Assembly: GCA_041906765.1 (NCBI GenBank)
Contig: JAYRIP010000005.1
Span: 65,581-129,580, forward strand
Direction: 5' to 3'
Source: Candidatus Saccharimonadales bacterium
Lineage (GTDB): Bacteria; Patescibacteriota; Saccharimonadia; Saccharimonadales; JAYRRP01
DNA length: 64,000 nucleotides
Shown: positions 1 through 64,000 of the stretch, piece after piece
Layout of the letters: each line of letters opens with the position of its first letter
How positions within the stretch are numbered: the first letter of the stretch is position 1
Notes under the pieces: model-generated
What the model was told of the DNA's origin: nothing
Database searches by the model: none
The model's input: only the letters and a program-made list of their open reading frames with translations
Made by a program: the position numbers and the translations under genes

Positions 1-773
1 AGAATAATGACATCCTCAGTTTTGCCCAAACACATCATATTGCCTACCGTTTTGTGCCGGGCAATACAGAACTGTTCGTCGGTAAATTGGCTGTGGAGCT
101 TTTTCGCTCCTCGATACCAGTAATTGCCGTGCATCAAACTCCCCTGATCGGATGGGGGCAAGTAGCGAAACGTCTTTTCGATCTTATAGTTTCTGCTTTA
201 TTACTGATACTACTCTCGCCGCTGTTACTAATTATCGCTTTAGCAAATAAATTATTTGGTGGCGGTACAGTGTTTTTTCGCCAAACCCGTCTTACTCGTT
301 ACAATCAACGTTTTACAGTATTAAAATTCCGCACACAATATCAGCGATATGACGGCACATCACCCGAACAGGCCTTTGCCATAATGGGTAAGCCTGAGTT
401 GGCCGAGCGTTACCGGCAAAATGGTGATTATCTCTCGAAAGATCCACGGGTTACTTCAATTGGTCGTATCTTACGTAAAACCAGCCTCGACGAGTTACCG
501 CAGCTTTTCAACGTATTGAAAGGAAGCCTTAGCTTAGTAGGGCCACGCGCTCTGGTGCCCGAAGAGCTGGAGATGTATGCCAAAAAACATGCTATCTTGA
601 GTGTGAAGTCGGGTCTAACCGGCCTTGCCCAAGTATCCGGCCGACGTGATATCAACTTCGAGGAACGGCGTAAGTTGGATGTATATTACGTACAAAATTG
701 GACGTTTTGGCTGGACATTATCATTCTGCTAAAAACAGTGAAGATTATATTTTCTGGCCAAGGAGCGAAATGA
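1..773 (+). CDS. polyprenyl-phosphate sugar-phosphate transferase (bacterial sugar transferase family, WbaP/CpsE-like); 5' end lies outside window
   Basis: The frame of the listed 54..773 ORF stays open back to nt 3, so the gene is cut by the window edge. It has a TM helix ([21 protein letters not shown]) followed by the family signature [27 protein letters not shown] ... [11 protein letters not shown]. Confidence 0.85.
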
Positions 774-1885
774 ACACCTCGCGCAAGGTCGCAATCGTTT
801 GTGATTGGTTGACTAATATCGGCGGCGCCGAACGCGTGGTGTTAGAGCTGCATCACATGTTCCCTGAGGCTCCGATTTATACATCGCAATACGACCCTAT
901 CGCACTACCTTGGTTTAAGAATGCTGACGTCCGAACCACATGGCTGCAAAAGCTACCAAAAAGTTTGCGCAAATTCCTACCAATCCTACGTGCTCGAACT
1001 TTTAGCCGCCTCAACTTATCCGATTATGACCTGGTGATTTCTTCCAGTGGCGCTGAAGCGAAGGCGGTAAGAACAGGTCCTCATACTACGCACATATGCT
1101 ACTGCCACGCCCCAACCCACTACTACTGGGATCGCTACGAAGCCTACTTAAAAGAGCCGGGGTTTGGTTGGCTCAATCCTATTGCCCGCCTGGGCCTAAA
1201 AATCTTCGCACGGCCAATGAGACAGTGGGACAAACGAGCAGCTAATCGTCCTGATTTTATGGTGGCGAACTCAACACACACCAAAGAAATGATAAAAAAA
1301 TACTATGGTCGAAAATCAACTGTCGTATATCCGCCCGTAGAAGTGGACCGATTTCGCGGCAACCAAAATAATTCCCGTCACGGATTTGTCATAGCCGGAA
1401 GACAAGTGCCATACAAACGATTCGATCTCGCAGTTGCTGCCTGTACCAAACTAGACATGCCCCTCACTGTTATCGGCAACGGTCCCCAGCATAAGGCCTT
1501 ACGCGCTTTGGCAGGACCGTCTGTTACCTTTATTACACAAGCAAACGACAAAGAAGTCGCCAACTACTTTAGCCATGCTCAAGGGTTTATCTTCCCCGGT
1601 ATTGATGATTTCGGTATCGTTGCAGTCGAAGCACTCGCTGCTGGCACGCCGGTAATAGCTTATAAAGGTGGAGGAGCACTTGATTATGTCGTGCCAGGTA
1701 AAACCGGTGATTTCTTTGACTCGCTCACTGTAGAAAGTTTATCAACAGCTCTACAAAGATTTAAAACGAGCATATGCACACCTTCACAGATCGCAAAGCA
1801 TGCCCAACAGTTTTCGGCAGACCACTTTCGCACTCAAATGAGTAAAACCATTGCAGCATTTGAAAAACAACGGTTAAATCAATAA
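770..1885 (+). CDS. glycosyltransferase family 4 (GT-B fold)
   Basis: The ATG at 770 overlaps the upstream TGA (ATGA). The ORF-track start at 698 lies inside the upstream gene. N-terminus is KVAIVCDWLTNIGGAERV, and the C-terminal nucleotide-sugar binding region is FIFPGIDDFGIVAVEALAAGTPVIAYKGGGALDYV. Confidence 0.8.
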   Translation: MNTSRKVAIVCDWLTNIGGAERVVLELHHMFPEAPIYTSQYDPIALPWFKNADVRTTWLQKLPKSLRKFLPILRARTFSRLNLSDYDLVISSSGAEAKAVRTGPHTTHICYCHAPTHYYWDRYEAYLKEPGFGWLNPIARLGLKIFARPMRQWDKRAANRPDFMVANSTHTKEMIKKYYGRKSTVVYPPVEVDRFRGNQNNSRHGFVIAGRQVPYKRFDLAVAACTKLDMPLTVIGNGPQHKALRALAGPSVTFITQANDKEVANYFSHAQGFIFPGIDDFGIVAVEALAAGTPVIAYKGGGALDYVVPGKTGDFFDSLTVESLSTALQRFKTSICTPSQIAKHAQQFSADHFRTQMSKTIAAFEKQRLNQ

Positions 1886-1909
1886 CTTATCGAAGAGGCT
1901 GAATAGACC

Positions 1910-3750
<1,841 letters not shown>

Positions 3751-3751
3751 T

Positions 3752-4327
3752 ATGGCCGAGTTTGATCCAAACGATTATCAAAAATTAGTTGTCAATGAAA
3801 CAAAAATTCCTGGTTTGCTAGAAATCGACCTCGCAGTGCATGGTGATAACCGGGGCTGGTTTAAAGAAAACTATCAACAAGAGAAACTTCGTGAACTTGG
3901 CTTGCCAGAAGATTTTAAAGTAGTTCAGAACAATATATCTTTCAATGAAAAAGCTGGTGTTACCCGTGGGATACATGCCGAACCATGGGAGAAATTCATA
4001 TCTATCGGCTTTGGCAGGGTATTTGCCGCTATCGTGGACTTTCGGCAAGGGGATAACTTTGGCACAGTAGAAACTTTCGAACTGGATCCTGGAAAAGCCA
4101 TATTCGTACCACGCGGATGTGGCAATTCTTTCCAGACATTGGAACCAAATACGGTATATACCTATCTCGTGAATGAACACTGGTACCCTGAGGCGCAATA
4201 TACACTGGTAAACCTAGGTGATAAGCAACTCGGCATCAACTGGCCCATTCCACTCGACCAAGCTGAGGTATCCGAAAAAGACCGCAACCACCCCTCACTT
4301 GCCCAAATTAAGCCAATGGAATCCTAA
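3752..4327 (+). CDS. rfbC: dTDP-4-dehydrorhamnose 3,5-epimerase
   Basis: Cupin-fold RmlC motifs are present: HGDNRGWFKENYQ and GVTRGIHAEPWEKFISI. The gene lies immediately between rfbB and rfbD. Confidence 0.85.
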   Translation: MAEFDPNDYQKLVVNETKIPGLLEIDLAVHGDNRGWFKENYQQEKLRELGLPEDFKVVQNNISFNEKAGVTRGIHAEPWEKFISIGFGRVFAAIVDFRQGDNFGTVETFELDPGKAIFVPRGCGNSFQTLEPNTVYTYLVNEHWYPEAQYTLVNLGDKQLGINWPIPLDQAEVSEKDRNHPSLAQIKPMES

Positions 4328-4330
4328 TTC

Positions 4331-5188
4331 ATGAATCACAAACGACTACTTATACTCGGCGCTAATGGGCAGCTCGGTCGAGCCTTGCGAGCCAAATATC
4401 CTGATGCCCGCACAGCTGATATTCAGGAACTGGATATTAGTGATCCTCAATCTGTTGCTGCATATGACTGGAGCGCGGTTGGTACTATCCTTAACGCAGC
4501 CGCCTATACCAACGTTGACGGCGCGGAAACCCCAGAAGGAAGGCTAACAGCCTGGCAGGTCAATGCGATAGCTGTTGCCCACCTTGCCAAAGCCGCCTCG
4601 ACGCACAACCTTACGCTTGTGCACATATCAACCGATTACGTATTTGACGGGCAACAAAATCCCCACACCGAGAAAGAAGGTTTTTCTCCGCTGAGTGTGT
4701 ACGGTGCAAGCAAAGCTGCCGGAGATGTTGCTGCTTCAACGGTACAATCACATTATATTCTGCGCACCTCGTGGGTTATTGGTGAAGGCAAAAACTTTGT
4801 CCGCACAATGCTTGATATTGGTACCAAAGGGATATCACCAAAGGTGGTCAATGACCAAATAGGACGACTCACCTTCACATCCGAACTTGTTCGAGCCATT
4901 GACCATCTACTCACGCACAAGGTTGAGGCAGGTACATACAATGTATCAAACAGCGGTAAGCCAGCTTCTTGGGCAGAAATTACAAGAATAATTTTTCAGC
5001 TGGCTGGATATCACCAGTTATCAGTCACCGATACTTCTACTGACGAGTATTTTGCCGGCAAGGCTAATATTGCTCCGCGCCCTCTCCAGAGTACGCTTGA
5101 CCTGAACAAAATACACCAAACCGGCTTTGAGAGTCACGATTGGCACGAGGATCTACAAAAATATATCGCTAATCTAAAAAATCTTTAG
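4331..5188 (+). CDS. rfbD: dTDP-4-dehydrorhamnose reductase
   Basis: It has the Rossmann N-terminus LLILGANGQLGRAL, the motifs AAAYTNVDGAE and STDYVFDG, and the catalytic YGASKAAGD (YxxxK). It follows rfbBC in synteny. Confidence 0.85.
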   Translation: MNHKRLLILGANGQLGRALRAKYPDARTADIQELDISDPQSVAAYDWSAVGTILNAAAYTNVDGAETPEGRLTAWQVNAIAVAHLAKAASTHNLTLVHISTDYVFDGQQNPHTEKEGFSPLSVYGASKAAGDVAASTVQSHYILRTSWVIGEGKNFVRTMLDIGTKGISPKVVNDQIGRLTFTSELVRAIDHLLTHKVEAGTYNVSNSGKPASWAEITRIIFQLAGYHQLSVTDTSTDEYFAGKANIAPRPLQSTLDLNKIHQTGFESHDWHEDLQKYIANLKNL

Positions 5189-6877
5189 CGGTACTTGACC
5201 AATAGGATCAGCACCTGATGTCCAAAGACCTCCTGCGGTAGTTTGCCAGGTAGAGCTGATATAGCCACTATTATTAGGACCATATTGAGAAGCAGTATTG
5301 TTATAGCTTGCCTTCAGCATGCTTGGAGTTCCTATGGCGCTACTACCAATAGGTGAAGAGTACCAACCGCTGCCGACCGCCCATTGCCAACTTGTCATCA
5401 GTTGTCCATTCTCCGCTACGTAATAAATGCTCATCTCACCACTGTCCTCAATCATTACTGATACTCCAGAATTAGTCCGCACGGTATTCATAGGCACCCA
5501 CGGTCGCCATGTACTGCCTGGTGCCCACTGCCAAGTGTGGGAAATTCCTCCACTCGCATCTCGGGCAAACACAACACCAATACCTGATTTATTCATTATA
5601 AAACTGGGAGAACTTGTCAAGTTGCCTCCTAAGGCTGTCCATGGTGCCCAGCTTCCCCCTGGTGCGGTCTGCCATGTTGTCCAAAGTTGGTTATCCGAGC
5701 CACGCACAAATGCCCCTAATGACCCGTCAGTGGCGCGCATTACTTCTGGGTCACCAGCAAAGTTACCGCCTAAGCTGTACCACGGTGTCCAGGTACTGCC
5801 AATCTGCGGCTGCCAGGAATGAATGAGTTCACCGCGAGAGTTGCGGGCAAACAGCACACTGGAACCCATAATTGTTTTGTTTACTTCTAGGTTACTCGCA
5901 ATGTCGCCACCCAGATCTGCCCATAGCCATGTGCCGCTGCCCATTTCTGGTTGCCAGGCAGTATAGGCGTGATTATCCACACCACGAGCAAAGATAGCCT
6001 CTGCGCCGTTGCTCTCATTCACTAGTGCAATGGGTGCGCCGACTATCCGGATATCACCCAGTGGTACCCAGCCTTCCCAGCTACTGCCCGGTGAATTTTG
6101 CCAAGAAGTGTATACACGACCATCTGCGCCGCGCGTATAGGCCGCGCCCGTGCTGTTGGCACTCATGACTGTTGCCACCAAAGGCTGGCCATCTGGACAC
6201 CCATCTATACTGCCAGCAATAAGCGGGCACTTATCGACTGAATCTTGAACCCGATCACCATCCGAATCTGCTACAGGCGCAGCAGTGCTGCTGTATTTAT
6301 TTACCCCTGCTCCGTCAAAATCCACGTAAATGTCGGCACGTAAACGGCTGCGTGTACCGTAATTCCCATCCATACCGCGATTGTATTCACTCACATTCAC
6401 CGTACCGTCTGCGTTGACACTTTCTACAAATGCCACATGTCCACTGTTCCAGACTGCAGCATTACCTGGTTCAGGTACACTCGTTGTTCGATAACCCTTT
6501 GCCGCAGCATAGTCATCCCATGTATTGGCGTTACCAAGGCCAGTCGGGCTTTTCCCTAAGTAACCTTGCACTTTCCAAGCAACCCAATCAGTGCAGTTTC
6601 GATACCCATAGCCACGCGGAGAATTTTCAACTTTCGTAGTTAGATTACCCCACCGGTAACCACTGCACCAATATCCCGTCCCAGTGGTTTTCCCATAAGA
6701 AGAACCAGTTGTGATACAGGGCATGTTCCAGTCAGGGTATCCACCAGTATCCGCCGCTTTTGTTTTCGGCATATTTGCCAAATTCACTACCATCAAGGCA
6801 GTTGCGGTCATTAGTAAGAAAGTTATAAATAGCCGCCAGGATTTTGCAAAAGATTTAGGAGAATCGTTGGTCGCCAA
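5174..6877 (-). CDS. secreted/anchored CHAP-domain peptidoglycan hydrolase fused to a TSP3-like Ca-binding motif and a seven-repeat W-rich beta-propeller (lectin-like) domain
   Basis: It has an N-terminal hydrophobic anchor (WRLFITFLLMTATALMVVNL) and CHAP-like Cys/His elements (NCTDWVAWKV ... GHVAFVESV). The DSDGDRVQDSVDKCP segment resembles thrombospondin type-3 repeats. Seven repeats of about 45-50 aa follow, each with the pattern (Y/W)T.WQ..PG(S/G).W..W..LGG. Confidence 0.7.
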   Translation of the reverse strand: MATNDSPKSFAKSWRLFITFLLMTATALMVVNLANMPKTKAADTGGYPDWNMPCITTGSSYGKTTGTGYWCSGYRWGNLTTKVENSPRGYGYRNCTDWVAWKVQGYLGKSPTGLGNANTWDDYAAAKGYRTTSVPEPGNAAVWNSGHVAFVESVNADGTVNVSEYNRGMDGNYGTRSRLRADIYVDFDGAGVNKYSSTAAPVADSDGDRVQDSVDKCPLIAGSIDGCPDGQPLVATVMSANSTGAAYTRGADGRVYTSWQNSPGSSWEGWVPLGDIRIVGAPIALVNESNGAEAIFARGVDNHAYTAWQPEMGSGTWLWADLGGDIASNLEVNKTIMGSSVLFARNSRGELIHSWQPQIGSTWTPWYSLGGNFAGDPEVMRATDGSLGAFVRGSDNQLWTTWQTAPGGSWAPWTALGGNLTSSPSFIMNKSGIGVVFARDASGGISHTWQWAPGSTWRPWVPMNTVRTNSGVSVMIEDSGEMSIYYVAENGQLMTSWQWAVGSGWYSSPIGSSAIGTPSMLKASYNNTASQYGPNNSGYISSTWQTTAGGLWTSGADPIGQVPLKIF

Positions 6878-7061
6878 ATCAAAATCCTATCCCCCACCAG
6901 TAATTGTTACCTCTCCACCACTACGAACGACGGCCAGTATAGTCAGCGTGGCAGAGCCTATGCAAGCACAGCCGTTTTTCTTCTGTGGAAGCAATGTGGA
7001 AAAGCTGTGTACAGACGCCGCCTACTGGACTTGAGGAAGAGCGCTCTGTACTATTTATACT

Positions 7062-7919
7062 GTGAAAGGCATTATCCTCGCCGGTGGATCAGGCACACGA
7101 CTGTATCCTATTACCAAGGCAATATCCAAACAGCTCATGCCGATCTATGACAAGCCAATGGTTTATTACCCACTCAGCACGCTCATGAGCGCGGGCATTC
7201 AAGAAATTCTTATCATTACTACTCCTCATGACCAAGCCCAATTTCAACGGCTCTTGGGGGATGGATCTGATTGGGGCATACATCTCACCTATACCGCCCA
7301 GCCAAAACCTGAGGGCCTTGCTCAGGCCTTTCTTATTGGAGAAGAGTTTATTGGCAACGACAAAGTTGCACTTATCTTAGGTGACAATATCTTTTATGGA
7401 CACGGATTTAGCGAAAGTCTAAGTGAATGTACGAATCCAGATGGTGCAGTAATTTTTGCCTATCAAGTTTCGGATCCCGAGAGGTACGGTGTCGTAGAGT
7501 TTGACGAAAACATGCAGGCACAATCAATAGAGGAGAAGCCAACATCTCCGAAATCTAGTTACGCAGTCACTGGATTGTACTTCTACGATAATGATGTGGT
7601 TGAGATTGCCAAGAACGTTACTCCCAGTGGACGAGGCGAACTAGAAATAACAAGCGTGAACGAAGCTTACCTACACCGTGGCAAGTTGAAGGTACAGGTT
7701 ATGGATCGCGGTTCAGCCTGGCTTGATACCGGAACCTTTGGTTCGATGAGTGACGCTAGTGAATATATACGTGTAATTGAAAAACGGACAGGCCTTAAAA
7801 TTGGCTGTCCGGAAGAAGCTGCCTACCAACGCGGGTTCATCAGCAAAGAAAAGCTCATTGAGATCGCAAAACCCCTGGAAAAAAGCGGCTACGGTAAATA
7901 CCTATTACGTCTTCCTTAA
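7062..7919 (+). CDS. rfbA: glucose-1-phosphate thymidylyltransferase
   Basis: From the GTG start the N-terminus is [18 protein letters not shown], with LGDNIFYG and a typical RmlA C-terminal half (WLDTGT). Confidence 0.9.
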
Positions 7920-8341
7920 GTATCTTCAGTGATTATTCGTTTCTTAAAGACAAAACTTCTGTAAATGAAGAAATTCCATAAAGAAGTAACCCCCATAGCT
8001 ATAAGTTTCCCTATATTAGGTTCAACACCAAAAGCATGGAGAGTTTCCACAATTATATTGGTGAGAATTAAATTTACACCAGCCAGAGCGATATAATAAG
8101 CAAACTGATGAGGTATTCTATTTTTATAGTTTCTACGATGAAAAGTCCATATTCTATTGAGAGTAAAGCTGGTGAGTAACCCTAAAATAAAGCTAAGGGA
8201 GTTCGCAACTATTAAGGGCATTCGCAGCACATTAAATCCAACAAAGAAACTAAAAAACTCTACACAGAATGCAAGTGTTCCCACAAGAAGAAACCTCAGA
8301 AAAGCTTCGTTTTTGAATAATTGAGCTGTTCGCTTTATCAT
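7916..8341 (-). CDS. GtrA-family small membrane protein (putative lipid-linked sugar flippase)
   Basis: It is 141 aa with four hydrophobic helices and a GtrA-like pattern ([16 protein letters not shown] ... NRIWTFH). It sits next to a GtrB-like GT2 and a large polytopic protein. Confidence 0.65.
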
Positions 8342-8364
8342 AAGTACTCATAGATAATAGTACT

Positions 8365-10365
8365 ATGAAGAAGGTTAGGTCATCTATTTTAATGGCTAAA
8401 TTATTTACAAATAAACTAAAACAAAGATATAAATTAAGACAATCTCTTCAAAGTATCTGGTTTTTCCCTCTTATATGCCTAATGGGGGTTATTATCCTTA
8501 GTATTCTTCAAATAAGCGGGACTTCCGCAGGTATACATTACAAGGATCTTTATGGGCCATCGAGTAAAGACCCACACCTAATAGCTGGTAAACCACGTTC
8601 AATCCGTTCAGATGAATGGGAATGGATAAGTTTAATGACACAGTCACAGGCTAGGGCTCAATATCCTGCCACCAATAAAAGTGTTGGCAATGGCCAAGAC
8701 ATGCGCGTGATTGTTGATGTACCTTACAAAGATTGGTCAGTTATATTTAAACCCCAAAACTTGGGGTTTTTGCTATTGCCCTTTGAAATAGCTTTTGCTC
8801 TTAAATGGTGGCTTCTGGCTTATCTATTAGTTATGAGCGTATATTTTTTTGTAGATATATTATTACCTTCCCGTCGCTTACTAGCTGCTGGCTTAGCTAC
8901 TTACTTTTTCTTCAGTCCCTTTATATTTTGGTGGTACCAGAGTGCAACAATTATACCGATTGCGATGAGTCTTTTCATAATTGTAACCACGATTAAACTC
9001 TGGGAGGCATCTCGCGAACAGAAGCTTTGGTGGAGCTTGTTACTCGCCTACTGCTTGCTTTGTTTCAGTATTGTACTTTATCCACCATTTCAAATTCCGT
9101 GTGCTATTGCCGCGCTCACATTCTTGTTAGGGTATTTTTTAGAGAAGCGCTTCTTCAGAAAGAGTCTTATCAACCAAAATATACTCTACACCGGAGCTGC
9201 ACTATTTATATTTGCGCTCCTCACTTTTAGCTTTATATATACAAACCGCCAAGCCATTTCAGCCACAAGACAAAGTGTATATCCCGGCAAACGCATGGTG
9301 CTAAGTGGAGGATTTGACAAGCGAGCATTTTTTGCAAATTTCCTTGATTCCCAGCTGCAATCCGGTGCAAAAGCAAAGGGTTATATTGCTAATCAAAGTG
9401 AAGCCTCAAACTTTCTACTGCTTGCACCATTCCTAACTCTTCCCAGCCTATTTTTTTTGTTCCAACAAAAAAAGCGTGAAAAGCCTCTTGATTGGCCACT
9501 AGCTTTGGTTACGGCTTGTTTCTCGCTTTTCATTGTCCGGCTCTTTGTGCCGAGAACTGACATAATATTTAAAATATTACTCCTCGAAAGTGTACCCCAT
9601 GCGCGTCTGCTTATTGGTATCGGCCTTCTTAGTTTTATGCAGTTAGTGCTCATTATTAGGCACCTCAAGAAATACCAACCTACTCATACAATACTTATAG
9701 CCATCGTTACCAGTGCCTTTGCTTGCATTGTCAATATATGGATAGGCATATTAACCCGTCAACTATATCCTGCCTATATACACCAATGGTTTATTCTCAT
9801 TCCGTTAGCACTGTTGCCTGCTCTTATTATTCTGCTGCTATTGCTTCAAAAAACATATGCAGCCCTACTATTTTTGCTCATCTTTTCGCTTGGATCTACA
9901 GGCTTAATACATCCTCTGTATCGAGGACCCGGACCACTTTACCAGTCTAATATTGTAAAAAGTGTTTCGGCTATCCATCTACAAAATCCTAACTCCCGCT
10001 GGGCAGTTGTAGATAATCTCGTTTATGAAAACTTGGCAATTGCGGCAAATTCACCATCAGTTACTGGCATATATTCCTATCCACAAAACGATTTTTGGCG
10101 TCACTCTCCTGTCTCTGCCCAGACGGATACATATAACCGCTTTGCTCATACAATATCGAAATTCAGTAATAAGGAAGTTGCTCTACAGCTAAAGCAGGCA
10201 GATCTATTTGAAATTAGTGGTTCCCCTTGTTCGAGATTTTATGAAGAGATGGATGTTCGGTTCTTCATTGCAGAAAAAGACTATCAATCGACCTATAGTT
10301 GCCTCAAACTCCGTCAGAAAATTTCCTACCCAAATAAAACATTCTACATATTAGAGCGCAGCTAA
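8365..10365 (+). CDS. large polytopic membrane protein, putative GT-C-type extracytoplasmic glycosyltransferase (paralog A)
   Basis: It is 666 aa with many hydrophobic helices. It shares conserved blocks with 17542..19548: SIRSDEW, VGNGQ(D/N)M...DVPYK.WS..FKP.NL, YPPFQI, VPH(A/S)RLLIG.GLL, Y(S/T)YPQ and YNR(F/Y)AHT. The function is inferred only from topology and the GtrA/GtrB-like neighbours. Confidence 0.4.
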   Translation: MKKVRSSILMAKLFTNKLKQRYKLRQSLQSIWFFPLICLMGVIILSILQISGTSAGIHYKDLYGPSSKDPHLIAGKPRSIRSDEWEWISLMTQSQARAQYPATNKSVGNGQDMRVIVDVPYKDWSVIFKPQNLGFLLLPFEIAFALKWWLLAYLLVMSVYFFVDILLPSRRLLAAGLATYFFFSPFIFWWYQSATIIPIAMSLFIIVTTIKLWEASREQKLWWSLLLAYCLLCFSIVLYPPFQIPCAIAALTFLLGYFLEKRFFRKSLINQNILYTGAALFIFALLTFSFIYTNRQAISATRQSVYPGKRMVLSGGFDKRAFFANFLDSQLQSGAKAKGYIANQSEASNFLLLAPFLTLPSLFFLFQQKKREKPLDWPLALVTACFSLFIVRLFVPRTDIIFKILLLESVPHARLLIGIGLLSFMQLVLIIRHLKKYQPTHTILIAIVTSAFACIVNIWIGILTRQLYPAYIHQWFILIPLALLPALIILLLLLQKTYAALLFLLIFSLGSTGLIHPLYRGPGPLYQSNIVKSVSAIHLQNPNSRWAVVDNLVYENLAIAANSPSVTGIYSYPQNDFWRHSPVSAQTDTYNRFAHTISKFSNKEVALQLKQADLFEISGSPCSRFYEEMDVRFFIAEKDYQSTYSCLKLRQKISYPNKTFYILERS

Positions 10366-10417
10366 CTGTTTTTTCTCCGGCATACGTTATAATTATGGAC
10401 AGTAGTGATGGCCTGTA

Positions 10418-11134
10418 GTGAGTAAACTAAGTAATATTTCCGCAGCACTTATTGTACCTGCCTATAATGAAGCGAGCGTTATTCATGATGTTATCGATCA
10501 GGTAAAGCAGGTGTTTATAGAGAGTGGGCTACAATTTGAGATTATTGTTGTGGATGACGGATCGGACGATAATACTGCAATCAAGGCCCAAGGTCCACAT
10601 GTTAAAGTTATTCGCCACATACTTAACGTAGGCAGCGGTGGAGCGACTGCTACAGGATTGAGTTATGCCCAGCAGAATAAGTTCACTCTTGCTGCCACAT
10701 TAGACGCTGATGGCCAGCATGATCCACAAGATGTCCTAGAAGGTATCAAACTTATCATAAAAGAAGGTGGAGATTTACTCATTGGGAGTCGTTTGATAAA
10801 TAACGAAGGCATGTCACGAGTTAAGTTGCTGGGCAATCGAGGCCTAAGCTTTATAACGTATATGCTCTTTGGTATTAAAGTAACAGACTCTCAATCAGGT
10901 TTAAGGATTTTCTCAAAAAGAGCTCTTGATAATCTTCGTTGGAAGACTAGTGGCTATGAATATTGTTCCGAAATGTTATGGCGAGCAAAACAGCAAGGAA
11001 TGAATATCAGAGAATACCCTATAAAAACTATTTATACTGATTATTCAAAAGCGAAGGGTCAAAGTAACTGGAATGCATTCAATATATTGCGAAGTTTGCT
11101 TGAGAGAAGGATACTGGAGATTTTCGGTGAGTAG
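10418..11134 (+). CDS. glycosyltransferase family 2, GtrB/dolichyl-phosphate-sugar synthase-like (polyprenyl-phosphate glycosyltransferase)
   Basis: It starts at a GTG. The N-terminus is ALIVPAYNEASVI, with a DDGSDDNT (DxD-type) motif, DADGQHDP, and the family size of about 240 aa. Confidence 0.8.
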   Translation: MSKLSNISAALIVPAYNEASVIHDVIDQVKQVFIESGLQFEIIVVDDGSDDNTAIKAQGPHVKVIRHILNVGSGGATATGLSYAQQNKFTLAATLDADGQHDPQDVLEGIKLIIKEGGDLLIGSRLINNEGMSRVKLLGNRGLSFITYMLFGIKVTDSQSGLRIFSKRALDNLRWKTSGYEYCSEMLWRAKQQGMNIREYPIKTIYTDYSKAKGQSNWNAFNILRSLLERRILEIFGE

Positions 11135-11480
11135 GTACCTCATATTAATATTGCTGAACCTACCGTTGGTGATAATAGGTTTTGCAAGTAGTGTTGTTTC
11201 TTATAAAGTTGGACGGATTAATAAACGGCGATTCATTGTACGAGCAGCTATTTGGTTAATAATAGCAGCGGGATTAATATTTTCCGGACCGTTATACGCT
11301 TTCTTATTTTCTAATAACCTTACCCAAACTGAGCCTTTAAGTCTGTTTGACGTTATACAAATAACTGGTATTATCTTTACATTCTTGATTGCAAACCAGG
11401 CGTTTACAAAAGCTGACGCGATGGAGCGGAAGCTCAATGATCTTCATCAAGAAATCTCAATAAAGCTTTCTGGTGAGTAG
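11127..11480 (+). CDS. small membrane protein (DUF2304-like, commonly paired with GtrB-like GT2)
   Basis: The GTG at 11127 overlaps the upstream stop by 8 nt. The ORF-track start at 11073 lies inside the GT2 gene. It has three or four hydrophobic helices and then a short coiled C-terminus. The family assignment is from memory of gene neighbourhoods and is not verified. Confidence 0.4.
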   Translation: MSRYLILILLNLPLVIIGFASSVVSYKVGRINKRRFIVRAAIWLIIAAGLIFSGPLYAFLFSNNLTQTEPLSLFDVIQITGIIFTFLIANQAFTKADAMERKLNDLHQEISIKLSGE

Positions 11481-11502
11481 CAGTCCTAGTTAACCAAAAC
11501 TG

Positions 11503-12582
11503 CTACGTGTAAAAACCTAAGACTATCTTCGTAACAGTATCGCTGACATTATCAACAAGATATTCCGGCGGGGGGGTCCACCCTCGGGATGCTTCTATGA
11601 CTGCCTGCACACCGCGGAGAATTGCTGACGGTTCACAGCCTGAGATAAAGTTACTACCCACTTCAATTGTCTCTGGACGCTCTGTAGTATCTCGTAAAGT
11701 CACAGTAGGGACACCAAAGATAGCACATTCTTCTTGCACAGTACCACTATCGCTTAATACACACCGGGCATTCTTTTCTAGCTTCACAAAATCAAACAAT
11801 CCCAATGGTGCTATAGCCTGTACGCCCTTATGAAGTGCAAGATTTTTCATGGTATCGAGTTGTTTTCTGGTGCGAGGATGGACACTCCAGACTATTGGCT
11901 GGCGGTACTTTTCGTATAACTCATTGAAAGCCTCCACAAATTTTTCAAGCCTATAATCAATATCAACGTTTTCCGCGCGATGCAGGGTAGCTAACATGTA
12001 TTGATTTGCTTCTAAGTTCAGTTGCTTCAGTATTGTGCTTTCTTCTATTTGAGGCTCGTAATGATCAAGTACTTCCTTAATCGGGTTGCCAGTGACATAA
12101 ATATGCTGACCTGCAATACCTTCAGTCAATAAATTCTTGCGGCTTCGCTCAGTGTACGGCAACAGCACATCACTACAGTGGTCAATAATACGCCGATTCA
12201 CTTCTTCTGGCACACGATCGTCGTAACAACGATTGCCAGCCTCCATGTGGAATACTCTTATTCCTAGTCGCTTCGCCATGATAGCTCCCAGGCTACTATT
12301 CGTATCCCCTAATACCAGAAAAGCATCTGGCTTTTCTTTTTCTATAATTTGTTCGAGCTTTGAACAGATCGTACCAATCTGCTCACCAAAGCTACCTCTT
12401 GCATTAAGGTAATAATTGGCTTTCCGTATGTTTAGCTCTTTAAGAAAAATGTCATTAAGGTTCTTATCGTAGTTCTGGCCCGTATGCACTAATATCTGGT
12501 CGCATAGTTTATCTAATTTCTTGATTATTATGCAGAGTCTGATGAGCTCAGGTCTGGTACCGACTATTGTTAATAATTTCAT
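11503..12582 (-). CDS. non-hydrolysing UDP-N-acetylglucosamine 2-epimerase family (WecB/FnlC/CapG-like)
   Basis: The N-terminus is MKLLTIVGTRPELIRL, with the motifs HTGQNYD, GDTNS, HMEAGNR and DSGTVQEE, which are typical of the family. Confidence 0.85.
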   Translation of the reverse strand: MKLLTIVGTRPELIRLCIIIKKLDKLCDQILVHTGQNYDKNLNDIFLKELNIRKANYYLNARGSFGEQIGTICSKLEQIIEKEKPDAFLVLGDTNSSLGAIMAKRLGIRVFHMEAGNRCYDDRVPEEVNRRIIDHCSDVLLPYTERSRKNLLTEGIAGQHIYVTGNPIKEVLDHYEPQIEESTILKQLNLEANQYMLATLHRAENVDIDYRLEKFVEAFNELYEKYRQPIVWSVHPRTRKQLDTMKNLALHKGVQAIAPLGLFDFVKLEKNARCVLSDSGTVQEECAIFGVPTVTLRDTTERPETIEVGSNFISGCEPSAILRGVQAVIEASRGWTPPPEYLVDNVSDTVTKIVLGFYT

Positions 12583-13511
12583 GATACATTCAATGACTTA
12601 GGAAAGTTATAAGCTGCGAGTTCTGCAACCATTTGCTCAATAGTTGGCGGGCTATCATAGCCGGCAGCGGCCCAAATTTTTGCATTCAATGTTGTATCGT
12701 TTGTAGCAAGCGTTCTGTCAATGACCTTGGGTGCCTCTACTTCATTTATTTTTATATCACCCCTGTTGAATTCTTTAGCAAAACTTCTCAGCAAGTTCGC
12801 TTTTGAAATAAGATTACCAGGTAAAACATGTTGTAAGTGAGGTAGGGAAATACTCTTTGAAATTATACCTTCGGCTACTTTCGCAAAATGAAGAGTGGTA
12901 ACGCCATTCCACTGGTGATTCGTAAAACCATTAACTTCAGCTTTCTTCTTTTGGCTTAAAAACCAATTCATGAGCGAGAGGTGCCCTTTGAGCTCGGGTC
13001 CAATTATCGAGCATCTGATATGATACATACTATCTAAATATGCTTCACCAAGACTCTTTGTCTTGCCATACACGTCAGTTGCATCGTGCAAATCACTCTC
13101 AACATACTCTCCTTTCTCCCCTGAGTAAACACAGTCAGTCGCTATTTGTATAACCTTTGACTCTCTAGCCTTTGCTGCTTTTCCTAAATTATAGGGAAAT
13201 AACGCATTCGTGCGAATTGCTCGTTCAGATTCTTCTGAGTTATCATCATGGATATAGGGTTTTATGACCCCAATCGCGTTAATTATCCATTCAGCTCCGT
13301 CTATTGCCTTCATAATCTGATCAAGATCGGCTTCTTGCGAGTCTAGTTCGCGGAATTCTACACTTGGATAAGACTTTTTTAGTTGGGCGAGTAGCGATTT
13401 ATTTCTATAAGTTCCAATAACCGTAAAATTACCACTTTTAACGAATGAGTCTAACGTAATACTGCCCAACATTCCCGTCACCCCTAGAATTGCTATTGTT
13501 GGTTTTGACAC
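12579..13511 (-). CDS. NAD(P)-dependent sugar-nucleotide reductase (SDR, RmlD/FnlB-like)
   Basis: It has the Rossmann motif IAILGVTGMLGS, a catalytic YGKTKSLGE (YxxxK), and a 4-nt overlap with the downstream 2-epimerase gene. Confidence 0.6.
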   Translation of the reverse strand: MSKPTIAILGVTGMLGSITLDSFVKSGNFTVIGTYRNKSLLAQLKKSYPSVEFRELDSQEADLDQIMKAIDGAEWIINAIGVIKPYIHDDNSEESERAIRTNALFPYNLGKAAKARESKVIQIATDCVYSGEKGEYVESDLHDATDVYGKTKSLGEAYLDSMYHIRCSIIGPELKGHLSLMNWFLSQKKKAEVNGFTNHQWNGVTTLHFAKVAEGIISKSISLPHLQHVLPGNLISKANLLRSFAKEFNRGDIKINEVEAPKVIDRTLATNDTTLNAKIWAAAGYDSPPTIEQMVAELAAYNFPKSLNVS

Positions 13512-13541
13512 TCAAGACCTCCTTCTTGGACTATTTAGAGT

Positions 13542-14000
13542 TCACCTCTCCTCAACTGACCATATATCCCAAAAGCGAGCATCATATCTAATATCATCAT
13601 TGAGCGACTCTTCAAGCGTTGAGGTTGAGAAAAATATAATTTGTGCATCATCAGATAGCGACTTAAATCCATTGGCATATCCTGCAGGAATGTAGAGGAC
13701 TTTGGGGCTTTTTTCGGATAGTATGAAGCGGTGAACTTCAGCTTTTTTTGAAGGATGGTCCCAATTATCTATAGGGACTGCCCCTACAAGGGCTGAGCCC
13801 TTCACTACTAATACGTACTTGGCTTCTTTTTTGTGTGCGTGCCAAGCTCGTACAAATCCTCGAGCGTGGTTTGATACCATGTAAAATCTCTTGACTCCCT
13901 TAAAGTCAAACTCATTCACGAACGATACTTGTCCTCTATCGTCAACTGCAAGACCACCGTTTATTAATTGTGGAGTGCTCTTCCTATTTGCCATTTTCAT
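13542..14000 (-). CDS. cupin-fold sugar-nucleotide epimerase/isomerase (WxcM/FdtA/CapF C-terminal-domain-like)
   Basis: It is 152 aa with the cupin His motif RAWHAHKKEAKY and LYIPAGYANGF. It sits between two SDR genes of a nucleotide-sugar operon. Confidence 0.55.
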   Translation of the reverse strand: MKMANRKSTPQLINGGLAVDDRGQVSFVNEFDFKGVKRFYMVSNHARGFVRAWHAHKKEAKYVLVVKGSALVGAVPIDNWDHPSKKAEVHRFILSEKSPKVLYIPAGYANGFKSLSDDAQIIFFSTSTLEESLNDDIRYDARFWDIWSVEER

Positions 14001-14943
14001 CTACCAATTTATGAGTGTGAAACATTTCTAGGTAACCTTGGTTTGAGTAGCGGGGATTATTCAGATCTTTTATACGTCTTTCACTAATAAGTTTTTTCAC
14101 TTCTTTAATGCCATCTATCGCGCCGTATTGGGGGCTAAAACCAAAAGCATCAAGAGCTTTTTGGCTGCTTGCTTTGTAGTTTCTTGAGTCCTGGAACTTC
14201 ATCTCCACAATTTCAAATTCTATGTCAGGAATTTCCTTTTCTACTTCTCTAGCCAAGTCTAAAATTTTGACATTTTCTTTATGTAAATTAAATATGCCTG
14301 CATGGTCAGTTTCGAGGTTGTCTGCTACAGCTTGCGCTGCGTCTTTTACATGGAGCAATGGACGGTATTGCTCGCCACCAAAAACCTTTAGTTTACCATC
14401 AATAATTGCACGGGTAGTTAGAGTGTTAACTACGAGATCAAGTCGAATTCTTGAATATGTATCTCCAAGGCCAAAAAGAGTTCCGAGTCTAAAAATTATG
14501 GCATTCTTATCCTGTAAGTATTTTTCGGCAGCAAGTTTTGTGACTGCATACACAGAGAGAGGGTCAGTGGGTGAACCTTCACTAAGTATGCCGTCTTGTG
14601 CCCCATATACCGAGCATGTCGACATAAATATTATCCTACCGTCAAAATTACGTGCTAACCACTTCACTGTCTCTTGATTCACCTCAGTAGAAATATCAGG
14701 ATTGAGCGCACACGCTCCATCTCCCACAATGGCAGCCAACCAGACTACTGCATCTGCCCACTTTAATTGCTCTTTTAGATGAGCTTTGTTCCTAATATCG
14801 CCCAATACAAACGGCACTTCCTTTAGATAAGCCTCTTCATACATGAGCGCATCGTATACCCGTACCTCATGCTTTGTTTTTAACAATAAGTCAGTGAGAG
14901 CTCCCCCTAAATATCCTGCTCCTCCAGTAATCAAGACTTTCAA
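13984..14943 (-). CDS. NAD-dependent sugar-nucleotide epimerase/dehydratase (extended SDR)
   Basis: The N-terminus is MKVLITGGAGYLGGAL, with catalytic STCSVYG and YAVTKLAAE (YxxxK). It is the first gene of the 14943->11503 operon. Confidence 0.75.
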   Translation of the reverse strand: MKVLITGGAGYLGGALTDLLLKTKHEVRVYDALMYEEAYLKEVPFVLGDIRNKAHLKEQLKWADAVVWLAAIVGDGACALNPDISTEVNQETVKWLARNFDGRIIFMSTCSVYGAQDGILSEGSPTDPLSVYAVTKLAAEKYLQDKNAIIFRLGTLFGLGDTYSRIRLDLVVNTLTTRAIIDGKLKVFGGEQYRPLLHVKDAAQAVADNLETDHAGIFNLHKENVKILDLAREVEKEIPDIEFEIVEMKFQDSRNYKASSQKALDAFGFSPQYGAIDGIKEVKKLISERRIKDLNNPRYSNQGYLEMFHTHKLVDENGK

Positions 14944-15109
14944 TTTTTTCTCCCTATCTTGTCGTAATTATCCCATAAACAGTCATATCTTATCAAGTAA
15001 TACTCAAGCAGTTAACGTATGTGTTCATATTTGTAATAATATGGCTATGAGGATATGGGAAATTATTGGCATTTATTATTAATATGTGAAAATACAGAAG
15101 AGGAGCGAA

Positions 15110-15880
15110 ATGAATAGCAAACAAAGAAACCAGCGGTATTACAAAACGTATTGGAATGAACGCATGATTAATTACCTGTACAGAAGCGCAGGAAGTCGTT
15201 GGTTTGATCATTTATTTGAGATTATTTTGGCAAAAATCCCTAAAAGTTCCGTAAAATCAGTAGCTGATATTGGCTGCGGTGTCGGTAACAAAACAGCCAC
15301 CATGGCAAAGTATTTTCCGAAAGCAAAGGTTGTTGGTTATGATTTTTCCAAAGCTGGTATTGAAGCCGCGATAAACTATCACAAAATAAAAAGTGGCATA
15401 AAAAACCTTAATTTTGAAACCTCTGACGTCACCAGTTCAAAAAGTAATAAAAGGTTTGATCTTATAACCGCTTTTGATTTCCTTGAACATATAGAAGATT
15501 GGCAGGATATAACAAAGAAACTTATTAATATCAATAATCGTTATATGATAATTTCGTCGCCTGTAGGAAGAATGCGTCCATACGAAGTACATATAGGTCA
15601 TGTTCGTAATTTTAAAAAAGACGAGATTGAAACCTTTATGGAAGCTCAAGGTTACAAAACAGTGAAAAGGTTTTATGCCGGCTTCCCTTTTCACTCGCCG
15701 ATACTAAGGAATGTAACAAATATGTTTTACAAAAACTACGCCGCTTTACCAGAATCTGAGATGAGTTTTATATCAAGACGTATGCATGATATTTGGTATT
15801 TTTTATTTCGATACTGTTCAATGAAAAACAAGGGTGATATCTTCGTCGGTTTATTTGAGAAAAAGAAAACCAATAGATGA
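15110..15880 (+). CDS. class I SAM-dependent methyltransferase
   Basis: SAM-binding motif I is VADIGCGVGNKT and the post-I motif is VVGYDFS. The ATG at 15110 follows AGGAG by 5 nt, whereas the track start at GTG 15086 lacks an RBS. Confidence 0.75.
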   Translation: MNSKQRNQRYYKTYWNERMINYLYRSAGSRWFDHLFEIILAKIPKSSVKSVADIGCGVGNKTATMAKYFPKAKVVGYDFSKAGIEAAINYHKIKSGIKNLNFETSDVTSSKSNKRFDLITAFDFLEHIEDWQDITKKLININNRYMIISSPVGRMRPYEVHIGHVRNFKKDEIETFMEAQGYKTVKRFYAGFPFHSPILRNVTNMFYKNYAALPESEMSFISRRMHDIWYFLFRYCSMKNKGDIFVGLFEKKKTNR

Positions 15881-17115
15881 GTAAGTCCGGATCACATCAG
15901 AAGATTCTGGTGATAACACAGCATTTTTGGCCTGAGGCCTTTCGCATCAACGATCTATGTGATTTCTTGATTGACAAAGACTGTGAGATTGATGTGTTAT
16001 GTGGAATCCCTAATTATCCCAAGGGAAAATTCTATCAGAATTATTCATACTTCCAGAACCGGAGGCAACAACACCATAATGTCAATATAAGACGAGCGTT
16101 TGAAATTCCACGTGGGAATAATTCGGACTTCCGAATTTTTGTTAACTATATTTCCTTCCCGATTGCGAGTTTGTTCCATCTACCACGGTTGCTCACTAAA
16201 CGTTATGATAAGATCTTTATTTTTCAAACTTCGCCCGTAATGATGGGTATTGTTGGTATTTTTCTCAGAAAGATTAAGAAGATAGAGACTACTATGTATG
16301 TACTAGATTTATGGCCAGAAAATTTATTTTCTGTCCTTGATATTAAAAATACTTTGACTCGCAAAATTGCGACGAAGGTTTCGCGGTGGCACTACCGAAA
16401 TGTTGATAAGCTCATTGCCCTTTCCGAAAAGATGCAAGAATGCTTATTAAGTTTCACTGATCTTCCGGAAGACAAAATTATTGTTTTACCCCAAGTCTGC
16501 GAAAAAATATATGAAAATGATATTCAAGATAATGGGTTAGTGACAAGGTTCAAGAATGGTTTCAATGTTCTCTTCACCGGCAATATAAGTCCGGCCCAAT
16601 CCTTTGAAACAATACTAAAGGCCGCTGAGTATTTAGACAAACAGGGTGTGCATGATATCAATTGGATTGTCGTGGGCGACGGTATGTCAAAGCCCTGGTT
16701 AGAAAAAGAAGTGAGCATTCTAGGCTTATCTAAAAACTTCTACTTTGAAGGTTTTAAACCGATAACCGACATTCCTAAATATACCCCCCTTGCCGATGTA
16801 CTCATTGCTTGTCTAAAAAAGAGCGAGCTTTTAGAAGCAACCATACCAGCAAAAGTTATGTCCTACATAGCTGCTGGTCGCCCCATCATTCTCGCTATGG
16901 ATGGAGAAGTTCAAGACCTAATTAACCACAAAATTAAATGTGGTTATGCAAGTCCAACGGGAGACTGGAAAACTCTCGCAAACAATATTAACCGATTACA
17001 TAATCTTACTTCTAATCAAAGAAACCAAATGGGTAAGCGCGCTCGTGATTATCACTTCAAGCATTTTGAAAGAAATATGATTTATCAGCAGCTATATAAT
17101 TTCATCTTCAATTAA
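15877..17115 (+). CDS. glycosyltransferase family 4, WbuB/WcaI-like
   Basis: The N-terminus KILVITQHFWPEAFRINDL is typical of the WbuB-like GT4 subgroup, which in O-antigen loci often transfers L-FucNAc-type sugars. The start overlaps the upstream stop (ATGA). Confidence 0.7.
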   Translation: MSKSGSHQKILVITQHFWPEAFRINDLCDFLIDKDCEIDVLCGIPNYPKGKFYQNYSYFQNRRQQHHNVNIRRAFEIPRGNNSDFRIFVNYISFPIASLFHLPRLLTKRYDKIFIFQTSPVMMGIVGIFLRKIKKIETTMYVLDLWPENLFSVLDIKNTLTRKIATKVSRWHYRNVDKLIALSEKMQECLLSFTDLPEDKIIVLPQVCEKIYENDIQDNGLVTRFKNGFNVLFTGNISPAQSFETILKAAEYLDKQGVHDINWIVVGDGMSKPWLEKEVSILGLSKNFYFEGFKPITDIPKYTPLADVLIACLKKSELLEATIPAKVMSYIAAGRPIILAMDGEVQDLINHKIKCGYASPTGDWKTLANNINRLHNLTSNQRNQMGKRARDYHFKHFERNMIYQQLYNFIFN

Positions 17116-17137
17116 AATTTTGTACAATACAGAACAC

Positions 17138-17494
17138 ATGCTTTCAAAATTAATTCTCGGGCTTTACGTGCTCACAACATCTGCCGGACTAATTATCCTA
17201 AAGCTAGGGACGCGTAACGGTTTACCTCTAAGTCTAGCTAATCAGAAATTGCAACTAAATATTAATGCCTATTCAATCCTGGGTATTTTTCTATATGCCG
17301 TAAGCTTTGTTATGTATATGTATCTTATTTCTAAAAATGATCTTGGCTACATCATCCCACTCGCCGCTGCTTTTGTATACATACTCATTTTTTTTGGTTC
17401 ATATCTGGTTTTCAAAGAAACATTTACACAAATGAAAATTATCGGCATTGCATTAATCTTGGGTGGGCTTATTTTCCTGAATCTTGGTAAATAG
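17138..17494 (+). CDS. small 4-TM membrane protein (SMR/EamA-like; possible lipid-linked sugar flippase subunit, ArnE/F-like)
   Basis: It is about 118 aa with four hydrophobic helices, immediately upstream of polytopic paralog B. The function is inferred from size, topology and context only. The start could be TTG 17120 or ATG 17138. Confidence 0.35.
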   Translation: MLSKLILGLYVLTTSAGLIILKLGTRNGLPLSLANQKLQLNINAYSILGIFLYAVSFVMYMYLISKNDLGYIIPLAAAFVYILIFFGSYLVFKETFTQMKIIGIALILGGLIFLNLGK

Positions 17495-17541
17495 CTTCTG
17501 TGCCCCATCCTGTAGAAGTGTCATGATAAACTTACTATTAA

Positions 17542-19548
17542 ATGGCCTTAAAGTCGAAACAGTCTGAGTATTGGGGTACTTTATTGACACGCTTGAAGCA
17601 GTTTATTCGGAGTATCTGGTTATTTCCAGTTATTTTGACCATCCTTTTGATACTTCTAACTGTCTGCAAGATTAATGGCAGTTCTATTGGGTCCTATTAC
17701 GCGCTATTTTATGGTAAAAAGAATGACCCCGAACTTGTAGTAAACGAACCACAATCTATTCGTTCAGATGAATGGCTCATAAACACCCCAATGACAATTG
17801 CTCAAAAGAATAATGGTTTTCGTGAGATAAATCAAAATGTCGGGAATGGGCAGAATATGTCTATTTTAATCGATGTTCCCTATAAGGGCTGGTCAGAGCT
17901 TTTCAAGCCGCACAATCTAGTTTTCTTTGTGCTTCCACTTGACTATGCCTTTGCTTTTCGATGGTGGTTTACAGCATACCTGCTCATTCTTAGTTGTTAT
18001 TTTTTTGTATTAGCATTAATACCTCGTAAAAGATTTTTGGCAATAGGTATATCTCTCTTCGTATTCTTTAGCCCCTTCGTACAGTGGTGGTATCTCTATG
18101 GAACAGTTGGACCAATATATTACTCGCTTTTCGCAGGAGTAGTCTTTATAAAAATTCTCTCTGAAAAGCGAAAATGGATAAGTGTACTTTGGGGACTTTT
18201 GCTTGCGTACCTACTATCTTGTTTTGCTCTCGTTTTTTATCCCCCCTTTCAAATTGCTTGTTTACTTGCCATGGCTGGCTTTGCAATAGGCTATTTATTA
18301 GAAAAAAGGCAAGTACTACCAACGAAAATCTTATGGCAAAAATTGGCTATTTTATCAGCAGCTGCTCTTATTACAGGAATGATTACGTTTCTATTTGTCC
18401 ATAGCCGAATGGATGTCATACGAAGCATACAAAATACTACATACCCTGGAAATCGTATTCAGAAAAGCGGTGGGTTTGATCTCACCCACCTTTTCGCTAA
18501 TAACCTGGGGGGACAGCTGCAATTACCAACAAAAGCTGTAAATTATAGGATAAATCATGAAGTTACAAATCCAAGCGAAGCTTCCAACTTTATTTTACTT
18601 CTTCCGTTTCTCCTCTTACCCTCATTTTACTTACTATTAAAACAATATAGAAAAACGAGACAACTCAGCTACTCACTGTTGTTTGTGAATATTGCGTTCT
18701 TGATTGGTCTTATATGGTTACTCCTTCCACATATTGATTTTATAGGTAAGCTCACTTTCCTTAGTCGTGTCCCTCACTCACGTCTACTCATTGGGCTCGG
18801 CCTCTTAAATATTTTACAAATAGTCCTCTTTATTCGTCTGTACAGTCACTTTAAAAAAGAAATTATCAATAAAAGACTTGTCCTTGGATACGTTGTTGCT
18901 GTTTTTCTAATCGAATCTGCCCTAAGTCTTTACGTCAGACATCTATCGCCTGGATTCATAAGAATTTCACAAGCAATTATTTTGTCTGCACCCATACCTA
19001 TTAGCTTGTACTTATTACTTAGAAAACGGTTTGAGTGGGCCATACTCGTGTTAATGATTTTTAGCTTTTATATGACATATAAGGTTAACCCTTTATATAA
19101 AGGTGTTCATGTATTGACAGAAACCCCAGTATCAAAAGCAATACAGAATATTGCTAAAAAGGACAGTGCTTCAACATGGGCAGTAGAATATTCTACATTG
19201 GAGAACTTTGTGTTTATGAATGGTGGTCACTCATTATCCGCGGTCTACACTTATCCTCAACTTCCATTGTGGCGTGATGCAGACAACGGAAGTCAACAAG
19301 CTATCTATAATCGCTACGCTCACACAAGTTTCAGTTTTGATCGGAACCCAAACGCCAACACTCCCACTCAATTAGAATTGCTCGGTCAAGATATTTTTCG
19401 GGTCAGAACTGAGCCATGCAGTAGTTATTTGAAAAACCATCAGGTTCGTTATCTTTTAGCCGCCGCAGAGCTTAAAGATAACTGTGTTTCCCTGGTAAAA
19501 CAAATTGATTATCCGCTACAAAGTTTTTATATTTATTCGTTAAACTAA
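17542..19548 (+). CDS. large polytopic membrane protein, putative GT-C-type extracytoplasmic glycosyltransferase (paralog B)
   Basis: It is 668 aa and collinear with 8365..10365, sharing the conserved blocks listed there. Confidence 0.4.
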   Translation: MALKSKQSEYWGTLLTRLKQFIRSIWLFPVILTILLILLTVCKINGSSIGSYYALFYGKKNDPELVVNEPQSIRSDEWLINTPMTIAQKNNGFREINQNVGNGQNMSILIDVPYKGWSELFKPHNLVFFVLPLDYAFAFRWWFTAYLLILSCYFFVLALIPRKRFLAIGISLFVFFSPFVQWWYLYGTVGPIYYSLFAGVVFIKILSEKRKWISVLWGLLLAYLLSCFALVFYPPFQIACLLAMAGFAIGYLLEKRQVLPTKILWQKLAILSAAALITGMITFLFVHSRMDVIRSIQNTTYPGNRIQKSGGFDLTHLFANNLGGQLQLPTKAVNYRINHEVTNPSEASNFILLLPFLLLPSFYLLLKQYRKTRQLSYSLLFVNIAFLIGLIWLLLPHIDFIGKLTFLSRVPHSRLLIGLGLLNILQIVLFIRLYSHFKKEIINKRLVLGYVVAVFLIESALSLYVRHLSPGFIRISQAIILSAPIPISLYLLLRKRFEWAILVLMIFSFYMTYKVNPLYKGVHVLTETPVSKAIQNIAKKDSASTWAVEYSTLENFVFMNGGHSLSAVYTYPQLPLWRDADNGSQQAIYNRYAHTSFSFDRNPNANTPTQLELLGQDIFRVRTEPCSSYLKNHQVRYLLAAAELKDNCVSLVKQIDYPLQSFYIYSLN

Positions 19549-19632
19549 CGGCTAAACTCGTCCTGTTAGATATTGACTAATGTAAAGTGTTTATGTTATT
19601 ATAACCTTACAGTCAGTCAACACAAATATGGA

Positions 19633-20223
19633 ATGAACAACTATCGCATAAAAAACACCAAAGGAAGTAGGAAAGCAACAAGAAATAAGTTACTTATTGG
19701 CTTCGGTGTTATTTTTTTCTCTGCCCTAATTATTGGTGGTCTTTATAAGGCAAATATATTGACCCTACCGTGGTTACATAAGAAAACCCCGTCCAGCAAT
19801 GGAACGGGTATAAATTACGGTCCTCCAACCAAGCAAGAGAAAGAAGAAACACAAGCTCACAAGGACTCACTAGGTCAAAACGATAATTCAGGTACTACGG
19901 CGCCTCCTTCTTCGGGTCAGAAAAAAAGTGTTACACCCGTTATAAGCTCATGGGGTCAAAATCTACAAACTCAAGACGTTGAAATAAGTGGCTATGTAGC
20001 AGGAGTATTTGAGGAAGGTGGTACTTGCACCGCAACATTATCAAAAGATAACCAAAAAGTGAGCGAATCAAAACAGGCAACAATAAACGCTCAAAACGTA
20101 AGTTGCGGTTTTATTTCAATTAGCAGATCAAAGCTTTCTGCTGGGAATTGGATAGTTACACTCGCTTATTCATCAGGATCCGCCCAAGGGAACTCACAAA
20201 ACCAAACATTAGAAGTAAAATAA
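19633..20223 (+). CDS. hypothetical membrane-anchored/secreted protein
   Basis: From the ATG at 19633 the protein begins MNNYRIKN, followed by a TM helix (LLIGFGVIFFSALIIGGL), a low-complexity S/T/Q-rich linker and a small beta-rich C-terminal domain. I recognised no family. Confidence 0.5.
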   Translation: MNNYRIKNTKGSRKATRNKLLIGFGVIFFSALIIGGLYKANILTLPWLHKKTPSSNGTGINYGPPTKQEKEETQAHKDSLGQNDNSGTTAPPSSGQKKSVTPVISSWGQNLQTQDVEISGYVAGVFEEGGTCTATLSKDNQKVSESKQATINAQNVSCGFISISRSKLSAGNWIVTLAYSSGSAQGNSQNQTLEVK

Positions 20224-20225
20224 TT

Positions 20226-21959
20226 ATGATGAACAGAACCTACAGAACAACAATAAAGCTTTCCTGTCTCATTGCATTATCCTTGTTCTTAATTATCCCC
20301 AAAGGCTTTGCTCTATCCGGTGGTGAATTTCAGTCTGGGAGAATAATTGATGATGCTAAGTTCTTCAGTGGGCCAACCATGTCAGTAAGTGACATCCAAA
20401 TATTTTTAAATGCAAAGGTACCTACCTGCGATACTTGGGGTACTCAGATGCATTCTTCGGGCCAAACAAGAGCTCAATACTCTGCCGCGCATGGCGTCTC
20501 GACCCCGTTTACATGCTTAAAAGACTATCACACAAGCATACCAGAAAAATCAGCAGAGCCAGGGCTGTGTAACGGATTAATCGCGTCCGGGGCTTCTGCA
20601 GCAGAAATTATTTCGTGGGTAGCACAAAGTTGTGGCATTAATCCACAAGTACTGATTGTCCTCATACAAAAAGAACAGTCTCTCATTACTGACGACTGGC
20701 CCTGGCCAGTTCAATACAGAAGTGCCACGGGTTATGGGTGTCCAGATTCAGCTCCTTGTGATACAGAATATTACGGGTTCTTTAACCAAGTGTACAATGC
20801 CGCTCGCCAGTTCAAACGCTACGCTCGAGACTCTAACTTGTTTAATTTTAAGGCAGGCATGAATGCCAATATTCAATACAACCCTAACGCTGCTTGTGGC
20901 AGTTCAGTAGTATATATTCAAAATCAAGCAACTGCGGGCTTATACAATTACACACCTTACCAGCCAAACGCTGCAGCATTAAATAACCTGTATGGTACAG
21001 GCGACGGTTGTAGTGCTTACGGGAACCGTAATTTCTGGCGTTTATTCAATGATTGGTTTGGTAGTACTTTCGGTCCGCCTGATTATTCATGTAAGAACAG
21101 TGTGAATGTAAATGGTGCGCCTACTGGAGGTAAAGTTATACCAAATCAATTTACGCCAACCGGTTATGACACGTTCTCATTAATACTACCGAATAACACT
21201 GGTTCCGCTTGTATAGAGGCGCACACTTGGCAGCCGAATCTTATATATTGGTACACAAATGTGGCTACCAATCACCCGGCCGTAAACCCAGCAGATGGAA
21301 AAATACTTTCTGCTGATGTATATGGGGATAATAAGGATGAGCTTATTTTCGTCAAATACCGCAACACTGGGAGTGGCAATATTGAAATCCATGTGTGGGA
21401 TAACACATATCAACGTTGGGCATATAATATCGCCACCAATCACCCGGCAATTGACCCTGCTGACGGCGAAGTGATCGCAGGTGATATGAATGGTGACGGA
21501 AGAGATGAACTCATGTTGGTCAAATACCGCAACACTGGGAGTGGCAATATTGAAGTGCATACGTGGACACCTGACAAGCAGGGTTGGGTATCTAATATCG
21601 CCACTAATCACCCGGCCGTAAACCCCGCAGACGCAAGAGTAATTGCCGCGAACTTATACGGAGATAACCGGGATGAAATAGTCTTGGTCAAATACCGCAA
21701 CACTGGGAGTGGCAATATTGAAGTGCATACGTGGGGAACCAATCAACAGTACTGGTTGAGTAACGTGGCCACTAATCACCCGGCAGCTGATCCAAATGAT
21801 GTAGAAATAATGGGCGCCAACATATTTGGAACGGATGCTGACGAGTTAGTCTTGGTCAAATACCGCAACACTGGGAGTGGCAATATTGAAGTGCATACGT
21901 GGGGAACCAATCAACAGTACTGGTTGAGCCATGCAGTTACCGGCTACGGATCCCTGTAA
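20226..21959 (+). CDS. secreted protein: N-terminal domain of unknown function plus four to five FG-GAP/VCBS-like repeats
   Basis: The ATG at 20226 (MMNRTYRTTIKLSCLIALSLFLI) gives a signal peptide, whereas the track start at 20148 overlaps the upstream gene. The C-terminal repeats read NIATNHPA..PAD..VIA.D.NGDGRDEL.LVKYRNTGSGNIEVHTW. The D.NGDG.DE core resembles FG-GAP Ca-binding loops. Confidence 0.65.
   Translation: MMNRTYRTTIKLSCLIALSLFLIIPKGFALSGGEFQSGRIIDDAKFFSGPTMSVSDIQIFLNAKVPTCDTWGTQMHSSGQTRAQYSAAHGVSTPFTCLKDYHTSIPEKSAEPGLCNGLIASGASAAEIISWVAQSCGINPQVLIVLIQKEQSLITDDWPWPVQYRSATGYGCPDSAPCDTEYYGFFNQVYNAARQFKRYARDSNLFNFKAGMNANIQYNPNAACGSSVVYIQNQATAGLYNYTPYQPNAAALNNLYGTGDGCSAYGNRNFWRLFNDWFGSTFGPPDYSCKNSVNVNGAPTGGKVIPNQFTPTGYDTFSLILPNNTGSACIEAHTWQPNLIYWYTNVATNHPAVNPADGKILSADVYGDNKDELIFVKYRNTGSGNIEIHVWDNTYQRWAYNIATNHPAIDPADGEVIAGDMNGDGRDELMLVKYRNTGSGNIEVHTWTPDKQGWVSNIATNHPAVNPADARVIAANLYGDNRDEIVLVKYRNTGSGNIEVHTWGTNQQYWLSNVATNHPAADPNDVEIMGANIFGTDADELVLVKYRNTGSGNIEVHTWGTNQQYWLSHAVTGYGSL
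21253..21945 (+). repeat. in-frame tandem repeat, 168-nt period, about 4 units, inside CDS 20226..21959
   Basis: The motif gcc/gct-ac(c/t)-aatcacccggc recurs at 21264, 21432, 21600 and 21768, exactly 168 nt apart. An 80-nt stretch (gtcttggtcaaataccgcaac...actggttgag) is identical at 21681-21760 and 21849-21928. Confidence 0.9.
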
Positions 21960-22952
21960 TCAATATCCTTTCCGCATAAGAATCCAAAGATACTTTGAGT
22001 CTACGGAACGATTTTTATTCATCGTATAACGTTTTTTAATAAATAACGGTAGTCTAACCAAACCGATCAGCCTACCTTTTATAACTTTATAACTTGCTTG
22101 TCTCTTACCTCTGCGACGCAATGTTTTTATCGTATCTATATCACCTCGGATAAGTCTTGGCAGCATCCGCACTATCATACTGAAAGTAAAGTTCTTAAAC
22201 AGCATGCAACTGTTGTTTCTAAAAGTCATATACAAAGAGAAATCAGGGTTTTTGCTCGATGATGCAGAGCCCATATGATATGCTTTTGCCTTCGGAACAA
22301 GGTAATTGTCCCATCCCATAAGTGTGGCCCGGACGGCAAGATCGATATCCTCAAGATACATGAACAGTGCTTCGTCAAAAAGCTGGTCATGAAATGGCTG
22401 TGCTTTAATAAAATTTCGAGTTATCAAGCATGCCGCCGCATTTACACCAAATACTTTACGAGGACCTTTCTCGTCTGTCACATAGTAACGCCAATTTCCT
22501 TGAGTACCCTGACCATTATGAGACACAAAGATATGAGTAGAATCAATGACCTTATGGTCATAATAGTCAAGAGTTGTCCCTTGTAATAATGCTGCCTTCG
22601 GTTTCTGTTGCGCGAAAGTCACAATTTGTTGTGTCCATTTCGCGTCTAAACGAGCGTCAGTATTGAGTAACGCAACGTACTTTACGGACTCATCTTGGAG
22701 GGCCTTCACAATACCTATATTGTTTCCCTTAGCAAAGCCAGTGTTCTTTCTAGGTTCTATCACCTGAATATTCGGATAATGTTTCTTGGTATACGCAACT
22801 GAGTTATCAGATGAATCATTATCTACATATATTATTATGCTATCTCTGTACGTTTGCTGCTTGATAGACTCAAAGCACTCTGGCAAAAGGTCACAGTTAT
22901 TCCAACCAACGACTATAAAAGCTACTCTCTCACTTTTCTGATCTGCCATCAT
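21960..22952 (-). CDS. glycosyltransferase family 2 (rhamnosyltransferase-like)
   Basis: The N-terminus is VAFIVVGWNNCDLLPECFESIKQQTY, with a DNDSSDNS (DxD) motif and a typical GT-A length and pattern. Confidence 0.75.
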   Translation of the reverse strand: MMADQKSERVAFIVVGWNNCDLLPECFESIKQQTYRDSIIIYVDNDSSDNSVAYTKKHYPNIQVIEPRKNTGFAKGNNIGIVKALQDESVKYVALLNTDARLDAKWTQQIVTFAQQKPKAALLQGTTLDYYDHKVIDSTHIFVSHNGQGTQGNWRYYVTDEKGPRKVFGVNAAACLITRNFIKAQPFHDQLFDEALFMYLEDIDLAVRATLMGWDNYLVPKAKAYHMGSASSSKNPDFSLYMTFRNNSCMLFKNFTFSMIVRMLPRLIRGDIDTIKTLRRRGKRQASYKVIKGRLIGLVRLPLFIKKRYTMNKNRSVDSKYLWILMRKGY

Positions 22953-24612
22953 AGCCTTCCCATGAGCTTGTTTTCATTGTTATTTCATATGAGGCGTCAT
23001 CAACTTGAGGATTAAAATACTGGTCTCTGGCCTGAATATCGCGAAAGAATCCCTTGTAATAACCAACTGCATGAGCCCATATAACAGACTGGATATTATT
23101 AGGAGCCTTTAATTGTAGCGTAAGGTTAGGTTGAGGTTCCTTCTGTTCAGCAATAAGCTTTCGTAAAGTATTCCGTTTTGTTGCAAACACATTTAAAGTG
23201 AGTGCCGATACATTTCGCACCCAATCTGTGTCTCCCAAGATGGTGTTTTCACCATATTTGTAACCCTTAAAAAGTGGCTGAAGACCATACTCCGACTCCA
23301 CAAGTCCCGCATCTAAAATAGTACAGTCCTTACCCACAATAACTGGTGCTATGAGGGAATCATCAATTCCGTTGGCAACGTTTGCAAGCTCTATGAGAGC
23401 TCCTTTCTCTTTTGGAAGAACTGCCTGTTGAAAACATAGGACTACTTCACTATCTATTGCCTTTTGGGCATTACTCCAATAGTCAGTTGTTTCTGCTGGC
23501 ACAAAGGATATTGCTAGGTCTTTGGGCGCATACTCTCGGTACCACTCACCGACTATTAAGTGTATCCTAGGTTTCTTAAGTTCCTTTTTTATAAGTTGGT
23601 CAAGCCACCAGGCGCAAATTCTTTCATAGCTTTGATCAACTGGACCTATGGCAACAGTAAAAGCTTCCATAGGTTTATATACCGTTCTGTAAAAGCCTGG
23701 CTTACCTTTCATTATCGTGCTTTGAGCATCTATAGTAAGTCGTTTGAAGTGTTCATTGACAGTTTTTACGCCAGCTTCGAATATATATTCCTTTGTTGAA
23801 ATATCTTTTGCAGTCGAGCTTTTGGCTGCTCTCCAATGGTACAAAACATGGGGAATATGGCTAATTTTTGGCTTACAAATATCAATAACTCGCCAATTTA
23901 AGTCATAGTCTTGTGCGCCATCAAATTCTGGACGTAAGCCACCGACATGCTCAATCATATTTCTCTTAATAACAGTAAGGTGATTAATGTAGTTAAGGTT
24001 TTCCAATAATTGTGGGGACCATCTTGGTTTGCAAAGTGGATCAAAGTAGCGTGAGCTTTCATGGTCAATTTTATCTTCATCGGTATAGATAAACTCTGCT
24101 CCCTGTGATTCAATCTCATGAGCTATACAGTGGAGAGCACACGGATGCAATAAATCATCATGATCACAAAAAGCCACGAATTCACCGTTTGTATATTGAA
24201 GGCCAAAATTAGTGTTTTCCGCAATACCGAGATTACTATCGGGAGTTACGACTTTTATCCTATTATCAATTTTTTCACATGCCTTAACAGCCTCCTTATA
24301 GGCTTTTTTAGTCGAAGCGTTTACTAGAATTAACTCCCAATTTTCATAATGTTGGTTAATGACTGAGTAAACCATCTCCATTAAGTGAGTTCGATCAGTA
24401 TTGAACGTTGGAACAACGATGCTGATTTTAACCTTGGAGGTTTCTTCGTTAGCAACAAAGCAAGTTTCCTCATTCTCTACGGCCCAAGGGTGATAACTAA
24501 GTTTTGTTTTTAGTTTGCGGTATTTCTGGTAAGCGTTTACAACTGGCTTTAATACTCTTTTACTTGTTCCGCCGACTTTGACCATTAGTCTAAATAATAG
24601 ATCCTTAATCAT
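22930..24612 (-). CDS. glycosyltransferase family 2 with extra N- and C-terminal regions
   Basis: The GT-A core reads KISIVVPTFNTDRTHLMEMVYSVINQHYENWELILVNAS ... CDHDDLLHP. The protein is 560 aa. Its gene overlaps the Wzt gene end and the next GT2 start. Confidence 0.75.
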   Translation of the reverse strand: MIKDLLFRLMVKVGGTSKRVLKPVVNAYQKYRKLKTKLSYHPWAVENEETCFVANEETSKVKISIVVPTFNTDRTHLMEMVYSVINQHYENWELILVNASTKKAYKEAVKACEKIDNRIKVVTPDSNLGIAENTNFGLQYTNGEFVAFCDHDDLLHPCALHCIAHEIESQGAEFIYTDEDKIDHESSRYFDPLCKPRWSPQLLENLNYINHLTVIKRNMIEHVGGLRPEFDGAQDYDLNWRVIDICKPKISHIPHVLYHWRAAKSSTAKDISTKEYIFEAGVKTVNEHFKRLTIDAQSTIMKGKPGFYRTVYKPMEAFTVAIGPVDQSYERICAWWLDQLIKKELKKPRIHLIVGEWYREYAPKDLAISFVPAETTDYWSNAQKAIDSEVVLCFQQAVLPKEKGALIELANVANGIDDSLIAPVIVGKDCTILDAGLVESEYGLQPLFKGYKYGENTILGDTDWVRNVSALTLNVFATKRNTLRKLIAEQKEPQPNLTLQLKAPNNIQSVIWAHAVGYYKGFFRDIQARDQYFNPQVDDASYEITMKTSSWEGYDGRSEK

Positions 24613-25849
24613 GGTGCTTCTTGGGATTAGAGTATGTAACGGTCATTGTATGTGGCGGATGGACGTGAGCATGTTCAAGAGGATGTCCTCCTATAGCAAA
24701 GCGATGGGTACGTTCTATGCGATCGTATATTGTTAAAAAGTCAGTGCTTTCTATTGCACTTGTGACAGTATATTCACCGTTTGTAAACACATTGTTAACC
24801 ACCACCTCCAAGATCACTTGATCTCCAGGGTGCACAGTTTTAGTTGGCTGATTTTTTAACCAGTTATTCGTAGCAAAGACCGTACCGTTCTCAGAGTCTT
24901 GAAAAATAAAACTTAATGAAGGTTCTTTAACCGTTTCATTAATTTTATAGATAAGTCTCACACCAATTTTTTCGTCTGCATTAAAAGTGTTTTGAATTTT
25001 CTTTGAATCAGCATTAAACGTTTGGGTACTTATAATTTCTGCTGCTTTAGTACCCTCTCTTGCTTTAAACTTCGGCGTATCGTTAGTTTTCTGAAGACGG
25101 CCTTCTGCAGCTCTCAGGTTAATCTCTTCATACATCTTTGCAACTTCATCAGGTGCTCCAATTTTTTTTATTTCACCGCCTGAGATAAGTACTGTTTTAT
25201 TACAGAACTTACGGACAGCACCCATGTCATGAGTAACGAGAACTACCGTTTGCTTGTGATTTTTTAGATCATAAAAATAGTTGTAACACTTTTTTTGAAA
25301 GTCTAAATCACCGACAGCAAGCACCTCGTCAATCAGTAGCGTATCTGACTTCGCCCTTATTGCAATCGAAAAAGCAAGCCTTACCTGCATACCAGAGGAG
25401 TAGTTTTTTAGTTTTTGGTCCATAAATTTGTGCAGCTCTGCAAAATCTACGATTTCATCGTACATGGCTTCCATTTCTGCACGGTTAAAGCCGAGAAGCG
25501 CACCATTTAGAAAGACATTTTCACGGCCAGTGAGTTCAGGGTTAAAACCTACTCCTAGCTCAATAAAAGGAGTGAGCAGTCCATTTATGGTAATTGCTCC
25601 TTTGTCTGGTGTATAAATGCCGGCAACCAACTTGAGCAGGGTACTTTTGCCGCTACCGTTCCGCCCCACGATACCAAAGAAATCACCTCTTTTTATCTCA
25701 AATGAGACGTTGTTGAGTACTTGCTGTTTTTCGTATGTGCGATGACCACGAAACATATTAATGAACTGGCTTTTAACGGAATTACGTTTCTCGTGTGGAA
25801 GTTTAAATGATTTGCTAACACTATCAACTTTAATAATTGTTTCTACCAT
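24605..25849 (-). CDS. polysaccharide ABC exporter ATP-binding protein (Wzt/TagH-like) with C-terminal glycan-binding-type extension
   Basis: It has Walker A GRNGSGKST, the ABC signature YSSGMQVRL and Walker B LLIDEVLAVGD. An extra beta-rich C-terminal region of about 160 aa resembles that in Wzt proteins. Confidence 0.85.
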   Translation of the reverse strand: MVETIIKVDSVSKSFKLPHEKRNSVKSQFINMFRGHRTYEKQQVLNNVSFEIKRGDFFGIVGRNGSGKSTLLKLVAGIYTPDKGAITINGLLTPFIELGVGFNPELTGRENVFLNGALLGFNRAEMEAMYDEIVDFAELHKFMDQKLKNYSSGMQVRLAFSIAIRAKSDTLLIDEVLAVGDLDFQKKCYNYFYDLKNHKQTVVLVTHDMGAVRKFCNKTVLISGGEIKKIGAPDEVAKMYEEINLRAAEGRLQKTNDTPKFKAREGTKAAEIISTQTFNADSKKIQNTFNADEKIGVRLIYKINETVKEPSLSFIFQDSENGTVFATNNWLKNQPTKTVHPGDQVILEVVVNNVFTNGEYTVTSAIESTDFLTIYDRIERTHRFAIGGHPLEHAHVHPPHTMTVTYSNPKKHHD

Positions 25850-26649
25850 TACAGATTCTCCGCAAAGTATTTTGCTTCACGTTTAAAATACAAAATACCA
25901 ATAAGCAACACACTGAGAACGATACACAATGAAAGCACGCGTATAGCTGGCGTACCATATAACTCAGCAATAGTGAGCGTTTGTTTTGTTATCACTAAAT
26001 TTCTGGCATCCTGGATAGCCTGGGCCATAGGGTTAAGCAATAATAATTTCTGCAACGTATGGTTTGTAATCAAGGCTAGTGGATAAAGAATAGGGATAAG
26101 GTAAAACAATGCCTGCATAATTACTTCCCAGATATAGTTCATGTCACGATACTTCACGAATGCCGCTGCTAAAAATAAGGAGATACCTAGTGCAAATAAA
26201 TAAATCTCTATGAGTACTATGGGAAGTAGTACAATGCTCGGCATAGGCTGCACATGATTAATCACCATAAACACTGCCACAATAATCATGTTAAGGCCAA
26301 GATTAATAAGAGCCGATATGCTGCTTGAGATTACAATTAGCCAGCGGGGGATGCGAATCTTGCGAATAAGGTCGCCCCGACCAACGACTGAGCCCAAGCT
26401 CTGACTAGTCATTTCTGCAAAAAAGGTCCACAGCACTATCCCGAGAAGTAAATAAATAGGATAATGGGGAATACCGGTGCCCAGTTTTAAGAATTTTACA
26501 AATACCACATATAAAATAAGAAATAAGAGTAAGGGGCGCAACAGCGACCAGGTATAACCAAGTACGGAACCTTGGTAGCGCAGCTTAAAGTCGGTGCGGA
26601 CCAACTCGCTCAGTAATGCTCGATTCTTTTTTGACCAGATATGTTTCAT
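25849..26649 (-). CDS. ABC-2 type polysaccharide exporter permease (Wzm/TagG-like)
   Basis: It is 266 aa with six hydrophobic helices and the N-terminal motif FKLRYQGSVLGYTWSLLRPLL typical of ABC-2 permeases. It appears translationally coupled to the ATPase gene. Confidence 0.85.
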   Translation of the reverse strand: MKHIWSKKNRALLSELVRTDFKLRYQGSVLGYTWSLLRPLLLFLILYVVFVKFLKLGTGIPHYPIYLLLGIVLWTFFAEMTSQSLGSVVGRGDLIRKIRIPRWLIVISSSISALINLGLNMIIVAVFMVINHVQPMPSIVLLPIVLIEIYLFALGISLFLAAAFVKYRDMNYIWEVIMQALFYLIPILYPLALITNHTLQKLLLLNPMAQAIQDARNLVITKQTLTIAELYGTPAIRVLSLCIVLSVLLIGILYFKREAKYFAENL

Positions 26650-26692
26650 GCAGGTGTAATCGTCTAACTATTATAGAATACTTATAGACCCT

Positions 26693-27706
26693 ATGAAACA
26701 CGATGTTGCTGTCGTGGTACCAAACTGGAATGGTGCCCAAATGATAGATCAATGTTTGGACAGCCTGCAAAAGCAGACTCTTAAGGCCCAAATTATAGTG
26801 GTAGATAACGGTTCACGGGATAATTCAGTACAAATAATCGAAGCGGGGTTCCCCGAAGTCATACTTATAAAGAACCGCCGAAACCGTGGTTTTACGGGGG
26901 GCGTCAACCAAGGCATTAAAAAAGCCATTGCGCTTGGTGTAAGGTATGTGGCTTTATTCAATAATGATGCAGAGGCAGATACACAATGGCTAGAACAATT
27001 GGTGCAGTGTTTGGACACTCATTCAGATACCGCCATCTCTACCTGTAAGTTTCTTTCGGCAGACAGCAGCAGGATAGACAGCACAGGTGATATTTATACT
27101 ACCTGGGGGTTGTCTTATCCACGTGGCCGTGACGAGCCAGTTTCCGACAAATATGATAAGCAAAAACTGGTATTCGGTGCGAGTGGTGGCGCAAGCCTTT
27201 ACCGAGTTGAAGCACTGAAGGAAATCGGTTTGTTTGATGAAGGATTTTTTGCCTACTATGAAGATGTTGACATAAGTTTCCGGGCTCAGTTAGCCGGCTG
27301 GAAAGTCCGCTATGAGCCCAAAGCAGTTGCCACTCATCAAATCAGCGCCACGACTAGCAAAATTAAAGGTTTTGCAACTTATCACACCATTAAAAATTTA
27401 CCGCTACTTTTATGGAAAAACGTCCCGAAAAAATTATTGCCCACTGTGTTACCCCGATTTGTTTTGGCTCACAAGGCGTTTGTATTCAGTGCCTTTGCCC
27501 GCGGTGAAGTTTGGCCAGCTATCAAGGGAGTAGTGATGGCAACATGGTTGCTTCCTGGAGCACTAGTACAACGGTGTCGCATCCAGCAAAAGCGTAAAGT
27601 AAGTCCAGCTTATATTGCCTCTATCCTAGTGTGGGATTTGCCGCCAAATGCCTATAAATTACGACGCCTTCGCGCCAAATGGCGCCGGCTGGTAAGCCGC
27701 CACTAG
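26693..27706 (+). CDS. glycosyltransferase family 2 (rhamnosyltransferase-like)
   Basis: The N-terminus is VAVVVPNWNGAQMIDQCLDSLQKQT, with the motifs VDNGSRDNS, FNNDAEAD and YYEDVDISFR. Confidence 0.8.
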   Translation: MKHDVAVVVPNWNGAQMIDQCLDSLQKQTLKAQIIVVDNGSRDNSVQIIEAGFPEVILIKNRRNRGFTGGVNQGIKKAIALGVRYVALFNNDAEADTQWLEQLVQCLDTHSDTAISTCKFLSADSSRIDSTGDIYTTWGLSYPRGRDEPVSDKYDKQKLVFGASGGASLYRVEALKEIGLFDEGFFAYYEDVDISFRAQLAGWKVRYEPKAVATHQISATTSKIKGFATYHTIKNLPLLLWKNVPKKLLPTVLPRFVLAHKAFVFSAFARGEVWPAIKGVVMATWLLPGALVQRCRIQQKRKVSPAYIASILVWDLPPNAYKLRRLRAKWRRLVSRH

Positions 27707-29025
27707 GCTGACTTCGGCCGGAGTTTACTTCCTGATCTGTGTTTATTTTGAGCACTGAGGCCAAGTATTGCTCCGGCCAGCAACCACCACTGGGCTGCCA
27801 CTGCTTCATTACTCCATGTAAGCAACAATAAACTGCACAGGCTAATACCGGCGAAAGAAGCGAGAAGCACCAGTGCAGCAGAACCACGAACCTGTATCAG
27901 CCACCGCACCATCAGTGCCATAATTAACACGAGTAGGATTAGCCCCACAATGCCTACCTCGTAACCAATTTGGATATAATAGTCCTCAGTCAACATGACG
28001 GCTGTCTTGGTACGAATTGATACCAAGCCGGCTGTCCCTGGCCCGTGGCCAACGGGTCTTTTTATAATCCCTTCAATGCCTTGCCGAGCAAAGTCAACGT
28101 GTAAGTTGTTTGAGTCTGTTTGCCGGGTATTTTCGTCAGCATGGAAAACAACATTCTGTATTACATATTGATCCCGTAAAAGAAAAATCCCCACCGTAAT
28201 ACCCACCAGAAGGAGAGCAATCAGTGGACCACGTCGTCGTACTACCTGCATAAGCCGTCGTTTGTGGTACCACCCAAGTACGAGAGAGACACTGACGACA
28301 GCCCCAAGCCAGGCACTGCGAGAAAATGTCAAAAACAGCACCCAGCCATGAAGCAATAGCAAGCCACCGATCAATAGTTTCGATGCCGACCGGCGCAACC
28401 AAGCTAACGTTAATAAGGTAATCGGCAGGATTAAATATGCGCCCAGAGAGTTTGGGTCTCGTAAGGTCGACATAACACGTGGTAAGTCCGGTTTATTGTC
28501 GATAAAAAAAGCTGGTTGCACTCCCCGCTCGAGCGAGTAACCAAGATGGGTCAGTAGGTCCTTTGGTAATACATACTGGATAATACCAAGTGAACACACG
28601 AGGCTGCTCATAGCGATAGTAAGCCGTAGCAATGGCTTAATCTGTAGTTCGCGTGGATATACCAATGTTGCGCTCCAGGCAAGCAGTGCAAACCCCGGTA
28701 AACGGCAGTTATAGGCCGTTGCGAGTAGGGCATTTCCGGGATCAATTGACGGATTCCACCACCATACCAGGAGATGTACCAGACCATAGGCTACGCTCAG
28801 CCCTAATAACCATTTGTATCGATTATCCTTCTTGTACGCTCCTGTGCCAATAACCAATAATATGCTAAGTGCCAGTCCTCCCAGAAGGACAAAGTCTTTC
28901 GCCACCTTCCAAGTCTCCAAACCGCCTGTCCACAGGCTAACTGATTGAGCAACAAAAATATGTAATGGCATATAGGCAACGAAGGCGAGCACCAAATAGT
29001 ATGGCAAGCAACGGAGTTTATTCAT
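27703..29025 (-). CDS. O-antigen ligase/polymerase family membrane protein (Wzy_C-type)
   Basis: It is 440 aa with at least 10 hydrophobic helices and a central loop motif LTFSRSAWLGAVVSV, as in the O-antigen ligase family. Confidence 0.7.
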   Translation of the reverse strand: MNKLRCLPYYLVLAFVAYMPLHIFVAQSVSLWTGGLETWKVAKDFVLLGGLALSILLVIGTGAYKKDNRYKWLLGLSVAYGLVHLLVWWWNPSIDPGNALLATAYNCRLPGFALLAWSATLVYPRELQIKPLLRLTIAMSSLVCSLGIIQYVLPKDLLTHLGYSLERGVQPAFFIDNKPDLPRVMSTLRDPNSLGAYLILPITLLTLAWLRRSASKLLIGGLLLLHGWVLFLTFSRSAWLGAVVSVSLVLGWYHKRRLMQVVRRRGPLIALLLVGITVGIFLLRDQYVIQNVVFHADENTRQTDSNNLHVDFARQGIEGIIKRPVGHGPGTAGLVSIRTKTAVMLTEDYYIQIGYEVGIVGLILLVLIMALMVRWLIQVRGSAALVLLASFAGISLCSLLLLTWSNEAVAAQWWLLAGAILGLSAQNKHRSGSKLRPKSA

Positions 29026-29051
29026 TACCAGTAATTGTATAGACTTATGCT

Positions 29052-30173
29052 ATGGCTCACCAGTCCTTCCATATTGTTATTGATGCCCGGATGCGCCGTA
29101 GTAGTACCGGTAGATACGTTGACCGTCTTCTCACATATCTACAACTTATCGACACGCAGAGTCGCTATACTGTTCTGCTCGAGCCAGATGATCCATGGAA
29201 GCCCACTGCAAAAAATTTCAAGCCAGTGCCTTGCCATTTCAGGCAGTTTTCTTTCAATCCGTTTAGTCAAATCGCCTTTAGCCGCCAGCTTTATAAATTG
29301 AAAGCTGATTTGGTGCATTTCACGATGAGCGGGCAACAGCCGCTCTTTTATTTCAGGCGACAAGTTACTACCACCCATGACCTCACCATGTTCAAATATG
29401 CCCGGAAGGGGAAACTACCCGCGTGGCTACATTGGCTAAGGATGAAAGGTTACCGCTTACTCATGTGGCAAAGCCACCGCAAGGCCGCGGCTATTTTGGT
29501 CCCCACCCACTACGTGCGTGACGACGTTGCCAAGTTCCATCTCTTTACCAATCGCAAGATAGTTGTCACGCCTGAAGCCGCCGACCTCCCCACGCCTGAA
29601 GCCACCACCCCACCACTCGCCTACACCAGCGGTGAATTTATCTTATATGTTGGCACCGCCTTTCCGCACAAAAACTTGCAGCGCTTAGTAAAAGCCTTCG
29701 CCATTGTGCAGACATCATATCCTACCCTTAAGCTTTTTTTGACAGGAAAAAAAGAATATCATGCCCGAAAACTTGAGCGGTGGATACAAGCTCAAGGGGT
29801 GAGCGGTGCGGTGTTTACCAACCGGGTGAGTGATGCTGAGTTAAAGTGGCTTTATACCCATGGAGCTGCATATATTTTTCCATCACTTAGCGAGGGTTTT
29901 GGTTTGCCGGGTCTCGAAGCCATGGCGCATGGTTGCCCGGTGGTGTCGAGTAATGCGACTTGCTTACCAGAAGTCTATGGTGAGGCTGCCATCTACTTTG
30001 ATCCAAAAGATACCGAAGACATAGCAAAAACCATCATCAAAGTACTTGCTGACAAAAAATTACGCGAAAAATTAATTGAAAATGGGCATCATCAGGTTAG
30101 GCGGTATTCATGGAAACGAATGGCTGAACAAACTCTCGCAGTCTATCAACAAACGCTCGACCAGGCTGCTTAA
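29052..30173 (+). CDS. glycosyltransferase family 4
   Basis: The GT-B C-terminal motif reads IFPSLSEGFGLPGLEAMAHGCPVVSSN (E-x7-E). Confidence 0.8.
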   Translation: MAHQSFHIVIDARMRRSSTGRYVDRLLTYLQLIDTQSRYTVLLEPDDPWKPTAKNFKPVPCHFRQFSFNPFSQIAFSRQLYKLKADLVHFTMSGQQPLFYFRRQVTTTHDLTMFKYARKGKLPAWLHWLRMKGYRLLMWQSHRKAAAILVPTHYVRDDVAKFHLFTNRKIVVTPEAADLPTPEATTPPLAYTSGEFILYVGTAFPHKNLQRLVKAFAIVQTSYPTLKLFLTGKKEYHARKLERWIQAQGVSGAVFTNRVSDAELKWLYTHGAAYIFPSLSEGFGLPGLEAMAHGCPVVSSNATCLPEVYGEAAIYFDPKDTEDIAKTIIKVLADKKLREKLIENGHHQVRRYSWKRMAEQTLAVYQQTLDQAA

Positions 30174-30655
30174 CTGTCTGTCTCTTTGTTCTCTTGTTGA
30201 CCTTGAGTGGGTCTGAGTACGATATGCCGGTCTCGACCTTCACCCTCGGACGCGGTTTCAAGGCCATAGTCTGCGGCTAATTTATGGATAGTGCGGCGAT
30301 CGGCAGCATTCATAGGATTAAGGTGTTTTTCCTGTTTTGAGGAGACCACTTCATCGATCCATTCCTTTGCCTTGGCGCTCAAGCGATCTGCCCTAGCCTT
30401 CTTGTAATCAGCAATGTCAATGTTGACACGGGCAATCGGGTATTGATTGTTTTTGAGTGCACTACTCACCATGTATTGCATTGCGCGCATAGTCTCACCT
30501 CTTTGGCCAATTAAAAACCCGTTGAGGTGGGTGGAAGGAACATGCAGTTCAATAACTTCATCATCGCTATTAGTTGCATATACATCGGTGTTCAAACCAA
30601 AGAAAGAGAGCAAGTCTTCAAGGTATTTTTTGGCAAAGGTAATTGATTCTTCCAC
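30170..30655 (-). CDS. jag: Jag/KhpB-type RNA-binding protein (KH + R3H domains)
   Basis: The KH-like segment is FLIGQRGETMRAMQYM and the R3H-like segment is MNAADRRTIHKLAADYGLETASEG. It shows conserved synteny downstream of yidC. Confidence 0.8.
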   Translation of the reverse strand: MEESITFAKKYLEDLLSFFGLNTDVYATNSDDEVIELHVPSTHLNGFLIGQRGETMRAMQYMVSSALKNNQYPIARVNIDIADYKKARADRLSAKAKEWIDEVVSSKQEKHLNPMNAADRRTIHKLAADYGLETASEGEGRDRHIVLRPTQGQQENKETDS

Positions 30656-31584
30656 TAGCGCCTCCTTTTCTTTTTAGAAGCGGGTGTCTTTTTTTTGTTC
30701 TTTGGTTTGTTTTTAGGAGGGATTACCTCACCCTCAATGACTTTTTTGTCATTTTTATCTGCAATTTCTTCCAGCTCATCCGTGTCTTTGCCGAGCACCC
30801 TTGCCTGCTGAATATAAGCGACAAGGCCACTAGTCAACCAATAAAGTGAAATGGCTGAGGCTATATTGACGGTAATGAGAAAGATCATGCCCGGCAATAA
30901 GAAGCGTGTACTCCGCCCCACGGCAGCATTCACTTCGCTTTGGTCTGCCGCTTTACCGCTGCCTGCTTCCTTGAGGATGTTACGTAAATTGCGGCCTTTC
31001 TTAGTATCCGGCATCAGCTGCTTGCTTTGGTAGTACTGAACAACCACGCTGGCCAATACGATAATCATGGCGGGCCAGTAGATACCTCCTCCTTTGGCAA
31101 TAGCGCTTTTTGTCAGATCGACTATACCAAACAAGGTACTGTCAAACTTTGATATATCTGCTGCCAGTGTTTTCATCCAACTAAGGTTATGTAAGATAGG
31201 ATAAGAGAAATCGAGAATAGCCTGGGGATTTACAACAATACGGCGAATACCACTGTAAAGCGCAATGAAGATTGGAATTTGGACAATCAAAAGACCGATG
31301 CTGGAAAAGGGATTAATTTCTCGCTCTTTATACAGTTCCATTACCATGGCTGATTCCTTTTGCCGGTTTCCCTGTGCAGCCTGCTTGATGCGCTTCAGTT
31401 CAGGCTGCAATTCCCGCATGGCTTTGGCATGGTGCAATTGTTTTTTGACCAGCGGCCACATCAAAAGCCGTACTAAAACTGTAAACAAGACAATAGCCAC
31501 ACCAAAGTTGTGTCTTGGCAAAAGGGCATAAATTAGTACAAGCAGGTTGAAAATCGGCTGGACGATTAAAGTCGTGAACATCAA
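30655..31584 (-). CDS. yidC: membrane protein insertase YidC (short, Gram-positive-like form with basic tail)
   Basis: It has five TM helices, the motif MRELQPELKRIK, and a lysine/arginine-rich C-terminus. It lies in rnpA-yidC-jag synteny. Confidence 0.85.
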   Translation of the reverse strand: MMFTTLIVQPIFNLLVLIYALLPRHNFGVAIVLFTVLVRLLMWPLVKKQLHHAKAMRELQPELKRIKQAAQGNRQKESAMVMELYKEREINPFSSIGLLIVQIPIFIALYSGIRRIVVNPQAILDFSYPILHNLSWMKTLAADISKFDSTLFGIVDLTKSAIAKGGGIYWPAMIIVLASVVVQYYQSKQLMPDTKKGRNLRNILKEAGSGKAADQSEVNAAVGRSTRFLLPGMIFLITVNIASAISLYWLTSGLVAYIQQARVLGKDTDELEEIADKNDKKVIEGEVIPPKNKPKNKKKTPASKKKRRR

Positions 31585-31973
31585 TTCTCCTTTTTGTCTA
31601 TGATAGCATGCTTGCGAATTGGAGCTTCGGGCTTCACAATGCCAGCTTGACTCATTTGTTGGAGGAATTCAGTTCGCAGCTTATCGGCTGAAGTTGTGGC
31701 CACCTGCTCACTGAAGACACTGCAGATGATATCAAAGGGGGCATCTGCACTAAGGTGCTGGCGGCAAAGTTCGTAAATGCGCCGACGAATACGGTTACGT
31801 GTCACGGCCGACTTGCTCACTTTTTTACTCACCACCACCGCACAACGATACGAACAACCATTGGGGCGCCGTATATATCTAACGGAGAAAAGTGAGCCAC
31901 GCACGGTTTTCCCTTTTCGATATACATGGGCTAGACTTCTTCGGCCGTGAAAACGGTAATCCTTTGCCAACAT
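31581..31973 (-). CDS. rnpA: ribonuclease P protein component
   Basis: It is a 130-aa basic protein with the RNR motif region AVTRNRIRRRIYE. It lies directly downstream of rpmH. Confidence 0.85.
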   Translation of the reverse strand: MLAKDYRFHGRRSLAHVYRKGKTVRGSLFSVRYIRRPNGCSYRCAVVVSKKVSKSAVTRNRIRRRIYELCRQHLSADAPFDIICSVFSEQVATTSADKLRTEFLQQMSQAGIVKPEAPIRKHAIIDKKEN

Positions 31974-31998
31974 GAATGGCCTTTGCCGAACAATCGAC

Positions 31999-32136
31999 TT
32001 AGTGGGTAAGGCGGGCCCTACCCTTAAGCCGCCGTGCGTTCAGGACTCGGCGACCTGCCCGGTTAGCCATACGCTTAAAAAACCCGTGCTCGCGAGAACG
32101 TTGTCTCTTTTTTGGCTGATAGGTTCGTTTTGGCAT
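31999..32136 (-). CDS. rpmH: 50S ribosomal protein L34
   Basis: It is absent from the ORF track because it is shorter than 60 aa. Hand translation of the reverse strand gives [45 protein letters not shown], which is an L34 sequence. An AAGGAG RBS lies 6 nt upstream of the ATG at 32136. Confidence 0.9.
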
Positions 32137-32239
32137 TTTTGCTCCTTCATTAGAATTGTCTTGCTAGTTCGTAGTATATACAAACCAGTAGGCTGCCGTA
32201 TGTTTAAGTGAACACTGGCATTTCGTGAAATTAACAATA

Positions 32240-32438
32240 TTTACCCCCTAATCCTAGCAAGTTTTCCACTGCTCACCAAGTTTTATCCACAGATTATCAG
32301 ATAAGCTTTTGTCTTGTGTAAAAATATTTCTCTGTTCGGATAATTTTTTCGTGCGTCTACTTTTTAAAGATTTTTACATGTGGAAAACTAACCGCAATAC
32401 GTATATAGTGGGAATACTTAGCGACAAATGAGGGTAAA
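32240..32438. promoter_or_regulatory. oriC/dnaA-promoter region with DnaA boxes (upstream cluster)
   Basis: There is a perfect DnaA box TTATCCACA at 32283-32291, plus TTTTCCACT at 32262-32270 and TGTGGAAAA (reverse complement TTTTCCACA) at 32379-32387. AT-rich runs lie at about 32330-32378. The region sits between rpmH and dnaA. Confidence 0.7.
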
Positions 32439-33803
32439 ATGGACGAGAGTTTATGGCAAGCAGTGCTGGGTGAGGTCGAACTGTCGGTTTCACGTGCCAG
32501 CTATTTGACCTGGTTTAAAAATACCCGCTTGTTGGAGTTTGAAGATGAGGTGCTTGTAATTGGCGTGGCAAACATTTTTGTCAAGCAGCAGCTCGAGCAC
32601 AAATTTAATACGCTGGTGGTCGAAACACTGAAGAAAAACGGCGTAGAACCATCGCGAATTGAGTATAAAATTCACGCCAGTGTTGCCAAACCAAAACTTA
32701 TGGAATCAACAGAAAGCTTTAGCAACCGGCTTTCGGCATCAAAAACCAAAGACAAAAAATCCCTCAGAGGCTTGTCGCATACTTACCGACAAGGGTTGAA
32801 CGAACGTTATACATTTGAAAATTTCATTGTCGGATCCAGTAATGAGCTTGCCTATGCAGCCTGTCAGGCAATTGCCCAGAGTCCTGGCACTAAATATAAC
32901 CCTTTATTCCTATATGGAGGGGTCGGTATTGGTAAAACCCACCTCATCCAAGCGGTTGGCAATGCATTGTTGGCCCGAAAAACGGATGCACATGTGGTGT
33001 ATGTTTCAACCGAGCAGTTTGTCCAGGAGTTTATTGACGCAGTACGGTTTAAAAAGAATACCGATTTCGCCGGTTTCTACCGGAACGCTGATGTCCTAAT
33101 CCTTGATGACATACAGTTCATATCAGGTAAAGATAAAACGCAGGAAGAATTCTTCCACACTTTTAACGCTTTATACCAGGCAAATAAACAGATTATTATC
33201 AGTAGTGATAAACCACCTAAAGATATTCCTACTCTTGAGGAAAGACTACGATCGCGGTTTGCTTGGGGTATGAGCATAGATATGCAAAGCCCGGATTTTG
33301 AAACCAGATGTGCAATCGTGCAGACCAAGGCAAGCGGGCATGAGATAGAACTTCCCCAAGCGGTGGTGGAATACCTGGCGACCAATGTGCAAACAAATGT
33401 TCGGGAACTTGAAGGAGCACTTAATCAGTTACTCGCTTATTGCGAGATGCGTGGTTTGCAACCAGACCTACAGACAGCTTCTGGATTACTTGGTAGTAGT
33501 AAAAATCGTCCGAAACACTTGAGTCCCAAGCAGATTATTGAACGTACTGCGAAGCATTTTCAGATTCCTCTGGATGATATTCTGGGGCCCAAACGCGATA
33601 AGGATATTGTGGTACCCCGTCAAATTGCTATGTATATGCTTCGGTCGGAACTTCATTTAAGCTTCCCAAAGATCGCCCGGGAACTTGGCCGTAAAGACCA
33701 CACTACTGCCATACACTCTGTAGAAAAAATAGAAAAGGAGTCGTCGCTTGACGCTGATATCCGCTCAGCAATCGCTGAGATTAAGGAGCGCCTGTATGCG
33801 TGA
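32439..33803 (+). CDS. dnaA: chromosomal replication initiator protein DnaA
   Basis: It has Walker A GGVGIGKTHL, Walker B ILDDIQF, and the domain IV motif RELGRKDHTTAIHSVEKI. Confidence 0.95.
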   Translation: MDESLWQAVLGEVELSVSRASYLTWFKNTRLLEFEDEVLVIGVANIFVKQQLEHKFNTLVVETLKKNGVEPSRIEYKIHASVAKPKLMESTESFSNRLSASKTKDKKSLRGLSHTYRQGLNERYTFENFIVGSSNELAYAACQAIAQSPGTKYNPLFLYGGVGIGKTHLIQAVGNALLARKTDAHVVYVSTEQFVQEFIDAVRFKKNTDFAGFYRNADVLILDDIQFISGKDKTQEEFFHTFNALYQANKQIIISSDKPPKDIPTLEERLRSRFAWGMSIDMQSPDFETRCAIVQTKASGHEIELPQAVVEYLATNVQTNVRELEGALNQLLAYCEMRGLQPDLQTASGLLGSSKNRPKHLSPKQIIERTAKHFQIPLDDILGPKRDKDIVVPRQIAMYMLRSELHLSFPKIARELGRKDHTTAIHSVEKIEKESSLDADIRSAIAEIKERLYA

Positions 33804-34066
33804 GTTGTGTATGAATCGTGGAATAGTTGTGGGTAAACAAGATAATTCTAGTTGGTGGTACACAATTTATACTCACTGCTTGTGTTTTTCACATTATTTA
33901 TACTCAGTCAGTAAAAATTATTCACAAAATCTGCTCAGTTTTTACACACGTTTTTCCAATTGGTTTACAAGCTTTTTATCTCTGTTACAAAAGCCTTTTC
34001 CCCACTTTCCCCAAAGCCTTTTATTAAAACGACTAAGTATATAAATCTATTTAGGAGATTGATTAC
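33804..34066. promoter_or_regulatory. dnaA-dnaN intergenic region with DnaA-box-like sites (second oriC module candidate)
   Basis: It contains TTATTCACA at 33918-33926 (fits TTATNCACA), TGTGGGTAA at 33828-33836 (reverse complement TTACCCACA), and TTTTACACA at 33940-33948. An AT-rich tract lies near 34035-34055. It is 263 nt long with no credible gene. Confidence 0.55.
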
Positions 34067-35152
34067 ATGAAGCTGCAAATCACACAGGAAAACCTTGCGA
34101 AAGCTCTTAACACAGTTGCCCGGGTAGCGAATACTCGAAACACCCTACCAATCCTGGCTAATATCATGATCAAAACCGTTGGTACAAGAGTAGCTGTTGC
34201 TGCCACCAATCTGGATATAGCTATTACTCAATACATTGGTTCAAAAGTAAGCGAAGAAGGCTCAATTACTGTACCAGCCCGCCTTACCCAGGATTTTGTC
34301 AGTAGTCTCCCGGGTGGAATTATTAATCTTGCGTTAGATGAAAATAAATTGCACCTATCAACTGATAAGTACAAATCTGTTATCAACGGAATTTCAGCCG
34401 AAGAATTTCCGGTTATGCCGGCAATCAAAGAAGGAAAAACCTGGAAAGTTTCTGCAAGTGTACTTCGTAAAGGCTTGCAACAAGTGGGGTTTGCAGCGAG
34501 TAACGATGAAGCTCGGCCTGTGCTGACTGGCGTCTATTTTTATAGCCAAAAAGACCAGCTCGTTATTGTGGCTACCGATAGTTACCGCTTGGGAGAGAAA
34601 AAGCTTACCAAAAACACCCAAAACATAGAACTACTAGTGCCTGCTACTGCTATGCAAGACCTACTAAGAATACTGGCTGATACAGATGATGAAGTACAGA
34701 TCACCAGTGATGATCAACAGGCGTTATTTAAGGTTAACGATATTGAATTAGTAACGCGGCTGATCGATGGAAAATACCCTGATTATGCAAAACTTATCCC
34801 TACCAAGTTTACCACTAGCGCTGTCTTGAAACGGGCTGACTTTGCCAACATTACTAAGGTGTCGAGCCTTTTTGCCCGTGAAAGTGCCGGTAGTGTGACG
34901 CTAGAGGTAGGAGAGAACCAAGTCAGTATTAAATCAGTCGCTTCACAGCTAGGCGAAAACACTGCCAGTGCGGATGCTCAAACCAGCGGAATCGGCGAAG
35001 TTACTTTAAACTCCCGCTATCTACTGGATGCATTAAGCGCTACTGCCAGCGATGAAGTAACCTTTGGGTTTAATGGCAAACTAGAGCCGTGTGTGTTGCA
35101 AGAGACAGGCAACCGAGACTACACCCATGTCATTATGCCGCTAAAAAGCTAA
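34067..35152 (+). CDS. dnaN: DNA polymerase III beta sliding clamp
   Basis: It is 361 aa with the three-domain clamp pattern (LPILANIMIK ... ATDSYRL ... IMPLK). An RBS TAGGAG lies upstream, and it follows dnaA in synteny. Confidence 0.9.
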   Translation: MKLQITQENLAKALNTVARVANTRNTLPILANIMIKTVGTRVAVAATNLDIAITQYIGSKVSEEGSITVPARLTQDFVSSLPGGIINLALDENKLHLSTDKYKSVINGISAEEFPVMPAIKEGKTWKVSASVLRKGLQQVGFAASNDEARPVLTGVYFYSQKDQLVIVATDSYRLGEKKLTKNTQNIELLVPATAMQDLLRILADTDDEVQITSDDQQALFKVNDIELVTRLIDGKYPDYAKLIPTKFTTSAVLKRADFANITKVSSLFARESAGSVTLEVGENQVSIKSVASQLGENTASADAQTSGIGEVTLNSRYLLDALSATASDEVTFGFNGKLEPCVLQETGNRDYTHVIMPLKS

Positions 35153-35162
35153 AATAGGCGGT

Positions 35163-36224
35163 ATGATCCGCAACTTCCGCCTTCAGAATTTCCGCTCCTA
35201 CCAAGATGAGAGCTTTGAATTTGATGATCGGGTAAATATTGTGGTCGGCCCAAACGCAAGCGGCAAAACAAATTTACTGGAAGCACTACAGGTGGTTTTA
35301 TCAAATGAATCATACCGCGCAAAAGATCATTTACTAATCAAAGATGGTTCACCACGAGCCAGGCTGGACGTGACACTGAACGATGGCACAAAGCGCTCAG
35401 TAGTACTTGTCCGCGCCAGCGACACCAAAGCAATAAAAAAGACTATCGTTAATGATCATGAGGTGCGGAATGTTCGGCTGGAACACACCTTGCCTCTGGT
35501 GCTGTTTGAGCCCAACCACCTTTTGCTTCTTAGTGGTTCTCCAGAAGGTCGCAGGGAGTATCTGGATGCGCTGCTTGAGCGCACACTGAGTGGCTATCGA
35601 ACGCTTCGCCGCCAGTACATACGGGCACTGCAGCAACGGAATAACTTACTAAAGAGAGGTACTCTTGACCAAGATAAATTATTTCCGTGGAATGTTCGCC
35701 TGAGTGAACTGGGTGGCAGCATAGCCAACTACCGCGAGCAGTTAATTGAGAAGTTTGCAAAGCGTTTGAGTGAGGTTTACAGTGATTTAGCCAACAAAAA
35801 TGTGCGTGTTACTATTCAGTATCAAAGTGCCTGCAACCTAAAAACCTACGGCAGTAGTTTACTGCAAAAACTCGAAAGAGATGTGTCTGTTGACAGTATT
35901 CGCGGCTACACTGGCAGTGGCCCACACCGTGATGATTTTGAAGTTAAAATTAATGATAATCTTGCCCAACACTACAGCTCGCGTGGCGAAGCCAGGACAT
36001 TGGTGTTGTCATTAAAAATAATTGAACTTCAACTTGTTGAGGCTGCCAGAGATAAGCGTCCGGTTATGCTGCTTGATGATGTGTTTAGCGAACTGGACGG
36101 TGCTCGCCGTCACGCGCTTACCAATCATCTACAAAACTATCAGACATTTATTACCACAACTGACGCCGACGCGATTTTAGGACGTTTTTTAGACAAGGCT
36201 TTGATAATTCCTATAGCAAAATAG
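35163..36224 (+). CDS. recF: DNA replication and repair protein RecF
   Basis: It begins FRSY, with Walker A GPNASGKTNLLEA, the signature SRGEARTLVLSLK, and Walker B MLLDDVFSELD. Confidence 0.9.
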   Translation: MIRNFRLQNFRSYQDESFEFDDRVNIVVGPNASGKTNLLEALQVVLSNESYRAKDHLLIKDGSPRARLDVTLNDGTKRSVVLVRASDTKAIKKTIVNDHEVRNVRLEHTLPLVLFEPNHLLLLSGSPEGRREYLDALLERTLSGYRTLRRQYIRALQQRNNLLKRGTLDQDKLFPWNVRLSELGGSIANYREQLIEKFAKRLSEVYSDLANKNVRVTIQYQSACNLKTYGSSLLQKLERDVSVDSIRGYTGSGPHRDDFEVKINDNLAQHYSSRGEARTLVLSLKIIELQLVEAARDKRPVMLLDDVFSELDGARRHALTNHLQNYQTFITTTDADAILGRFLDKALIIPIAK

Positions 36225-36225
36225 C

Positions 36226-37614
36226 CTATTCAATATTAGTGGTATCAATAATGAACACAAGCGTATCAGGGTTTACCCCTTTGCTTTTAATATACGCGTT
36301 AACTTTACTCATTGTAGCTTCTATAGGTGGAGTAAGAACAGAAATCATAACTCGCTTGTCTTTGTACTGGATAAGTAGGTAGCCATCTTTCCCTCCCGGA
36401 TCACCCGAAGGTACATTCACCGGTGGGTTTGTAACCTTTGTCTCATCTTTTGATAAATAGCGAATACCATCCTCTGTAGTGAGGGCGGTAAAACTATCAT
36501 CAAGTGATACGAGTAATTTTACGTTATTAGGGGGAATATTTAGAGAAGGAGAAATTAATTTGGCGCTATTATCTTCTACTCCGTATTGCCTTACTTCAGT
36601 AAGAGTAACCTCTTTCTTGCCTTTGTTTTCACTTGGTTTTTCGAGGGTCACTAAAAATTTATTGTCTTTAGTAAAACTTGCGACATTTCGCGCCACATTA
36701 TCATGAGTTACCTTACGAGCTTTTGCTTTGTTTTGTGTAGACTGTATGTAAAATGCGCCTATACCACCAAGTGCTGGTTCATCCTCATCTGCTTTTTTAC
36801 TGCCTTTGAAGAACGCGGCCAACATACCATCTTCAGAGACTATGATATCGCTCGTAGTGTTAGCTAATATCTGACTTTCTTTGCCAGCTTTATCTCGTTG
36901 GTAAAGAATATACTCGTTATCTTTGAAACGGGTGTAGTACAGATTGTCTGTGTTGGTGTCGTAAATTTTGCCTAGTGCTACGCTCTCATCCACACTTATT
37001 TTAAAGATTTCTCGGCTTGTATTGTCTTGTGAGTTTATAGCGTCAATAGGCAGACTGCTGCCAACTGAATCCGCATCGTCAGGGTCATAGATGCTTGTAT
37101 CTGGAATAGTCACCAATTCATTACGGTGCCAAAAAACCTCGCGAAGCTTTTTATTTATCGGATGAAAAATTTGATTACCTTTGAGGTCTACATACCACCA
37201 GGTAGAAGCAGATAAAGTCATCTTATTTTGCGTTAATATTTTGCCTAAGTAAGAATTTGGCGATTGGGGTCCTGCTTTAAATGCAACCTTATTTCCGTCA
37301 CTAGACCAACGAAAATCACTGAGACTGGCGAGTGTGTAAAGATCCACTGGTAGTAGTTTGGTGGTCTTGTCGGCTGTTGGGTTAAACGAGATAAAATTCC
37401 TTCCATTAAAGAATCGGACATCATTCTTGCTAAGCACCAAGGGATCTTTTATATTTCCGGCAAAGGCCTCTGTGGCATGGTAGGTTATTTTTTCTGCTTT
37501 GTCTGATCTCATAAAATGAACAACAAAAACAAACAACGCAACCAGAAGTAGAGCAATTATGCCAATTGCAGCCAGCCTTCTCGTTAGTGATTTGGTGGTG
37601 TTAAATGGCTCCAT
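36226..37614 (-). CDS. membrane-anchored hypothetical protein, beta-rich (possibly beta-propeller-like) ectodomain; last gene of the T4SS-like operon
   Basis: The ATG at 37614 (MEPFNTTKSL...) follows a GAGAGGAA RBS and lies 19 nt after the upstream stop. The track start at 37803 would overlap the upstream gene by 170 nt. It has a single TM helix (IGIIALLLVALFVFVV). I recognised no catalytic motif. Confidence 0.5.
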   Translation of the reverse strand: MEPFNTTKSLTRRLAAIGIIALLLVALFVFVVHFMRSDKAEKITYHATEAFAGNIKDPLVLSKNDVRFFNGRNFISFNPTADKTTKLLPVDLYTLASLSDFRWSSDGNKVAFKAGPQSPNSYLGKILTQNKMTLSASTWWYVDLKGNQIFHPINKKLREVFWHRNELVTIPDTSIYDPDDADSVGSSLPIDAINSQDNTSREIFKISVDESVALGKIYDTNTDNLYYTRFKDNEYILYQRDKAGKESQILANTTSDIIVSEDGMLAAFFKGSKKADEDEPALGGIGAFYIQSTQNKAKARKVTHDNVARNVASFTKDNKFLVTLEKPSENKGKKEVTLTEVRQYGVEDNSAKLISPSLNIPPNNVKLLVSLDDSFTALTTEDGIRYLSKDETKVTNPPVNVPSGDPGGKDGYLLIQYKDKRVMISVLTPPIEATMSKVNAYIKSKGVNPDTLVFIIDTTNIE

Positions 37615-37633
37615 CAGATTCCTCTCAATACCT

Positions 37634-39532
37634 TTAAGGCAATGTATTATAAGTTTCAAATAGTTTTTGAGGTAGCTGTATTTTGTCACTGCCTGCTCGG
37701 AAAACAGCCGCGTTTTCAGGAGGGCAATTCTCTCTTTTACATCCAGGGCGTTTTGGGCCAGCAGCTGCATCAATATGTAGGTGGGCCACACCACATCCGG
37801 CACCCGGTGGTCCTACTACGCCTATTTGCTCGCCGGCTTGGACGGTTTGCCCTTCGCTAACCATGGTATTCATATTCATGTGCAGATACGATATGGTCAC
37901 ATCGTTTTCTGCGTTGTAAACAGAGACCAGCCGCCCAGGGCATTTATCTTCACCAATGTGTGAAACGGTTCCGCCCAGCGAGGCGACTACCGGGGTGTCT
38001 GGGTTAGCCATTATGTCGTGGGCGGCATAGGGATGACCACCTTGAGACATTTTCCCGTCTTTAAATTGGCCCCCATTTTGGGCAGTCATATCCGCTTTGG
38101 TAGTTTTTAATGGAAATACAAAGCCGCCTGCTCCACCACCACAACCAGATCCAGTCGAGGCTGGCGCACCATTAGTGCTGCCGGTAGGAGCAGCAGAGCC
38201 AGCAGTAGGTCCGACAGGCGCATTTTGATCTGGTGCCCAAGCGTACAATAGTTCGTCACCTTCTCCATACACCCACACTGCAGCCCCTAATGCATCGATA
38301 GCTTCCTGAGTCATACCAGAAACCCGGCCATTGTATCCGCTCCCATCGGGTAGTGGCTCTTCCTGGGGGTCATGCCAGTATGGCGGTACCGAACCTGAAC
38401 TATTTTCAGGAGTACCTGTCCAGGCTGCGGGCCCATAGTCTGCAATTACTAGTATCACGCTTTTCTGAGTTTTAGGGTTTGTAACAAGAACTTTGCGGGG
38501 TGCTGCCGAGTACCATCCGCTGTCCTCCGGACCTGGTGACGAGGTGTGTCCATTCCACAGAGCCTTAACATAACGCCAACGCATGTTGATGTAGTAATAA
38601 CCGCCATCAGGTCCCGTCATGTCAGCTGCGCCTATATTGCCAAAAATAGCTGCACCATGGCCTCTCGCCTCAACCTCTGTCATAGTGCCACCTTTAGAGG
38701 CGGGTAGACGATGTCCTTCTAACTCTTGAGCGCCACTGCCACCTGATGAGCAACAATTGGCCTGGGTTGCTGCTGATGGCGCTGTACCCGGTCCTGGATC
38801 AGCCGTACCCAGGTCAGCCCTAATTTTTGCCAAAAATCCGTTGCCCGGATCTGTATTTCCTGGATTTACTTCTAGATGGCCAAATATTCCCTTGTGGTTT
38901 GCTGTGTCTCTTTCATTCTTAATTCCGTACTTAACCATTAATTCTTTGACTACACCCAGATAAGTGGGATAGATGGGGCTGGCAATAATATCTGATTCAT
39001 GTCCGGCTGCTTCAATGCCGATAGTGGTTTGATTCCACGGATCTTCTGGTCCACCCGGCATAGTCTGAATAGGTTTTGTTTCGAGTGTTTCAGATAATTG
39101 CCACAATGAACCGTCCACCATAATTCCTAATTGTACTGCTCGACCGTTCGGATATTTCTCCCTACTATCTTCTCTACCTCGAAGAATGCCCACAAGCTGA
39201 TCACCAGTTTTTTCCTTGCCTTCAGTAAAGTGAAGCATAATTGCAGTTGGTTTTATTTGCGGCCCCCGAAATGGGTCCGCAACTTTTTTGGAGCCAGAAA
39301 GTAGTGGGCCAGAGGCGCCGCTACCCCCTACTGCATCACTACTCTCGCCACCTCCCGGTGCACAATATGTTTTGTGGTGAACACTGTCGTAGTCTGCTGC
39401 ATGAAGATCATCCTCGGGCAATGGCGCGGCAAACAAAGGTGTAAAGGACGAAGCAACACCAAACACAATGTTCAGCACGACCCCCATAATCAAGAGCCGT
39501 CTAGTAATAATTTTATAATTCTTCATATTCAT
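37634..39532 (-). CDS. secreted three-domain peptidoglycan hydrolase: amidase_2-type N-acetylmuramoyl-L-alanine amidase + RlpA-like DPBB domain + M23 (LytM) metalloendopeptidase
   Basis: It has a signal/anchor segment (LLIMGVVLNIVFGVASSF). The amidase motifs are IMLHFTEG ... GIEAAGH ... GHLEVNPGNTDPG. The DPBB-like segment is VLVTNPKTQKSVILVIADYGPA. The M23 motifs are HDIMANPDTPVVA ... ISYLHMN ... HLHID. Confidence 0.75.
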   Translation of the reverse strand: MNMKNYKIITRRLLIMGVVLNIVFGVASSFTPLFAAPLPEDDLHAADYDSVHHKTYCAPGGGESSDAVGGSGASGPLLSGSKKVADPFRGPQIKPTAIMLHFTEGKEKTGDQLVGILRGREDSREKYPNGRAVQLGIMVDGSLWQLSETLETKPIQTMPGGPEDPWNQTTIGIEAAGHESDIIASPIYPTYLGVVKELMVKYGIKNERDTANHKGIFGHLEVNPGNTDPGNGFLAKIRADLGTADPGPGTAPSAATQANCCSSGGSGAQELEGHRLPASKGGTMTEVEARGHGAAIFGNIGAADMTGPDGGYYYINMRWRYVKALWNGHTSSPGPEDSGWYSAAPRKVLVTNPKTQKSVILVIADYGPAAWTGTPENSSGSVPPYWHDPQEEPLPDGSGYNGRVSGMTQEAIDALGAAVWVYGEGDELLYAWAPDQNAPVGPTAGSAAPTGSTNGAPASTGSGCGGGAGGFVFPLKTTKADMTAQNGGQFKDGKMSQGGHPYAAHDIMANPDTPVVASLGGTVSHIGEDKCPGRLVSVYNAENDVTISYLHMNMNTMVSEGQTVQAGEQIGVVGPPGAGCGVAHLHIDAAAGPKRPGCKRENCPPENAAVFRAGSDKIQLPQKLFETYNTLP

Positions 39533-39537
39533 TTAAT

Positions 39538-42500
39538 TTATGTGTCAGGTCCGCAACGATTGCTTGACGGTGAAGGATCCCAATGCCAGGCCTCCTTGGC
39601 ATATTGCTTATATCCGTATTTATGGGCGTTATCGTGAAGCCATACCCATTTATTGTTTGACGGTTCACGTGCGCGTGAGCTACACGAACCACCTCCTTTG
39701 GCGCCGATACCACTAAAATCAATTGCTGCTCCCATTTGATGATTTGAATTGCCCGGATGGGCGACATATGCAGGATCGGGGTGAGCATTCCATAGTGCTT
39801 GTTGATGAGCCATGGTTCTAAAAGAACTAGTAGCAGAAAAAGTTATACCGGCAGCTTTTGCATCATTAAATAACGAGAGAATTGCACCAGAAACTCGTGA
39901 TGTGGTTAGCACATTACCGTTTGCGCCGTTGACGTAATATGGCGTGCCCGGTGTGCTTTCGCTACTCGAACTAGAGAAACCGGGTATTGCACAAAGACGA
40001 ATCTTTACAAGATTGCCATCATTATAACCATCATGAACACCGACGTCTTCAGTGCCTGCAGCACAGGCTATATCTACAGAAGTTTCAAACGGATCGCCAA
40101 CAATGCCACCAGGATTATTGCCGGTGGGTTGGCCGGGACTTGCACTGCCGCCGCTGCCTGGATCTTGCAAATCCTCAGGCTGCAAAACGTCCGTGCTGTA
40201 GATACCGCCGGCGCTGCCGGTGGCTGCTCGCTCTAACAGACACGGACTAACCTCGTTGTGCTCATCTAAGCCAGTTTTATCATTTTTGGTGGCACTATCG
40301 GCCCACACTTGGATTTGCTCATCGCAATATGCATCGGTGTATTTATCACCGTCTGCATTAAATGCTGCATCGTTAAGCGGATAGCCGTACTGTGGTACCC
40401 CAAATGGGTCAGCGGTGGTAGCAGCCTTGGTTTTTGGAGTCATAAATAATGAGCCGAATCCAGTCTGCAATTTGCCGATCGGGTTTGAGAGTAACGAAGC
40501 AACAGAAGACCGGGAAAGTTTACTAAAACTCATTGGCATGCTCATAGCCAGTTGGCTGACCATAGATTTGGAGTCTTCTTTGTCGAACATACGGGCAAAC
40601 AAACTCTTGTGAGCAAATGTCTCCTGCTCTTCCTGTATACGGTCAGTGCGGATAGTAGCGACTTCGGCATCGCTCAGTTTTTTACCCCCTAGTGCGTAGT
40701 GGGCAAAGTCATTACCAGATACATCAGCACCACCGGCCGCCATATTAAAGGTTCGTGCGCCACTCATACCGTCATAAATTGGATCAGGAATGAAGTACTT
40801 AGAAACACTTTGTACAAAACCGCCAAGAATCTCGGCAAACTTGTCCTTGATGGTATCATAGCCCGGGATTACACCAAGTATCCCGTCAGTAATTTTCGAC
40901 AAGGTGTCGCTAACTGCCTTTATGCCGGCACCTACAGTCTTAGACCAGACATCAGCGGCGCCTTTCAAAAAGTTTAGGGGTGGCTTATCGAATAACGCAG
41001 AAAACTTAGTAATGAAGTTATCCGGAATTAATTTTTCTTCTGGGCAAACAAGCTCCCCTGATGCAATCGGCTGATTGTCATCACAGGTGTATTTTGCCTG
41101 TGTACCTTGGGCGTACGCGGTTGGGGATAATAAGTTAAGTACAGAAGTCTTCACGGGCGTAGGGGTTGCCATGAGATTATCGTAGAGGGGGCTGACCTCG
41201 GCAGCCTGATTTTTGTGCTCATCATTTCCGGCAGCATCACTGAGAGTATCTACTGTCCCGCCAAGCAATTCTACGTCTATCTTGGCGTTTTTGAGCTCAT
41301 CGGCATGGCTCCGGTACATTTGATACAACGTTACCATTGCAGTGCCGTTAATTAGGTAAGTCCACCTCTTTAATTGTGGTCCGGCATCCCCAATCGCCTT
41401 AATAAACTTTGCGGTAGTATCTATAATGCCTATGACATTCGATACTTTTGAAGTTTCAGCAGTAGCGGTTGCAACCCCTTCAATAAGTTTCTCGTTTGAA
41501 AACACTTTTTCCGCAGTTTTGTTAATCAAATATTTTGATATGCTACCATTATTTTCTTTCATTATTTTGTCTATTTCATCAGAAAGCTCCTGGGCAGTGA
41601 ATGATAAGGCCTTATTTCCGCTTTCCTCAACTGTTTTGGCAGCATCTTTTTCAAACGTATCGCGGTGCTTTTCGTGGTCCTTGCCCTCTTCTTCTCCTCC
41701 TTCATTAGGCTGACAGGATGCCGTGATAATACATGTCATTGCTTTTTGTACTAGCTCATCCCGCGGGAATACCACTCGCTTGACTATCAGCATTTTGGCG
41801 GCGCTTTTCTTCTTATCTTTCCAGTCATCAAACTTATCAGTTGTTTTGCAGAAAAACAGACAACGGCGGACACCGTACTTGCGCTCAAGTAAACGGCCTA
41901 CTTTAAAGCGGTACATCATTTGCCGGATTTTGGTTTCGTTTTTAAATGCATCTTTCCATACAGAGCGTATGTCGTTTCTTCCGCTAATTTCAAGTGCTTC
42001 ATCGAGGGTTTTTCCACTAGATATCGAGCTGACGTCAATCCCATTTTTGTCCCCTTTGACGAACATTTTTACACCTCCACCATCCTTCTGGAATGTTAGG
42101 CCATAATTAGTTGCAAGTTTGTTTTCCAGCCGGTTCTCACTCCAAGCCTTATATAGTCGCTTAGAAGGTGAGTCAGTATCAACAATCTTGACGCAGTCCT
42201 TGTTGGTTAGGGTGGACTTACAGTTGGGTTTATCCTTCATAGAAGGAAACACGTGTTTGCGCAAATAATCAGCAAAGAGCTTTTCGCCGCGTTTTTCTGT
42301 GGCCGATTCACCACTGGAGTAGTAATGTTTTTGCAAGTTCTCGGCGATGTGATTGACTTTGAGTGGTAAAAATGACAGAAACGAGCCAACAAGTATGCCG
42401 CCGATCCCGGCACCAATCCCACCGCCGATGATAATTTTTTTTCGCCGTGAGCCAGCCACTTTGTGCTTGAGGCGGCTTAACCGCCCGCCTTCATCGCTGT

Positions 42501-42774
42501 CGTTGTAGCCTTCGCCGATTTGTTTCTCGTGCTGGCCAAGCGCGCCCGCTTCAGCAGTTTCGGCTTTGCCCTTGCCGACTTTGGCGCCGCCACTTTCCTC
42601 AGCCGCCCTTAGCTGCCCGGGACTTTTACCGGCTTTTTCAGCCTTTTTGGTCTGTCTGCGCGACCGGTCCAAAGTATCATCATAAATAGATTTTTTGTCA
42701 TCACCATCAAACAGCGGCTCTTTGACTTCTTCACCGTGTTCGTTTAGTTCTTCTTTGTGTTCTTCTTCGGGCAA
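39538..42774 (-). CDS. 1078-aa membrane-anchored protein with C-terminal M15/VanY-like peptidoglycan peptidase domain
   Basis: The TTG start at 42774 lies 7 nt after AAAGGAG. It has a charged N-terminal region, one TM helix (IIIGGGIGAGIGGILVGSFLSFL), and about 750 aa of unassigned ectodomain. The C-terminal motifs are SFRTMAHQQALW, GNSNHQMGAAIDF and KEAWHWDP (the H-x6-D ... H zinc site of VanY/M15B). Confidence 0.7.
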   Translation of the reverse strand: MPEEEHKEELNEHGEEVKEPLFDGDDKKSIYDDTLDRSRRQTKKAEKAGKSPGQLRAAEESGGAKVGKGKAETAEAGALGQHEKQIGEGYNDSDEGGRLSRLKHKVAGSRRKKIIIGGGIGAGIGGILVGSFLSFLPLKVNHIAENLQKHYYSSGESATEKRGEKLFADYLRKHVFPSMKDKPNCKSTLTNKDCVKIVDTDSPSKRLYKAWSENRLENKLATNYGLTFQKDGGGVKMFVKGDKNGIDVSSISSGKTLDEALEISGRNDIRSVWKDAFKNETKIRQMMYRFKVGRLLERKYGVRRCLFFCKTTDKFDDWKDKKKSAAKMLIVKRVVFPRDELVQKAMTCIITASCQPNEGGEEEGKDHEKHRDTFEKDAAKTVEESGNKALSFTAQELSDEIDKIMKENNGSISKYLINKTAEKVFSNEKLIEGVATATAETSKVSNVIGIIDTTAKFIKAIGDAGPQLKRWTYLINGTAMVTLYQMYRSHADELKNAKIDVELLGGTVDTLSDAAGNDEHKNQAAEVSPLYDNLMATPTPVKTSVLNLLSPTAYAQGTQAKYTCDDNQPIASGELVCPEEKLIPDNFITKFSALFDKPPLNFLKGAADVWSKTVGAGIKAVSDTLSKITDGILGVIPGYDTIKDKFAEILGGFVQSVSKYFIPDPIYDGMSGARTFNMAAGGADVSGNDFAHYALGGKKLSDAEVATIRTDRIQEEQETFAHKSLFARMFDKEDSKSMVSQLAMSMPMSFSKLSRSSVASLLSNPIGKLQTGFGSLFMTPKTKAATTADPFGVPQYGYPLNDAAFNADGDKYTDAYCDEQIQVWADSATKNDKTGLDEHNEVSPCLLERAATGSAGGIYSTDVLQPEDLQDPGSGGSASPGQPTGNNPGGIVGDPFETSVDIACAAGTEDVGVHDGYNDGNLVKIRLCAIPGFSSSSSESTPGTPYYVNGANGNVLTTSRVSGAILSLFNDAKAAGITFSATSSFRTMAHQQALWNAHPDPAYVAHPGNSNHQMGAAIDFSGIGAKGGGSCSSRAREPSNNKWVWLHDNAHKYGYKQYAKEAWHWDPSPSSNRCGPDT

Positions 42775-42799
42775 AACACCGCTCCTTTAATGGTCGAAT

Positions 42800-44713
42800 C
42801 TAACTACCGGGGTACAGTCGATTATCGAGGTCTATTGTTCCCTCCGGTTGGTTTAGGTCTCCTTGTTGCTCGAGCTGCTTTATCTGCTCAGGATTGGTCG
42901 TGATCAGGCCGGTTTCGGTAGGACTGGCGGCAACCTGGATGTGCACATGGCTTTGGCCGGCAAAGAATAGCCCTTGGCCAATTGGGAACTGGCTGAGGCG
43001 TTTTCTCTCCTCGCTGGTGAGCTTAAACACATCGGTTAATACATCTACCGAAGAAGTTGCTTGTTTGAGCAACAGCTGCATGCTGGCATTGGCTACAATC
43101 GCTCGGCCCATCCGTGAACCCATAAAGTCTTCTACATCCTGGCTGATAGTAGTAACGCCCAAGTTATATTTTCGAGCTCGCTTGGCCAGGCTGAACATAA
43201 AGTTGGCCGAATCTTCATATTTCATGAGCTGCCACGCTTCATCAATTACCAAAATGCGGCGCTTTTTATCAGACTTGGTTTTATTCCAGATAAAGTTCAG
43301 CACGATATACATGGCGACCGGCCGGAGCTCGTCTTCCAGGTCACGGATATTAAACACAGCCATCGGGTTATTGATGTCGATATTTGATTGCTGCGAGAAA
43401 ATACCGGCAAAAGTACCGCTGGTGTATTTACGAAGACGCTGTGCCAGCGAAGGGCCACTACCGCCTACATGCAACAGCGTGTCATAGAGGTCGGCAATGG
43501 TAGGCGGCACGGCTGTATGTGTGAGCGGGTCATTAGTAATGCCGGCCTTGGCGTAAGTTTCGATCAGCGCGGCGTCCAGGTCGGCTTCTTCTACTGGACT
43601 GAGTGCGGGCATGGCAGCGACGCCGCCAGAAACCATTTGCGCCTGAGCGCCACCCATCATTAACCGTAGTAAGCCATGCAGAGTAATCAAGTTACTGCGC
43701 AAAGCGTTATCAGCTTCTTCGGGGTCTACCACTTGCGGAAGTTCAAACGGGTTAATGCGGGTAGCCGAGTTGAGGCTTAATCGCACATACGCCCCACCTA
43801 CCGCATCGCACATACGCTGATATTCATTTTCCGGGTCGATAATGAAGATCTCAGTACCAAACATCATACTTCGCAAAGCTTCAAGCTTCACGGCAAACGA
43901 CTTGCCGGCACCGGACTTGGCAAACACTACTGAATTGCCGTTCTCGAGCGTAAAACGGTCAAAAATTACTAAGCCCGAGTTGTGCATGTTGATGCCGTAC
44001 AAGATACCGTTATCTTGGCTAAGATCTGCTGAAGTAAACGGGAAGCTGGTACTGATAGCGCCAGTGTTCATGTTACGCCTGATCAGTAACTGATCAATGA
44101 GCTGAGGCACGGTGCTGTTAAAGCCCTGTTCTTGCTGGGCCGAAGCCACTTTGGAATATACCAATTGTTGACCGAGTAATGATTCAACCTTGTGAGTGAC
44201 AAAGTCGAGCTCTTCCAGAGTATTCGCATAGAGAGTAAAGTACAGTCCAAAGCGGAAAAACCGTTCTTCACCAACCTGCAATTTGTCACGCATTTCCTCA
44301 GCGTCCTGGATGGCAGCTTGTTTGCCTGGGTCACGGACACGGCCTTTTTCGTTATCTATCTGGATGCCAGCTTCCAGCTGGGTGACTTTTTTGCGTAAGT
44401 TCTCCAAAATCACTTGGCTGTCAACTGGGTAGATGTACATGGTGAGATCAATTACTTCGTCAAGGTTGACCATGCTGCTAAGCCAGCCGGTCATCACCTG
44501 ACGGGGGTAGCCGTACACATACATGGTGCGGGCAAAGCGGGTACCAAGGTGGAAAAAGCCATTTTCGTATACCAGTGAGCTCGGCGCGATAAAGTCGCGC
44601 AAAGCGGTTACGCCTTTCTGGAAAGCCGCTTGGACTTCTTGCTCTTCTTGCAGTCTTTGTGCCTGGGCAATAGCTGCAGGGTCGGTCGGTTGCTTCTTCT
44701 TGCCGAAAGCCAT
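42800..44713 (-). CDS. virB4: VirB4/TrbE-family T4SS ATPase (lacking the extreme N-terminal segment, see 44713..45681)
   Basis: It has Walker A FAKSGAGKSF and Walker B RILVIDEAWQLM, with the downstream block TTISQDVEDF. The N-terminal block FARTMYVYGYPRQVMTGWLSSM is as in Gram-positive VirB4 homologs. Confidence 0.85.
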   Translation of the reverse strand: MAFGKKKQPTDPAAIAQAQRLQEEQEVQAAFQKGVTALRDFIAPSSLVYENGFFHLGTRFARTMYVYGYPRQVMTGWLSSMVNLDEVIDLTMYIYPVDSQVILENLRKKVTQLEAGIQIDNEKGRVRDPGKQAAIQDAEEMRDKLQVGEERFFRFGLYFTLYANTLEELDFVTHKVESLLGQQLVYSKVASAQQEQGFNSTVPQLIDQLLIRRNMNTGAISTSFPFTSADLSQDNGILYGINMHNSGLVIFDRFTLENGNSVVFAKSGAGKSFAVKLEALRSMMFGTEIFIIDPENEYQRMCDAVGGAYVRLSLNSATRINPFELPQVVDPEEADNALRSNLITLHGLLRLMMGGAQAQMVSGGVAAMPALSPVEEADLDAALIETYAKAGITNDPLTHTAVPPTIADLYDTLLHVGGSGPSLAQRLRKYTSGTFAGIFSQQSNIDINNPMAVFNIRDLEDELRPVAMYIVLNFIWNKTKSDKKRRILVIDEAWQLMKYEDSANFMFSLAKRARKYNLGVTTISQDVEDFMGSRMGRAIVANASMQLLLKQATSSVDVLTDVFKLTSEERKRLSQFPIGQGLFFAGQSHVHIQVAASPTETGLITTNPEQIKQLEQQGDLNQPEGTIDLDNRLYPGS

Positions 44714-45681
44714 TACTTCAGCTCCTTTTCGAGGTTGGGCTGCGGGGCCATACCGGCGCCTTTCGTCACAATTGGTGCGGTCAAATCATTAAAGTTCTTG
44801 AGCTGCTGGCGGGTGGCGGTATCAGGGTTGTAGGTGTCGTAGTACATCTCGATTAATTCCTGGGTATCAAGTGGCAAGCCTTGGATGCCGCATTGCAACA
44901 GGCCGTTCAATACGGCTTGCACGCGGTTGCGTAACTCGGCTTTACCTTTCTCCAGGTCTGCTTCGTTGATGGTGACATGTTGCTTCTTCTTGGTGTCACC
45001 GAATCCACCAAAGACTTTCTTACCTGCTTCCAGTGCTTTTTGGACGTCTTGTGAGGGATAATACGGGATCACTACATAAAATTTCTTGTCCATAATGTTA
45101 GTTTCGGAGGCTAGACCGTCCATGTAGGTAATGTAATCTTCCATGAGCAGTGCCAGCAGCATGTTTTCGTGCTCGCTGCGGATTTTATCGAGTTTTTGCA
45201 AGTAAGGGGTTAGATCTACTTTTTGAGAGCGGATAAAGATTTGGATAGGGAAATACAAAGAATTCAGAAAACCCTGATATGCAAACTCGACTGCTTCACG
45301 CTCTTCAGGGCTCATAAGGTCGAAGTTGATAGATTTCACCATCAACACTGAACGAAATGACCCATCATCCATTATCACTATACCGTCCCGAACTTCAGCA
45401 ATTTTCAGAGCATTTTGAGTGCTATTGGGATTTTTCTTGGCTTTATCAAGCTTTGGGCCGGAAACTTGGCCAGGGACTGGGGCTGCTTGGCCGGGTGGTT
45501 GCGTAGCATTTGACGGGTAGCCGCTTTGCGGAGGCGCGGGACTATAGCCCGGCGGAGGTGGCATCCCCGTTTGGCCTGGTGGTGGATACGGGCCCGTGTT
45601 AGGAGGACCCTGCGGGGGTTGGTATGGATTCGACGGATTCATATTTTGGCTAGCCCACCCTCCAAAGAATTTGCTCGGCAA
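44713..45681 (-). CDS. T4SS-associated protein: Pro-rich N-terminus plus a domain resembling the extreme N-terminal segment of Gram-positive VirB4 ATPases
   Basis: About the first 95 aa are P/G/Q-rich. The following segment, DGSFRSVLMVKSINFDLMSPEEREAVEFAYQGFLNSLYFPIQIFIRSQKVDL, matches my memory of the leading region of Orf16/PrgJ/TcpF-type VirB4 proteins. Its stop overlaps the virB4 ATG (TAATG at 44711-44715). Confidence 0.45.
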   Translation of the reverse strand: MPSKFFGGWASQNMNPSNPYQPPQGPPNTGPYPPPGQTGMPPPPGYSPAPPQSGYPSNATQPPGQAAPVPGQVSGPKLDKAKKNPNSTQNALKIAEVRDGIVIMDDGSFRSVLMVKSINFDLMSPEEREAVEFAYQGFLNSLYFPIQIFIRSQKVDLTPYLQKLDKIRSEHENMLLALLMEDYITYMDGLASETNIMDKKFYVVIPYYPSQDVQKALEAGKKVFGGFGDTKKKQHVTINEADLEKGKAELRNRVQAVLNGLLQCGIQGLPLDTQELIEMYYDTYNPDTATRQQLKNFNDLTAPIVTKGAGMAPQPNLEKELK

Positions 45682-46770
45682 TTAGTGCAAAGAAACCACG
45701 ATTTCATCCGTAGACTGCCCTTTGGTCTTATGCTTTTGGTTTGCTTCACGCTCCAGGCTCGCCACGGACCGATCATTGTTTCTCGCCAGCCTTATTTTAT
45801 CAGGAACTCCGCCCTCTGTCATTCCGCTTGTGGCTTTTGGTGGGGCTGGTTTAGAGCCCAGTGGATCAATAATTTTCATGTGCGCAAAGCCAGTTGAGGT
45901 ATCAAGTTTATCCTTGTGCACCTTATTGAGCAAGGCTTGCTCGTCTTGGCCTGTTACCGTGGATTCAAAAGGATTTGGCGGCGGAGCTTCGGACACATGA
46001 GCAGTAAACGTAGCCAAGTTTGGCGGTGGTGGGGGTGGCGTGTTCATAAACCAGTAGTCGGGTGCCGGTGCAGGCTCTGAGTGAGCAGTTTTTGTGGTGT
46101 TTGCACCTCGGGCTTCTTCCATGCGCTCCACGGCAGCGGCTTTATGCTGCCTGGCAGCGGCGTTGACCATACTGTCGAGTTTTTGGGCAGTGGGGTTGTA
46201 TTGTTCATCCATAATATCGTCGGCTGCGCCAATGTCTACGGTTGGCAGCACTGGTGCAACGGACGAGGGGTCAAGTAACCGGTCGGTCTGCTGCTGATAG
46301 CCGGTCGTTGCGTAAGCTGGCTGGGTATACATATTCAGCGCCGCGTTCTTGATTGCCCAGCCGCGGCTGTCGAGCGTAGTCGATAACGCTCGAAGCCGGC
46401 TTCGCACTTCTGTTTCGTTGAGCCCTTTACTCTGATACGGGCTTTCTATTTTTGGCGCAGTAATAGTGACCAATTCTTCAATACCATCCTGATCCCATAC
46501 TCTTCTGCGTGGCTTGAACATAAAGCGCAGTTTTGCGGCCAGCCATACTTCTGTGGGTTGATCACGTCCCCATGGAAAAGCCAAAAAGCCAAAACTCACA
46601 ATAAAAGGAACCAGGATAAGGGCGATGTACCATAGTTTTTTGGTAAACAAAAAGAACGCCATATAGGCGCAGATGGCAGTAATCGCCGCAAAGATAAATT
46701 GCTTGAGCGTAAGGGGGCCTAAGAACTTATCCTCGGCCTCAATATCCTGGATAACCTTATACGTCGCCAT
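45682..46770 (-). CDS. PrgI-family (VirB3-like) T4SS membrane protein with long low-complexity C-terminal extension
   Basis: The N-terminus MATYKVIQDIEAEDKFLGPLTLKQFIF is followed by two TM helices, which is the PrgI-type pattern. The remaining ~260 aa are P/A/T-rich. It abuts the next gene with no gap. Confidence 0.5.
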   Translation of the reverse strand: MATYKVIQDIEAEDKFLGPLTLKQFIFAAITAICAYMAFFLFTKKLWYIALILVPFIVSFGFLAFPWGRDQPTEVWLAAKLRFMFKPRRRVWDQDGIEELVTITAPKIESPYQSKGLNETEVRSRLRALSTTLDSRGWAIKNAALNMYTQPAYATTGYQQQTDRLLDPSSVAPVLPTVDIGAADDIMDEQYNPTAQKLDSMVNAAARQHKAAAVERMEEARGANTTKTAHSEPAPAPDYWFMNTPPPPPPNLATFTAHVSEAPPPNPFESTVTGQDEQALLNKVHKDKLDTSTGFAHMKIIDPLGSKPAPPKATSGMTEGGVPDKIRLARNNDRSVASLEREANQKHKTKGQSTDEIVVSLH

Positions 46771-46817
46771 AATTACTTACTACTAAGTATAAGCGTTAAT
46801 CAGATAAGGGCAAGAGG
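46696..46817. repeat. copy A of ~120-bp duplication (PrgI-like gene start + its promoter)
   Basis: By hand alignment it is roughly 85% identical to 48313-48432, with a 2-nt indel in the leader. It contains the first ~25 codons, the ATG at 46770, and a TTGCCC-16-TATACT promoter-like element. Confidence 0.85.
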
Positions 46818-46847
46818 AATAACTTCCCTAGAATCAGGCATACATGG

Positions 46848-46870
46848 TTTGCAAGGAGACTCTCTGCAAA
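46848..46870. repeat. 23-bp palindromic element, copy 1 (tttgcaaggagactctctgcaaa)
   Basis: It is an imperfect member of the family whose consensus is TTTGCAGGGAGACTCCCTGCAAA. It lies between the PrgI-like promoter and the vapC 3' end. Confidence 0.85.
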
Positions 46871-46874
46871 CTGT

Positions 46875-46901
46875 GGACTAGGGACTGTTAACTAGGGACT
46901 A
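46875..46901 (+). repeat. heptamer array GGACTAG|GGACTGT|TAACTAG|GGACTAA
   Basis: It consists of four tandem 7-nt units (consensus GGACTAN) starting 4 nt after palindrome copy 1. The last units overlap the vapC stop. Confidence 0.8.
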
Positions 46902-47325
46902 AAAAGGGATTCACTACTTTTACGCCACTGTAGGTTTGGCCGGCCTGTAAATCTTCGCTGTAGAGTGTTTTGCAATCTAAATCCAGGGCAGCTTGCACAA
47001 TCAGCGAGTCGTAGAAACTAAGGCTGTACAACTGCAATAATTTTAGGGCACGTTCATAAAACTCAAAAGATGGGAAATGTTGACAGAGAGGCTTTAGGAT
47101 TTGACCCAAGAATGTCTCGAGTTCATTAGGTGACAGCTTCGTTTTGAACTTGTTCAGTGCGACATTTGCGAACTCCTGCACCACTTGCGAACTCACCACG
47201 GCTCGCTCGCTACGTATCAACTGTTCTATCAGAGCTTGGGCTTTTGCTTGTTTTACTTTGTCGGTGTGGTCGAACTGGTATACCCAAATGTTGGTGTCAA
47301 TAAATATAGGTGGGTTGCTTGCCAT
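46888..47325 (-). CDS. vapC: PIN-domain toxin (VapC-like)
   Basis: The N-terminus is IFIDTNIWVY with the first PIN acidic residue. It is 145 aa and pairs with the small upstream ORF. Confidence 0.75.
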   Translation of the reverse strand: MASNPPIFIDTNIWVYQFDHTDKVKQAKAQALIEQLIRSERAVVSSQVVQEFANVALNKFKTKLSPNELETFLGQILKPLCQHFPSFEFYERALKLLQLYSLSFYDSLIVQAALDLDCKTLYSEDLQAGQTYSGVKVVNPFLVPS

Positions 47326-47332
47326 ATAACAC

Positions 47333-47554
47333 CTAGCGTTGGTTCATTTCAGCTCGTGTAAATTTTCGTCCTGCGTTGGCATGGGCCATATTGAGTAGTA
47401 ATTTTTTGTACTGGGCCGCCCGGACCTTGCCGGGCACAGTTTGGGTTTCGAGCCACGCTCGGAATTCCTTATTTAGCGTACTACCCTTTTGGGCAGCAGT
47501 CTGCCGGGCTTGCTCGATTAACTTTTCGTCTGCGCTGAGTGTGATGTTCTTCAT
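47333..47554 (-). CDS. putative antitoxin of the VapC-like toxin
   Basis: It is 73 aa, lies 7 nt upstream of vapC, and is helical and basic (MKNITLSADEKLIEQARQTAAQKGSTLNKEFRAWLE). The assignment rests on position and size. Confidence 0.55.
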   Translation of the reverse strand: MKNITLSADEKLIEQARQTAAQKGSTLNKEFRAWLETQTVPGKVRAAQYKKLLLNMAHANAGRKFTRAEMNQR

Positions 47555-47605
47555 ACGAAAACAGTGTACACAAAAATAGTGTGAAAGTAAACAATTAAGA
47601 CTATC

Positions 47606-47628
47606 TTTGCAAGGAGACTCCCTGCAGA
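47606..47628. repeat. 23-bp palindromic element, copy 2 (tttgcaaggagactccctgcaga)
   Basis: It lies in the divergent intergenic region between the VapB-like and MazE-like genes. Confidence 0.85.
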
Positions 47629-47635
47629 GTGGATG

Positions 47636-47664
47636 TTGTGAGGTTATTATAATTTTGTTATAAT
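47636..47664 (+). promoter_or_regulatory. promoter TTGTGA-17-TATAAT, 7 nt upstream of ATG 47672 (leaderless candidate)
   Basis: The hexamers lie at 47636-47641 and 47659-47664, followed by 7 nt (aaacgct) and the ATG. There is no SD. Confidence 0.45.
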
Positions 47665-47671
47665 AAACGCT

Positions 47672-47896
47672 ATGATTACAAGCGTTAGAAAGATTATAAA
47701 AATTGGCTCTAGTGAGGGCGTTACCCTACCAGTTGATGAGCTAAAACACCAGGGTCTCAGGCTAGGTGACAAAGTAGAGGTTACTGTTCGTGCTATCCGC
47801 AAAAATACCGACTCTCAAGATCAAGCTATATTTGACGCGGCCAAAAAAATGCTTGCTGCTTACAAACAAGACTTCAAAAACTTATCACAAAGATGA
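47672..47896 (+). CDS. AbrB/MazE/SpoVT-type antitoxin
   Basis: It has the swapped-hairpin motif IKIGSSEGVTLPVDELKHQGLRLGDKVEV, is 74 aa, and overlaps the doc start by 4 nt. Confidence 0.75.
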   Translation: MITSVRKIIKIGSSEGVTLPVDELKHQGLRLGDKVEVTVRAIRKNTDSQDQAIFDAAKKMLAAYKQDFKNLSQR

Positions 47897-48270
47897 TAAC
47901 CCTGACCCTGGAGCAGATCTTACAAATCCATGTTTTGGTTGTCGAGCAAACAGGTGGCTCCCAGGGATTGCGTGATTTAGGTCGGCTTGAAGCAGTATTA
48001 GCTACTCAAACCCAAACTGTAATGGGGGATGAGGCATACCCTACCATATATGAAAAGTCTGCGGCAGTTATCATGGGTATTATTGCCAATCACCCCTTCA
48101 TAGATGGCAATAAACGCACCGCAATGCTGGCCGGACTAACTTTGCTTAGTATCAACAACACCCAGTTTGTTGCTAATCCAGGAGAAATAGAAGACTTTGC
48201 AGTAAAGATCGCCACAGAGCATTTAGCTGTGCCCGACATTGCAAACTGGCTAAAAGAACACTGCAGATAA
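47893..48270 (+). CDS. doc: Doc/Fic-family toxin (death-on-curing type)
   Basis: It has the Fic/Doc active-site motif HPFIDGNKRTA and is 125 aa. Confidence 0.85.
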   Translation: MITLTLEQILQIHVLVVEQTGGSQGLRDLGRLEAVLATQTQTVMGDEAYPTIYEKSAAVIMGIIANHPFIDGNKRTAMLAGLTLLSINNTQFVANPGEIEDFAVKIATEHLAVPDIANWLKEHCR

Positions 48271-48276
48271 CAATTA

Positions 48277-48387
48277 CTACAAAGGAGGTTTGCAAGGAGA
48301 CTCCCTGCGGAAAAATTGCTTAAGTGTCAGTGGGCCCAGAAACTTGTCCTCGGCCTCAATATCCTGAAGAACCTTATACATCGCCAT
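48277..48387 (-). pseudogene. truncated duplicate of the PrgI-like gene 5' end (about 25 conserved codons, then reads into palindrome copy 3)
   Basis: The reverse strand from ATG 48387 reads MAMYKVLQDIEAEDKFLGPLTLKQF, then FRRESPCKPPL*. The intact gene begins MATYKVIQDIEAEDKFLGPLTLKQF. The upstream promoter-like sequence is also duplicated. Confidence 0.75.
48289..48311. repeat. 23-bp palindromic element, copy 3 (tttgcaaggagactccctgcgga)
   Basis: It starts 19 nt after the doc stop and directly abuts the truncated PrgI-like fragment. Confidence 0.85.
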
Positions 48388-48432
48388 AATCTTACCCTTT
48401 AGTATAAGCGTTATCCAGATAAGGGCAAGCGC
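48313..48432. repeat. copy B of ~120-bp duplication (PrgI-like gene start + promoter)
   Basis: See copy A at 46696-46817. Confidence 0.85.
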
Positions 48433-48441
48433 TCCTTCTAA

Positions 48442-48468
48442 GGACTGTGGACTAAATACTACGGACTA
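48442..48468 (+). repeat. heptamer array GGACTGT|GGACTAA|ATACTAC|GGACTAG
   Basis: It consists of four tandem 7-nt units. The leading string CTGTGGACTA is shared with the array at 46871-46880. Confidence 0.8.
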
Positions 48469-48495
48469 GAACTCTTTGAGATTCACCCCTGAGCA

Positions 48496-49371
48496 CTATT
48501 CTCTGAGTTCTCTTAGTTTTTTTCTAAGTTTTTCTTGACGTGTTTCGAGCTTGGTAATCTTACGCTGCCTTCTTCTTGCTGGTACGGTCTCTCCTTGCGT
48601 ACCTCTTTCTAATCGCTCTTCTCGCCTTGCAATATATTTTTCTATTCTTCTTGCTTCGCGGATTTCCCGAAGCTGAGCCCTACGCTGATAAGGTCGGTTG
48701 CGTCCGTTCACTATGCTATCAAAATGTTCCCTAGAACCCAGGGAGCTCTCGAATGGAGCATCAAGTTTGGCAATTTTTTGTCTTTTCATCTCACGACGTT
48801 TTGCGTCTGGAGAGCTAAAATGCATTAATTCTATAGGTGTCTCTTGGGGCGTAGCTTTTGTCTGGTAGTTGTCGTTTAGTTGACGTAGTCTTACCTGCTT
48901 GCGCCGGATTCTTTTTACTTGACCCTGGCGGTGTAAAGAGGTGATACGTTCAACCATCCTTACTGGTTTGACTTCTTCTCTTTCTGGTGATGACTTAAAG
49001 CTACGACTTACAGTTGCGCCAGCGGGCGCTTCTTTTATTACATAATCAGATGAGGTAGCTTTGCGTAGCTTTTTACTCGTTCGGTGTAGGCGCCTTTCGG
49101 CTATAAATCTCCGGATTCCAGCTATCACTGAAGTGGAGTCGGTAATTTCTGTTGCTTCAATGTCGTTATTGTCACCTTCTGGTGTTGTTGGGTCTGTCGC
49201 GGCAACCTCATTGAAGCCCGAAGTATCACCTTGGCTGGGGGTATTTGCTCGGGTCTGCTCTACATTTGAGTTTGGAGGCGACTGAGTTTGAAACTCTGCT
49301 GGCAGCGGTGGCGTACCAGGAGGAAGAGGGAAAGGCTCAGTATTTTCGGGAGGTAGAAGAGACTCTGACAT
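48496..49371 (-). CDS. hypothetical highly charged protein (Pro-rich N-terminus, Arg/Lys/Glu-rich C-terminal half), T4SS-locus member
   Basis: It is 291 aa with no TM segment and a C-terminal half rich in R/K/E (RRRQRKITKLETRQEKLRKKLRELRE). It has its own strong promoter. I recognised no family. Confidence 0.5.
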   Translation of the reverse strand: MSESLLPPENTEPFPLPPGTPPLPAEFQTQSPPNSNVEQTRANTPSQGDTSGFNEVAATDPTTPEGDNNDIEATEITDSTSVIAGIRRFIAERRLHRTSKKLRKATSSDYVIKEAPAGATVSRSFKSSPEREEVKPVRMVERITSLHRQGQVKRIRRKQVRLRQLNDNYQTKATPQETPIELMHFSSPDAKRREMKRQKIAKLDAPFESSLGSREHFDSIVNGRNRPYQRRAQLREIREARRIEKYIARREERLERGTQGETVPARRRQRKITKLETRQEKLRKKLRELRE

Positions 49372-49378
49372 GGTTGTT

Positions 49379-49407
49379 ATAGTATCATTAAATCATGATA
49401 TTGTCAA
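49379..49407 (-). promoter_or_regulatory. near-consensus promoter TTGACA-17-TACTAT, 7 nt upstream of ATG 49371 (leaderless candidate), embedded in an inverted repeat
   Basis: The reverse strand reads TTGACA (49407-49402), a 17-nt spacer, TACTAT (49384-49379), then aacaacc and the ATG. An 8-bp inverted repeat, TATAGTAT / ATACTATA, flanks the region. Confidence 0.55.
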
Positions 49408-49448
49408 TACTATACTCTTGAACTCTTGGCTGATATATGGGTTCACGG

Positions 49449-52403
49449 TCAAGGCGTTGGGCCAGGAACTCCTGTGTAACCTGGCGGTATAGGACTAGTA
49501 GCACCTCCCGCATCATAGGCTCCTGCACGAGTGTGTATTTCCTGGGCAAGACTATCTGCACTTGGCGTTACTCTTGTTGGATCATGCACGGTCATATGTG
49601 TACTGACTATTTCGCCTAGTTGGTCTGCAGTTGAGAAAGGCCGTCCATATGCGTCAACAGCAGCCGGGTCAATCCCAACATGAGCCATAAGCGCCATGAT
49701 TTCTTGACGATTTTCAGGACTGGCGCTGCCAGCTGCCCCACGGATTGAGGTAATTTGTGAAGCATATTCGATGGCAGCATCATGGTCACCAGCTGCCATG
49801 GCTGCATTAAAGTCATCACCTAATTGTTGAGTCAGTTGATCAAAGCCATTATTTCTGCCGGCTACCAAGCTATGTACACCGCCTGCTTGGATAGTACGTG
49901 CTCGCATTCTCCTGTTGACTTCAGCACGTGAGGTGCCATTACGCATGTCATTAAGTGCGTTATATTGATCAACGTGTCCCGCAGTTGCAAGATCTGGTCT
50001 TCTCGCTCTTTCAGATGAAGAACGCATGCTTCCTAGCATAGCATTCTCGAGTGCCTGATTTCCGCCCGCACTGTCCATTATTGCTTGGTACATATCTGCG
50101 TGAGTATCATAGCCAGTTCCAGTTGCGGCGCGGCCCAAATCAGATGCTATGCTCACCGCTTGTTGTGAACCTGATTTTTGTGCCCTCTCTACCATAGATA
50201 CAGCTTGATTAAGTGAGGCAGATCCCTGCGCACCAAACCGTCCGGTAGCCACCAGTCTTCTTTCTATTGCATCACGGCTATGATCATATTTCATTGCCGT
50301 CAAAAGATGATCATCTGCAGCCACTGCTTTCATGTCACCATTTTCTTCTAATAATTTCTGGGCCTCAAAGAAGGACTGCATATCACGCTGGCTGTTTATT
50401 CTGCCTCGCATTCGGGCAGGATTGATACCTGCTTTGCCAAGTAAGGTTGCTGTCTGAAGGTGCCTGTTTAATCCACTTAGCCGGCCCTCCGGATTAAATC
50501 TTCGCCCAGACTTTGTATTCTGCCAATTTTTAGCAACTTCTTGCTTTCTAAAGCCCTTCAGACGGTCGAAGGCGCCGCGAGAGCGGTCGTTTACTAAGCC
50601 ACCAATTTGTCCAACTGCACCGCCAGCCAGTCGGAAGGCAAACGGCAATGCAAAGTATGGCCCAAAATAGGCGGCAAATGCAATGAGCGAAGCCAGCGTA
50701 TCATGGAGTGTTGAATCGCTACCCGGTACAGTAGTAGAATACGAAGCCACTTTTGCAAATGCATGCCCCGTAGCAATAAATGCGGAGATTATAGGAAAGG
50801 CGACCAGTGCTCGCCAGAAGAAGTCCCACCACATTTTCCAAACTCGCTCCGTGTTGGGCAATATGTAACAGGCTATGGCAATAGGGGCAACTATCACGAG
50901 CATCAGAATTAATAGTTGCCGAGCCGTTAGTACCAAAAAGGCTATGAGTACCGCAAGAATAGCTGTCCCCATAAGGCTGAGTATTCCCAGGAAACCGAGT
51001 GATAATCCCGCCGCACCAACAGCAACGGTTCCTATTGTCATTGCGCCATTATTAAAAGTCACTCCGTCTTTAAAGTTAGCATCAAATAATCTCTCAATTA
51101 ATTCTCTAATACCTACTCCTGCCACATTTGAAAATTCAATCAGAATGCGCAAGATTGGTAACGAAATTGAGATAAATATTACTGCAAACACTAGGCGAGG
51201 CATTACCTTTTTGATGGTGTACGCATCGAATGGTCCCCAGCTGACGGCTTGAGAAATTACCATCACTAGGCCGGCAATTACCAGTAAACCAAGCGAAAGG
51301 TTGCGCATACTTCCCCACGCATTTCCGAGACTATTGTTACTATTGTCGAAATAGTCCGCAGTAGGGAATGTCAGCATATAAGTGATGAGATTATCCAGTT
51401 GTCTAACCGCGCTCTCCGCTAACTTCAGCAGTGGACACATAAACCACTTAAGCGGATTCCAAGAAACAGCATCACAATCTATACCGGTTTTACCAGCCGC
51501 ATCACCCCCTTCACCGGGTCCGGGGGGCACCTCTACTCCTGCAGCTAACTTTTCCTCTATGCACTTTACAAGATCATTAACTCTCCCTTCGGCTATACAT
51601 TGCTCTTCGGCAATTGCCCGTTTATAAGCTTCTCCGCTGCTTATATAGGCATCCATACTACCTAATTTCTCCGCAAGCTCATTACATGTCATTGTTTCAT
51701 CATGTTCACCAAAATCTGTCCCCATTGGGTAAGTTCCAGCGTAATCCACACCTTTTTTTCTAAACCAACTGTCATCAATCTTCACGAAATTTGGATTATT
51801 TCCAGGTGATTCGAGTTCATTACCGGCATCAGGCGTGGCACACTTTAATTCAAAAGTATATTTAAGCCTCCTTATTCGTTCAGCATCTTGTAATGCTCGG
51901 TCTTGGATGTATTTATCCATTTTGCCAAGCATATTAGCCCTCTTGTCATAGTTAATTGCGGCACAATTTATAAGTTGCTGTTCCGGTGTGCAAGAATCGT
52001 ACAAATCGGCAAAAAACGCTCTATTATTTGCATATCCTAGATCCCTAACACTGCTACCAAAACTATTACAGTCGGCTGATCCACGCTCTTGATCAATCTC
52101 ATACCCTACATATGCACTTCCTCCTCTGCCATCACCTCGGTCGTATATATTGAGCGCATCGACTTTTGCTCCAATGTTAGAGTTTATTTTATAGGCAGCA
52201 TTGGTTTCGATACACTTCTTAAAGGCGACCATTTGCGTCCTTTTGTGCTGCTCATTTTGATCAGTGGTGGCACCCGCTGCATATGCTTTTGGTGTGCTTG
52301 TAATAAGTGGTGCCACAAGGCTGATCAGCACTACTATTACGTATGTGACAATGTAGAGGCGATGCAGTTTTGTTTGACCAGTTTTATTGTGTTTACGCCA
52401 CAT
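49449..52403 (-). CDS. VirB6/TrbL-like polytopic T4SS channel protein with large N-terminal ectodomain and ~400-aa C-terminal soluble extension
   Basis: It is 984 aa. It has an N-terminal anchor helix, a Cys-containing ectodomain of about 340 aa, a block of about 7 TM helices (residues ~370-600), and then a long hydrophilic tail. The topology and its position next to PrgI/VirB4-like genes support the assignment, but the family call was not verified by search. Confidence 0.55.
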   Translation of the reverse strand: MWRKHNKTGQTKLHRLYIVTYVIVVLISLVAPLITSTPKAYAAGATTDQNEQHKRTQMVAFKKCIETNAAYKINSNIGAKVDALNIYDRGDGRGGSAYVGYEIDQERGSADCNSFGSSVRDLGYANNRAFFADLYDSCTPEQQLINCAAINYDKRANMLGKMDKYIQDRALQDAERIRRLKYTFELKCATPDAGNELESPGNNPNFVKIDDSWFRKKGVDYAGTYPMGTDFGEHDETMTCNELAEKLGSMDAYISSGEAYKRAIAEEQCIAEGRVNDLVKCIEEKLAAGVEVPPGPGEGGDAAGKTGIDCDAVSWNPLKWFMCPLLKLAESAVRQLDNLITYMLTFPTADYFDNSNNSLGNAWGSMRNLSLGLLVIAGLVMVISQAVSWGPFDAYTIKKVMPRLVFAVIFISISLPILRILIEFSNVAGVGIRELIERLFDANFKDGVTFNNGAMTIGTVAVGAAGLSLGFLGILSLMGTAILAVLIAFLVLTARQLLILMLVIVAPIAIACYILPNTERVWKMWWDFFWRALVAFPIISAFIATGHAFAKVASYSTTVPGSDSTLHDTLASLIAFAAYFGPYFALPFAFRLAGGAVGQIGGLVNDRSRGAFDRLKGFRKQEVAKNWQNTKSGRRFNPEGRLSGLNRHLQTATLLGKAGINPARMRGRINSQRDMQSFFEAQKLLEENGDMKAVAADDHLLTAMKYDHSRDAIERRLVATGRFGAQGSASLNQAVSMVERAQKSGSQQAVSIASDLGRAATGTGYDTHADMYQAIMDSAGGNQALENAMLGSMRSSSERARRPDLATAGHVDQYNALNDMRNGTSRAEVNRRMRARTIQAGGVHSLVAGRNNGFDQLTQQLGDDFNAAMAAGDHDAAIEYASQITSIRGAAGSASPENRQEIMALMAHVGIDPAAVDAYGRPFSTADQLGEIVSTHMTVHDPTRVTPSADSLAQEIHTRAGAYDAGGATSPIPPGYTGVPGPTP

Positions 52404-52496
52404 TGAAGCTTTTTGGTGTTATGTTAAGTCTAATTAGAACGTATTGTAACAAATAGAACGCTTATGTTAAATAAACCAGAACATCTTTTATGTTTA

Positions 52497-52529
52497 TTAC
52501 TTGTGCAAAAATCAAAAAACAAGTAATAT
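52497..52529 (+). promoter_or_regulatory. candidate pilin-operon promoter (TTGTGC-17-TAATAT) overlapped by an 8-bp inverted repeat TTACTTGT-N14-ACAAGTAA
   Basis: The inverted-repeat arms lie at 52497-52504 and 52519-52526, and the hexamers at 52501-52506 and 52524-52529. Upstream, direct repeats of TAGAACG occur at 52433 and 52454, 21 nt apart. Confidence 0.35.
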
Positions 52530-52561
52530 TCAACCTAAAGTAAGACCTTTTCTTAAAAAGA

Positions 52562-53044
52562 ATGAAACAAAAAATAATACAAAGCATTCATTTGTTAGGA
52601 ATAATTCTTGTCAGTGCATTTGTAGCTTCGATGTTACTTCTTCCTGGTAGTGCTCAGGCGCAGCCTAATTATTTAGTGTCGCCACGAATTGTTGCCCAGA
52701 CTCCTCCACCAGACCAACAAGCACAACAGGACCCAGAGAAAATACCCCCAAAAGAATTACCAAGATCTGAGGGTTCAAGGGAGTGCAATAAAGATGTCGC
52801 AGGAGAGTGTGTTTCCAAAATGTTTGACTATATAAATTATGCTATTGCGGCAGTGGCAGCACTGGCAGGCGTAGTAATGATAATCGTTATAGTTGCGGCC
52901 GGCATTGAATATGCCTCTGCCGGTGGTGACCCGCAAAAAGTAGCCAGTGCCAAAAACCGCATCCGTAACGCTATTATCGGGTTAGTCGCTTTTGGTTTAC
53001 TATATGGATTCTTAAGCTGGCTTGTGCCTGGAGGGATAGGCTAA
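52562..53044 (+). CDS. VirB2/TrbC-like T4SS pilin paralog 1 (longest, Pro/Gln-rich N-terminal region)
   Basis: It has a signal peptide ending in AQA. The C-terminal two-helix module is AGIEYASAGGDPQKVASAKNRIRNAIIGLVAFGLL, shared by all six paralogs. Confidence 0.6.
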   Translation: MKQKIIQSIHLLGIILVSAFVASMLLLPGSAQAQPNYLVSPRIVAQTPPPDQQAQQDPEKIPPKELPRSEGSRECNKDVAGECVSKMFDYINYAIAAVAALAGVVMIIVIVAAGIEYASAGGDPQKVASAKNRIRNAIIGLVAFGLLYGFLSWLVPGGIG

Positions 53045-53045
53045 G

Positions 53046-53420
53046 ATGCTCCAGTATCTTTACCTGTTTGCGGCAGCGTGTAATAGCAAAAATTTCTTAG
53101 GTATTTTGCCCACCTGGTATAAATATCTGCCAACTTCACCAGGAAACGGGCTAGAATGTAATGTGAACTTTGATCCTAGGCAGGCCGACCAATGGGGTTT
53201 TATAGCCTTAGCATTCGTGGACATTTTGGTACGTATAGCAGGAATAGTTGCCTTAGGCTATATCATCTATGGCGGTATTCGATATATCACTAGCCAGGGT
53301 GAACCGGATGCTACCCGTGCTGCCCAGCATACGGTAATAAATGCCGTCATTGGCCTTGTCATTGCAATAATCGGTGCTACCGTTATAGGGTTTATCGGTA
53401 CTACCCTGGGAGGATCCTAA
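53046..53420 (+). CDS. VirB2/TrbC-like T4SS pilin paralog 2
   Basis: The C-terminal module is GGIRYITSQGEPDATRAAQHTVINAVIGLVIAIIG. Confidence 0.6.
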   Translation: MLQYLYLFAAACNSKNFLGILPTWYKYLPTSPGNGLECNVNFDPRQADQWGFIALAFVDILVRIAGIVALGYIIYGGIRYITSQGEPDATRAAQHTVINAVIGLVIAIIGATVIGFIGTTLGGS

Positions 53421-53423
53421 ATC

Positions 53424-53705
53424 ATGACGTCCACTTTGTTTACAATTATTTCCCAGATAAAAACGGCACCATTACCAAATGTTGATGACAGTACGACGGT
53501 CAAGGTATTACTCCAGCTAACCTTTGGCATTGCAGGTGCGCTGGCAGTGTTATTTCTTGTGTGGGGTGGCTTTAAGTACGTGACCAGCCAGGGTGAACCG
53601 GATCGGATTGCTAAAGCCAAAGACACCATATTATATTCGGTTATTGGGCTGGTGGTTACCATTGCATCATATGGAATAGTAGCGTACGTAACGAGTTGGC
53701 TATGA
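53424..53705 (+). CDS. VirB2/TrbC-like T4SS pilin paralog 3 (shortest)
   Basis: The C-terminal module is GGFKYVTSQGEPDRIAKAKDTILYSVIGLVVTIAS. Confidence 0.6.
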   Translation: MTSTLFTIISQIKTAPLPNVDDSTTVKVLLQLTFGIAGALAVLFLVWGGFKYVTSQGEPDRIAKAKDTILYSVIGLVVTIASYGIVAYVTSWL

Positions 53706-54082
53706 AATACAGAGCAATATTTGCATCAGTAATTATACTTTTGAGTATGTGCGTGGTGACATTTGGGTTGGCGCCAACTGCAAGAGCTTTTGCTCCAGTC
53801 AAAACCGCTTGCCCAGCAGAATCAGCGGGCTGTCCAGCAAACAAATCCAATCCTTTTTATGGTCCTAATGGGCTTATTACCAAAGTCACCAAAGTACTCG
53901 CTATTTTTACTGGCGTGGCAGCGGTGTTTGTACTGGTGATTGCCGGAATATCATTTATGACTTCCGGTGGTGAGCCGAGTAAAATTGCCACGGCCCGGCG
54001 CATGGTGCTGTATGCAGTGGTGGGTATTATGGTAGCAGTACTGGCACAAGGCGTAGCAAGTTATGTATTATCTAAGCTATGA
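53702..54082 (+). CDS. VirB2/TrbC-like T4SS pilin paralog 4
   Basis: The ATG at 53702 overlaps the upstream TGA (ATGA). It has a signal peptide ending in ARA. The module is AGISFMTSGGEPSKIATARRMVLYAVVGIMVAVLA. Confidence 0.6.
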   Translation: MKYRAIFASVIILLSMCVVTFGLAPTARAFAPVKTACPAESAGCPANKSNPFYGPNGLITKVTKVLAIFTGVAAVFVLVIAGISFMTSGGEPSKIATARRMVLYAVVGIMVAVLAQGVASYVLSKL

Positions 54083-54483
54083 GTACAAAACGATTTAATT
54101 TGGTCATAGGAATAGGAATACTTACAGGAGTATTTATGACCTCTGCGGTTTTGTTTATGCCGCGTTACAGTTACGCGCAATCAGACCCCAAGAACGCGGT
54201 TTGCGAAGGCGCACAGATAGGGCCAAACTGTTCTGCAGTACCTGGGGGCATTACTGTCGACAAGGTACTAAAGTTTGCGTTGAATACGCTCAGTATTGCC
54301 GCTGGTATCGTTGCTGTCGTGATGATGATTGTCGGTGGATTTAAGTATATGACCTCACAAGGTGATGCTAGCCAGACTGCCGCCGCCAAAAACACTATTC
54401 TCTATGCGGTAGTGGGGGTCATCATTGCAGTTCTTGCCCAAGTGATTGTGCGTTTCGTCTTAAGCAGGGTAAAGGGTAAATAA
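54079..54483 (+). CDS. VirB2/TrbC-like T4SS pilin paralog 5
   Basis: It has an ATGA overlap with paralog 4. The module is GGFKYMTSQGDASQTAAAKNTILYAVVGVIIAVLAQVIVRFVLSR. Confidence 0.6.
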   Translation: MSTKRFNLVIGIGILTGVFMTSAVLFMPRYSYAQSDPKNAVCEGAQIGPNCSAVPGGITVDKVLKFALNTLSIAAGIVAVVMMIVGGFKYMTSQGDASQTAAAKNTILYAVVGVIIAVLAQVIVRFVLSRVKGK

Positions 54484-54568
54484 AACGTAAAATCGCCAGT
54501 AGCAACTTGTATCTGCACAGCAATTTATGATATAACCAAAAGCAAGATAAGAAAGGCAAAAAGTTATT

Positions 54569-54985
54569 ATGATCAAGAAAATCAAAACACTACTGCTCAC
54601 TGTCAGCTTGGTAGGAGGCTTAGTTGCTCCCTTAGCGCTTCCGGTTGCAGCACATGCACAGGATGAGCTTATTCAGCCTACGCGGTGTGGCACCGACCTG
54701 AAGACGAACGATGTGAACTGCCCAGCCTATGACCCAACCTCGGAAGAACGTGTCAATAACATCATTAAACTAGCAGTTAACACCTTCTCGATACTTGTCG
54801 GTATCGTATCGGTAGTCATGATTATTGTCGGCGGACTCAAATACATTACCTCAGGCGGTGAATCAGCCAATGTCACGAGCGCCAAAAACACTATTCTCTA
54901 TGCAGTCATTGGACTTGTCGTTGTTGCACTCGCCCAAATAATTGTACGCTTCGTACTATCTCGAACAGCTAGCGCTGGCTCGTAA
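54569..54985 (+). CDS. VirB2/TrbC-like T4SS pilin paralog 6
   Basis: It has a signal peptide ending in AHA. The module GGLKYITSGGESANVTSAKNTILYAVIGLVVVALAQIIVRFVLSR is closest to paralog 5. Confidence 0.6.
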   Translation: MIKKIKTLLLTVSLVGGLVAPLALPVAAHAQDELIQPTRCGTDLKTNDVNCPAYDPTSEERVNNIIKLAVNTFSILVGIVSVVMIIVGGLKYITSGGESANVTSAKNTILYAVIGLVVVALAQIIVRFVLSRTASAGS

Positions 54986-54990
54986 GAAAT

Positions 54991-55020
54991 TAGTCCTCAG
55001 TACTTTAGCTCGTAGTAGTT
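54991..55020 (-). repeat. degenerate heptamer array in reverse orientation (TAGTCC / CAGTAC / TAGTAG units)
   Basis: TAGTCC (reverse complement of GGACTA) lies at 54991, with related units at roughly 7-nt spacing, just left of palindrome copy 4. Confidence 0.5.
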
Positions 55021-55041
55021 CCTCGTTCCCGAACTGCTTAA

Positions 55042-55064
55042 TTTGCAGGGAGACTCCCTGCAAA
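55042..55064. repeat. 23-bp palindromic element, copy 4 (TTTGCAGGGAGACTCCCTGCAAA, perfect)
   Basis: It has perfect 10-bp arms around the centre GAC and lies 26 nt before the relE stop. Confidence 0.9.
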
Positions 55065-55089
55065 ACAAAACACTCCCAATCCCCATCTC

Positions 55090-55350
55090 TTATCCGTAAA
55101 GTTGGCTATGGGTACCAATAAACCCGAATATAACAAGAGTGTTACCACGCTGGCTATAAATTGCCCGCAAATCTCCTGCAATATTAATACTTCGATAACC
55201 TCGGTATTTACCTCTCAAAGCATGGTCATGTAGCAAGAGGTCTTGAGGATTTTTCTGCCAAAGCAGAATACGTTTGTCGGTTTGGGTACGGAGTTTTGGC
55301 GAAAGTTTTGTGTATTGTTTAAGGAAGCTTCGGGAATACTTAATCCGCAT
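55090..55350 (-). CDS. relE: RelE/ParE-superfamily mRNA interferase toxin (YafQ/RelE-like)
   Basis: It is 86 aa with the motifs LRGKYRGYRSINIAGDLRAIY and GFIGTHSQLY, which are typical of the family. Confidence 0.8.
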   Translation of the reverse strand: MRIKYSRSFLKQYTKLSPKLRTQTDKRILLWQKNPQDLLLHDHALRGKYRGYRSINIAGDLRAIYSQRGNTLVIFGFIGTHSQLYG

Positions 55351-55352
55351 AC

Positions 55353-55643
55353 TTAAAGCTTCTTAGCCTCATTGTGGAGTGACTCGATCATTTCTTCAGC
55401 CGAATTAAATGGTCCGTAGGTTTCACCCCTGTCAACCTCCTGTTCGACTCTTTCAATAATGCGCTCCATTTGGGGTGTCATCCGTTCGGTGGCAGTAAAC
55501 TCTACGCGCCCAGTTGATACCATATCATTCAGGTAGGCGTTGATAAGGGTCGACAACGGAATACCAATTGCCTTAGCGGTTTGTTGCGCCTGGTCCTTAA
55601 GATCTTTATCAATCTTGAAACTCATAGTAGTTTTATCACTCAT
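55353..55643 (-). CDS. relB: RelB/DinJ-type antitoxin
   Basis: It has the ribbon-helix-helix N-terminus MSFKIDKDLKDQAQQTAKAIGIPLSTLINAYL. The ATG at 55643 is chosen because of the promoter at 55651-55679. The track start at 55679 lies within that promoter. Confidence 0.75.
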   Translation of the reverse strand: MSDKTTMSFKIDKDLKDQAQQTAKAIGIPLSTLINAYLNDMVSTGRVEFTATERMTPQMERIIERVEQEVDRGETYGPFNSAEEMIESLHNEAKKL

Positions 55644-55650
55644 GCGTACT

Positions 55651-55679
55651 ATAGTATATACTTTGGCATGAATAGTCAA
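55651..55679 (-). promoter_or_regulatory. promoter TTGACT-17-TACTAT, 7 nt upstream of ATG 55643 (leaderless candidate)
   Basis: The reverse strand reads TTGACT (55679-55674), a 17-nt spacer, TACTAT (55656-55651), then agtacgc and the ATG. This is the same architecture and -10 hexamer as at 49379-49407. Confidence 0.5.
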
Positions 55680-55710
55680 AAGGTGTTCACAAAAACTAAC
55701 TAAGAACCAG

Positions 55711-55751
55711 GGACTAGAATCTATGGACTACGTACTAAGGACTATGGACTA
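55711..55751 (+). repeat. heptamer array GGACTAG|AATCTAT|GGACTAC|GTACTAA|GGACTAT|GGACTAG
   Basis: It consists of six tandem 7-nt units and ends 1 nt before palindrome copy 5. Confidence 0.85.
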
Positions 55752-55752
55752 G

Positions 55753-55775
55753 TTTGCAGGGAGTCTCCCTGCAAA
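55753..55775. repeat. 23-bp palindromic element, copy 5 (TTTGCAGGGAGTCTCCCTGCAAA, perfect, centre inverted relative to copy 4)
   Basis: It is the exact reverse complement of copy 4. Together the two copies bracket the relBE cassette. Confidence 0.9.
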
Positions 55776-55807
55776 ACTATACTCTAAGGACTAACTCTTG
55801 CGGGCTT

Positions 55808-56287
55808 CTATAGAACTTGAATTTTCTTAACAGTGTCTTGCTTGAGTTTCTTAAATGATATGGTGAGTACGCCGTCTTTGAGTACGGCTTCGATCTCATC
55901 CTCTTTGACCGGCACCGGCAAGGCAATACTGCGGGAGAATTCTCCCCAGTAGCACTCCTGAATAAAATAGTTTTCGACGTTGTCTTCGTTGCCAGCTGAT
56001 AATGTTCCACGGATGCTCAGTGTATTGTCGGCAATACTGACGTCGAGGTCGTTTTTATTAACTCCAGCCGTGCGGGCCTTGACTACCAGTTTTTCCTTAG
56101 TTTCGTATACATCAAGTGCCAACTGGCCAGGTACGGCCTCTTCTTCGTCCCATTGCTCTTCTGTTGGTGAGGCCGGTGCAGGTTGTGCTGGCTCTTCTTG
56201 CGCAGCCGGGGTGTCCTCTTCGCCCAAAAACGCAGCGGTCAGTTCGTCTTCCATCAACAGATCTTCATCGCGATTGCGTCGCGCCAT
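55808..56287 (-). CDS. Hsp20/alpha-crystallin family small heat-shock protein
   Basis: The alpha-crystallin domain reads LALDVYETKEKLVVKARTAGVNKNDLDVSIADNTLSIRG ... LPVPVKEDEIEAVLKDGVLTISF. A GGAGGG RBS lies upstream. Confidence 0.85.
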   Translation of the reverse strand: MARRNRDEDLLMEDELTAAFLGEEDTPAAQEEPAQPAPASPTEEQWDEEEAVPGQLALDVYETKEKLVVKARTAGVNKNDLDVSIADNTLSIRGTLSAGNEDNVENYFIQECYWGEFSRSIALPVPVKEDEIEAVLKDGVLTISFKKLKQDTVKKIQVL

Positions 56288-56406
56288 AGTTGTTACCCTC
56301 CGCTTTAGTCATTTAACTTGCGTTTTTGTGTTATCAGCAGTATAGCTTAGGTTATAATAGCCATCAACCGGTGGGGGTACATATTTACAACGGTAGTAAT
56401 TACAAC

Positions 56407-57084
56407 ATGCTAGTGGTTGAGCCTCTCTTAAAACTATTTGCCCCTCACGCCTGCCTTGTTTGCGGCGAGGAAGGCGTGTTGGCGTGTCAGATGTGCTGGC
56501 CGCAAATGCTTCCTCCTATGCCTTCGCGATGCTATCTCTGCCAGGCGGCTACCCGTGATTTTGCACTCTGCACACTCTGCCGGCGAAAAAGCAAATTAAG
56601 GCACGTGTGGGTTTGTACTGAATATGAGGCATATGCCAAAAAGCTGGTTCGCGTACTTAAATATCATTTTGCCACTGAAGCTGCCAAGATTATGGCCACC
56701 GCTATGGCCGAGGTACTGCCCTTTTTGGAGCCATCCCGACCCCTGCTCGTACCGATTCCTACGGCTACAAGTCGTCGCAGAACTCGGGGATTTGACCAGT
56801 CAGAGCTTTTAGCGAAGCATATTGCCGCAAAGACAGGTTGGAAAATGGGCAGCGTACTTACGCGGCGTGGGCAATCACGGCAAGTCGGCAGCAAAAAGGC
56901 ACAGCGCCTTACCCAACTGCAAAATGCGTTGGTTGTTCGTCGCCCAGCTGAGGTAAAAAACCAACACGTCATAGTAGTAGACGATGTGGTTACGACCGGT
57001 GCGACTATTGAGGCAGCAGCACAAGCCCTCAGGGCTGCCGGGGCGTCTTCTGTTAACGCAGTAGTATTTGCCCAAGCACAGTAA
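56407..57084 (+). CDS. comF: ComF-family protein (ComFC-like phosphoribosyltransferase domain with N-terminal Cys4 zinc finger)
   Basis: It has CLVCGEEG...CQMC and CYLCQ...CTLC motifs and the PRTase motif HVIVVDDVVTTGATI. The ATG at 56407 is preferred over the track start at 56326. Confidence 0.75.
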   Translation: MLVVEPLLKLFAPHACLVCGEEGVLACQMCWPQMLPPMPSRCYLCQAATRDFALCTLCRRKSKLRHVWVCTEYEAYAKKLVRVLKYHFATEAAKIMATAMAEVLPFLEPSRPLLVPIPTATSRRRTRGFDQSELLAKHIAAKTGWKMGSVLTRRGQSRQVGSKKAQRLTQLQNALVVRRPAEVKNQHVIVVDDVVTTGATIEAAAQALRAAGASSVNAVVFAQAQ

Positions 57085-57119
57085 CTTGAGCTAAGCTTGG
57101 GTATACTATAATTTAGCCT

Positions 57120-57209
57120 GGAGAGGTGCCCGAGTGGTTGAAGGGAACGGTCTTGAAAACCGTCGTGCCGGCAACGGTACCGTGGGTTCGAATCCCACTC
57201 TCTCCGCCA
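57120..57209 (+). tRNA. tRNA-Ser (anticodon UGA), CCA encoded
   Basis: It folds by hand into a cloverleaf. The acceptor is GGAGAGG/TCTCTCC, the anticodon loop is CTTGAAA, and the long variable arm is GTGCCGGCAACGGTAC. The T arm is GTGGG-TTCGAAT-CCCAC, and it ends GCCA. Confidence 0.9.
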
Positions 57210-57215
57210 GCAATG

Positions 57216-57245
57216 AAAACGACCCCATGAGGGTCATTTTTATTG
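57216..57245 (+). terminator. intrinsic terminator after tRNA-Ser
   Basis: The hairpin AAAACGACCC-CATGA-GGGTCATTTT has one mismatch and is followed by a T-rich run. Confidence 0.6.
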
Positions 57246-57361
57246 CTGTTAGTAAGGTGAGAACCCAATCTTTTGCGGAGCGAAAGCTCTCGCAGAAACT
57301 TGTTTTGAGAAAGCTTAAGCGGAAGAGGACGAAGTCCGCTATCCCTCTGCAGTTTAAATGT

Positions 57362-57381
57362 ACCCGCTATGAGCGGGTTTT
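57362..57381 (+). terminator. intrinsic terminator-like hairpin (ACCCGCT-ATG-AGCGGGT + TTTT)
   Basis: It has a perfect 7-bp stem followed by TTTT. It closes a structured non-coding stretch of about 130 nt (see findings). Confidence 0.45.
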
Positions 57382-57416
57382 CAAATTGGTCTTTGAGCGT
57401 ATAATATTTTATCACT

Positions 57417-57638
57417 ATGGCAGATGATTACACTGGTGTACTACTCGAGAGAATCCAAGACCAACTGCAGCGATTGGCTGAAGCTGTGGCTGATGTGCTG
57501 GCTAAAGTAGATGACATTGATCAGCGTCTTCGTGAAGTGGAATCAGACATTAAAGTTATAAAAGCAGCGGTGACTGACCAAAGTTACCAGCTCAAGCAGC
57601 AAAGTGAGCGACTAAATACCCTTGAATCAGCTACCTAG
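57417..57638 (+). CDS. small coiled-coil protein, unknown function
   Basis: It is 73 aa with heptad-like helical sequence throughout (LLERIQDQLQRLAEAVADVLAKVDDIDQRLREVESDIKVIKAAV). I recognised no family. Confidence 0.45.
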   Translation: MADDYTGVLLERIQDQLQRLAEAVADVLAKVDDIDQRLREVESDIKVIKAAVTDQSYQLKQQSERLNTLESAT

Positions 57639-57701
57639 TATTAACCTCTGTCGCTACCTCTTTTACTTCTGCTGAAATCAACTCCGTGTATCATATAGAT
57701 A

Positions 57702-58400
57702 ATGAGAAATAAGACTGAACGCTTTCACTACACTCAGTCTCTTCATGAGTTTCAGGCAATAATCAGACAAATTTATGGACTTCACGATGACCGGTTTTAC
57801 TCTATATGGGATTTACTGGCACAACAACAGCGGTTTACTATGCGAGCCCTCAAAGGCGTAAGGAAGGATGATAAACAAAAAATAAAAGTTAATATCCTGA
57901 TTGCTTTTTCGTGGCTAATGGCAACGGCCAATAGGCTTCATGTTGATCTTGAAGAAGAGGTATGGAAGCGTTTTCCTGGACTATGCTCATATTGCGGCCA
58001 GCAACCTTGTGGATGTAAAAAGTCCAAGCCAACAGGTCGAAAAAAATTAGTTCGAAACTTGAGTCTTAAGCCGAGTAGTCTGGCCGAAACACAGACAATG
58101 TTTGCACAAATTTACCCCGCCAAGAATCGCACCATAGCTGATGCAGGAGTGCATCTGGCGGAAGAAATGGGAGAGGTAAGCGAGGCAATCCACAATTATC
58201 TTGGTAAACATGAGGAAAAACTCTTTACGGAAATAAAATTAGAGATGGCAGATTATGTTTCGTGTGTACTTGGTCTGGCAAACTCAGTAAAAATAGATGT
58301 CGCAAAAGAATTAGCGAAACTGTTCCGTGATAATTGCCACATTTGCCATAAAGCTCCTTGTGTCTGTAGCTTTTCGTCTGTCGTTAGCCTCAAGTCATAA
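57702..58400 (+). CDS. tandem MazG-like (all-alpha NTP pyrophosphohydrolase-like) protein, each half followed by a C-x2-C-x4-C-x-C motif
   Basis: The second half has a MazG-type acidic motif, LAEEMGEVSEAI...EIKLEMADYV. The first half is collinear but lacks the acidic residues. The two Cys clusters are CSYCGQQPCGC and CHICHKAPCVC. Confidence 0.5.
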   Translation: MRNKTERFHYTQSLHEFQAIIRQIYGLHDDRFYSIWDLLAQQQRFTMRALKGVRKDDKQKIKVNILIAFSWLMATANRLHVDLEEEVWKRFPGLCSYCGQQPCGCKKSKPTGRKKLVRNLSLKPSSLAETQTMFAQIYPAKNRTIADAGVHLAEEMGEVSEAIHNYLGKHEEKLFTEIKLEMADYVSCVLGLANSVKIDVAKELAKLFRDNCHICHKAPCVCSFSSVVSLKS

Positions 58401-58469
58401 GTAGTATAAAATCTATCTTTCTTCAGTGAGTGATTGTGTATGCTTTTAAAACCGTTGTACAATACGCTT

Positions 58470-59060
58470 ATGGCAGAGAGTCAAACCACCCAAGTAACTG
58501 CGCCGACTCCAGAAGGTCAATGGCAATTTCACGCCGAAGACGGATCTGCAGAAACCGAAGATGTCACAGATGCAACAACTGCTATTTCGCAGGATCAGGA
58601 CATTGCGCCAGTCACCTGGACAGCGTCAGAATTCATTGCGCATCATAAATCAGCCAGTTGGTATGTGGTATTAGTATTGCTGACAGCAGCCTTTGGAGGC
58701 CTGATTTTTTGGCTAACCCATGACTATGTCACGGTGGCATTAATTGCTGTTGCGGCAATTCTGTTTGGGGTAATGGCCTCTAGGAAACCGCGTGAATTAC
58801 AGTATCAAATAGACGGAAGCGGCATTCACGTTGGTGAAAAACTCTATACCTATAGTAGCTTCAAATCGTTCGCAGTTGTGCAAGAGGAAGGAGTGGAATC
58901 AATTTGGTTTTTGCCTCTTAAACGTTTTATGCCGAGTTTGAGTATTTACTTTGCACCACAAGACAAAGATAAGATAGTTGGGGCGCTCTCGGGTGCTCTA
59001 CCTTTTGAACACCGGCAACTCGATCCACTCGACAAGGTTATACATAAGATTAGATTTTAG
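58470..59060 (+). CDS. membrane protein with two TM helices and a C-terminal PH-like (bPH-type) domain
   Basis: The ATG at 58470 lies 6 nt after a TACAAT hexamer. It has an acidic N-terminus and two TM helices (WYVVLVLLTAAFGGLIFWL and VALIAVAAILFGVMA), then a beta-rich region of about 90 aa. The domain call is tentative. Confidence 0.45.
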   Translation: MAESQTTQVTAPTPEGQWQFHAEDGSAETEDVTDATTAISQDQDIAPVTWTASEFIAHHKSASWYVVLVLLTAAFGGLIFWLTHDYVTVALIAVAAILFGVMASRKPRELQYQIDGSGIHVGEKLYTYSSFKSFAVVQEEGVESIWFLPLKRFMPSLSIYFAPQDKDKIVGALSGALPFEHRQLDPLDKVIHKIRF

Positions 59061-59138
59061 AATAGCCTTTGTGGCATCAATAGAGAGTGTATGATAAACT
59101 CTTCCCTGTTCTTTATATGTTTTTGCTGCATAGGATAT

Positions 59139-59215
59139 GCACCCGTAGCTCAGCTGGATAGAGCGTTGGCTTGCGGAGCCAAAGGTCGTAGGTTCGAATC
59201 CTGCCGGGTGTACCA
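59139..59215 (+). tRNA. tRNA-Arg (anticodon GCG), CCA encoded
   Basis: By hand fold, the acceptor is GCACCCG/CGGGTGT, the D arm is GCTC-AGCTGGATA-GAGC, and the anticodon arm is TTGGC-TTGCGGA-GCCAA. The variable loop is AGGTC and the T arm is GTAGG-TTCGAAT-CCTGC, ending ACCA. The body resembles bacterial tRNA-Arg(ACG) genes, but position 34 is G. Confidence 0.85.
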
Positions 59216-59221
59216 CGCATG

Positions 59222-59245
59222 AACCCCACTTCTTGTGGGGTTTTT
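59222..59245 (+). terminator. intrinsic terminator after tRNA-Arg
   Basis: The hairpin AACCCCAC-TTCTT-GTGGGGTT is followed by TTT. Confidence 0.7.
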
Positions 59246-59409
59246 GCGTGGTTATCTCTACATGAATTGAACTATGACACTTATAAGGTCGCAGGTGAGA
59301 ACTGCCAGTGGCAGTTCGCAAGGCCTGAGACAGGTTTTGAACTTGTTTAAAGTATGTCGAGGCGGGGCCGAGGTCAAGGCCGAACTTGTTCGCCTTGAAC
59401 CGTGGCCTG

Positions 59410-59429
59410 ATCCTGCCGGGTGTACCACG
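59410..59429 (+). repeat. 20-nt exact direct repeat of the tRNA-Arg 3' end (atcctgccgggtgtaccacg)
   Basis: It is identical to 59198-59217, which lies inside the tRNA, and starts 212 bp downstream of that copy. Confidence 0.9.
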
Positions 59430-59590
59430 AATTGACAAATAGTGTTTAGTTTGTACAATCATGGGCTAGGACTTGAAGACCTAGATAAACCTCAGTATGC
59501 GCTCACGAACTCCGTCAAATTCTATTGTCGTGAAGCCATTCAGGCCGCCAGACTCTAACAAAACAGCCTGTAATAAATTTCCAAATTGAT

Positions 59591-60895
59591 TTAGTGGGAA
59601 TGACTAATCTTGGCACTACGTGAGCGCAAAGATTTTGCCTTACTAGCCTGGCCGCCGAGTAGCTCGATAAGAAGCACCAGCACAACCATGATGCCGAGAT
59701 AAACCAGCAGGCTTTGAAAAGTAAGACGCACCAATAACATTAATAGAGATAAGATAGCGACAACTGACCATTGCAAGGCTCTTTTGTGTGCGGACACAAA
59801 AGAAGTGATACGATTTTCTTTTGCAAATAGCTTTTGGTGTAGCTTGCCTCCTAGTAGTAAACCAACCTGCTTTTTTATCGAAGACGCAGAACGCGATGGA
59901 CCGCTTATCCATGTAATGACACCTATAACTATAAGTGCACATAGGATGGTAACGGTCTGGACGGCAAGCGGATGAAGAAGTATTTGTAGGGCGCTTCGTA
60001 TACCATCCTGATATTGAGGGTTTGCCCGCCCCGATACCGTTTCGATAGCGATACGGCGGGCAATGAGGGTAGCTACCATCATGCCGGCGCCAGCCCAACA
60101 AAAAACATATAAAGTTCGCCGGCGGTATCGGCTGAGCCAGACTGCCCCCACAAGACTGATTACTAAAAAGGCGATCGCGAGGAATCGCCACGTGTCGATT
60201 TTGGTTACTAAATTATGTGCTGTAGGTAGCCACGAGACAGTCACTACGTTGATGTTTCCGACATTTGCCGGTAAAGACTTATTTGCCAAAAATGAGAGTT
60301 TTGTATCGGCCAAACGGCTACTGAGCTGGTTGTATATATCGTTTAGCGAAATGGTACCGTCACCCTCATACTTGGTAACAAAAGTAATCATCCTTTGGTG
60401 CTGATTGGTGACAAGCGTATTCCACCGTTGTTGAAAGGCGGGTCTAGCCAGGATAGTCTGCAAGGTACTCTGAGTTTGGGACTTCAGTTGCTCTGTAAGT
60501 TGCGGAGCAAGAAATTCAGCTCTGGGAGGCAACACTTGTTCGGTAAATGCCTGTACATCCACTTGAGTGAACAGATTATTGGTCACATACTGAGCCATTG
60601 CTTTTTGAACTTGAGGGTCTTGGATGACAGGTTGTACGGAAGATGCGAAGCGATCTTGTTTTACGAGTGTGTTCCCTGTCCAGAAGAATATATTACCTAC
60701 ACCCAAGGTAATTACTGCGATGCTCACAAGTAATATCACGCCGGCTTTGCGGAACCATTCGCCAGTATTTTTTGTTTTTTGTTTCGGCGGTTGGCTAGCT
60801 GAGACTTGTTTTAGGCGCTTGACCTCAGCCTTTAGGGATACGTTTTCGGCTCGAAGCTTTTTTATCTCTTTGGCGGTGGTCGATTGTGCAGCCAT
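59591..60895 (-). CDS. polytopic membrane protein with N-terminal coiled-coil, unknown function
   Basis: The ATG at 60895 follows an AGGAGA RBS. The track start at 61000 adds 35 unlikely residues. The N-terminus KEIKKLRAENVSLKAEVKRLKQ is followed by a TM helix, a soluble region of about 180 aa, and about five C-terminal TM helices. Confidence 0.5.
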   Translation of the reverse strand: MAAQSTTAKEIKKLRAENVSLKAEVKRLKQVSASQPPKQKTKNTGEWFRKAGVILLVSIAVITLGVGNIFFWTGNTLVKQDRFASSVQPVIQDPQVQKAMAQYVTNNLFTQVDVQAFTEQVLPPRAEFLAPQLTEQLKSQTQSTLQTILARPAFQQRWNTLVTNQHQRMITFVTKYEGDGTISLNDIYNQLSSRLADTKLSFLANKSLPANVGNINVVTVSWLPTAHNLVTKIDTWRFLAIAFLVISLVGAVWLSRYRRRTLYVFCWAGAGMMVATLIARRIAIETVSGRANPQYQDGIRSALQILLHPLAVQTVTILCALIVIGVITWISGPSRSASSIKKQVGLLLGGKLHQKLFAKENRITSFVSAHKRALQWSVVAILSLLMLLVRLTFQSLLVYLGIMVVLVLLIELLGGQASKAKSLRSRSAKISHSH

Positions 60896-61055
60896 AAGTG
60901 TATCTCCTATGTTTCTCCACCCTCGTGCTAAGACTAAAAATAGCACATAATCTTTATAACAGCTACCTTGGTAATTACTATTTGTATATGTCGTGTACAA
61001 TGAAGGTGAGAAACCGGAGAGTCGTTATCACAAACGATAAGGTGTGGAGAAAAAC

Positions 61056-62660
61056 ATGAAGAAATGGATAGTCATCATGATTTTAGCTGTTGCGCAATTC
61101 GTGATGATCCTTGATAGCACAGTGATGAACGTGTCGATTAGTACGGTTGCCAAAGATTTGGGGACTACTATTTCCGGTATGCAGGCAGCCATTACTTTTT
61201 ATGCACTTACCATGGCGGCACTTATGCTGACTGGTGGCAAAATGGGTGATAAATGGGGTAGGCATAATGCTTTTAAAGTAGGCTCGATAGTTTACGGAGT
61301 AGGGTCACTGACTACAGCTCTTGCGCCTAGTCTGGCGGTTTTGTTGGTTGGTTGGTCGCTAATTGAGGGCTTAGGTGCAGTACTGGTGATACCAGCAATC
61401 GCTGCGCTTGCGGCTATCAACTACAAAGGCAAAGACCGAGTAATCGCCTTTTCTATACTTGGCGCCGTAACTGGTTTGGCCGCTGCTGCCGGTCCGCTTA
61501 TCGGTGGTATGGTCACTACCTATTTTTCCTGGCGATACGTGTTTGCAGCCGAAACGGTCATAATGGCAGTGGTACTTCTTGTTAGCAATAAGATCTATGA
61601 CGTAAAACCAAAAAAGAAGAGTACTTTTGATATTTTAAGCACTTTTTTGTCAGCTATTGGCATGGCGCTATTGGTGTTTGGAATCTTGCAAAGTAAAACC
61701 TGGGGATGGATAAAACCATTGGGATACCCAGAAATTAATGGTCACAAAATTGCGCCGTTTGGCATTTCGCTCGTGTCCTATCTTGTTTTGGCTGGCATTG
61801 TCGTGTTGTGGATCTTTTTCCAGCGGCAGAAAAAACTTGAGGCTACAGGCGGCAATCCATTGCTCCGGGTATCATTGCTGAGAATACCTGTTTTGCGGAG
61901 TGGGCTGAGCGTACTACTCGGCCAGTATTTCACCATCGCGGCCCTGTTTTTCGTTATCCCGGTGTATCTTCAAACCATTTTGGGATATGACGCCTTGCAA
62001 ACGGGCATAAAGATTATTCCTTTATCGATTGGACTAGTGATGTTCTCGGCGCTTGGTTCTCGGATGTCCTCTCGGCGTGCAGCGAGACAAATCACAAGAC
62101 TTGGTCAGCTTATTATAGCAGTCGGCGTTCTCTTAACACTCGCGTCAGTACAACCGGAACTGAAAGGCGGCTTATTTTGGATAGGAATGTTCGTTGTCGG
62201 CGCCGGCTTTGGTTTGTTGGCGAGCCAGCTCGGAAACGTCAATATGTCGGCAGTAGAAAAGAAAGACACTGCAGAAGTAGGTGGGCTGCAAGGAACTTAC
62301 CAAAACCTTGGCTCATCTTTTGGAACTGCCGTGGTTGGTTCAATATTTATGCTTTCTCTAACGTCGGGTTTTATATCGTCTGTTAACAATAGTTCCGCCC
62401 TTTCACCTGCTGCAAAGCAGCAAGTGGTTTCACAGTCCCAATATGGTGTGCAGATAGTTTCGCAATCCCAAGCCCAACAATATGTCGAGAAGAGTGGCGG
62501 AAGCAAAGAAACAGCCGAAACAGTTGCAGGTTTATATCAAGACTCACAAATAACTGCGCTCAGACAAGCTCTCTTTATTGTTTTTGCGGTTGGTATACTC
62601 TCTTTGTTATTTGCTCGTAACTTGCCCACAACGTTGCAAGAAAAGTCAAAATCGTCTTAA
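61056..62660 (+). CDS. MFS transporter, DHA2 (EmrB/QacA, 14-TMS) type
   Basis: The N-terminus AQFVMILDSTVMNVS is typical of DHA2, with motif A-like GKMGDKWGRH and about 14 hydrophobic helices. The ATG at 61056 lies 5 nt after GGAGA. Confidence 0.8.
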   Translation: MKKWIVIMILAVAQFVMILDSTVMNVSISTVAKDLGTTISGMQAAITFYALTMAALMLTGGKMGDKWGRHNAFKVGSIVYGVGSLTTALAPSLAVLLVGWSLIEGLGAVLVIPAIAALAAINYKGKDRVIAFSILGAVTGLAAAAGPLIGGMVTTYFSWRYVFAAETVIMAVVLLVSNKIYDVKPKKKSTFDILSTFLSAIGMALLVFGILQSKTWGWIKPLGYPEINGHKIAPFGISLVSYLVLAGIVVLWIFFQRQKKLEATGGNPLLRVSLLRIPVLRSGLSVLLGQYFTIAALFFVIPVYLQTILGYDALQTGIKIIPLSIGLVMFSALGSRMSSRRAARQITRLGQLIIAVGVLLTLASVQPELKGGLFWIGMFVVGAGFGLLASQLGNVNMSAVEKKDTAEVGGLQGTYQNLGSSFGTAVVGSIFMLSLTSGFISSVNNSSALSPAAKQQVVSQSQYGVQIVSQSQAQQYVEKSGGSKETAETVAGLYQDSQITALRQALFIVFAVGILSLLFARNLPTTLQEKSKSS

Positions 62661-62726
62661 GAAGCAAGACTGGTTTCACGAATTACTGCCCTATAGCTTA
62701 TAATCAAAAGTGAGAAAGTTGGGGGC

Positions 62727-64000
62727 ATGGAGAGGGATAGATTTGAATCTGATAAACCCCGTGAAGCCTGTGGAGTACTTGGTATATATGCGCCCGGTGA
62801 GGATGTAGCAACCCTGGCTTATCTGGGAGCGGAAGCCTTGCAGCATCGTGGGCAGGACGCCGCCGGTATTGCGGTGTGGAATGAGGGCAAATTGAATGGT
62901 TATAAAGATGAGGGTCTTGTTTCAGAAGTGCTAACCCATGCGGTGCGGGAGAGCTTAGGGCCGGCCGAAGCAGCAATTGCACATACCCGCTATGGGACAG
63001 TCAAGGGCACAGGATTCCAAGCAGCTCAACCAATTCCAAAAGAAGGTCCCCCGGGAGAATATTTTGCTCTGGCCCATAATGGCCACATATCGCTTAATTC
63101 CCAAGAACTCGCTGGCCATATTACGGACTCGGAGTGGTTTGCTGACCGAGTTGCGAAGAGGTGGGCAGAGGGCACACCTTTGCCGCAAGCACTTGTAGAC
63201 ATAGCTCGCGGAGTAACAGGTGCGTACTCTATTACGGCACTCGGACAGGGCCAACTTATTGCCATGCGTGATCCTAATGGTTTCCGTCCGCTCGAACTAG
63301 GTAAGCTTGAAAACGAAGATGCTTATGTGGTGGCTAGCGAAAGTGTAGCTCTTGATCAAGTTGGTGCGACCCATTTACGAGAAATAAATCCGGGTGAACT
63401 GGTAGTGATTGACAACGAAGGAGTACATAGCCGACAATTTGCCGAGCCAAATCCTAAGCTCTGTACCTTTGAGTACGTATACTTTGCTCGACCCGATAGC
63501 ATTATCAATGGCCAAGTTGTACAAGAAACTCGCTTCCGCATGGGGGAATATCTGGCAGAGCAAAATGAGATCGAAGCTGATATGGTGATTGGAGTACCTA
63601 ATTCAGGCATGGCAGCTGCCGAAGGTTTTGCCGAAGCCAGCGGCATCCCTATGAAGCAGGCATTAATTAAAAACCCATATGTTACCAGGACGTTTATCAA
63701 GGATAATCAAGCAGATCGCGAAGCAGCGGTAAGAATGAAGCTTAATCCTCTCAAAAACCGAATTACTGGCCAACGACTTATTCTCGTAGATGATTCGATT
63801 GTCCGTGGCACAACAACAAAAGCGCTGGTTTCTATGTTGCGAAAAGCCGGTGCCAGTGAAGTCCATATGAAAGTGTCGTCGCCCTCATATGTCTGGCCCT
63901 GTTTTTATGGCATGGACACTGGACAGCCAACGGAGTTACTTGCCAACCGCATGAATCAGCGCGAAATGACTGAGTATCTAGGCCTTGATTCGCTTGATTT
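62727..64000 (+). CDS. purF: amidophosphoribosyltransferase (glutamine PRPP amidotransferase), 3' end outside window
   Basis: It is absent from the ORF track because it has no stop in the window. Hand translation gives MERDRFESDKPREACGVLGIYAPGEDVA...ALQHRGQDAAGIAV...AHTRYGT...LAHNGHI...CTFEYVYFARPDS...VIGVPNSGMAAAEGFA...LILVDDSIVRGTT...CFYGMDT. This has the Ntn catalytic Cys and the PRTase motif. Confidence 0.85.
   Translation, partial: MERDRFESDKPREACGVLGIYAPGEDVATLAYLGAEALQHRGQDAAGIAVWNEGKLNGYKDEGLVSEVLTHAVRESLGPAEAAIAHTRYGTVKGTGFQAAQPIPKEGPPGEYFALAHNGHISLNSQELAGHITDSEWFADRVAKRWAEGTPLPQALVDIARGVTGAYSITALGQGQLIAMRDPNGFRPLELGKLENEDAYVVASESVALDQVGATHLREINPGELVVIDNEGVHSRQFAEPNPKLCTFEYVYFARPDSIINGQVVQETRFRMGEYLAEQNEIEADMVIGVPNSGMAAAEGFAEASGIPMKQALIKNPYVTRTFIKDNQADREAAVRMKLNPLKNRITGQRLILVDDSIVRGTTTKALVSMLRKAGASEVHMKVSSPSYVWPCFYGMDTGQPTELLANRMNQREMTEYLGLDSLD

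Follow-up and report, generated by a model that had tools for sequence, protein, structure and literature searches.

The window analysed here, a 64-kb stretch of DNA from a Saccharibacteria-type genome, contains three toxin–antitoxin (TA) pairs, all of which were confirmed by Pfam matches and lie within a type IV secretion locus of the Saccharibacteria type. The vapBC-like cassette (46888–47554, minus strand) comprises a PIN/VapC toxin (46888–47325) and a ribbon-helix-helix (RHH)-like antitoxin (47333–47554). The second cassette (47672–48270, plus strand; phd-doc) encodes a MazE/AbrB-like antitoxin (47672–47896) and a Fic/Doc toxin (47893–48270) and has its own promoter at 47636–47664. The third, relBE (55090–55643, minus strand), consists of a YafQ/RelE-type toxin (55090–55350) and a RelB-like antitoxin (55353–55643), with a promoter at 55651–55679. 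vapBC has an orthologue in the related locus L067 and is missing in L064–L066, phd-doc is missing in L064, L065, L066 and L067, and relBE is found in L064 and L065 and missing in L067. Judged from this presence and absence among relatives, the TA cassettes are accessory DNA, as the first-pass annotation had supposed.

Palindromes at the cassette borders

Five copies of a 23-nt palindrome (REP1–REP5) begin at 46848, 47606, 48289, 55042 and 55753. A search with TTTGCAGGGAGACTCCCTGCAAA allowing up to three mismatches returned exactly these sites and no sixth copy in the 64 kb, against a chance expectation of 0.00 in shuffles, in agreement with the earlier impression that the motif occurs nowhere else in the window. 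The copies have a 9-bp stem and a 5-nt loop (consensus TTTNCA[AG]GG-N5-CC[CT]TGNAAA), are single rather than doublets and have no assigned strand. They fall in the five spacers that border TA genes and do bracket all three pairs, as had been claimed; the chance that five random placements would fill exactly those spacers is about 1 in 5 million, a figure that assumes ∼60 spacers in the window, a rough count from a crude ORF list.

REP1 (46848–46870; TTTGCAAGGAGACTCTCTGCAAA; two mismatches to the consensus) lies between the prgI promoter and the 3′ end of vapC. REP2 (47606–47628; TTTGCAAGGAGACTCCCTGCAGA) separates the divergent vapB and phd-like promoters, and the vapBC homology between the window and L067 stops 12 nt before it, at 47594. 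REP3 (48289–48311; TTTGCAAGGAGACTCCCTGCGGA) has a truncated 3′ foot and is joined directly to a prgI remnant, prgI′. REP4 (55042–55064), the perfect palindrome TTTGCAGGGAGACTCCCTGCAAA, lies between the 3′ ends of the pilin gene and relE, and REP5 (55753–55775), embedded in a heptamer array, between the relB promoter and the 3′ end of hsp20. REP5 is the perfect reverse complement of REP4 (100% in an inverted-repeat comparison), as originally described. The minus-strand hairpin preference proposed for copies 1–3 holds for REP3, the only copy that folds better on that strand, and fails for REP1 (−15.2 kcal/mol for RNA of the plus strand versus −8.9 for the minus strand) and for REP2, which folds similarly on either; REP4 folds at −14.9/−17.6 kcal/mol.

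The palindrome might alternatively serve a dimeric regulator as its double-strand operator, or have been selected as a hairpin transcript end or insulator that isolates the cassettes, in which case its association with RAYT genes (see below) would be incidental. Four of the five copies are at gene 3′ ends, both strands of REP4 and of REP5 give folds of −15 to −18 kcal/mol, REP3 would block antisense transcription from a duplicated prgI promoter into doc, and REPs are known to stabilize or attenuate transcripts (PMC3333891, PMC3733652). However, none of the copies is followed by a U-tract, a terminator scan was empty at the REPs, REP2 lies between divergent promoters, copies 1–3 are weak or asymmetric hairpins and the strong enrichment around RAYT genes would be left unexplained, so that we regard this reading as distinctly improbable. 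Attribution of the palindrome to an attC-like site, an IS200/IS605 end or a terminator was also tried and rejected, the defining features of each being absent.

REP elements and RAYT-like genes in relatives

When species-representative genomes were scanned, the motif turned up at nine Saccharibacteria loci, mostly as inverted doublets of 41 nt within ordinary housekeeping spacers. In L049 a 207-aa Y1_Tnp gene is flanked by two doublets, and in L032 the GGGAGACTCC core, as in L049, flanks a homologous gene on either side, in inverted orientation. The Y1_Tnp protein retains the HUH (NHFHLL) and RYIHLNP motifs, and its best NCBIfam match is to REP-associated tyrosine transposase, with a score below the NCBIfam cut-off. 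A metagenome scan recovered 516 relatives; a palindrome with arms of at least 9 bp and no more than 150 nt from the gene was present at 32 of the 62 evaluable loci (on both sides at 21), compared with 2 of 117 control windows. The 141 REP 23-mers near these genes have GG-N5-CC in common and show stem covariation: pairing holds in 82% of cells versus 34–59% with slid partners, and double-sided changes number 227 against 88 expected, a value matched by none of 500 shuffles. A symmetric double-strand binding site would produce such covariation as well. L106 carries TTTGCAAGGAGCCTCCTTGCAAA, nearly identical to the window palindrome. An inverted REP pair surrounds the RAYT gene in L032, L072, L106, L133 and L138, and REP4 and REP5 show the same layout around relBE.

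On the sequence evidence, the palindromes are REP elements, and in related genomes their family has a RAYT-like Y1/HUH tyrosine transposase as its cognate enzyme; among the candidates first listed for the palindrome, the REP/RAYT-like one fits, the same hairpin architecture flanking RAYT-like Y1 genes in other candidate-phyla genomes. The 64-kb window holds no RAYT gene, and a cognate enzyme in the source organism is thus an assumption. As in REP/RAYT (TnpA-REP) systems and REPtrons (Escherichia coli yafM with BIMEs; Pseudomonas REPINs), the palindromes are short, extragenic and hairpin-forming, a single gene for a Y1/HUH transposase has copies on its flanks, in many cases paired in inverted orientation or as doublets, some copies have a stem mismatch, and the stem covaries between lineages, which implies co-evolution with the enzyme. 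Some loci have in-frame REPs inside the transposase gene, a feature also reported in subclass 2.4 (PMC6006769). Unlike in those systems, no conserved GTAG/CGTC tag was found here, the transposase is distant and the window copies are single and confined to TA cassette flanks; copy number is very low and the host genome tiny, whereas genomes with REP-associated transposase genes are larger on average (PMC6006769). The enzyme class and the subterminal hairpins recognized on single-stranded DNA are shared with IS200/IS605, but the Y motif is Y-I-H-L-N-P rather than YxxxQ, neither TnpA nor TnpB lies between the window hairpins, the left and right hairpins are one sequence inverted rather than distinct LE and RE ends, and there is no multi-copy whole element.

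TA cassette flanks are the sole location of all five REPs in the window, and in L067 (20.7 kb) all four REP-like copies likewise lie only beside TA cassettes; ordinary dispersed REPs would not show such confinement, and it leaves room for a real link between REPs and cassettes. In another reading, the palindromes are site-specific recombination sites delimiting exchangeable modules, either attC-like or Xer/dif-like as in the pdif modules of Acinetobacter. The copies do sit between modules, with one pair inverted, and pdif modules often carry TA genes. Against this, the palindromes measure 23 nt with a 5-nt centre, as opposed to 11-6-11 for Xer sites and 55–140 nt with extrahelical bases for attC. 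The cassettes are not uniformly oriented and carry promoters of their own, neither an integrase nor a Xer gene lies next to the locus, and the RAYT association accounts better for the copies, which makes such sites scarcely credible here. A known parallel comes from E. coli B1 strains, in which hicAB takes the place of the REPtron (PMC3333891), one chromosomal site thus holding either a TA operon or a REP/RAYT locus; there the flanking BIMEs were lost with tnpA-REP, whereas in the window the TA genes still have REPs to either side.

Heptamer arrays and stop codons

Three GGACTAN arrays were confirmed (seven matches against 0.03 expected), all on the minus strand. Array 1 (46875–46902), which reads NTAGTCC on that strand, provides the last codons and the stop of vapC, whose product ends in VNPFLVPS in the window versus VNPFEK in L067. 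Array 2 (48442–48469) lies 27 nt past the stop of a 291-aa gene; the −35 box of the duplicated prgI promoter follows 14 nt downstream. Array 3 (55699–55752) has seven in-phase TAGs, lies downstream of hsp20 and precedes the relB −35 box by 20 nt. Three further units, read from the sequence at 55774–55794 (minus strand), are found on the other side of REP5, and the heptamers on both sides share one 7-nt register (55746 to 55788 = 42 nt). A reverse-orientation array that had also been reported (54989–55020, plus strand; TTAGTCC TCAGTAC TTTAGCT CGTAGTA), starting 4 nt past the pilin stop, is weak, with only two in-phase TAGs; L064 has an orthologous array.

Arrays had been described beside four of the five palindromes. 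This stands for REP1, REP5 and REP4 (gaps of 4, 1 and 21 nt) but not for array 2, which is 130 nt from REP3 with a gene fragment and a promoter between. The view of palindrome and heptamers as one composite repeat is contradicted: no heptamer (lag-7) periodicity was detected beside 142 REPs elsewhere, and arrays occur without REPs in L064, L154–L156 and L073; those in L073 flank housekeeping genes, and no TA module is close by. All 13 of the arrays compared, which came from six genomes, show TAG at 7-nt intervals on the sense strand of a gene whose end is no more than ∼60 nt away; the set includes orthologous pairs and so represents only ∼8 independent cases. The heptamers, as their layout reads, are stop-codon-anchored (TAG-N4)n tracts separate from the REP family, and an array of at least three units places a stop codon in each of the three frames.

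A regulator platform, suggested earlier for the heptamers, is possible but disfavoured by this strand rule relative to the upstream genes. In one form, the heptamers would be DNA operators for an RHH protein, perhaps a RelB/VapB-type antitoxin, co-regulating the prgI and relBE promoters. Arrays 2 and 3 begin 14–20 nt upstream of predicted −35 boxes, array 1 is also upstream of the prgI promoter, both antitoxins have RHH-type matches, and the omega repressor of pSM19035, the regulator of the epsilon–zeta TA operon, binds NATCACN heptads (PMC3920265), likewise 7-bp units repeated in tandem, in direct or inverted arrays, close to TA promoters and to genes for RHH proteins. The unit sequence differs, however, and the present arrays follow stop codons strand-specifically even where no promoter follows: those at convergent ends (pilin, folD, an L154 response-regulator gene, lepB and parB) lack a promoter downstream and still keep the sense-strand rule. 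With no TA module near the L073 arrays, RHH operators appear very unlikely. The HutP sites of the Bacillus subtilis hut terminator, where XAG motifs at 7-nt intervals lie to either side of a G-C-rich stem (PMC2425495), offer a resemblance only, in the UAG every 7 nt and the runs in one register on both sides of the strong REP5 hairpin; the hairpin here has no U-tract, and the arrays occupy 3′ regions, not a 5′ leader.

Target duplication and cassette history

The cassette block is bracketed by a direct target duplication of ∼120 nt. Copy 1 (46693–46814, minus strand) carries the 5′ end (codons 1–27) of the intact prgI and its promoter (TTGCCC-16-TATACT, 46786–46813). Copy 2 (48310–48429, minus strand; 85% identity) carries the 27-codon prgI′ remnant and the duplicated promoter (48401–48428), which points towards REP3, antisense into doc. 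The first-pass annotation had overlooked this duplication. REP3 sits exactly at the junction, the duplicated homology beginning at 48310, and REP1 is missing from the paralogous spacer of copy 2. Direct target duplications flank cassettes elsewhere too (87 nt in L067, ∼40 nt in L150), and L053 is a recombinant strain with a sequence switch at ∼46817. Long direct duplications around cassettes suggest recombinational integration rather than REP-to-REP transposition.

These data bear on the earlier proposal that the palindromes are cassette ends. REP-bounded TA cassettes could be non-autonomous mobile units, the hairpins serving as left and right ends and the TA genes as cargo; a RAYT acting in trans would excise and insert the single-stranded segment, and the CTA-containing heptamers may be cleavage or joining sites. 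The exact inverted REP4/REP5 pair, arranged as at the five RAYT loci, the REP3 foot as a rearrangement junction and the clustering of REP-like copies solely at TA cassettes in two lineages whose REP cores differ are consistent with this, as is E. coli TnpA-REP, which cuts between C and T at sites, CTAC among them, that can be as much as hundreds of nucleotides from a REP, and which can exchange strands (PMC3333891). Yet the orthologous relBE cassette in L064 lacks REP5 and has only a decayed sequence, TTTGCAGTAAGTGCAAG, at the REP4 position, phd-doc and relBE homologues in other contexts are not flanked by REPs, no cassette was found at two sites with REP-to-REP boundaries, peel-and-paste Y1 transposition makes no target duplication such as that around the block, and, according to PMC6006769, REPtrons do not move as a unit. 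We therefore consider mobile units unlikely.

Our preferred reading, to which we assign a probability of about 0.6, is that a hot spot for TA cassettes, within the type IV secretion locus of this Saccharibacteria-type genome, brings together two unrelated repeat types. The RAYT-like enzyme would bind the folded REP hairpin on single-stranded DNA, by analogy with E. coli, and may cleave and rejoin nearby, seeding REP copies into permissive spacers; strong hairpins may secondarily form transcript-end barriers between cassettes and resident genes. The TAG-N4 tracts, beginning at or just past the stop of the adjacent gene on its sense strand, would have a strand-specific 3′-end role at the RNA or translation level, perhaps as an all-frame stop or insulator tract or as a platform for a protein reading repeated UAG. 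The TA cassettes most likely entered by recombination that duplicated 40–160 nt of target, through either Campbell/att-like integration or homology-assisted illegitimate joining, and the REPs would be cassette neighbours, once a breakpoint, rather than transposon ends. REP/RAYT is an already known kind of system, and the palindromes described here would be a variant of its hairpins.

A REP-like hairpin family associated with RAYT-like genes

The palindromic 23-mer is present in five copies in the window (REP1–REP5, at 46848, 47606, 48289, 55042 and 55753) and nowhere else in it, no copy being expected by chance, and REP5 is the exact reverse complement of REP4, as described in the first-pass annotation. 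Within the window all five copies adjoin toxin–antitoxin (TA) cassettes. Pattern search and RNA folding characterize the element as short, extragenic and stem-loop-forming; the preference for a minus-strand hairpin proposed earlier for copies 1–3 is not upheld, as folding of both strands gave no consistent bias. The palindrome is an exact fit to the consensus TTTNCA[AG]GG-N5-CC[CT]TGNAAA, an architecture common around genes resembling REP-associated Y1/HUH tyrosine transposases (RAYTs). No RAYT or other Y1 gene was found in the window.

Comparison loci from other genomes and metagenomes (designated by L numbers) provide the link to these enzymes. Two doublets of the motif flank a 207-aa gene matching Pfam Y1_Tnp in L049; homologues of this gene occur in L043 and in L032, where the gene lies between two inverted copies with the GGGAGACTCC core of the window. 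The three proteins have the HUH motif and RYIHLNP in common, and the Y-x3-N-P motif is conserved among the RAYT-like proteins, which score 33–45 bits against Y1_Tnp (cut-off 23). The sole NCBIfam match of the three is REP_Tyr_transpos, at 38–45 bits and thus below its cut-off of 80. A metagenome scan with an alignment of the three proteins gave 516 relatives, and 80 loci were fetched. Flanking hairpins recur at these loci, the left and right copies often being mutual reverse complements; a palindrome with arms of at least 9 bp lies no more than 150 nt from the gene in 32 of 62 evaluable RAYT loci (two of 117 control windows). Among 141 distinct 23-mers near RAYT-like genes, anchored on GG-N5-CC alone, 82% of the stem is paired, compared with 34–59% when the partners are slid; double-sided changes occur in seven of the nine stem pairs and the observed score was reached by none of 500 shuffles. 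Because the palindrome fits the consensus exactly and covarying hairpins of the same architecture flank RAYT-like genes, we class it among REP elements, as part of a RAYT-like system, a reading supported by the association in relatives and one that favours the REP/RAYT candidate put forward earlier. By analogy, the system would work like a REP/RAYT system in an unusual host group.

The palindrome is not placed in the canonical GTAG-tagged REP superfamily, since the tag (GTAG or CGTC) was looked for and not found: the 16-nt flanks of 135 REPs have no conserved position and no strongly enriched 4-mer. Atypical, untagged hairpins have been described for some TnpA-Y1 subclasses, subclasses 2.6 and 3 likewise being without a tag (PMC6006769). 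REP hairpins are also found inside RAYT-like coding regions in L103, L108, L115 and L147, a likeness to TnpA-REP subclass 2.4, in which REPs are inserted in-frame in the transposase gene (PMC6006769). The MAG CAYRUS01 (L032 and L048; labelled Gammaproteobacteria, 34% G+C) contains a RAYT-like gene and REPs with the GGGAGACTCC core; the explanation is either misbinning of its contigs or transfer of the system between distant hosts.

When the degenerate core pattern was run against one genome per species, most matches were scattered single ones, and nine loci belonged to Saccharibacteria MAGs. Saccharibacteria MAGs other than the source have a few copies, in ordinary housekeeping-gene spacers and chiefly as a 41-nt doublet, TTGCAAGGAGACTCCCTGC-N-GCAGGGAGTCTCCTTGCAA; such inverted doublets occur in L016, L019, L035, L037, L049 and L082. 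No REPIN or BIME doublet is found in the window, where the copies are single and REP4 and REP5, though inverted, are 688 nt apart. REP copies in L035 (3237–3289), L049 (5195–5247), L102 (121–165) and L106 (1567–1613) bear additional palindromic arms on the outside, different in each copy, and may reflect insertion into the loop of an older hairpin or duplication of a flank in inverted orientation. Scans of viral contigs gave no REP match.

Several other identities were considered for the palindrome, and each lacks a defining feature, the IS200/IS605-end and attC-like candidates raised earlier included. In IS200/IS605 elements, TnpA (Y---Q), with or without TnpB, lies between distinct left and right subterminal hairpins and the whole element is repeated; here TA genes lie between the hairpins, the window has no Y1 gene and the related enzyme reads Y-I-H-L-N-P. 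An integron attC is an imperfect inverted repeat of 55–140 nt (R''-L''...L'-R') serving promoterless, co-oriented cassettes with intI and attI nearby; the present site is 23 nt long, the cassettes are oppositely oriented and equipped with promoters of their own, and no integrase was found among the locus genes scanned. Xer/dif (pdif) sites, of about 28 nt, have two 11-nt arms around a 6–8-nt spacer and are used by a Xer recombinase. The palindrome has 9-bp arms and a 5-nt centre, its arms show the covariation of a hairpin family that is linked to RAYT genes, and no Xer gene adjoins the locus. Intrinsic terminators combine a G+C-rich hairpin with a following U-tract; the present hairpins are framed by TTT...AAA, neither strand has a T-run 3' of them, and a terminator scan was negative at every REP.

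Cassette turnover in a type IV secretion locus

The window (44% G+C) contains dnaA, dnaN and recF at about 32–36 kb, as read from crude ORF translations, followed at about 37.6–55 kb by a type IV secretion (T4SS) cluster recognized from Pfam matches, including labels of orthologous genes. The cluster comprises cell-wall hydrolases, a VirB4-like ATPase (42800–44713), a PrgI-family gene (prgI, 45682–46770), a 984-aa TrbL/VirB6-like gene and six tandem T4SS pilin paralogues (52562–54985), the last two of which have a 75-nt stretch in common at 76% identity; hsp20 and then a ComF-like gene lie downstream. Homologues of the cluster proteins come from sources labelled Candidatus Saccharimonadales or Saccharibacteria. 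An Rfam scan of the window gave two tRNAs and no other known RNA family, and a 168-nt tandem repeat (21267–21902; 3.8 copies, 72% matches) lies inside a 603-aa ORF (20148–21959).

The three cassettes, vapBC (46888–47554, minus strand), phd-doc (47672–48270, plus strand) and relBE (55090–55643, minus strand), are all genuine type II TA pairs according to Pfam. Their presence among relatives varies. In L064–L066 (PrgI 82% identical) the 288-aa gene and prgI are separated by a cassette-free spacer of 122 nt and relBE is present. L067, a 62% relative, has vapBC in the position that it occupies in the window and lacks phd-doc and relBE; its nucleotide identity to the window is 74% from prgI through vapB and ends 12 nt before REP2. 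In L053 (SRR11913995, 1–140) window-type sequence switches to L064-type sequence at about 46817: the prgI–virB4 region is 99.87% identical to the window and the upstream part is cassette-free L064 sequence, which is evidence of recent recombination at the hot spot. Apart from this recombinant, exact-protein look-ups returned the same strain only. From the presence and absence of cassettes in L064–L067 and the L053 recombinant, the cassettes are therefore regarded as accessory and turning over.

Inserted DNA is bracketed by long direct target repeats in three independent cases, of about 120 nt in the window, 87 nt in L067 and about 40 nt in L150. The stretch 46693–46814, which comprises the prgI promoter and codons 1–27, recurs at 48310–48429 with 85% identity, a duplication missed in the first-pass annotation, and the inner end of the duplicate abuts the 3' foot of REP3. 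The remnant retains an intact copy of the prgI promoter (TTGCCC-16-TATACT), directed through REP3 and antisense into doc, to which REP3 may be the only barrier. In L150 (1905–2600) a relBE homologue stands in a different context, with the duplication re-encoding the last 13 codons (AKRVRAVLEPAD*) of a neighbouring HTH-HAD gene. Cassettes probably entered by recombination, either Campbell/att-like or by homology-assisted illegitimate joining; the direct repeats fit such integration and do not fit hairpin-to-hairpin Y1 transposition. An attempt to trace recent cassette movement through homologues gave Doc proteins of no more than 72% identity, and neither of the two contexts inspected has REPs. 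RelE homologues are at most 70% identical, with heptamer arrays and target duplications present and REPs absent.

Heptamer arrays at gene ends

Three of the four heptamer arrays reported earlier are confirmed (array 1, 46875–46902; array 2, 48442–48469; array 3, 55699–55752; all on the minus strand) and the fourth (54989–55020, plus strand) only weakly; array 2, placed beside REP3 in that account, is 130 nt away from it. The proposal of a single composite, cassette-mobilizing repeat is not supported, as the heptamers are separate from the REP family: the flanks of 142 REPs from other loci show no 7-nt periodicity, and no REP accompanies the arrays on either side of relBE in L064, beside relBE and a bAvd-like gene in L154–L156 or between the housekeeping genes lepB and parB in L073. 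A role as a GTAG-like REP tag was likewise rejected, the anecdotal hint from L032 and L048 (GACTAC...GTAGTC flanks) having no family-wide signal. The arrays of L064 and of the window face outward around relBE, as terminal inverted repeats of the cassette would; convergent flanking genes explain this orientation more simply and L073 has arrays without a cassette. In L073 (1056–1153) two inverted GTAG-type arrays in the interval between convergent lepB and parB are oriented toward one another, 32 nt apart, and could pair into a long imperfect hairpin.

The 13 arrays all follow one rule: TAG returns at 7-nt intervals along the sense strand of a neighbouring gene, and the stop codon of that gene falls anywhere from 17 nt within the array to 56 nt upstream of it, mostly overlapping it or no more than 10 nt away. 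Since 7 leaves a remainder of 1 on division by 3, three units provide stops in all three frames. The final four codons of vapC and its stop come from array 1, so that the protein ends in VNPFLVPS* in the window (46888–46902) versus a native VNPFEK* in L067 (9103–9534); the junction between cassette and array therefore falls within the last codons of vapC.

Operators of the omega type are promoter-located runs of tandem 7-bp units to which RHH dimers bind cooperatively. Three window arrays show 7-bp periodicity and a promoter-proximal position: predicted minus-strand promoters follow them, with the −35 box 14–20 nt from arrays 2 and 3 and separated from array 1 by REP1 and 33 nt. Other arrays occur at convergent gene ends, where there is no promoter to serve, and for this reason we favour a strand-specific role at 3' ends. 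HutP sites contain at least three XAG triplets 7 nt apart flanking a terminator stem. The XAG-N4 pattern is present on the sense strand of the arrays, a likeness of sequence pattern, and the REP5 hairpin has in-phase UAG units to either side of it, an arrangement that resembles the HutP layout. Recognition at 7-nt spacing has precedents both on DNA, in the omega-repressor heptads (PMC3920265), and on RNA, in the XAG motifs of HutP flanking a terminator stem (PMC2425495).

Viral contigs gave 88 heptamer matches, approximately the chance level plus microsatellites. Perfect heptanucleotide microsatellites of other sequence were seen directly upstream of a tRNA gene in L110 ((ATGCTAA)8, 3466–3521) and near the 3' end of a response-regulator gene in L156 ((AGCAAAT)5, 1518–1572). 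In L155 (1013–4416) and L156 (629–3820) relBE, an orphan FitA-like RHH gene and a bAvd/23S-rRNA-IVS-type gene lie interspersed among tandem single-domain response-regulator paralogues, with TAG-heptamer arrays at several of these junctions. We know of no explanation for TAG-heptamer arrays anchored to stop codons.

Relation of the repeats to the cassettes and significance

REP5 is absent from the relBE cassette of L064, where the counterpart of REP4 is reduced to TTTGCAGTAAGTGCAAG, and the paralogous spacer of the prgI duplicate has no REP1. Because REP5 and REP1 are missing and REP4 is decayed at these matching sites, the window REPs are either later arrivals or have since been lost from the others, and in both cases they are dispensable for the cassette. 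A causal link to cassette capture may nevertheless exist, because all REP-like copies in L067 (20.7 kb) cluster at the flanks of vapBC, with differing cores, and REP3 sits on a breakpoint. A loose parallel may be drawn with the E. coli B1 strains, in which hicAB takes the place of the whole REPtron (PMC3333891).

On a bolder reading, which we consider unlikely, the heptamers would belong to a hitherto undescribed class of Saccharibacteria 3'-end elements, (UAG-N4)n tracts anchored to stop codons, placed at junctions between resident genes and incoming cassettes and providing all-frame stops or a platform for a protein that reads repeated UAG. Here they would be coupled to REP hairpins, and a hairpin-bound RAYT would cut at the heptamer CTA, promoting cassette capture or exchange. 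If true, the locus would contain a natural module for docking cassettes, derived from a domesticated REP/RAYT system.

Work on REP/RAYT systems has, to our knowledge, dealt almost exclusively with large proteobacterial genomes, and a literature search combining REP/RAYT with candidate phyla found no paper describing them there. The compact hairpin (9-bp stem, 5-nt loop), with its rich natural covariation, would offer material for recognition studies, and the stop-codon-anchored TAG arrays, the unexplained residue of the locus, form a simple and testable pattern. Strain-level turnover of TA cassettes within a type IV secretion gene cluster can be followed at this locus, and the long target duplication that each cassette carries is a tractable signature for learning the route of DNA acquisition in these organisms. 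A widespread REP/RAYT family in episymbiont genomes of about 1 Mb would show that the repeat and its enzyme are maintained as a pair despite extreme streamlining.
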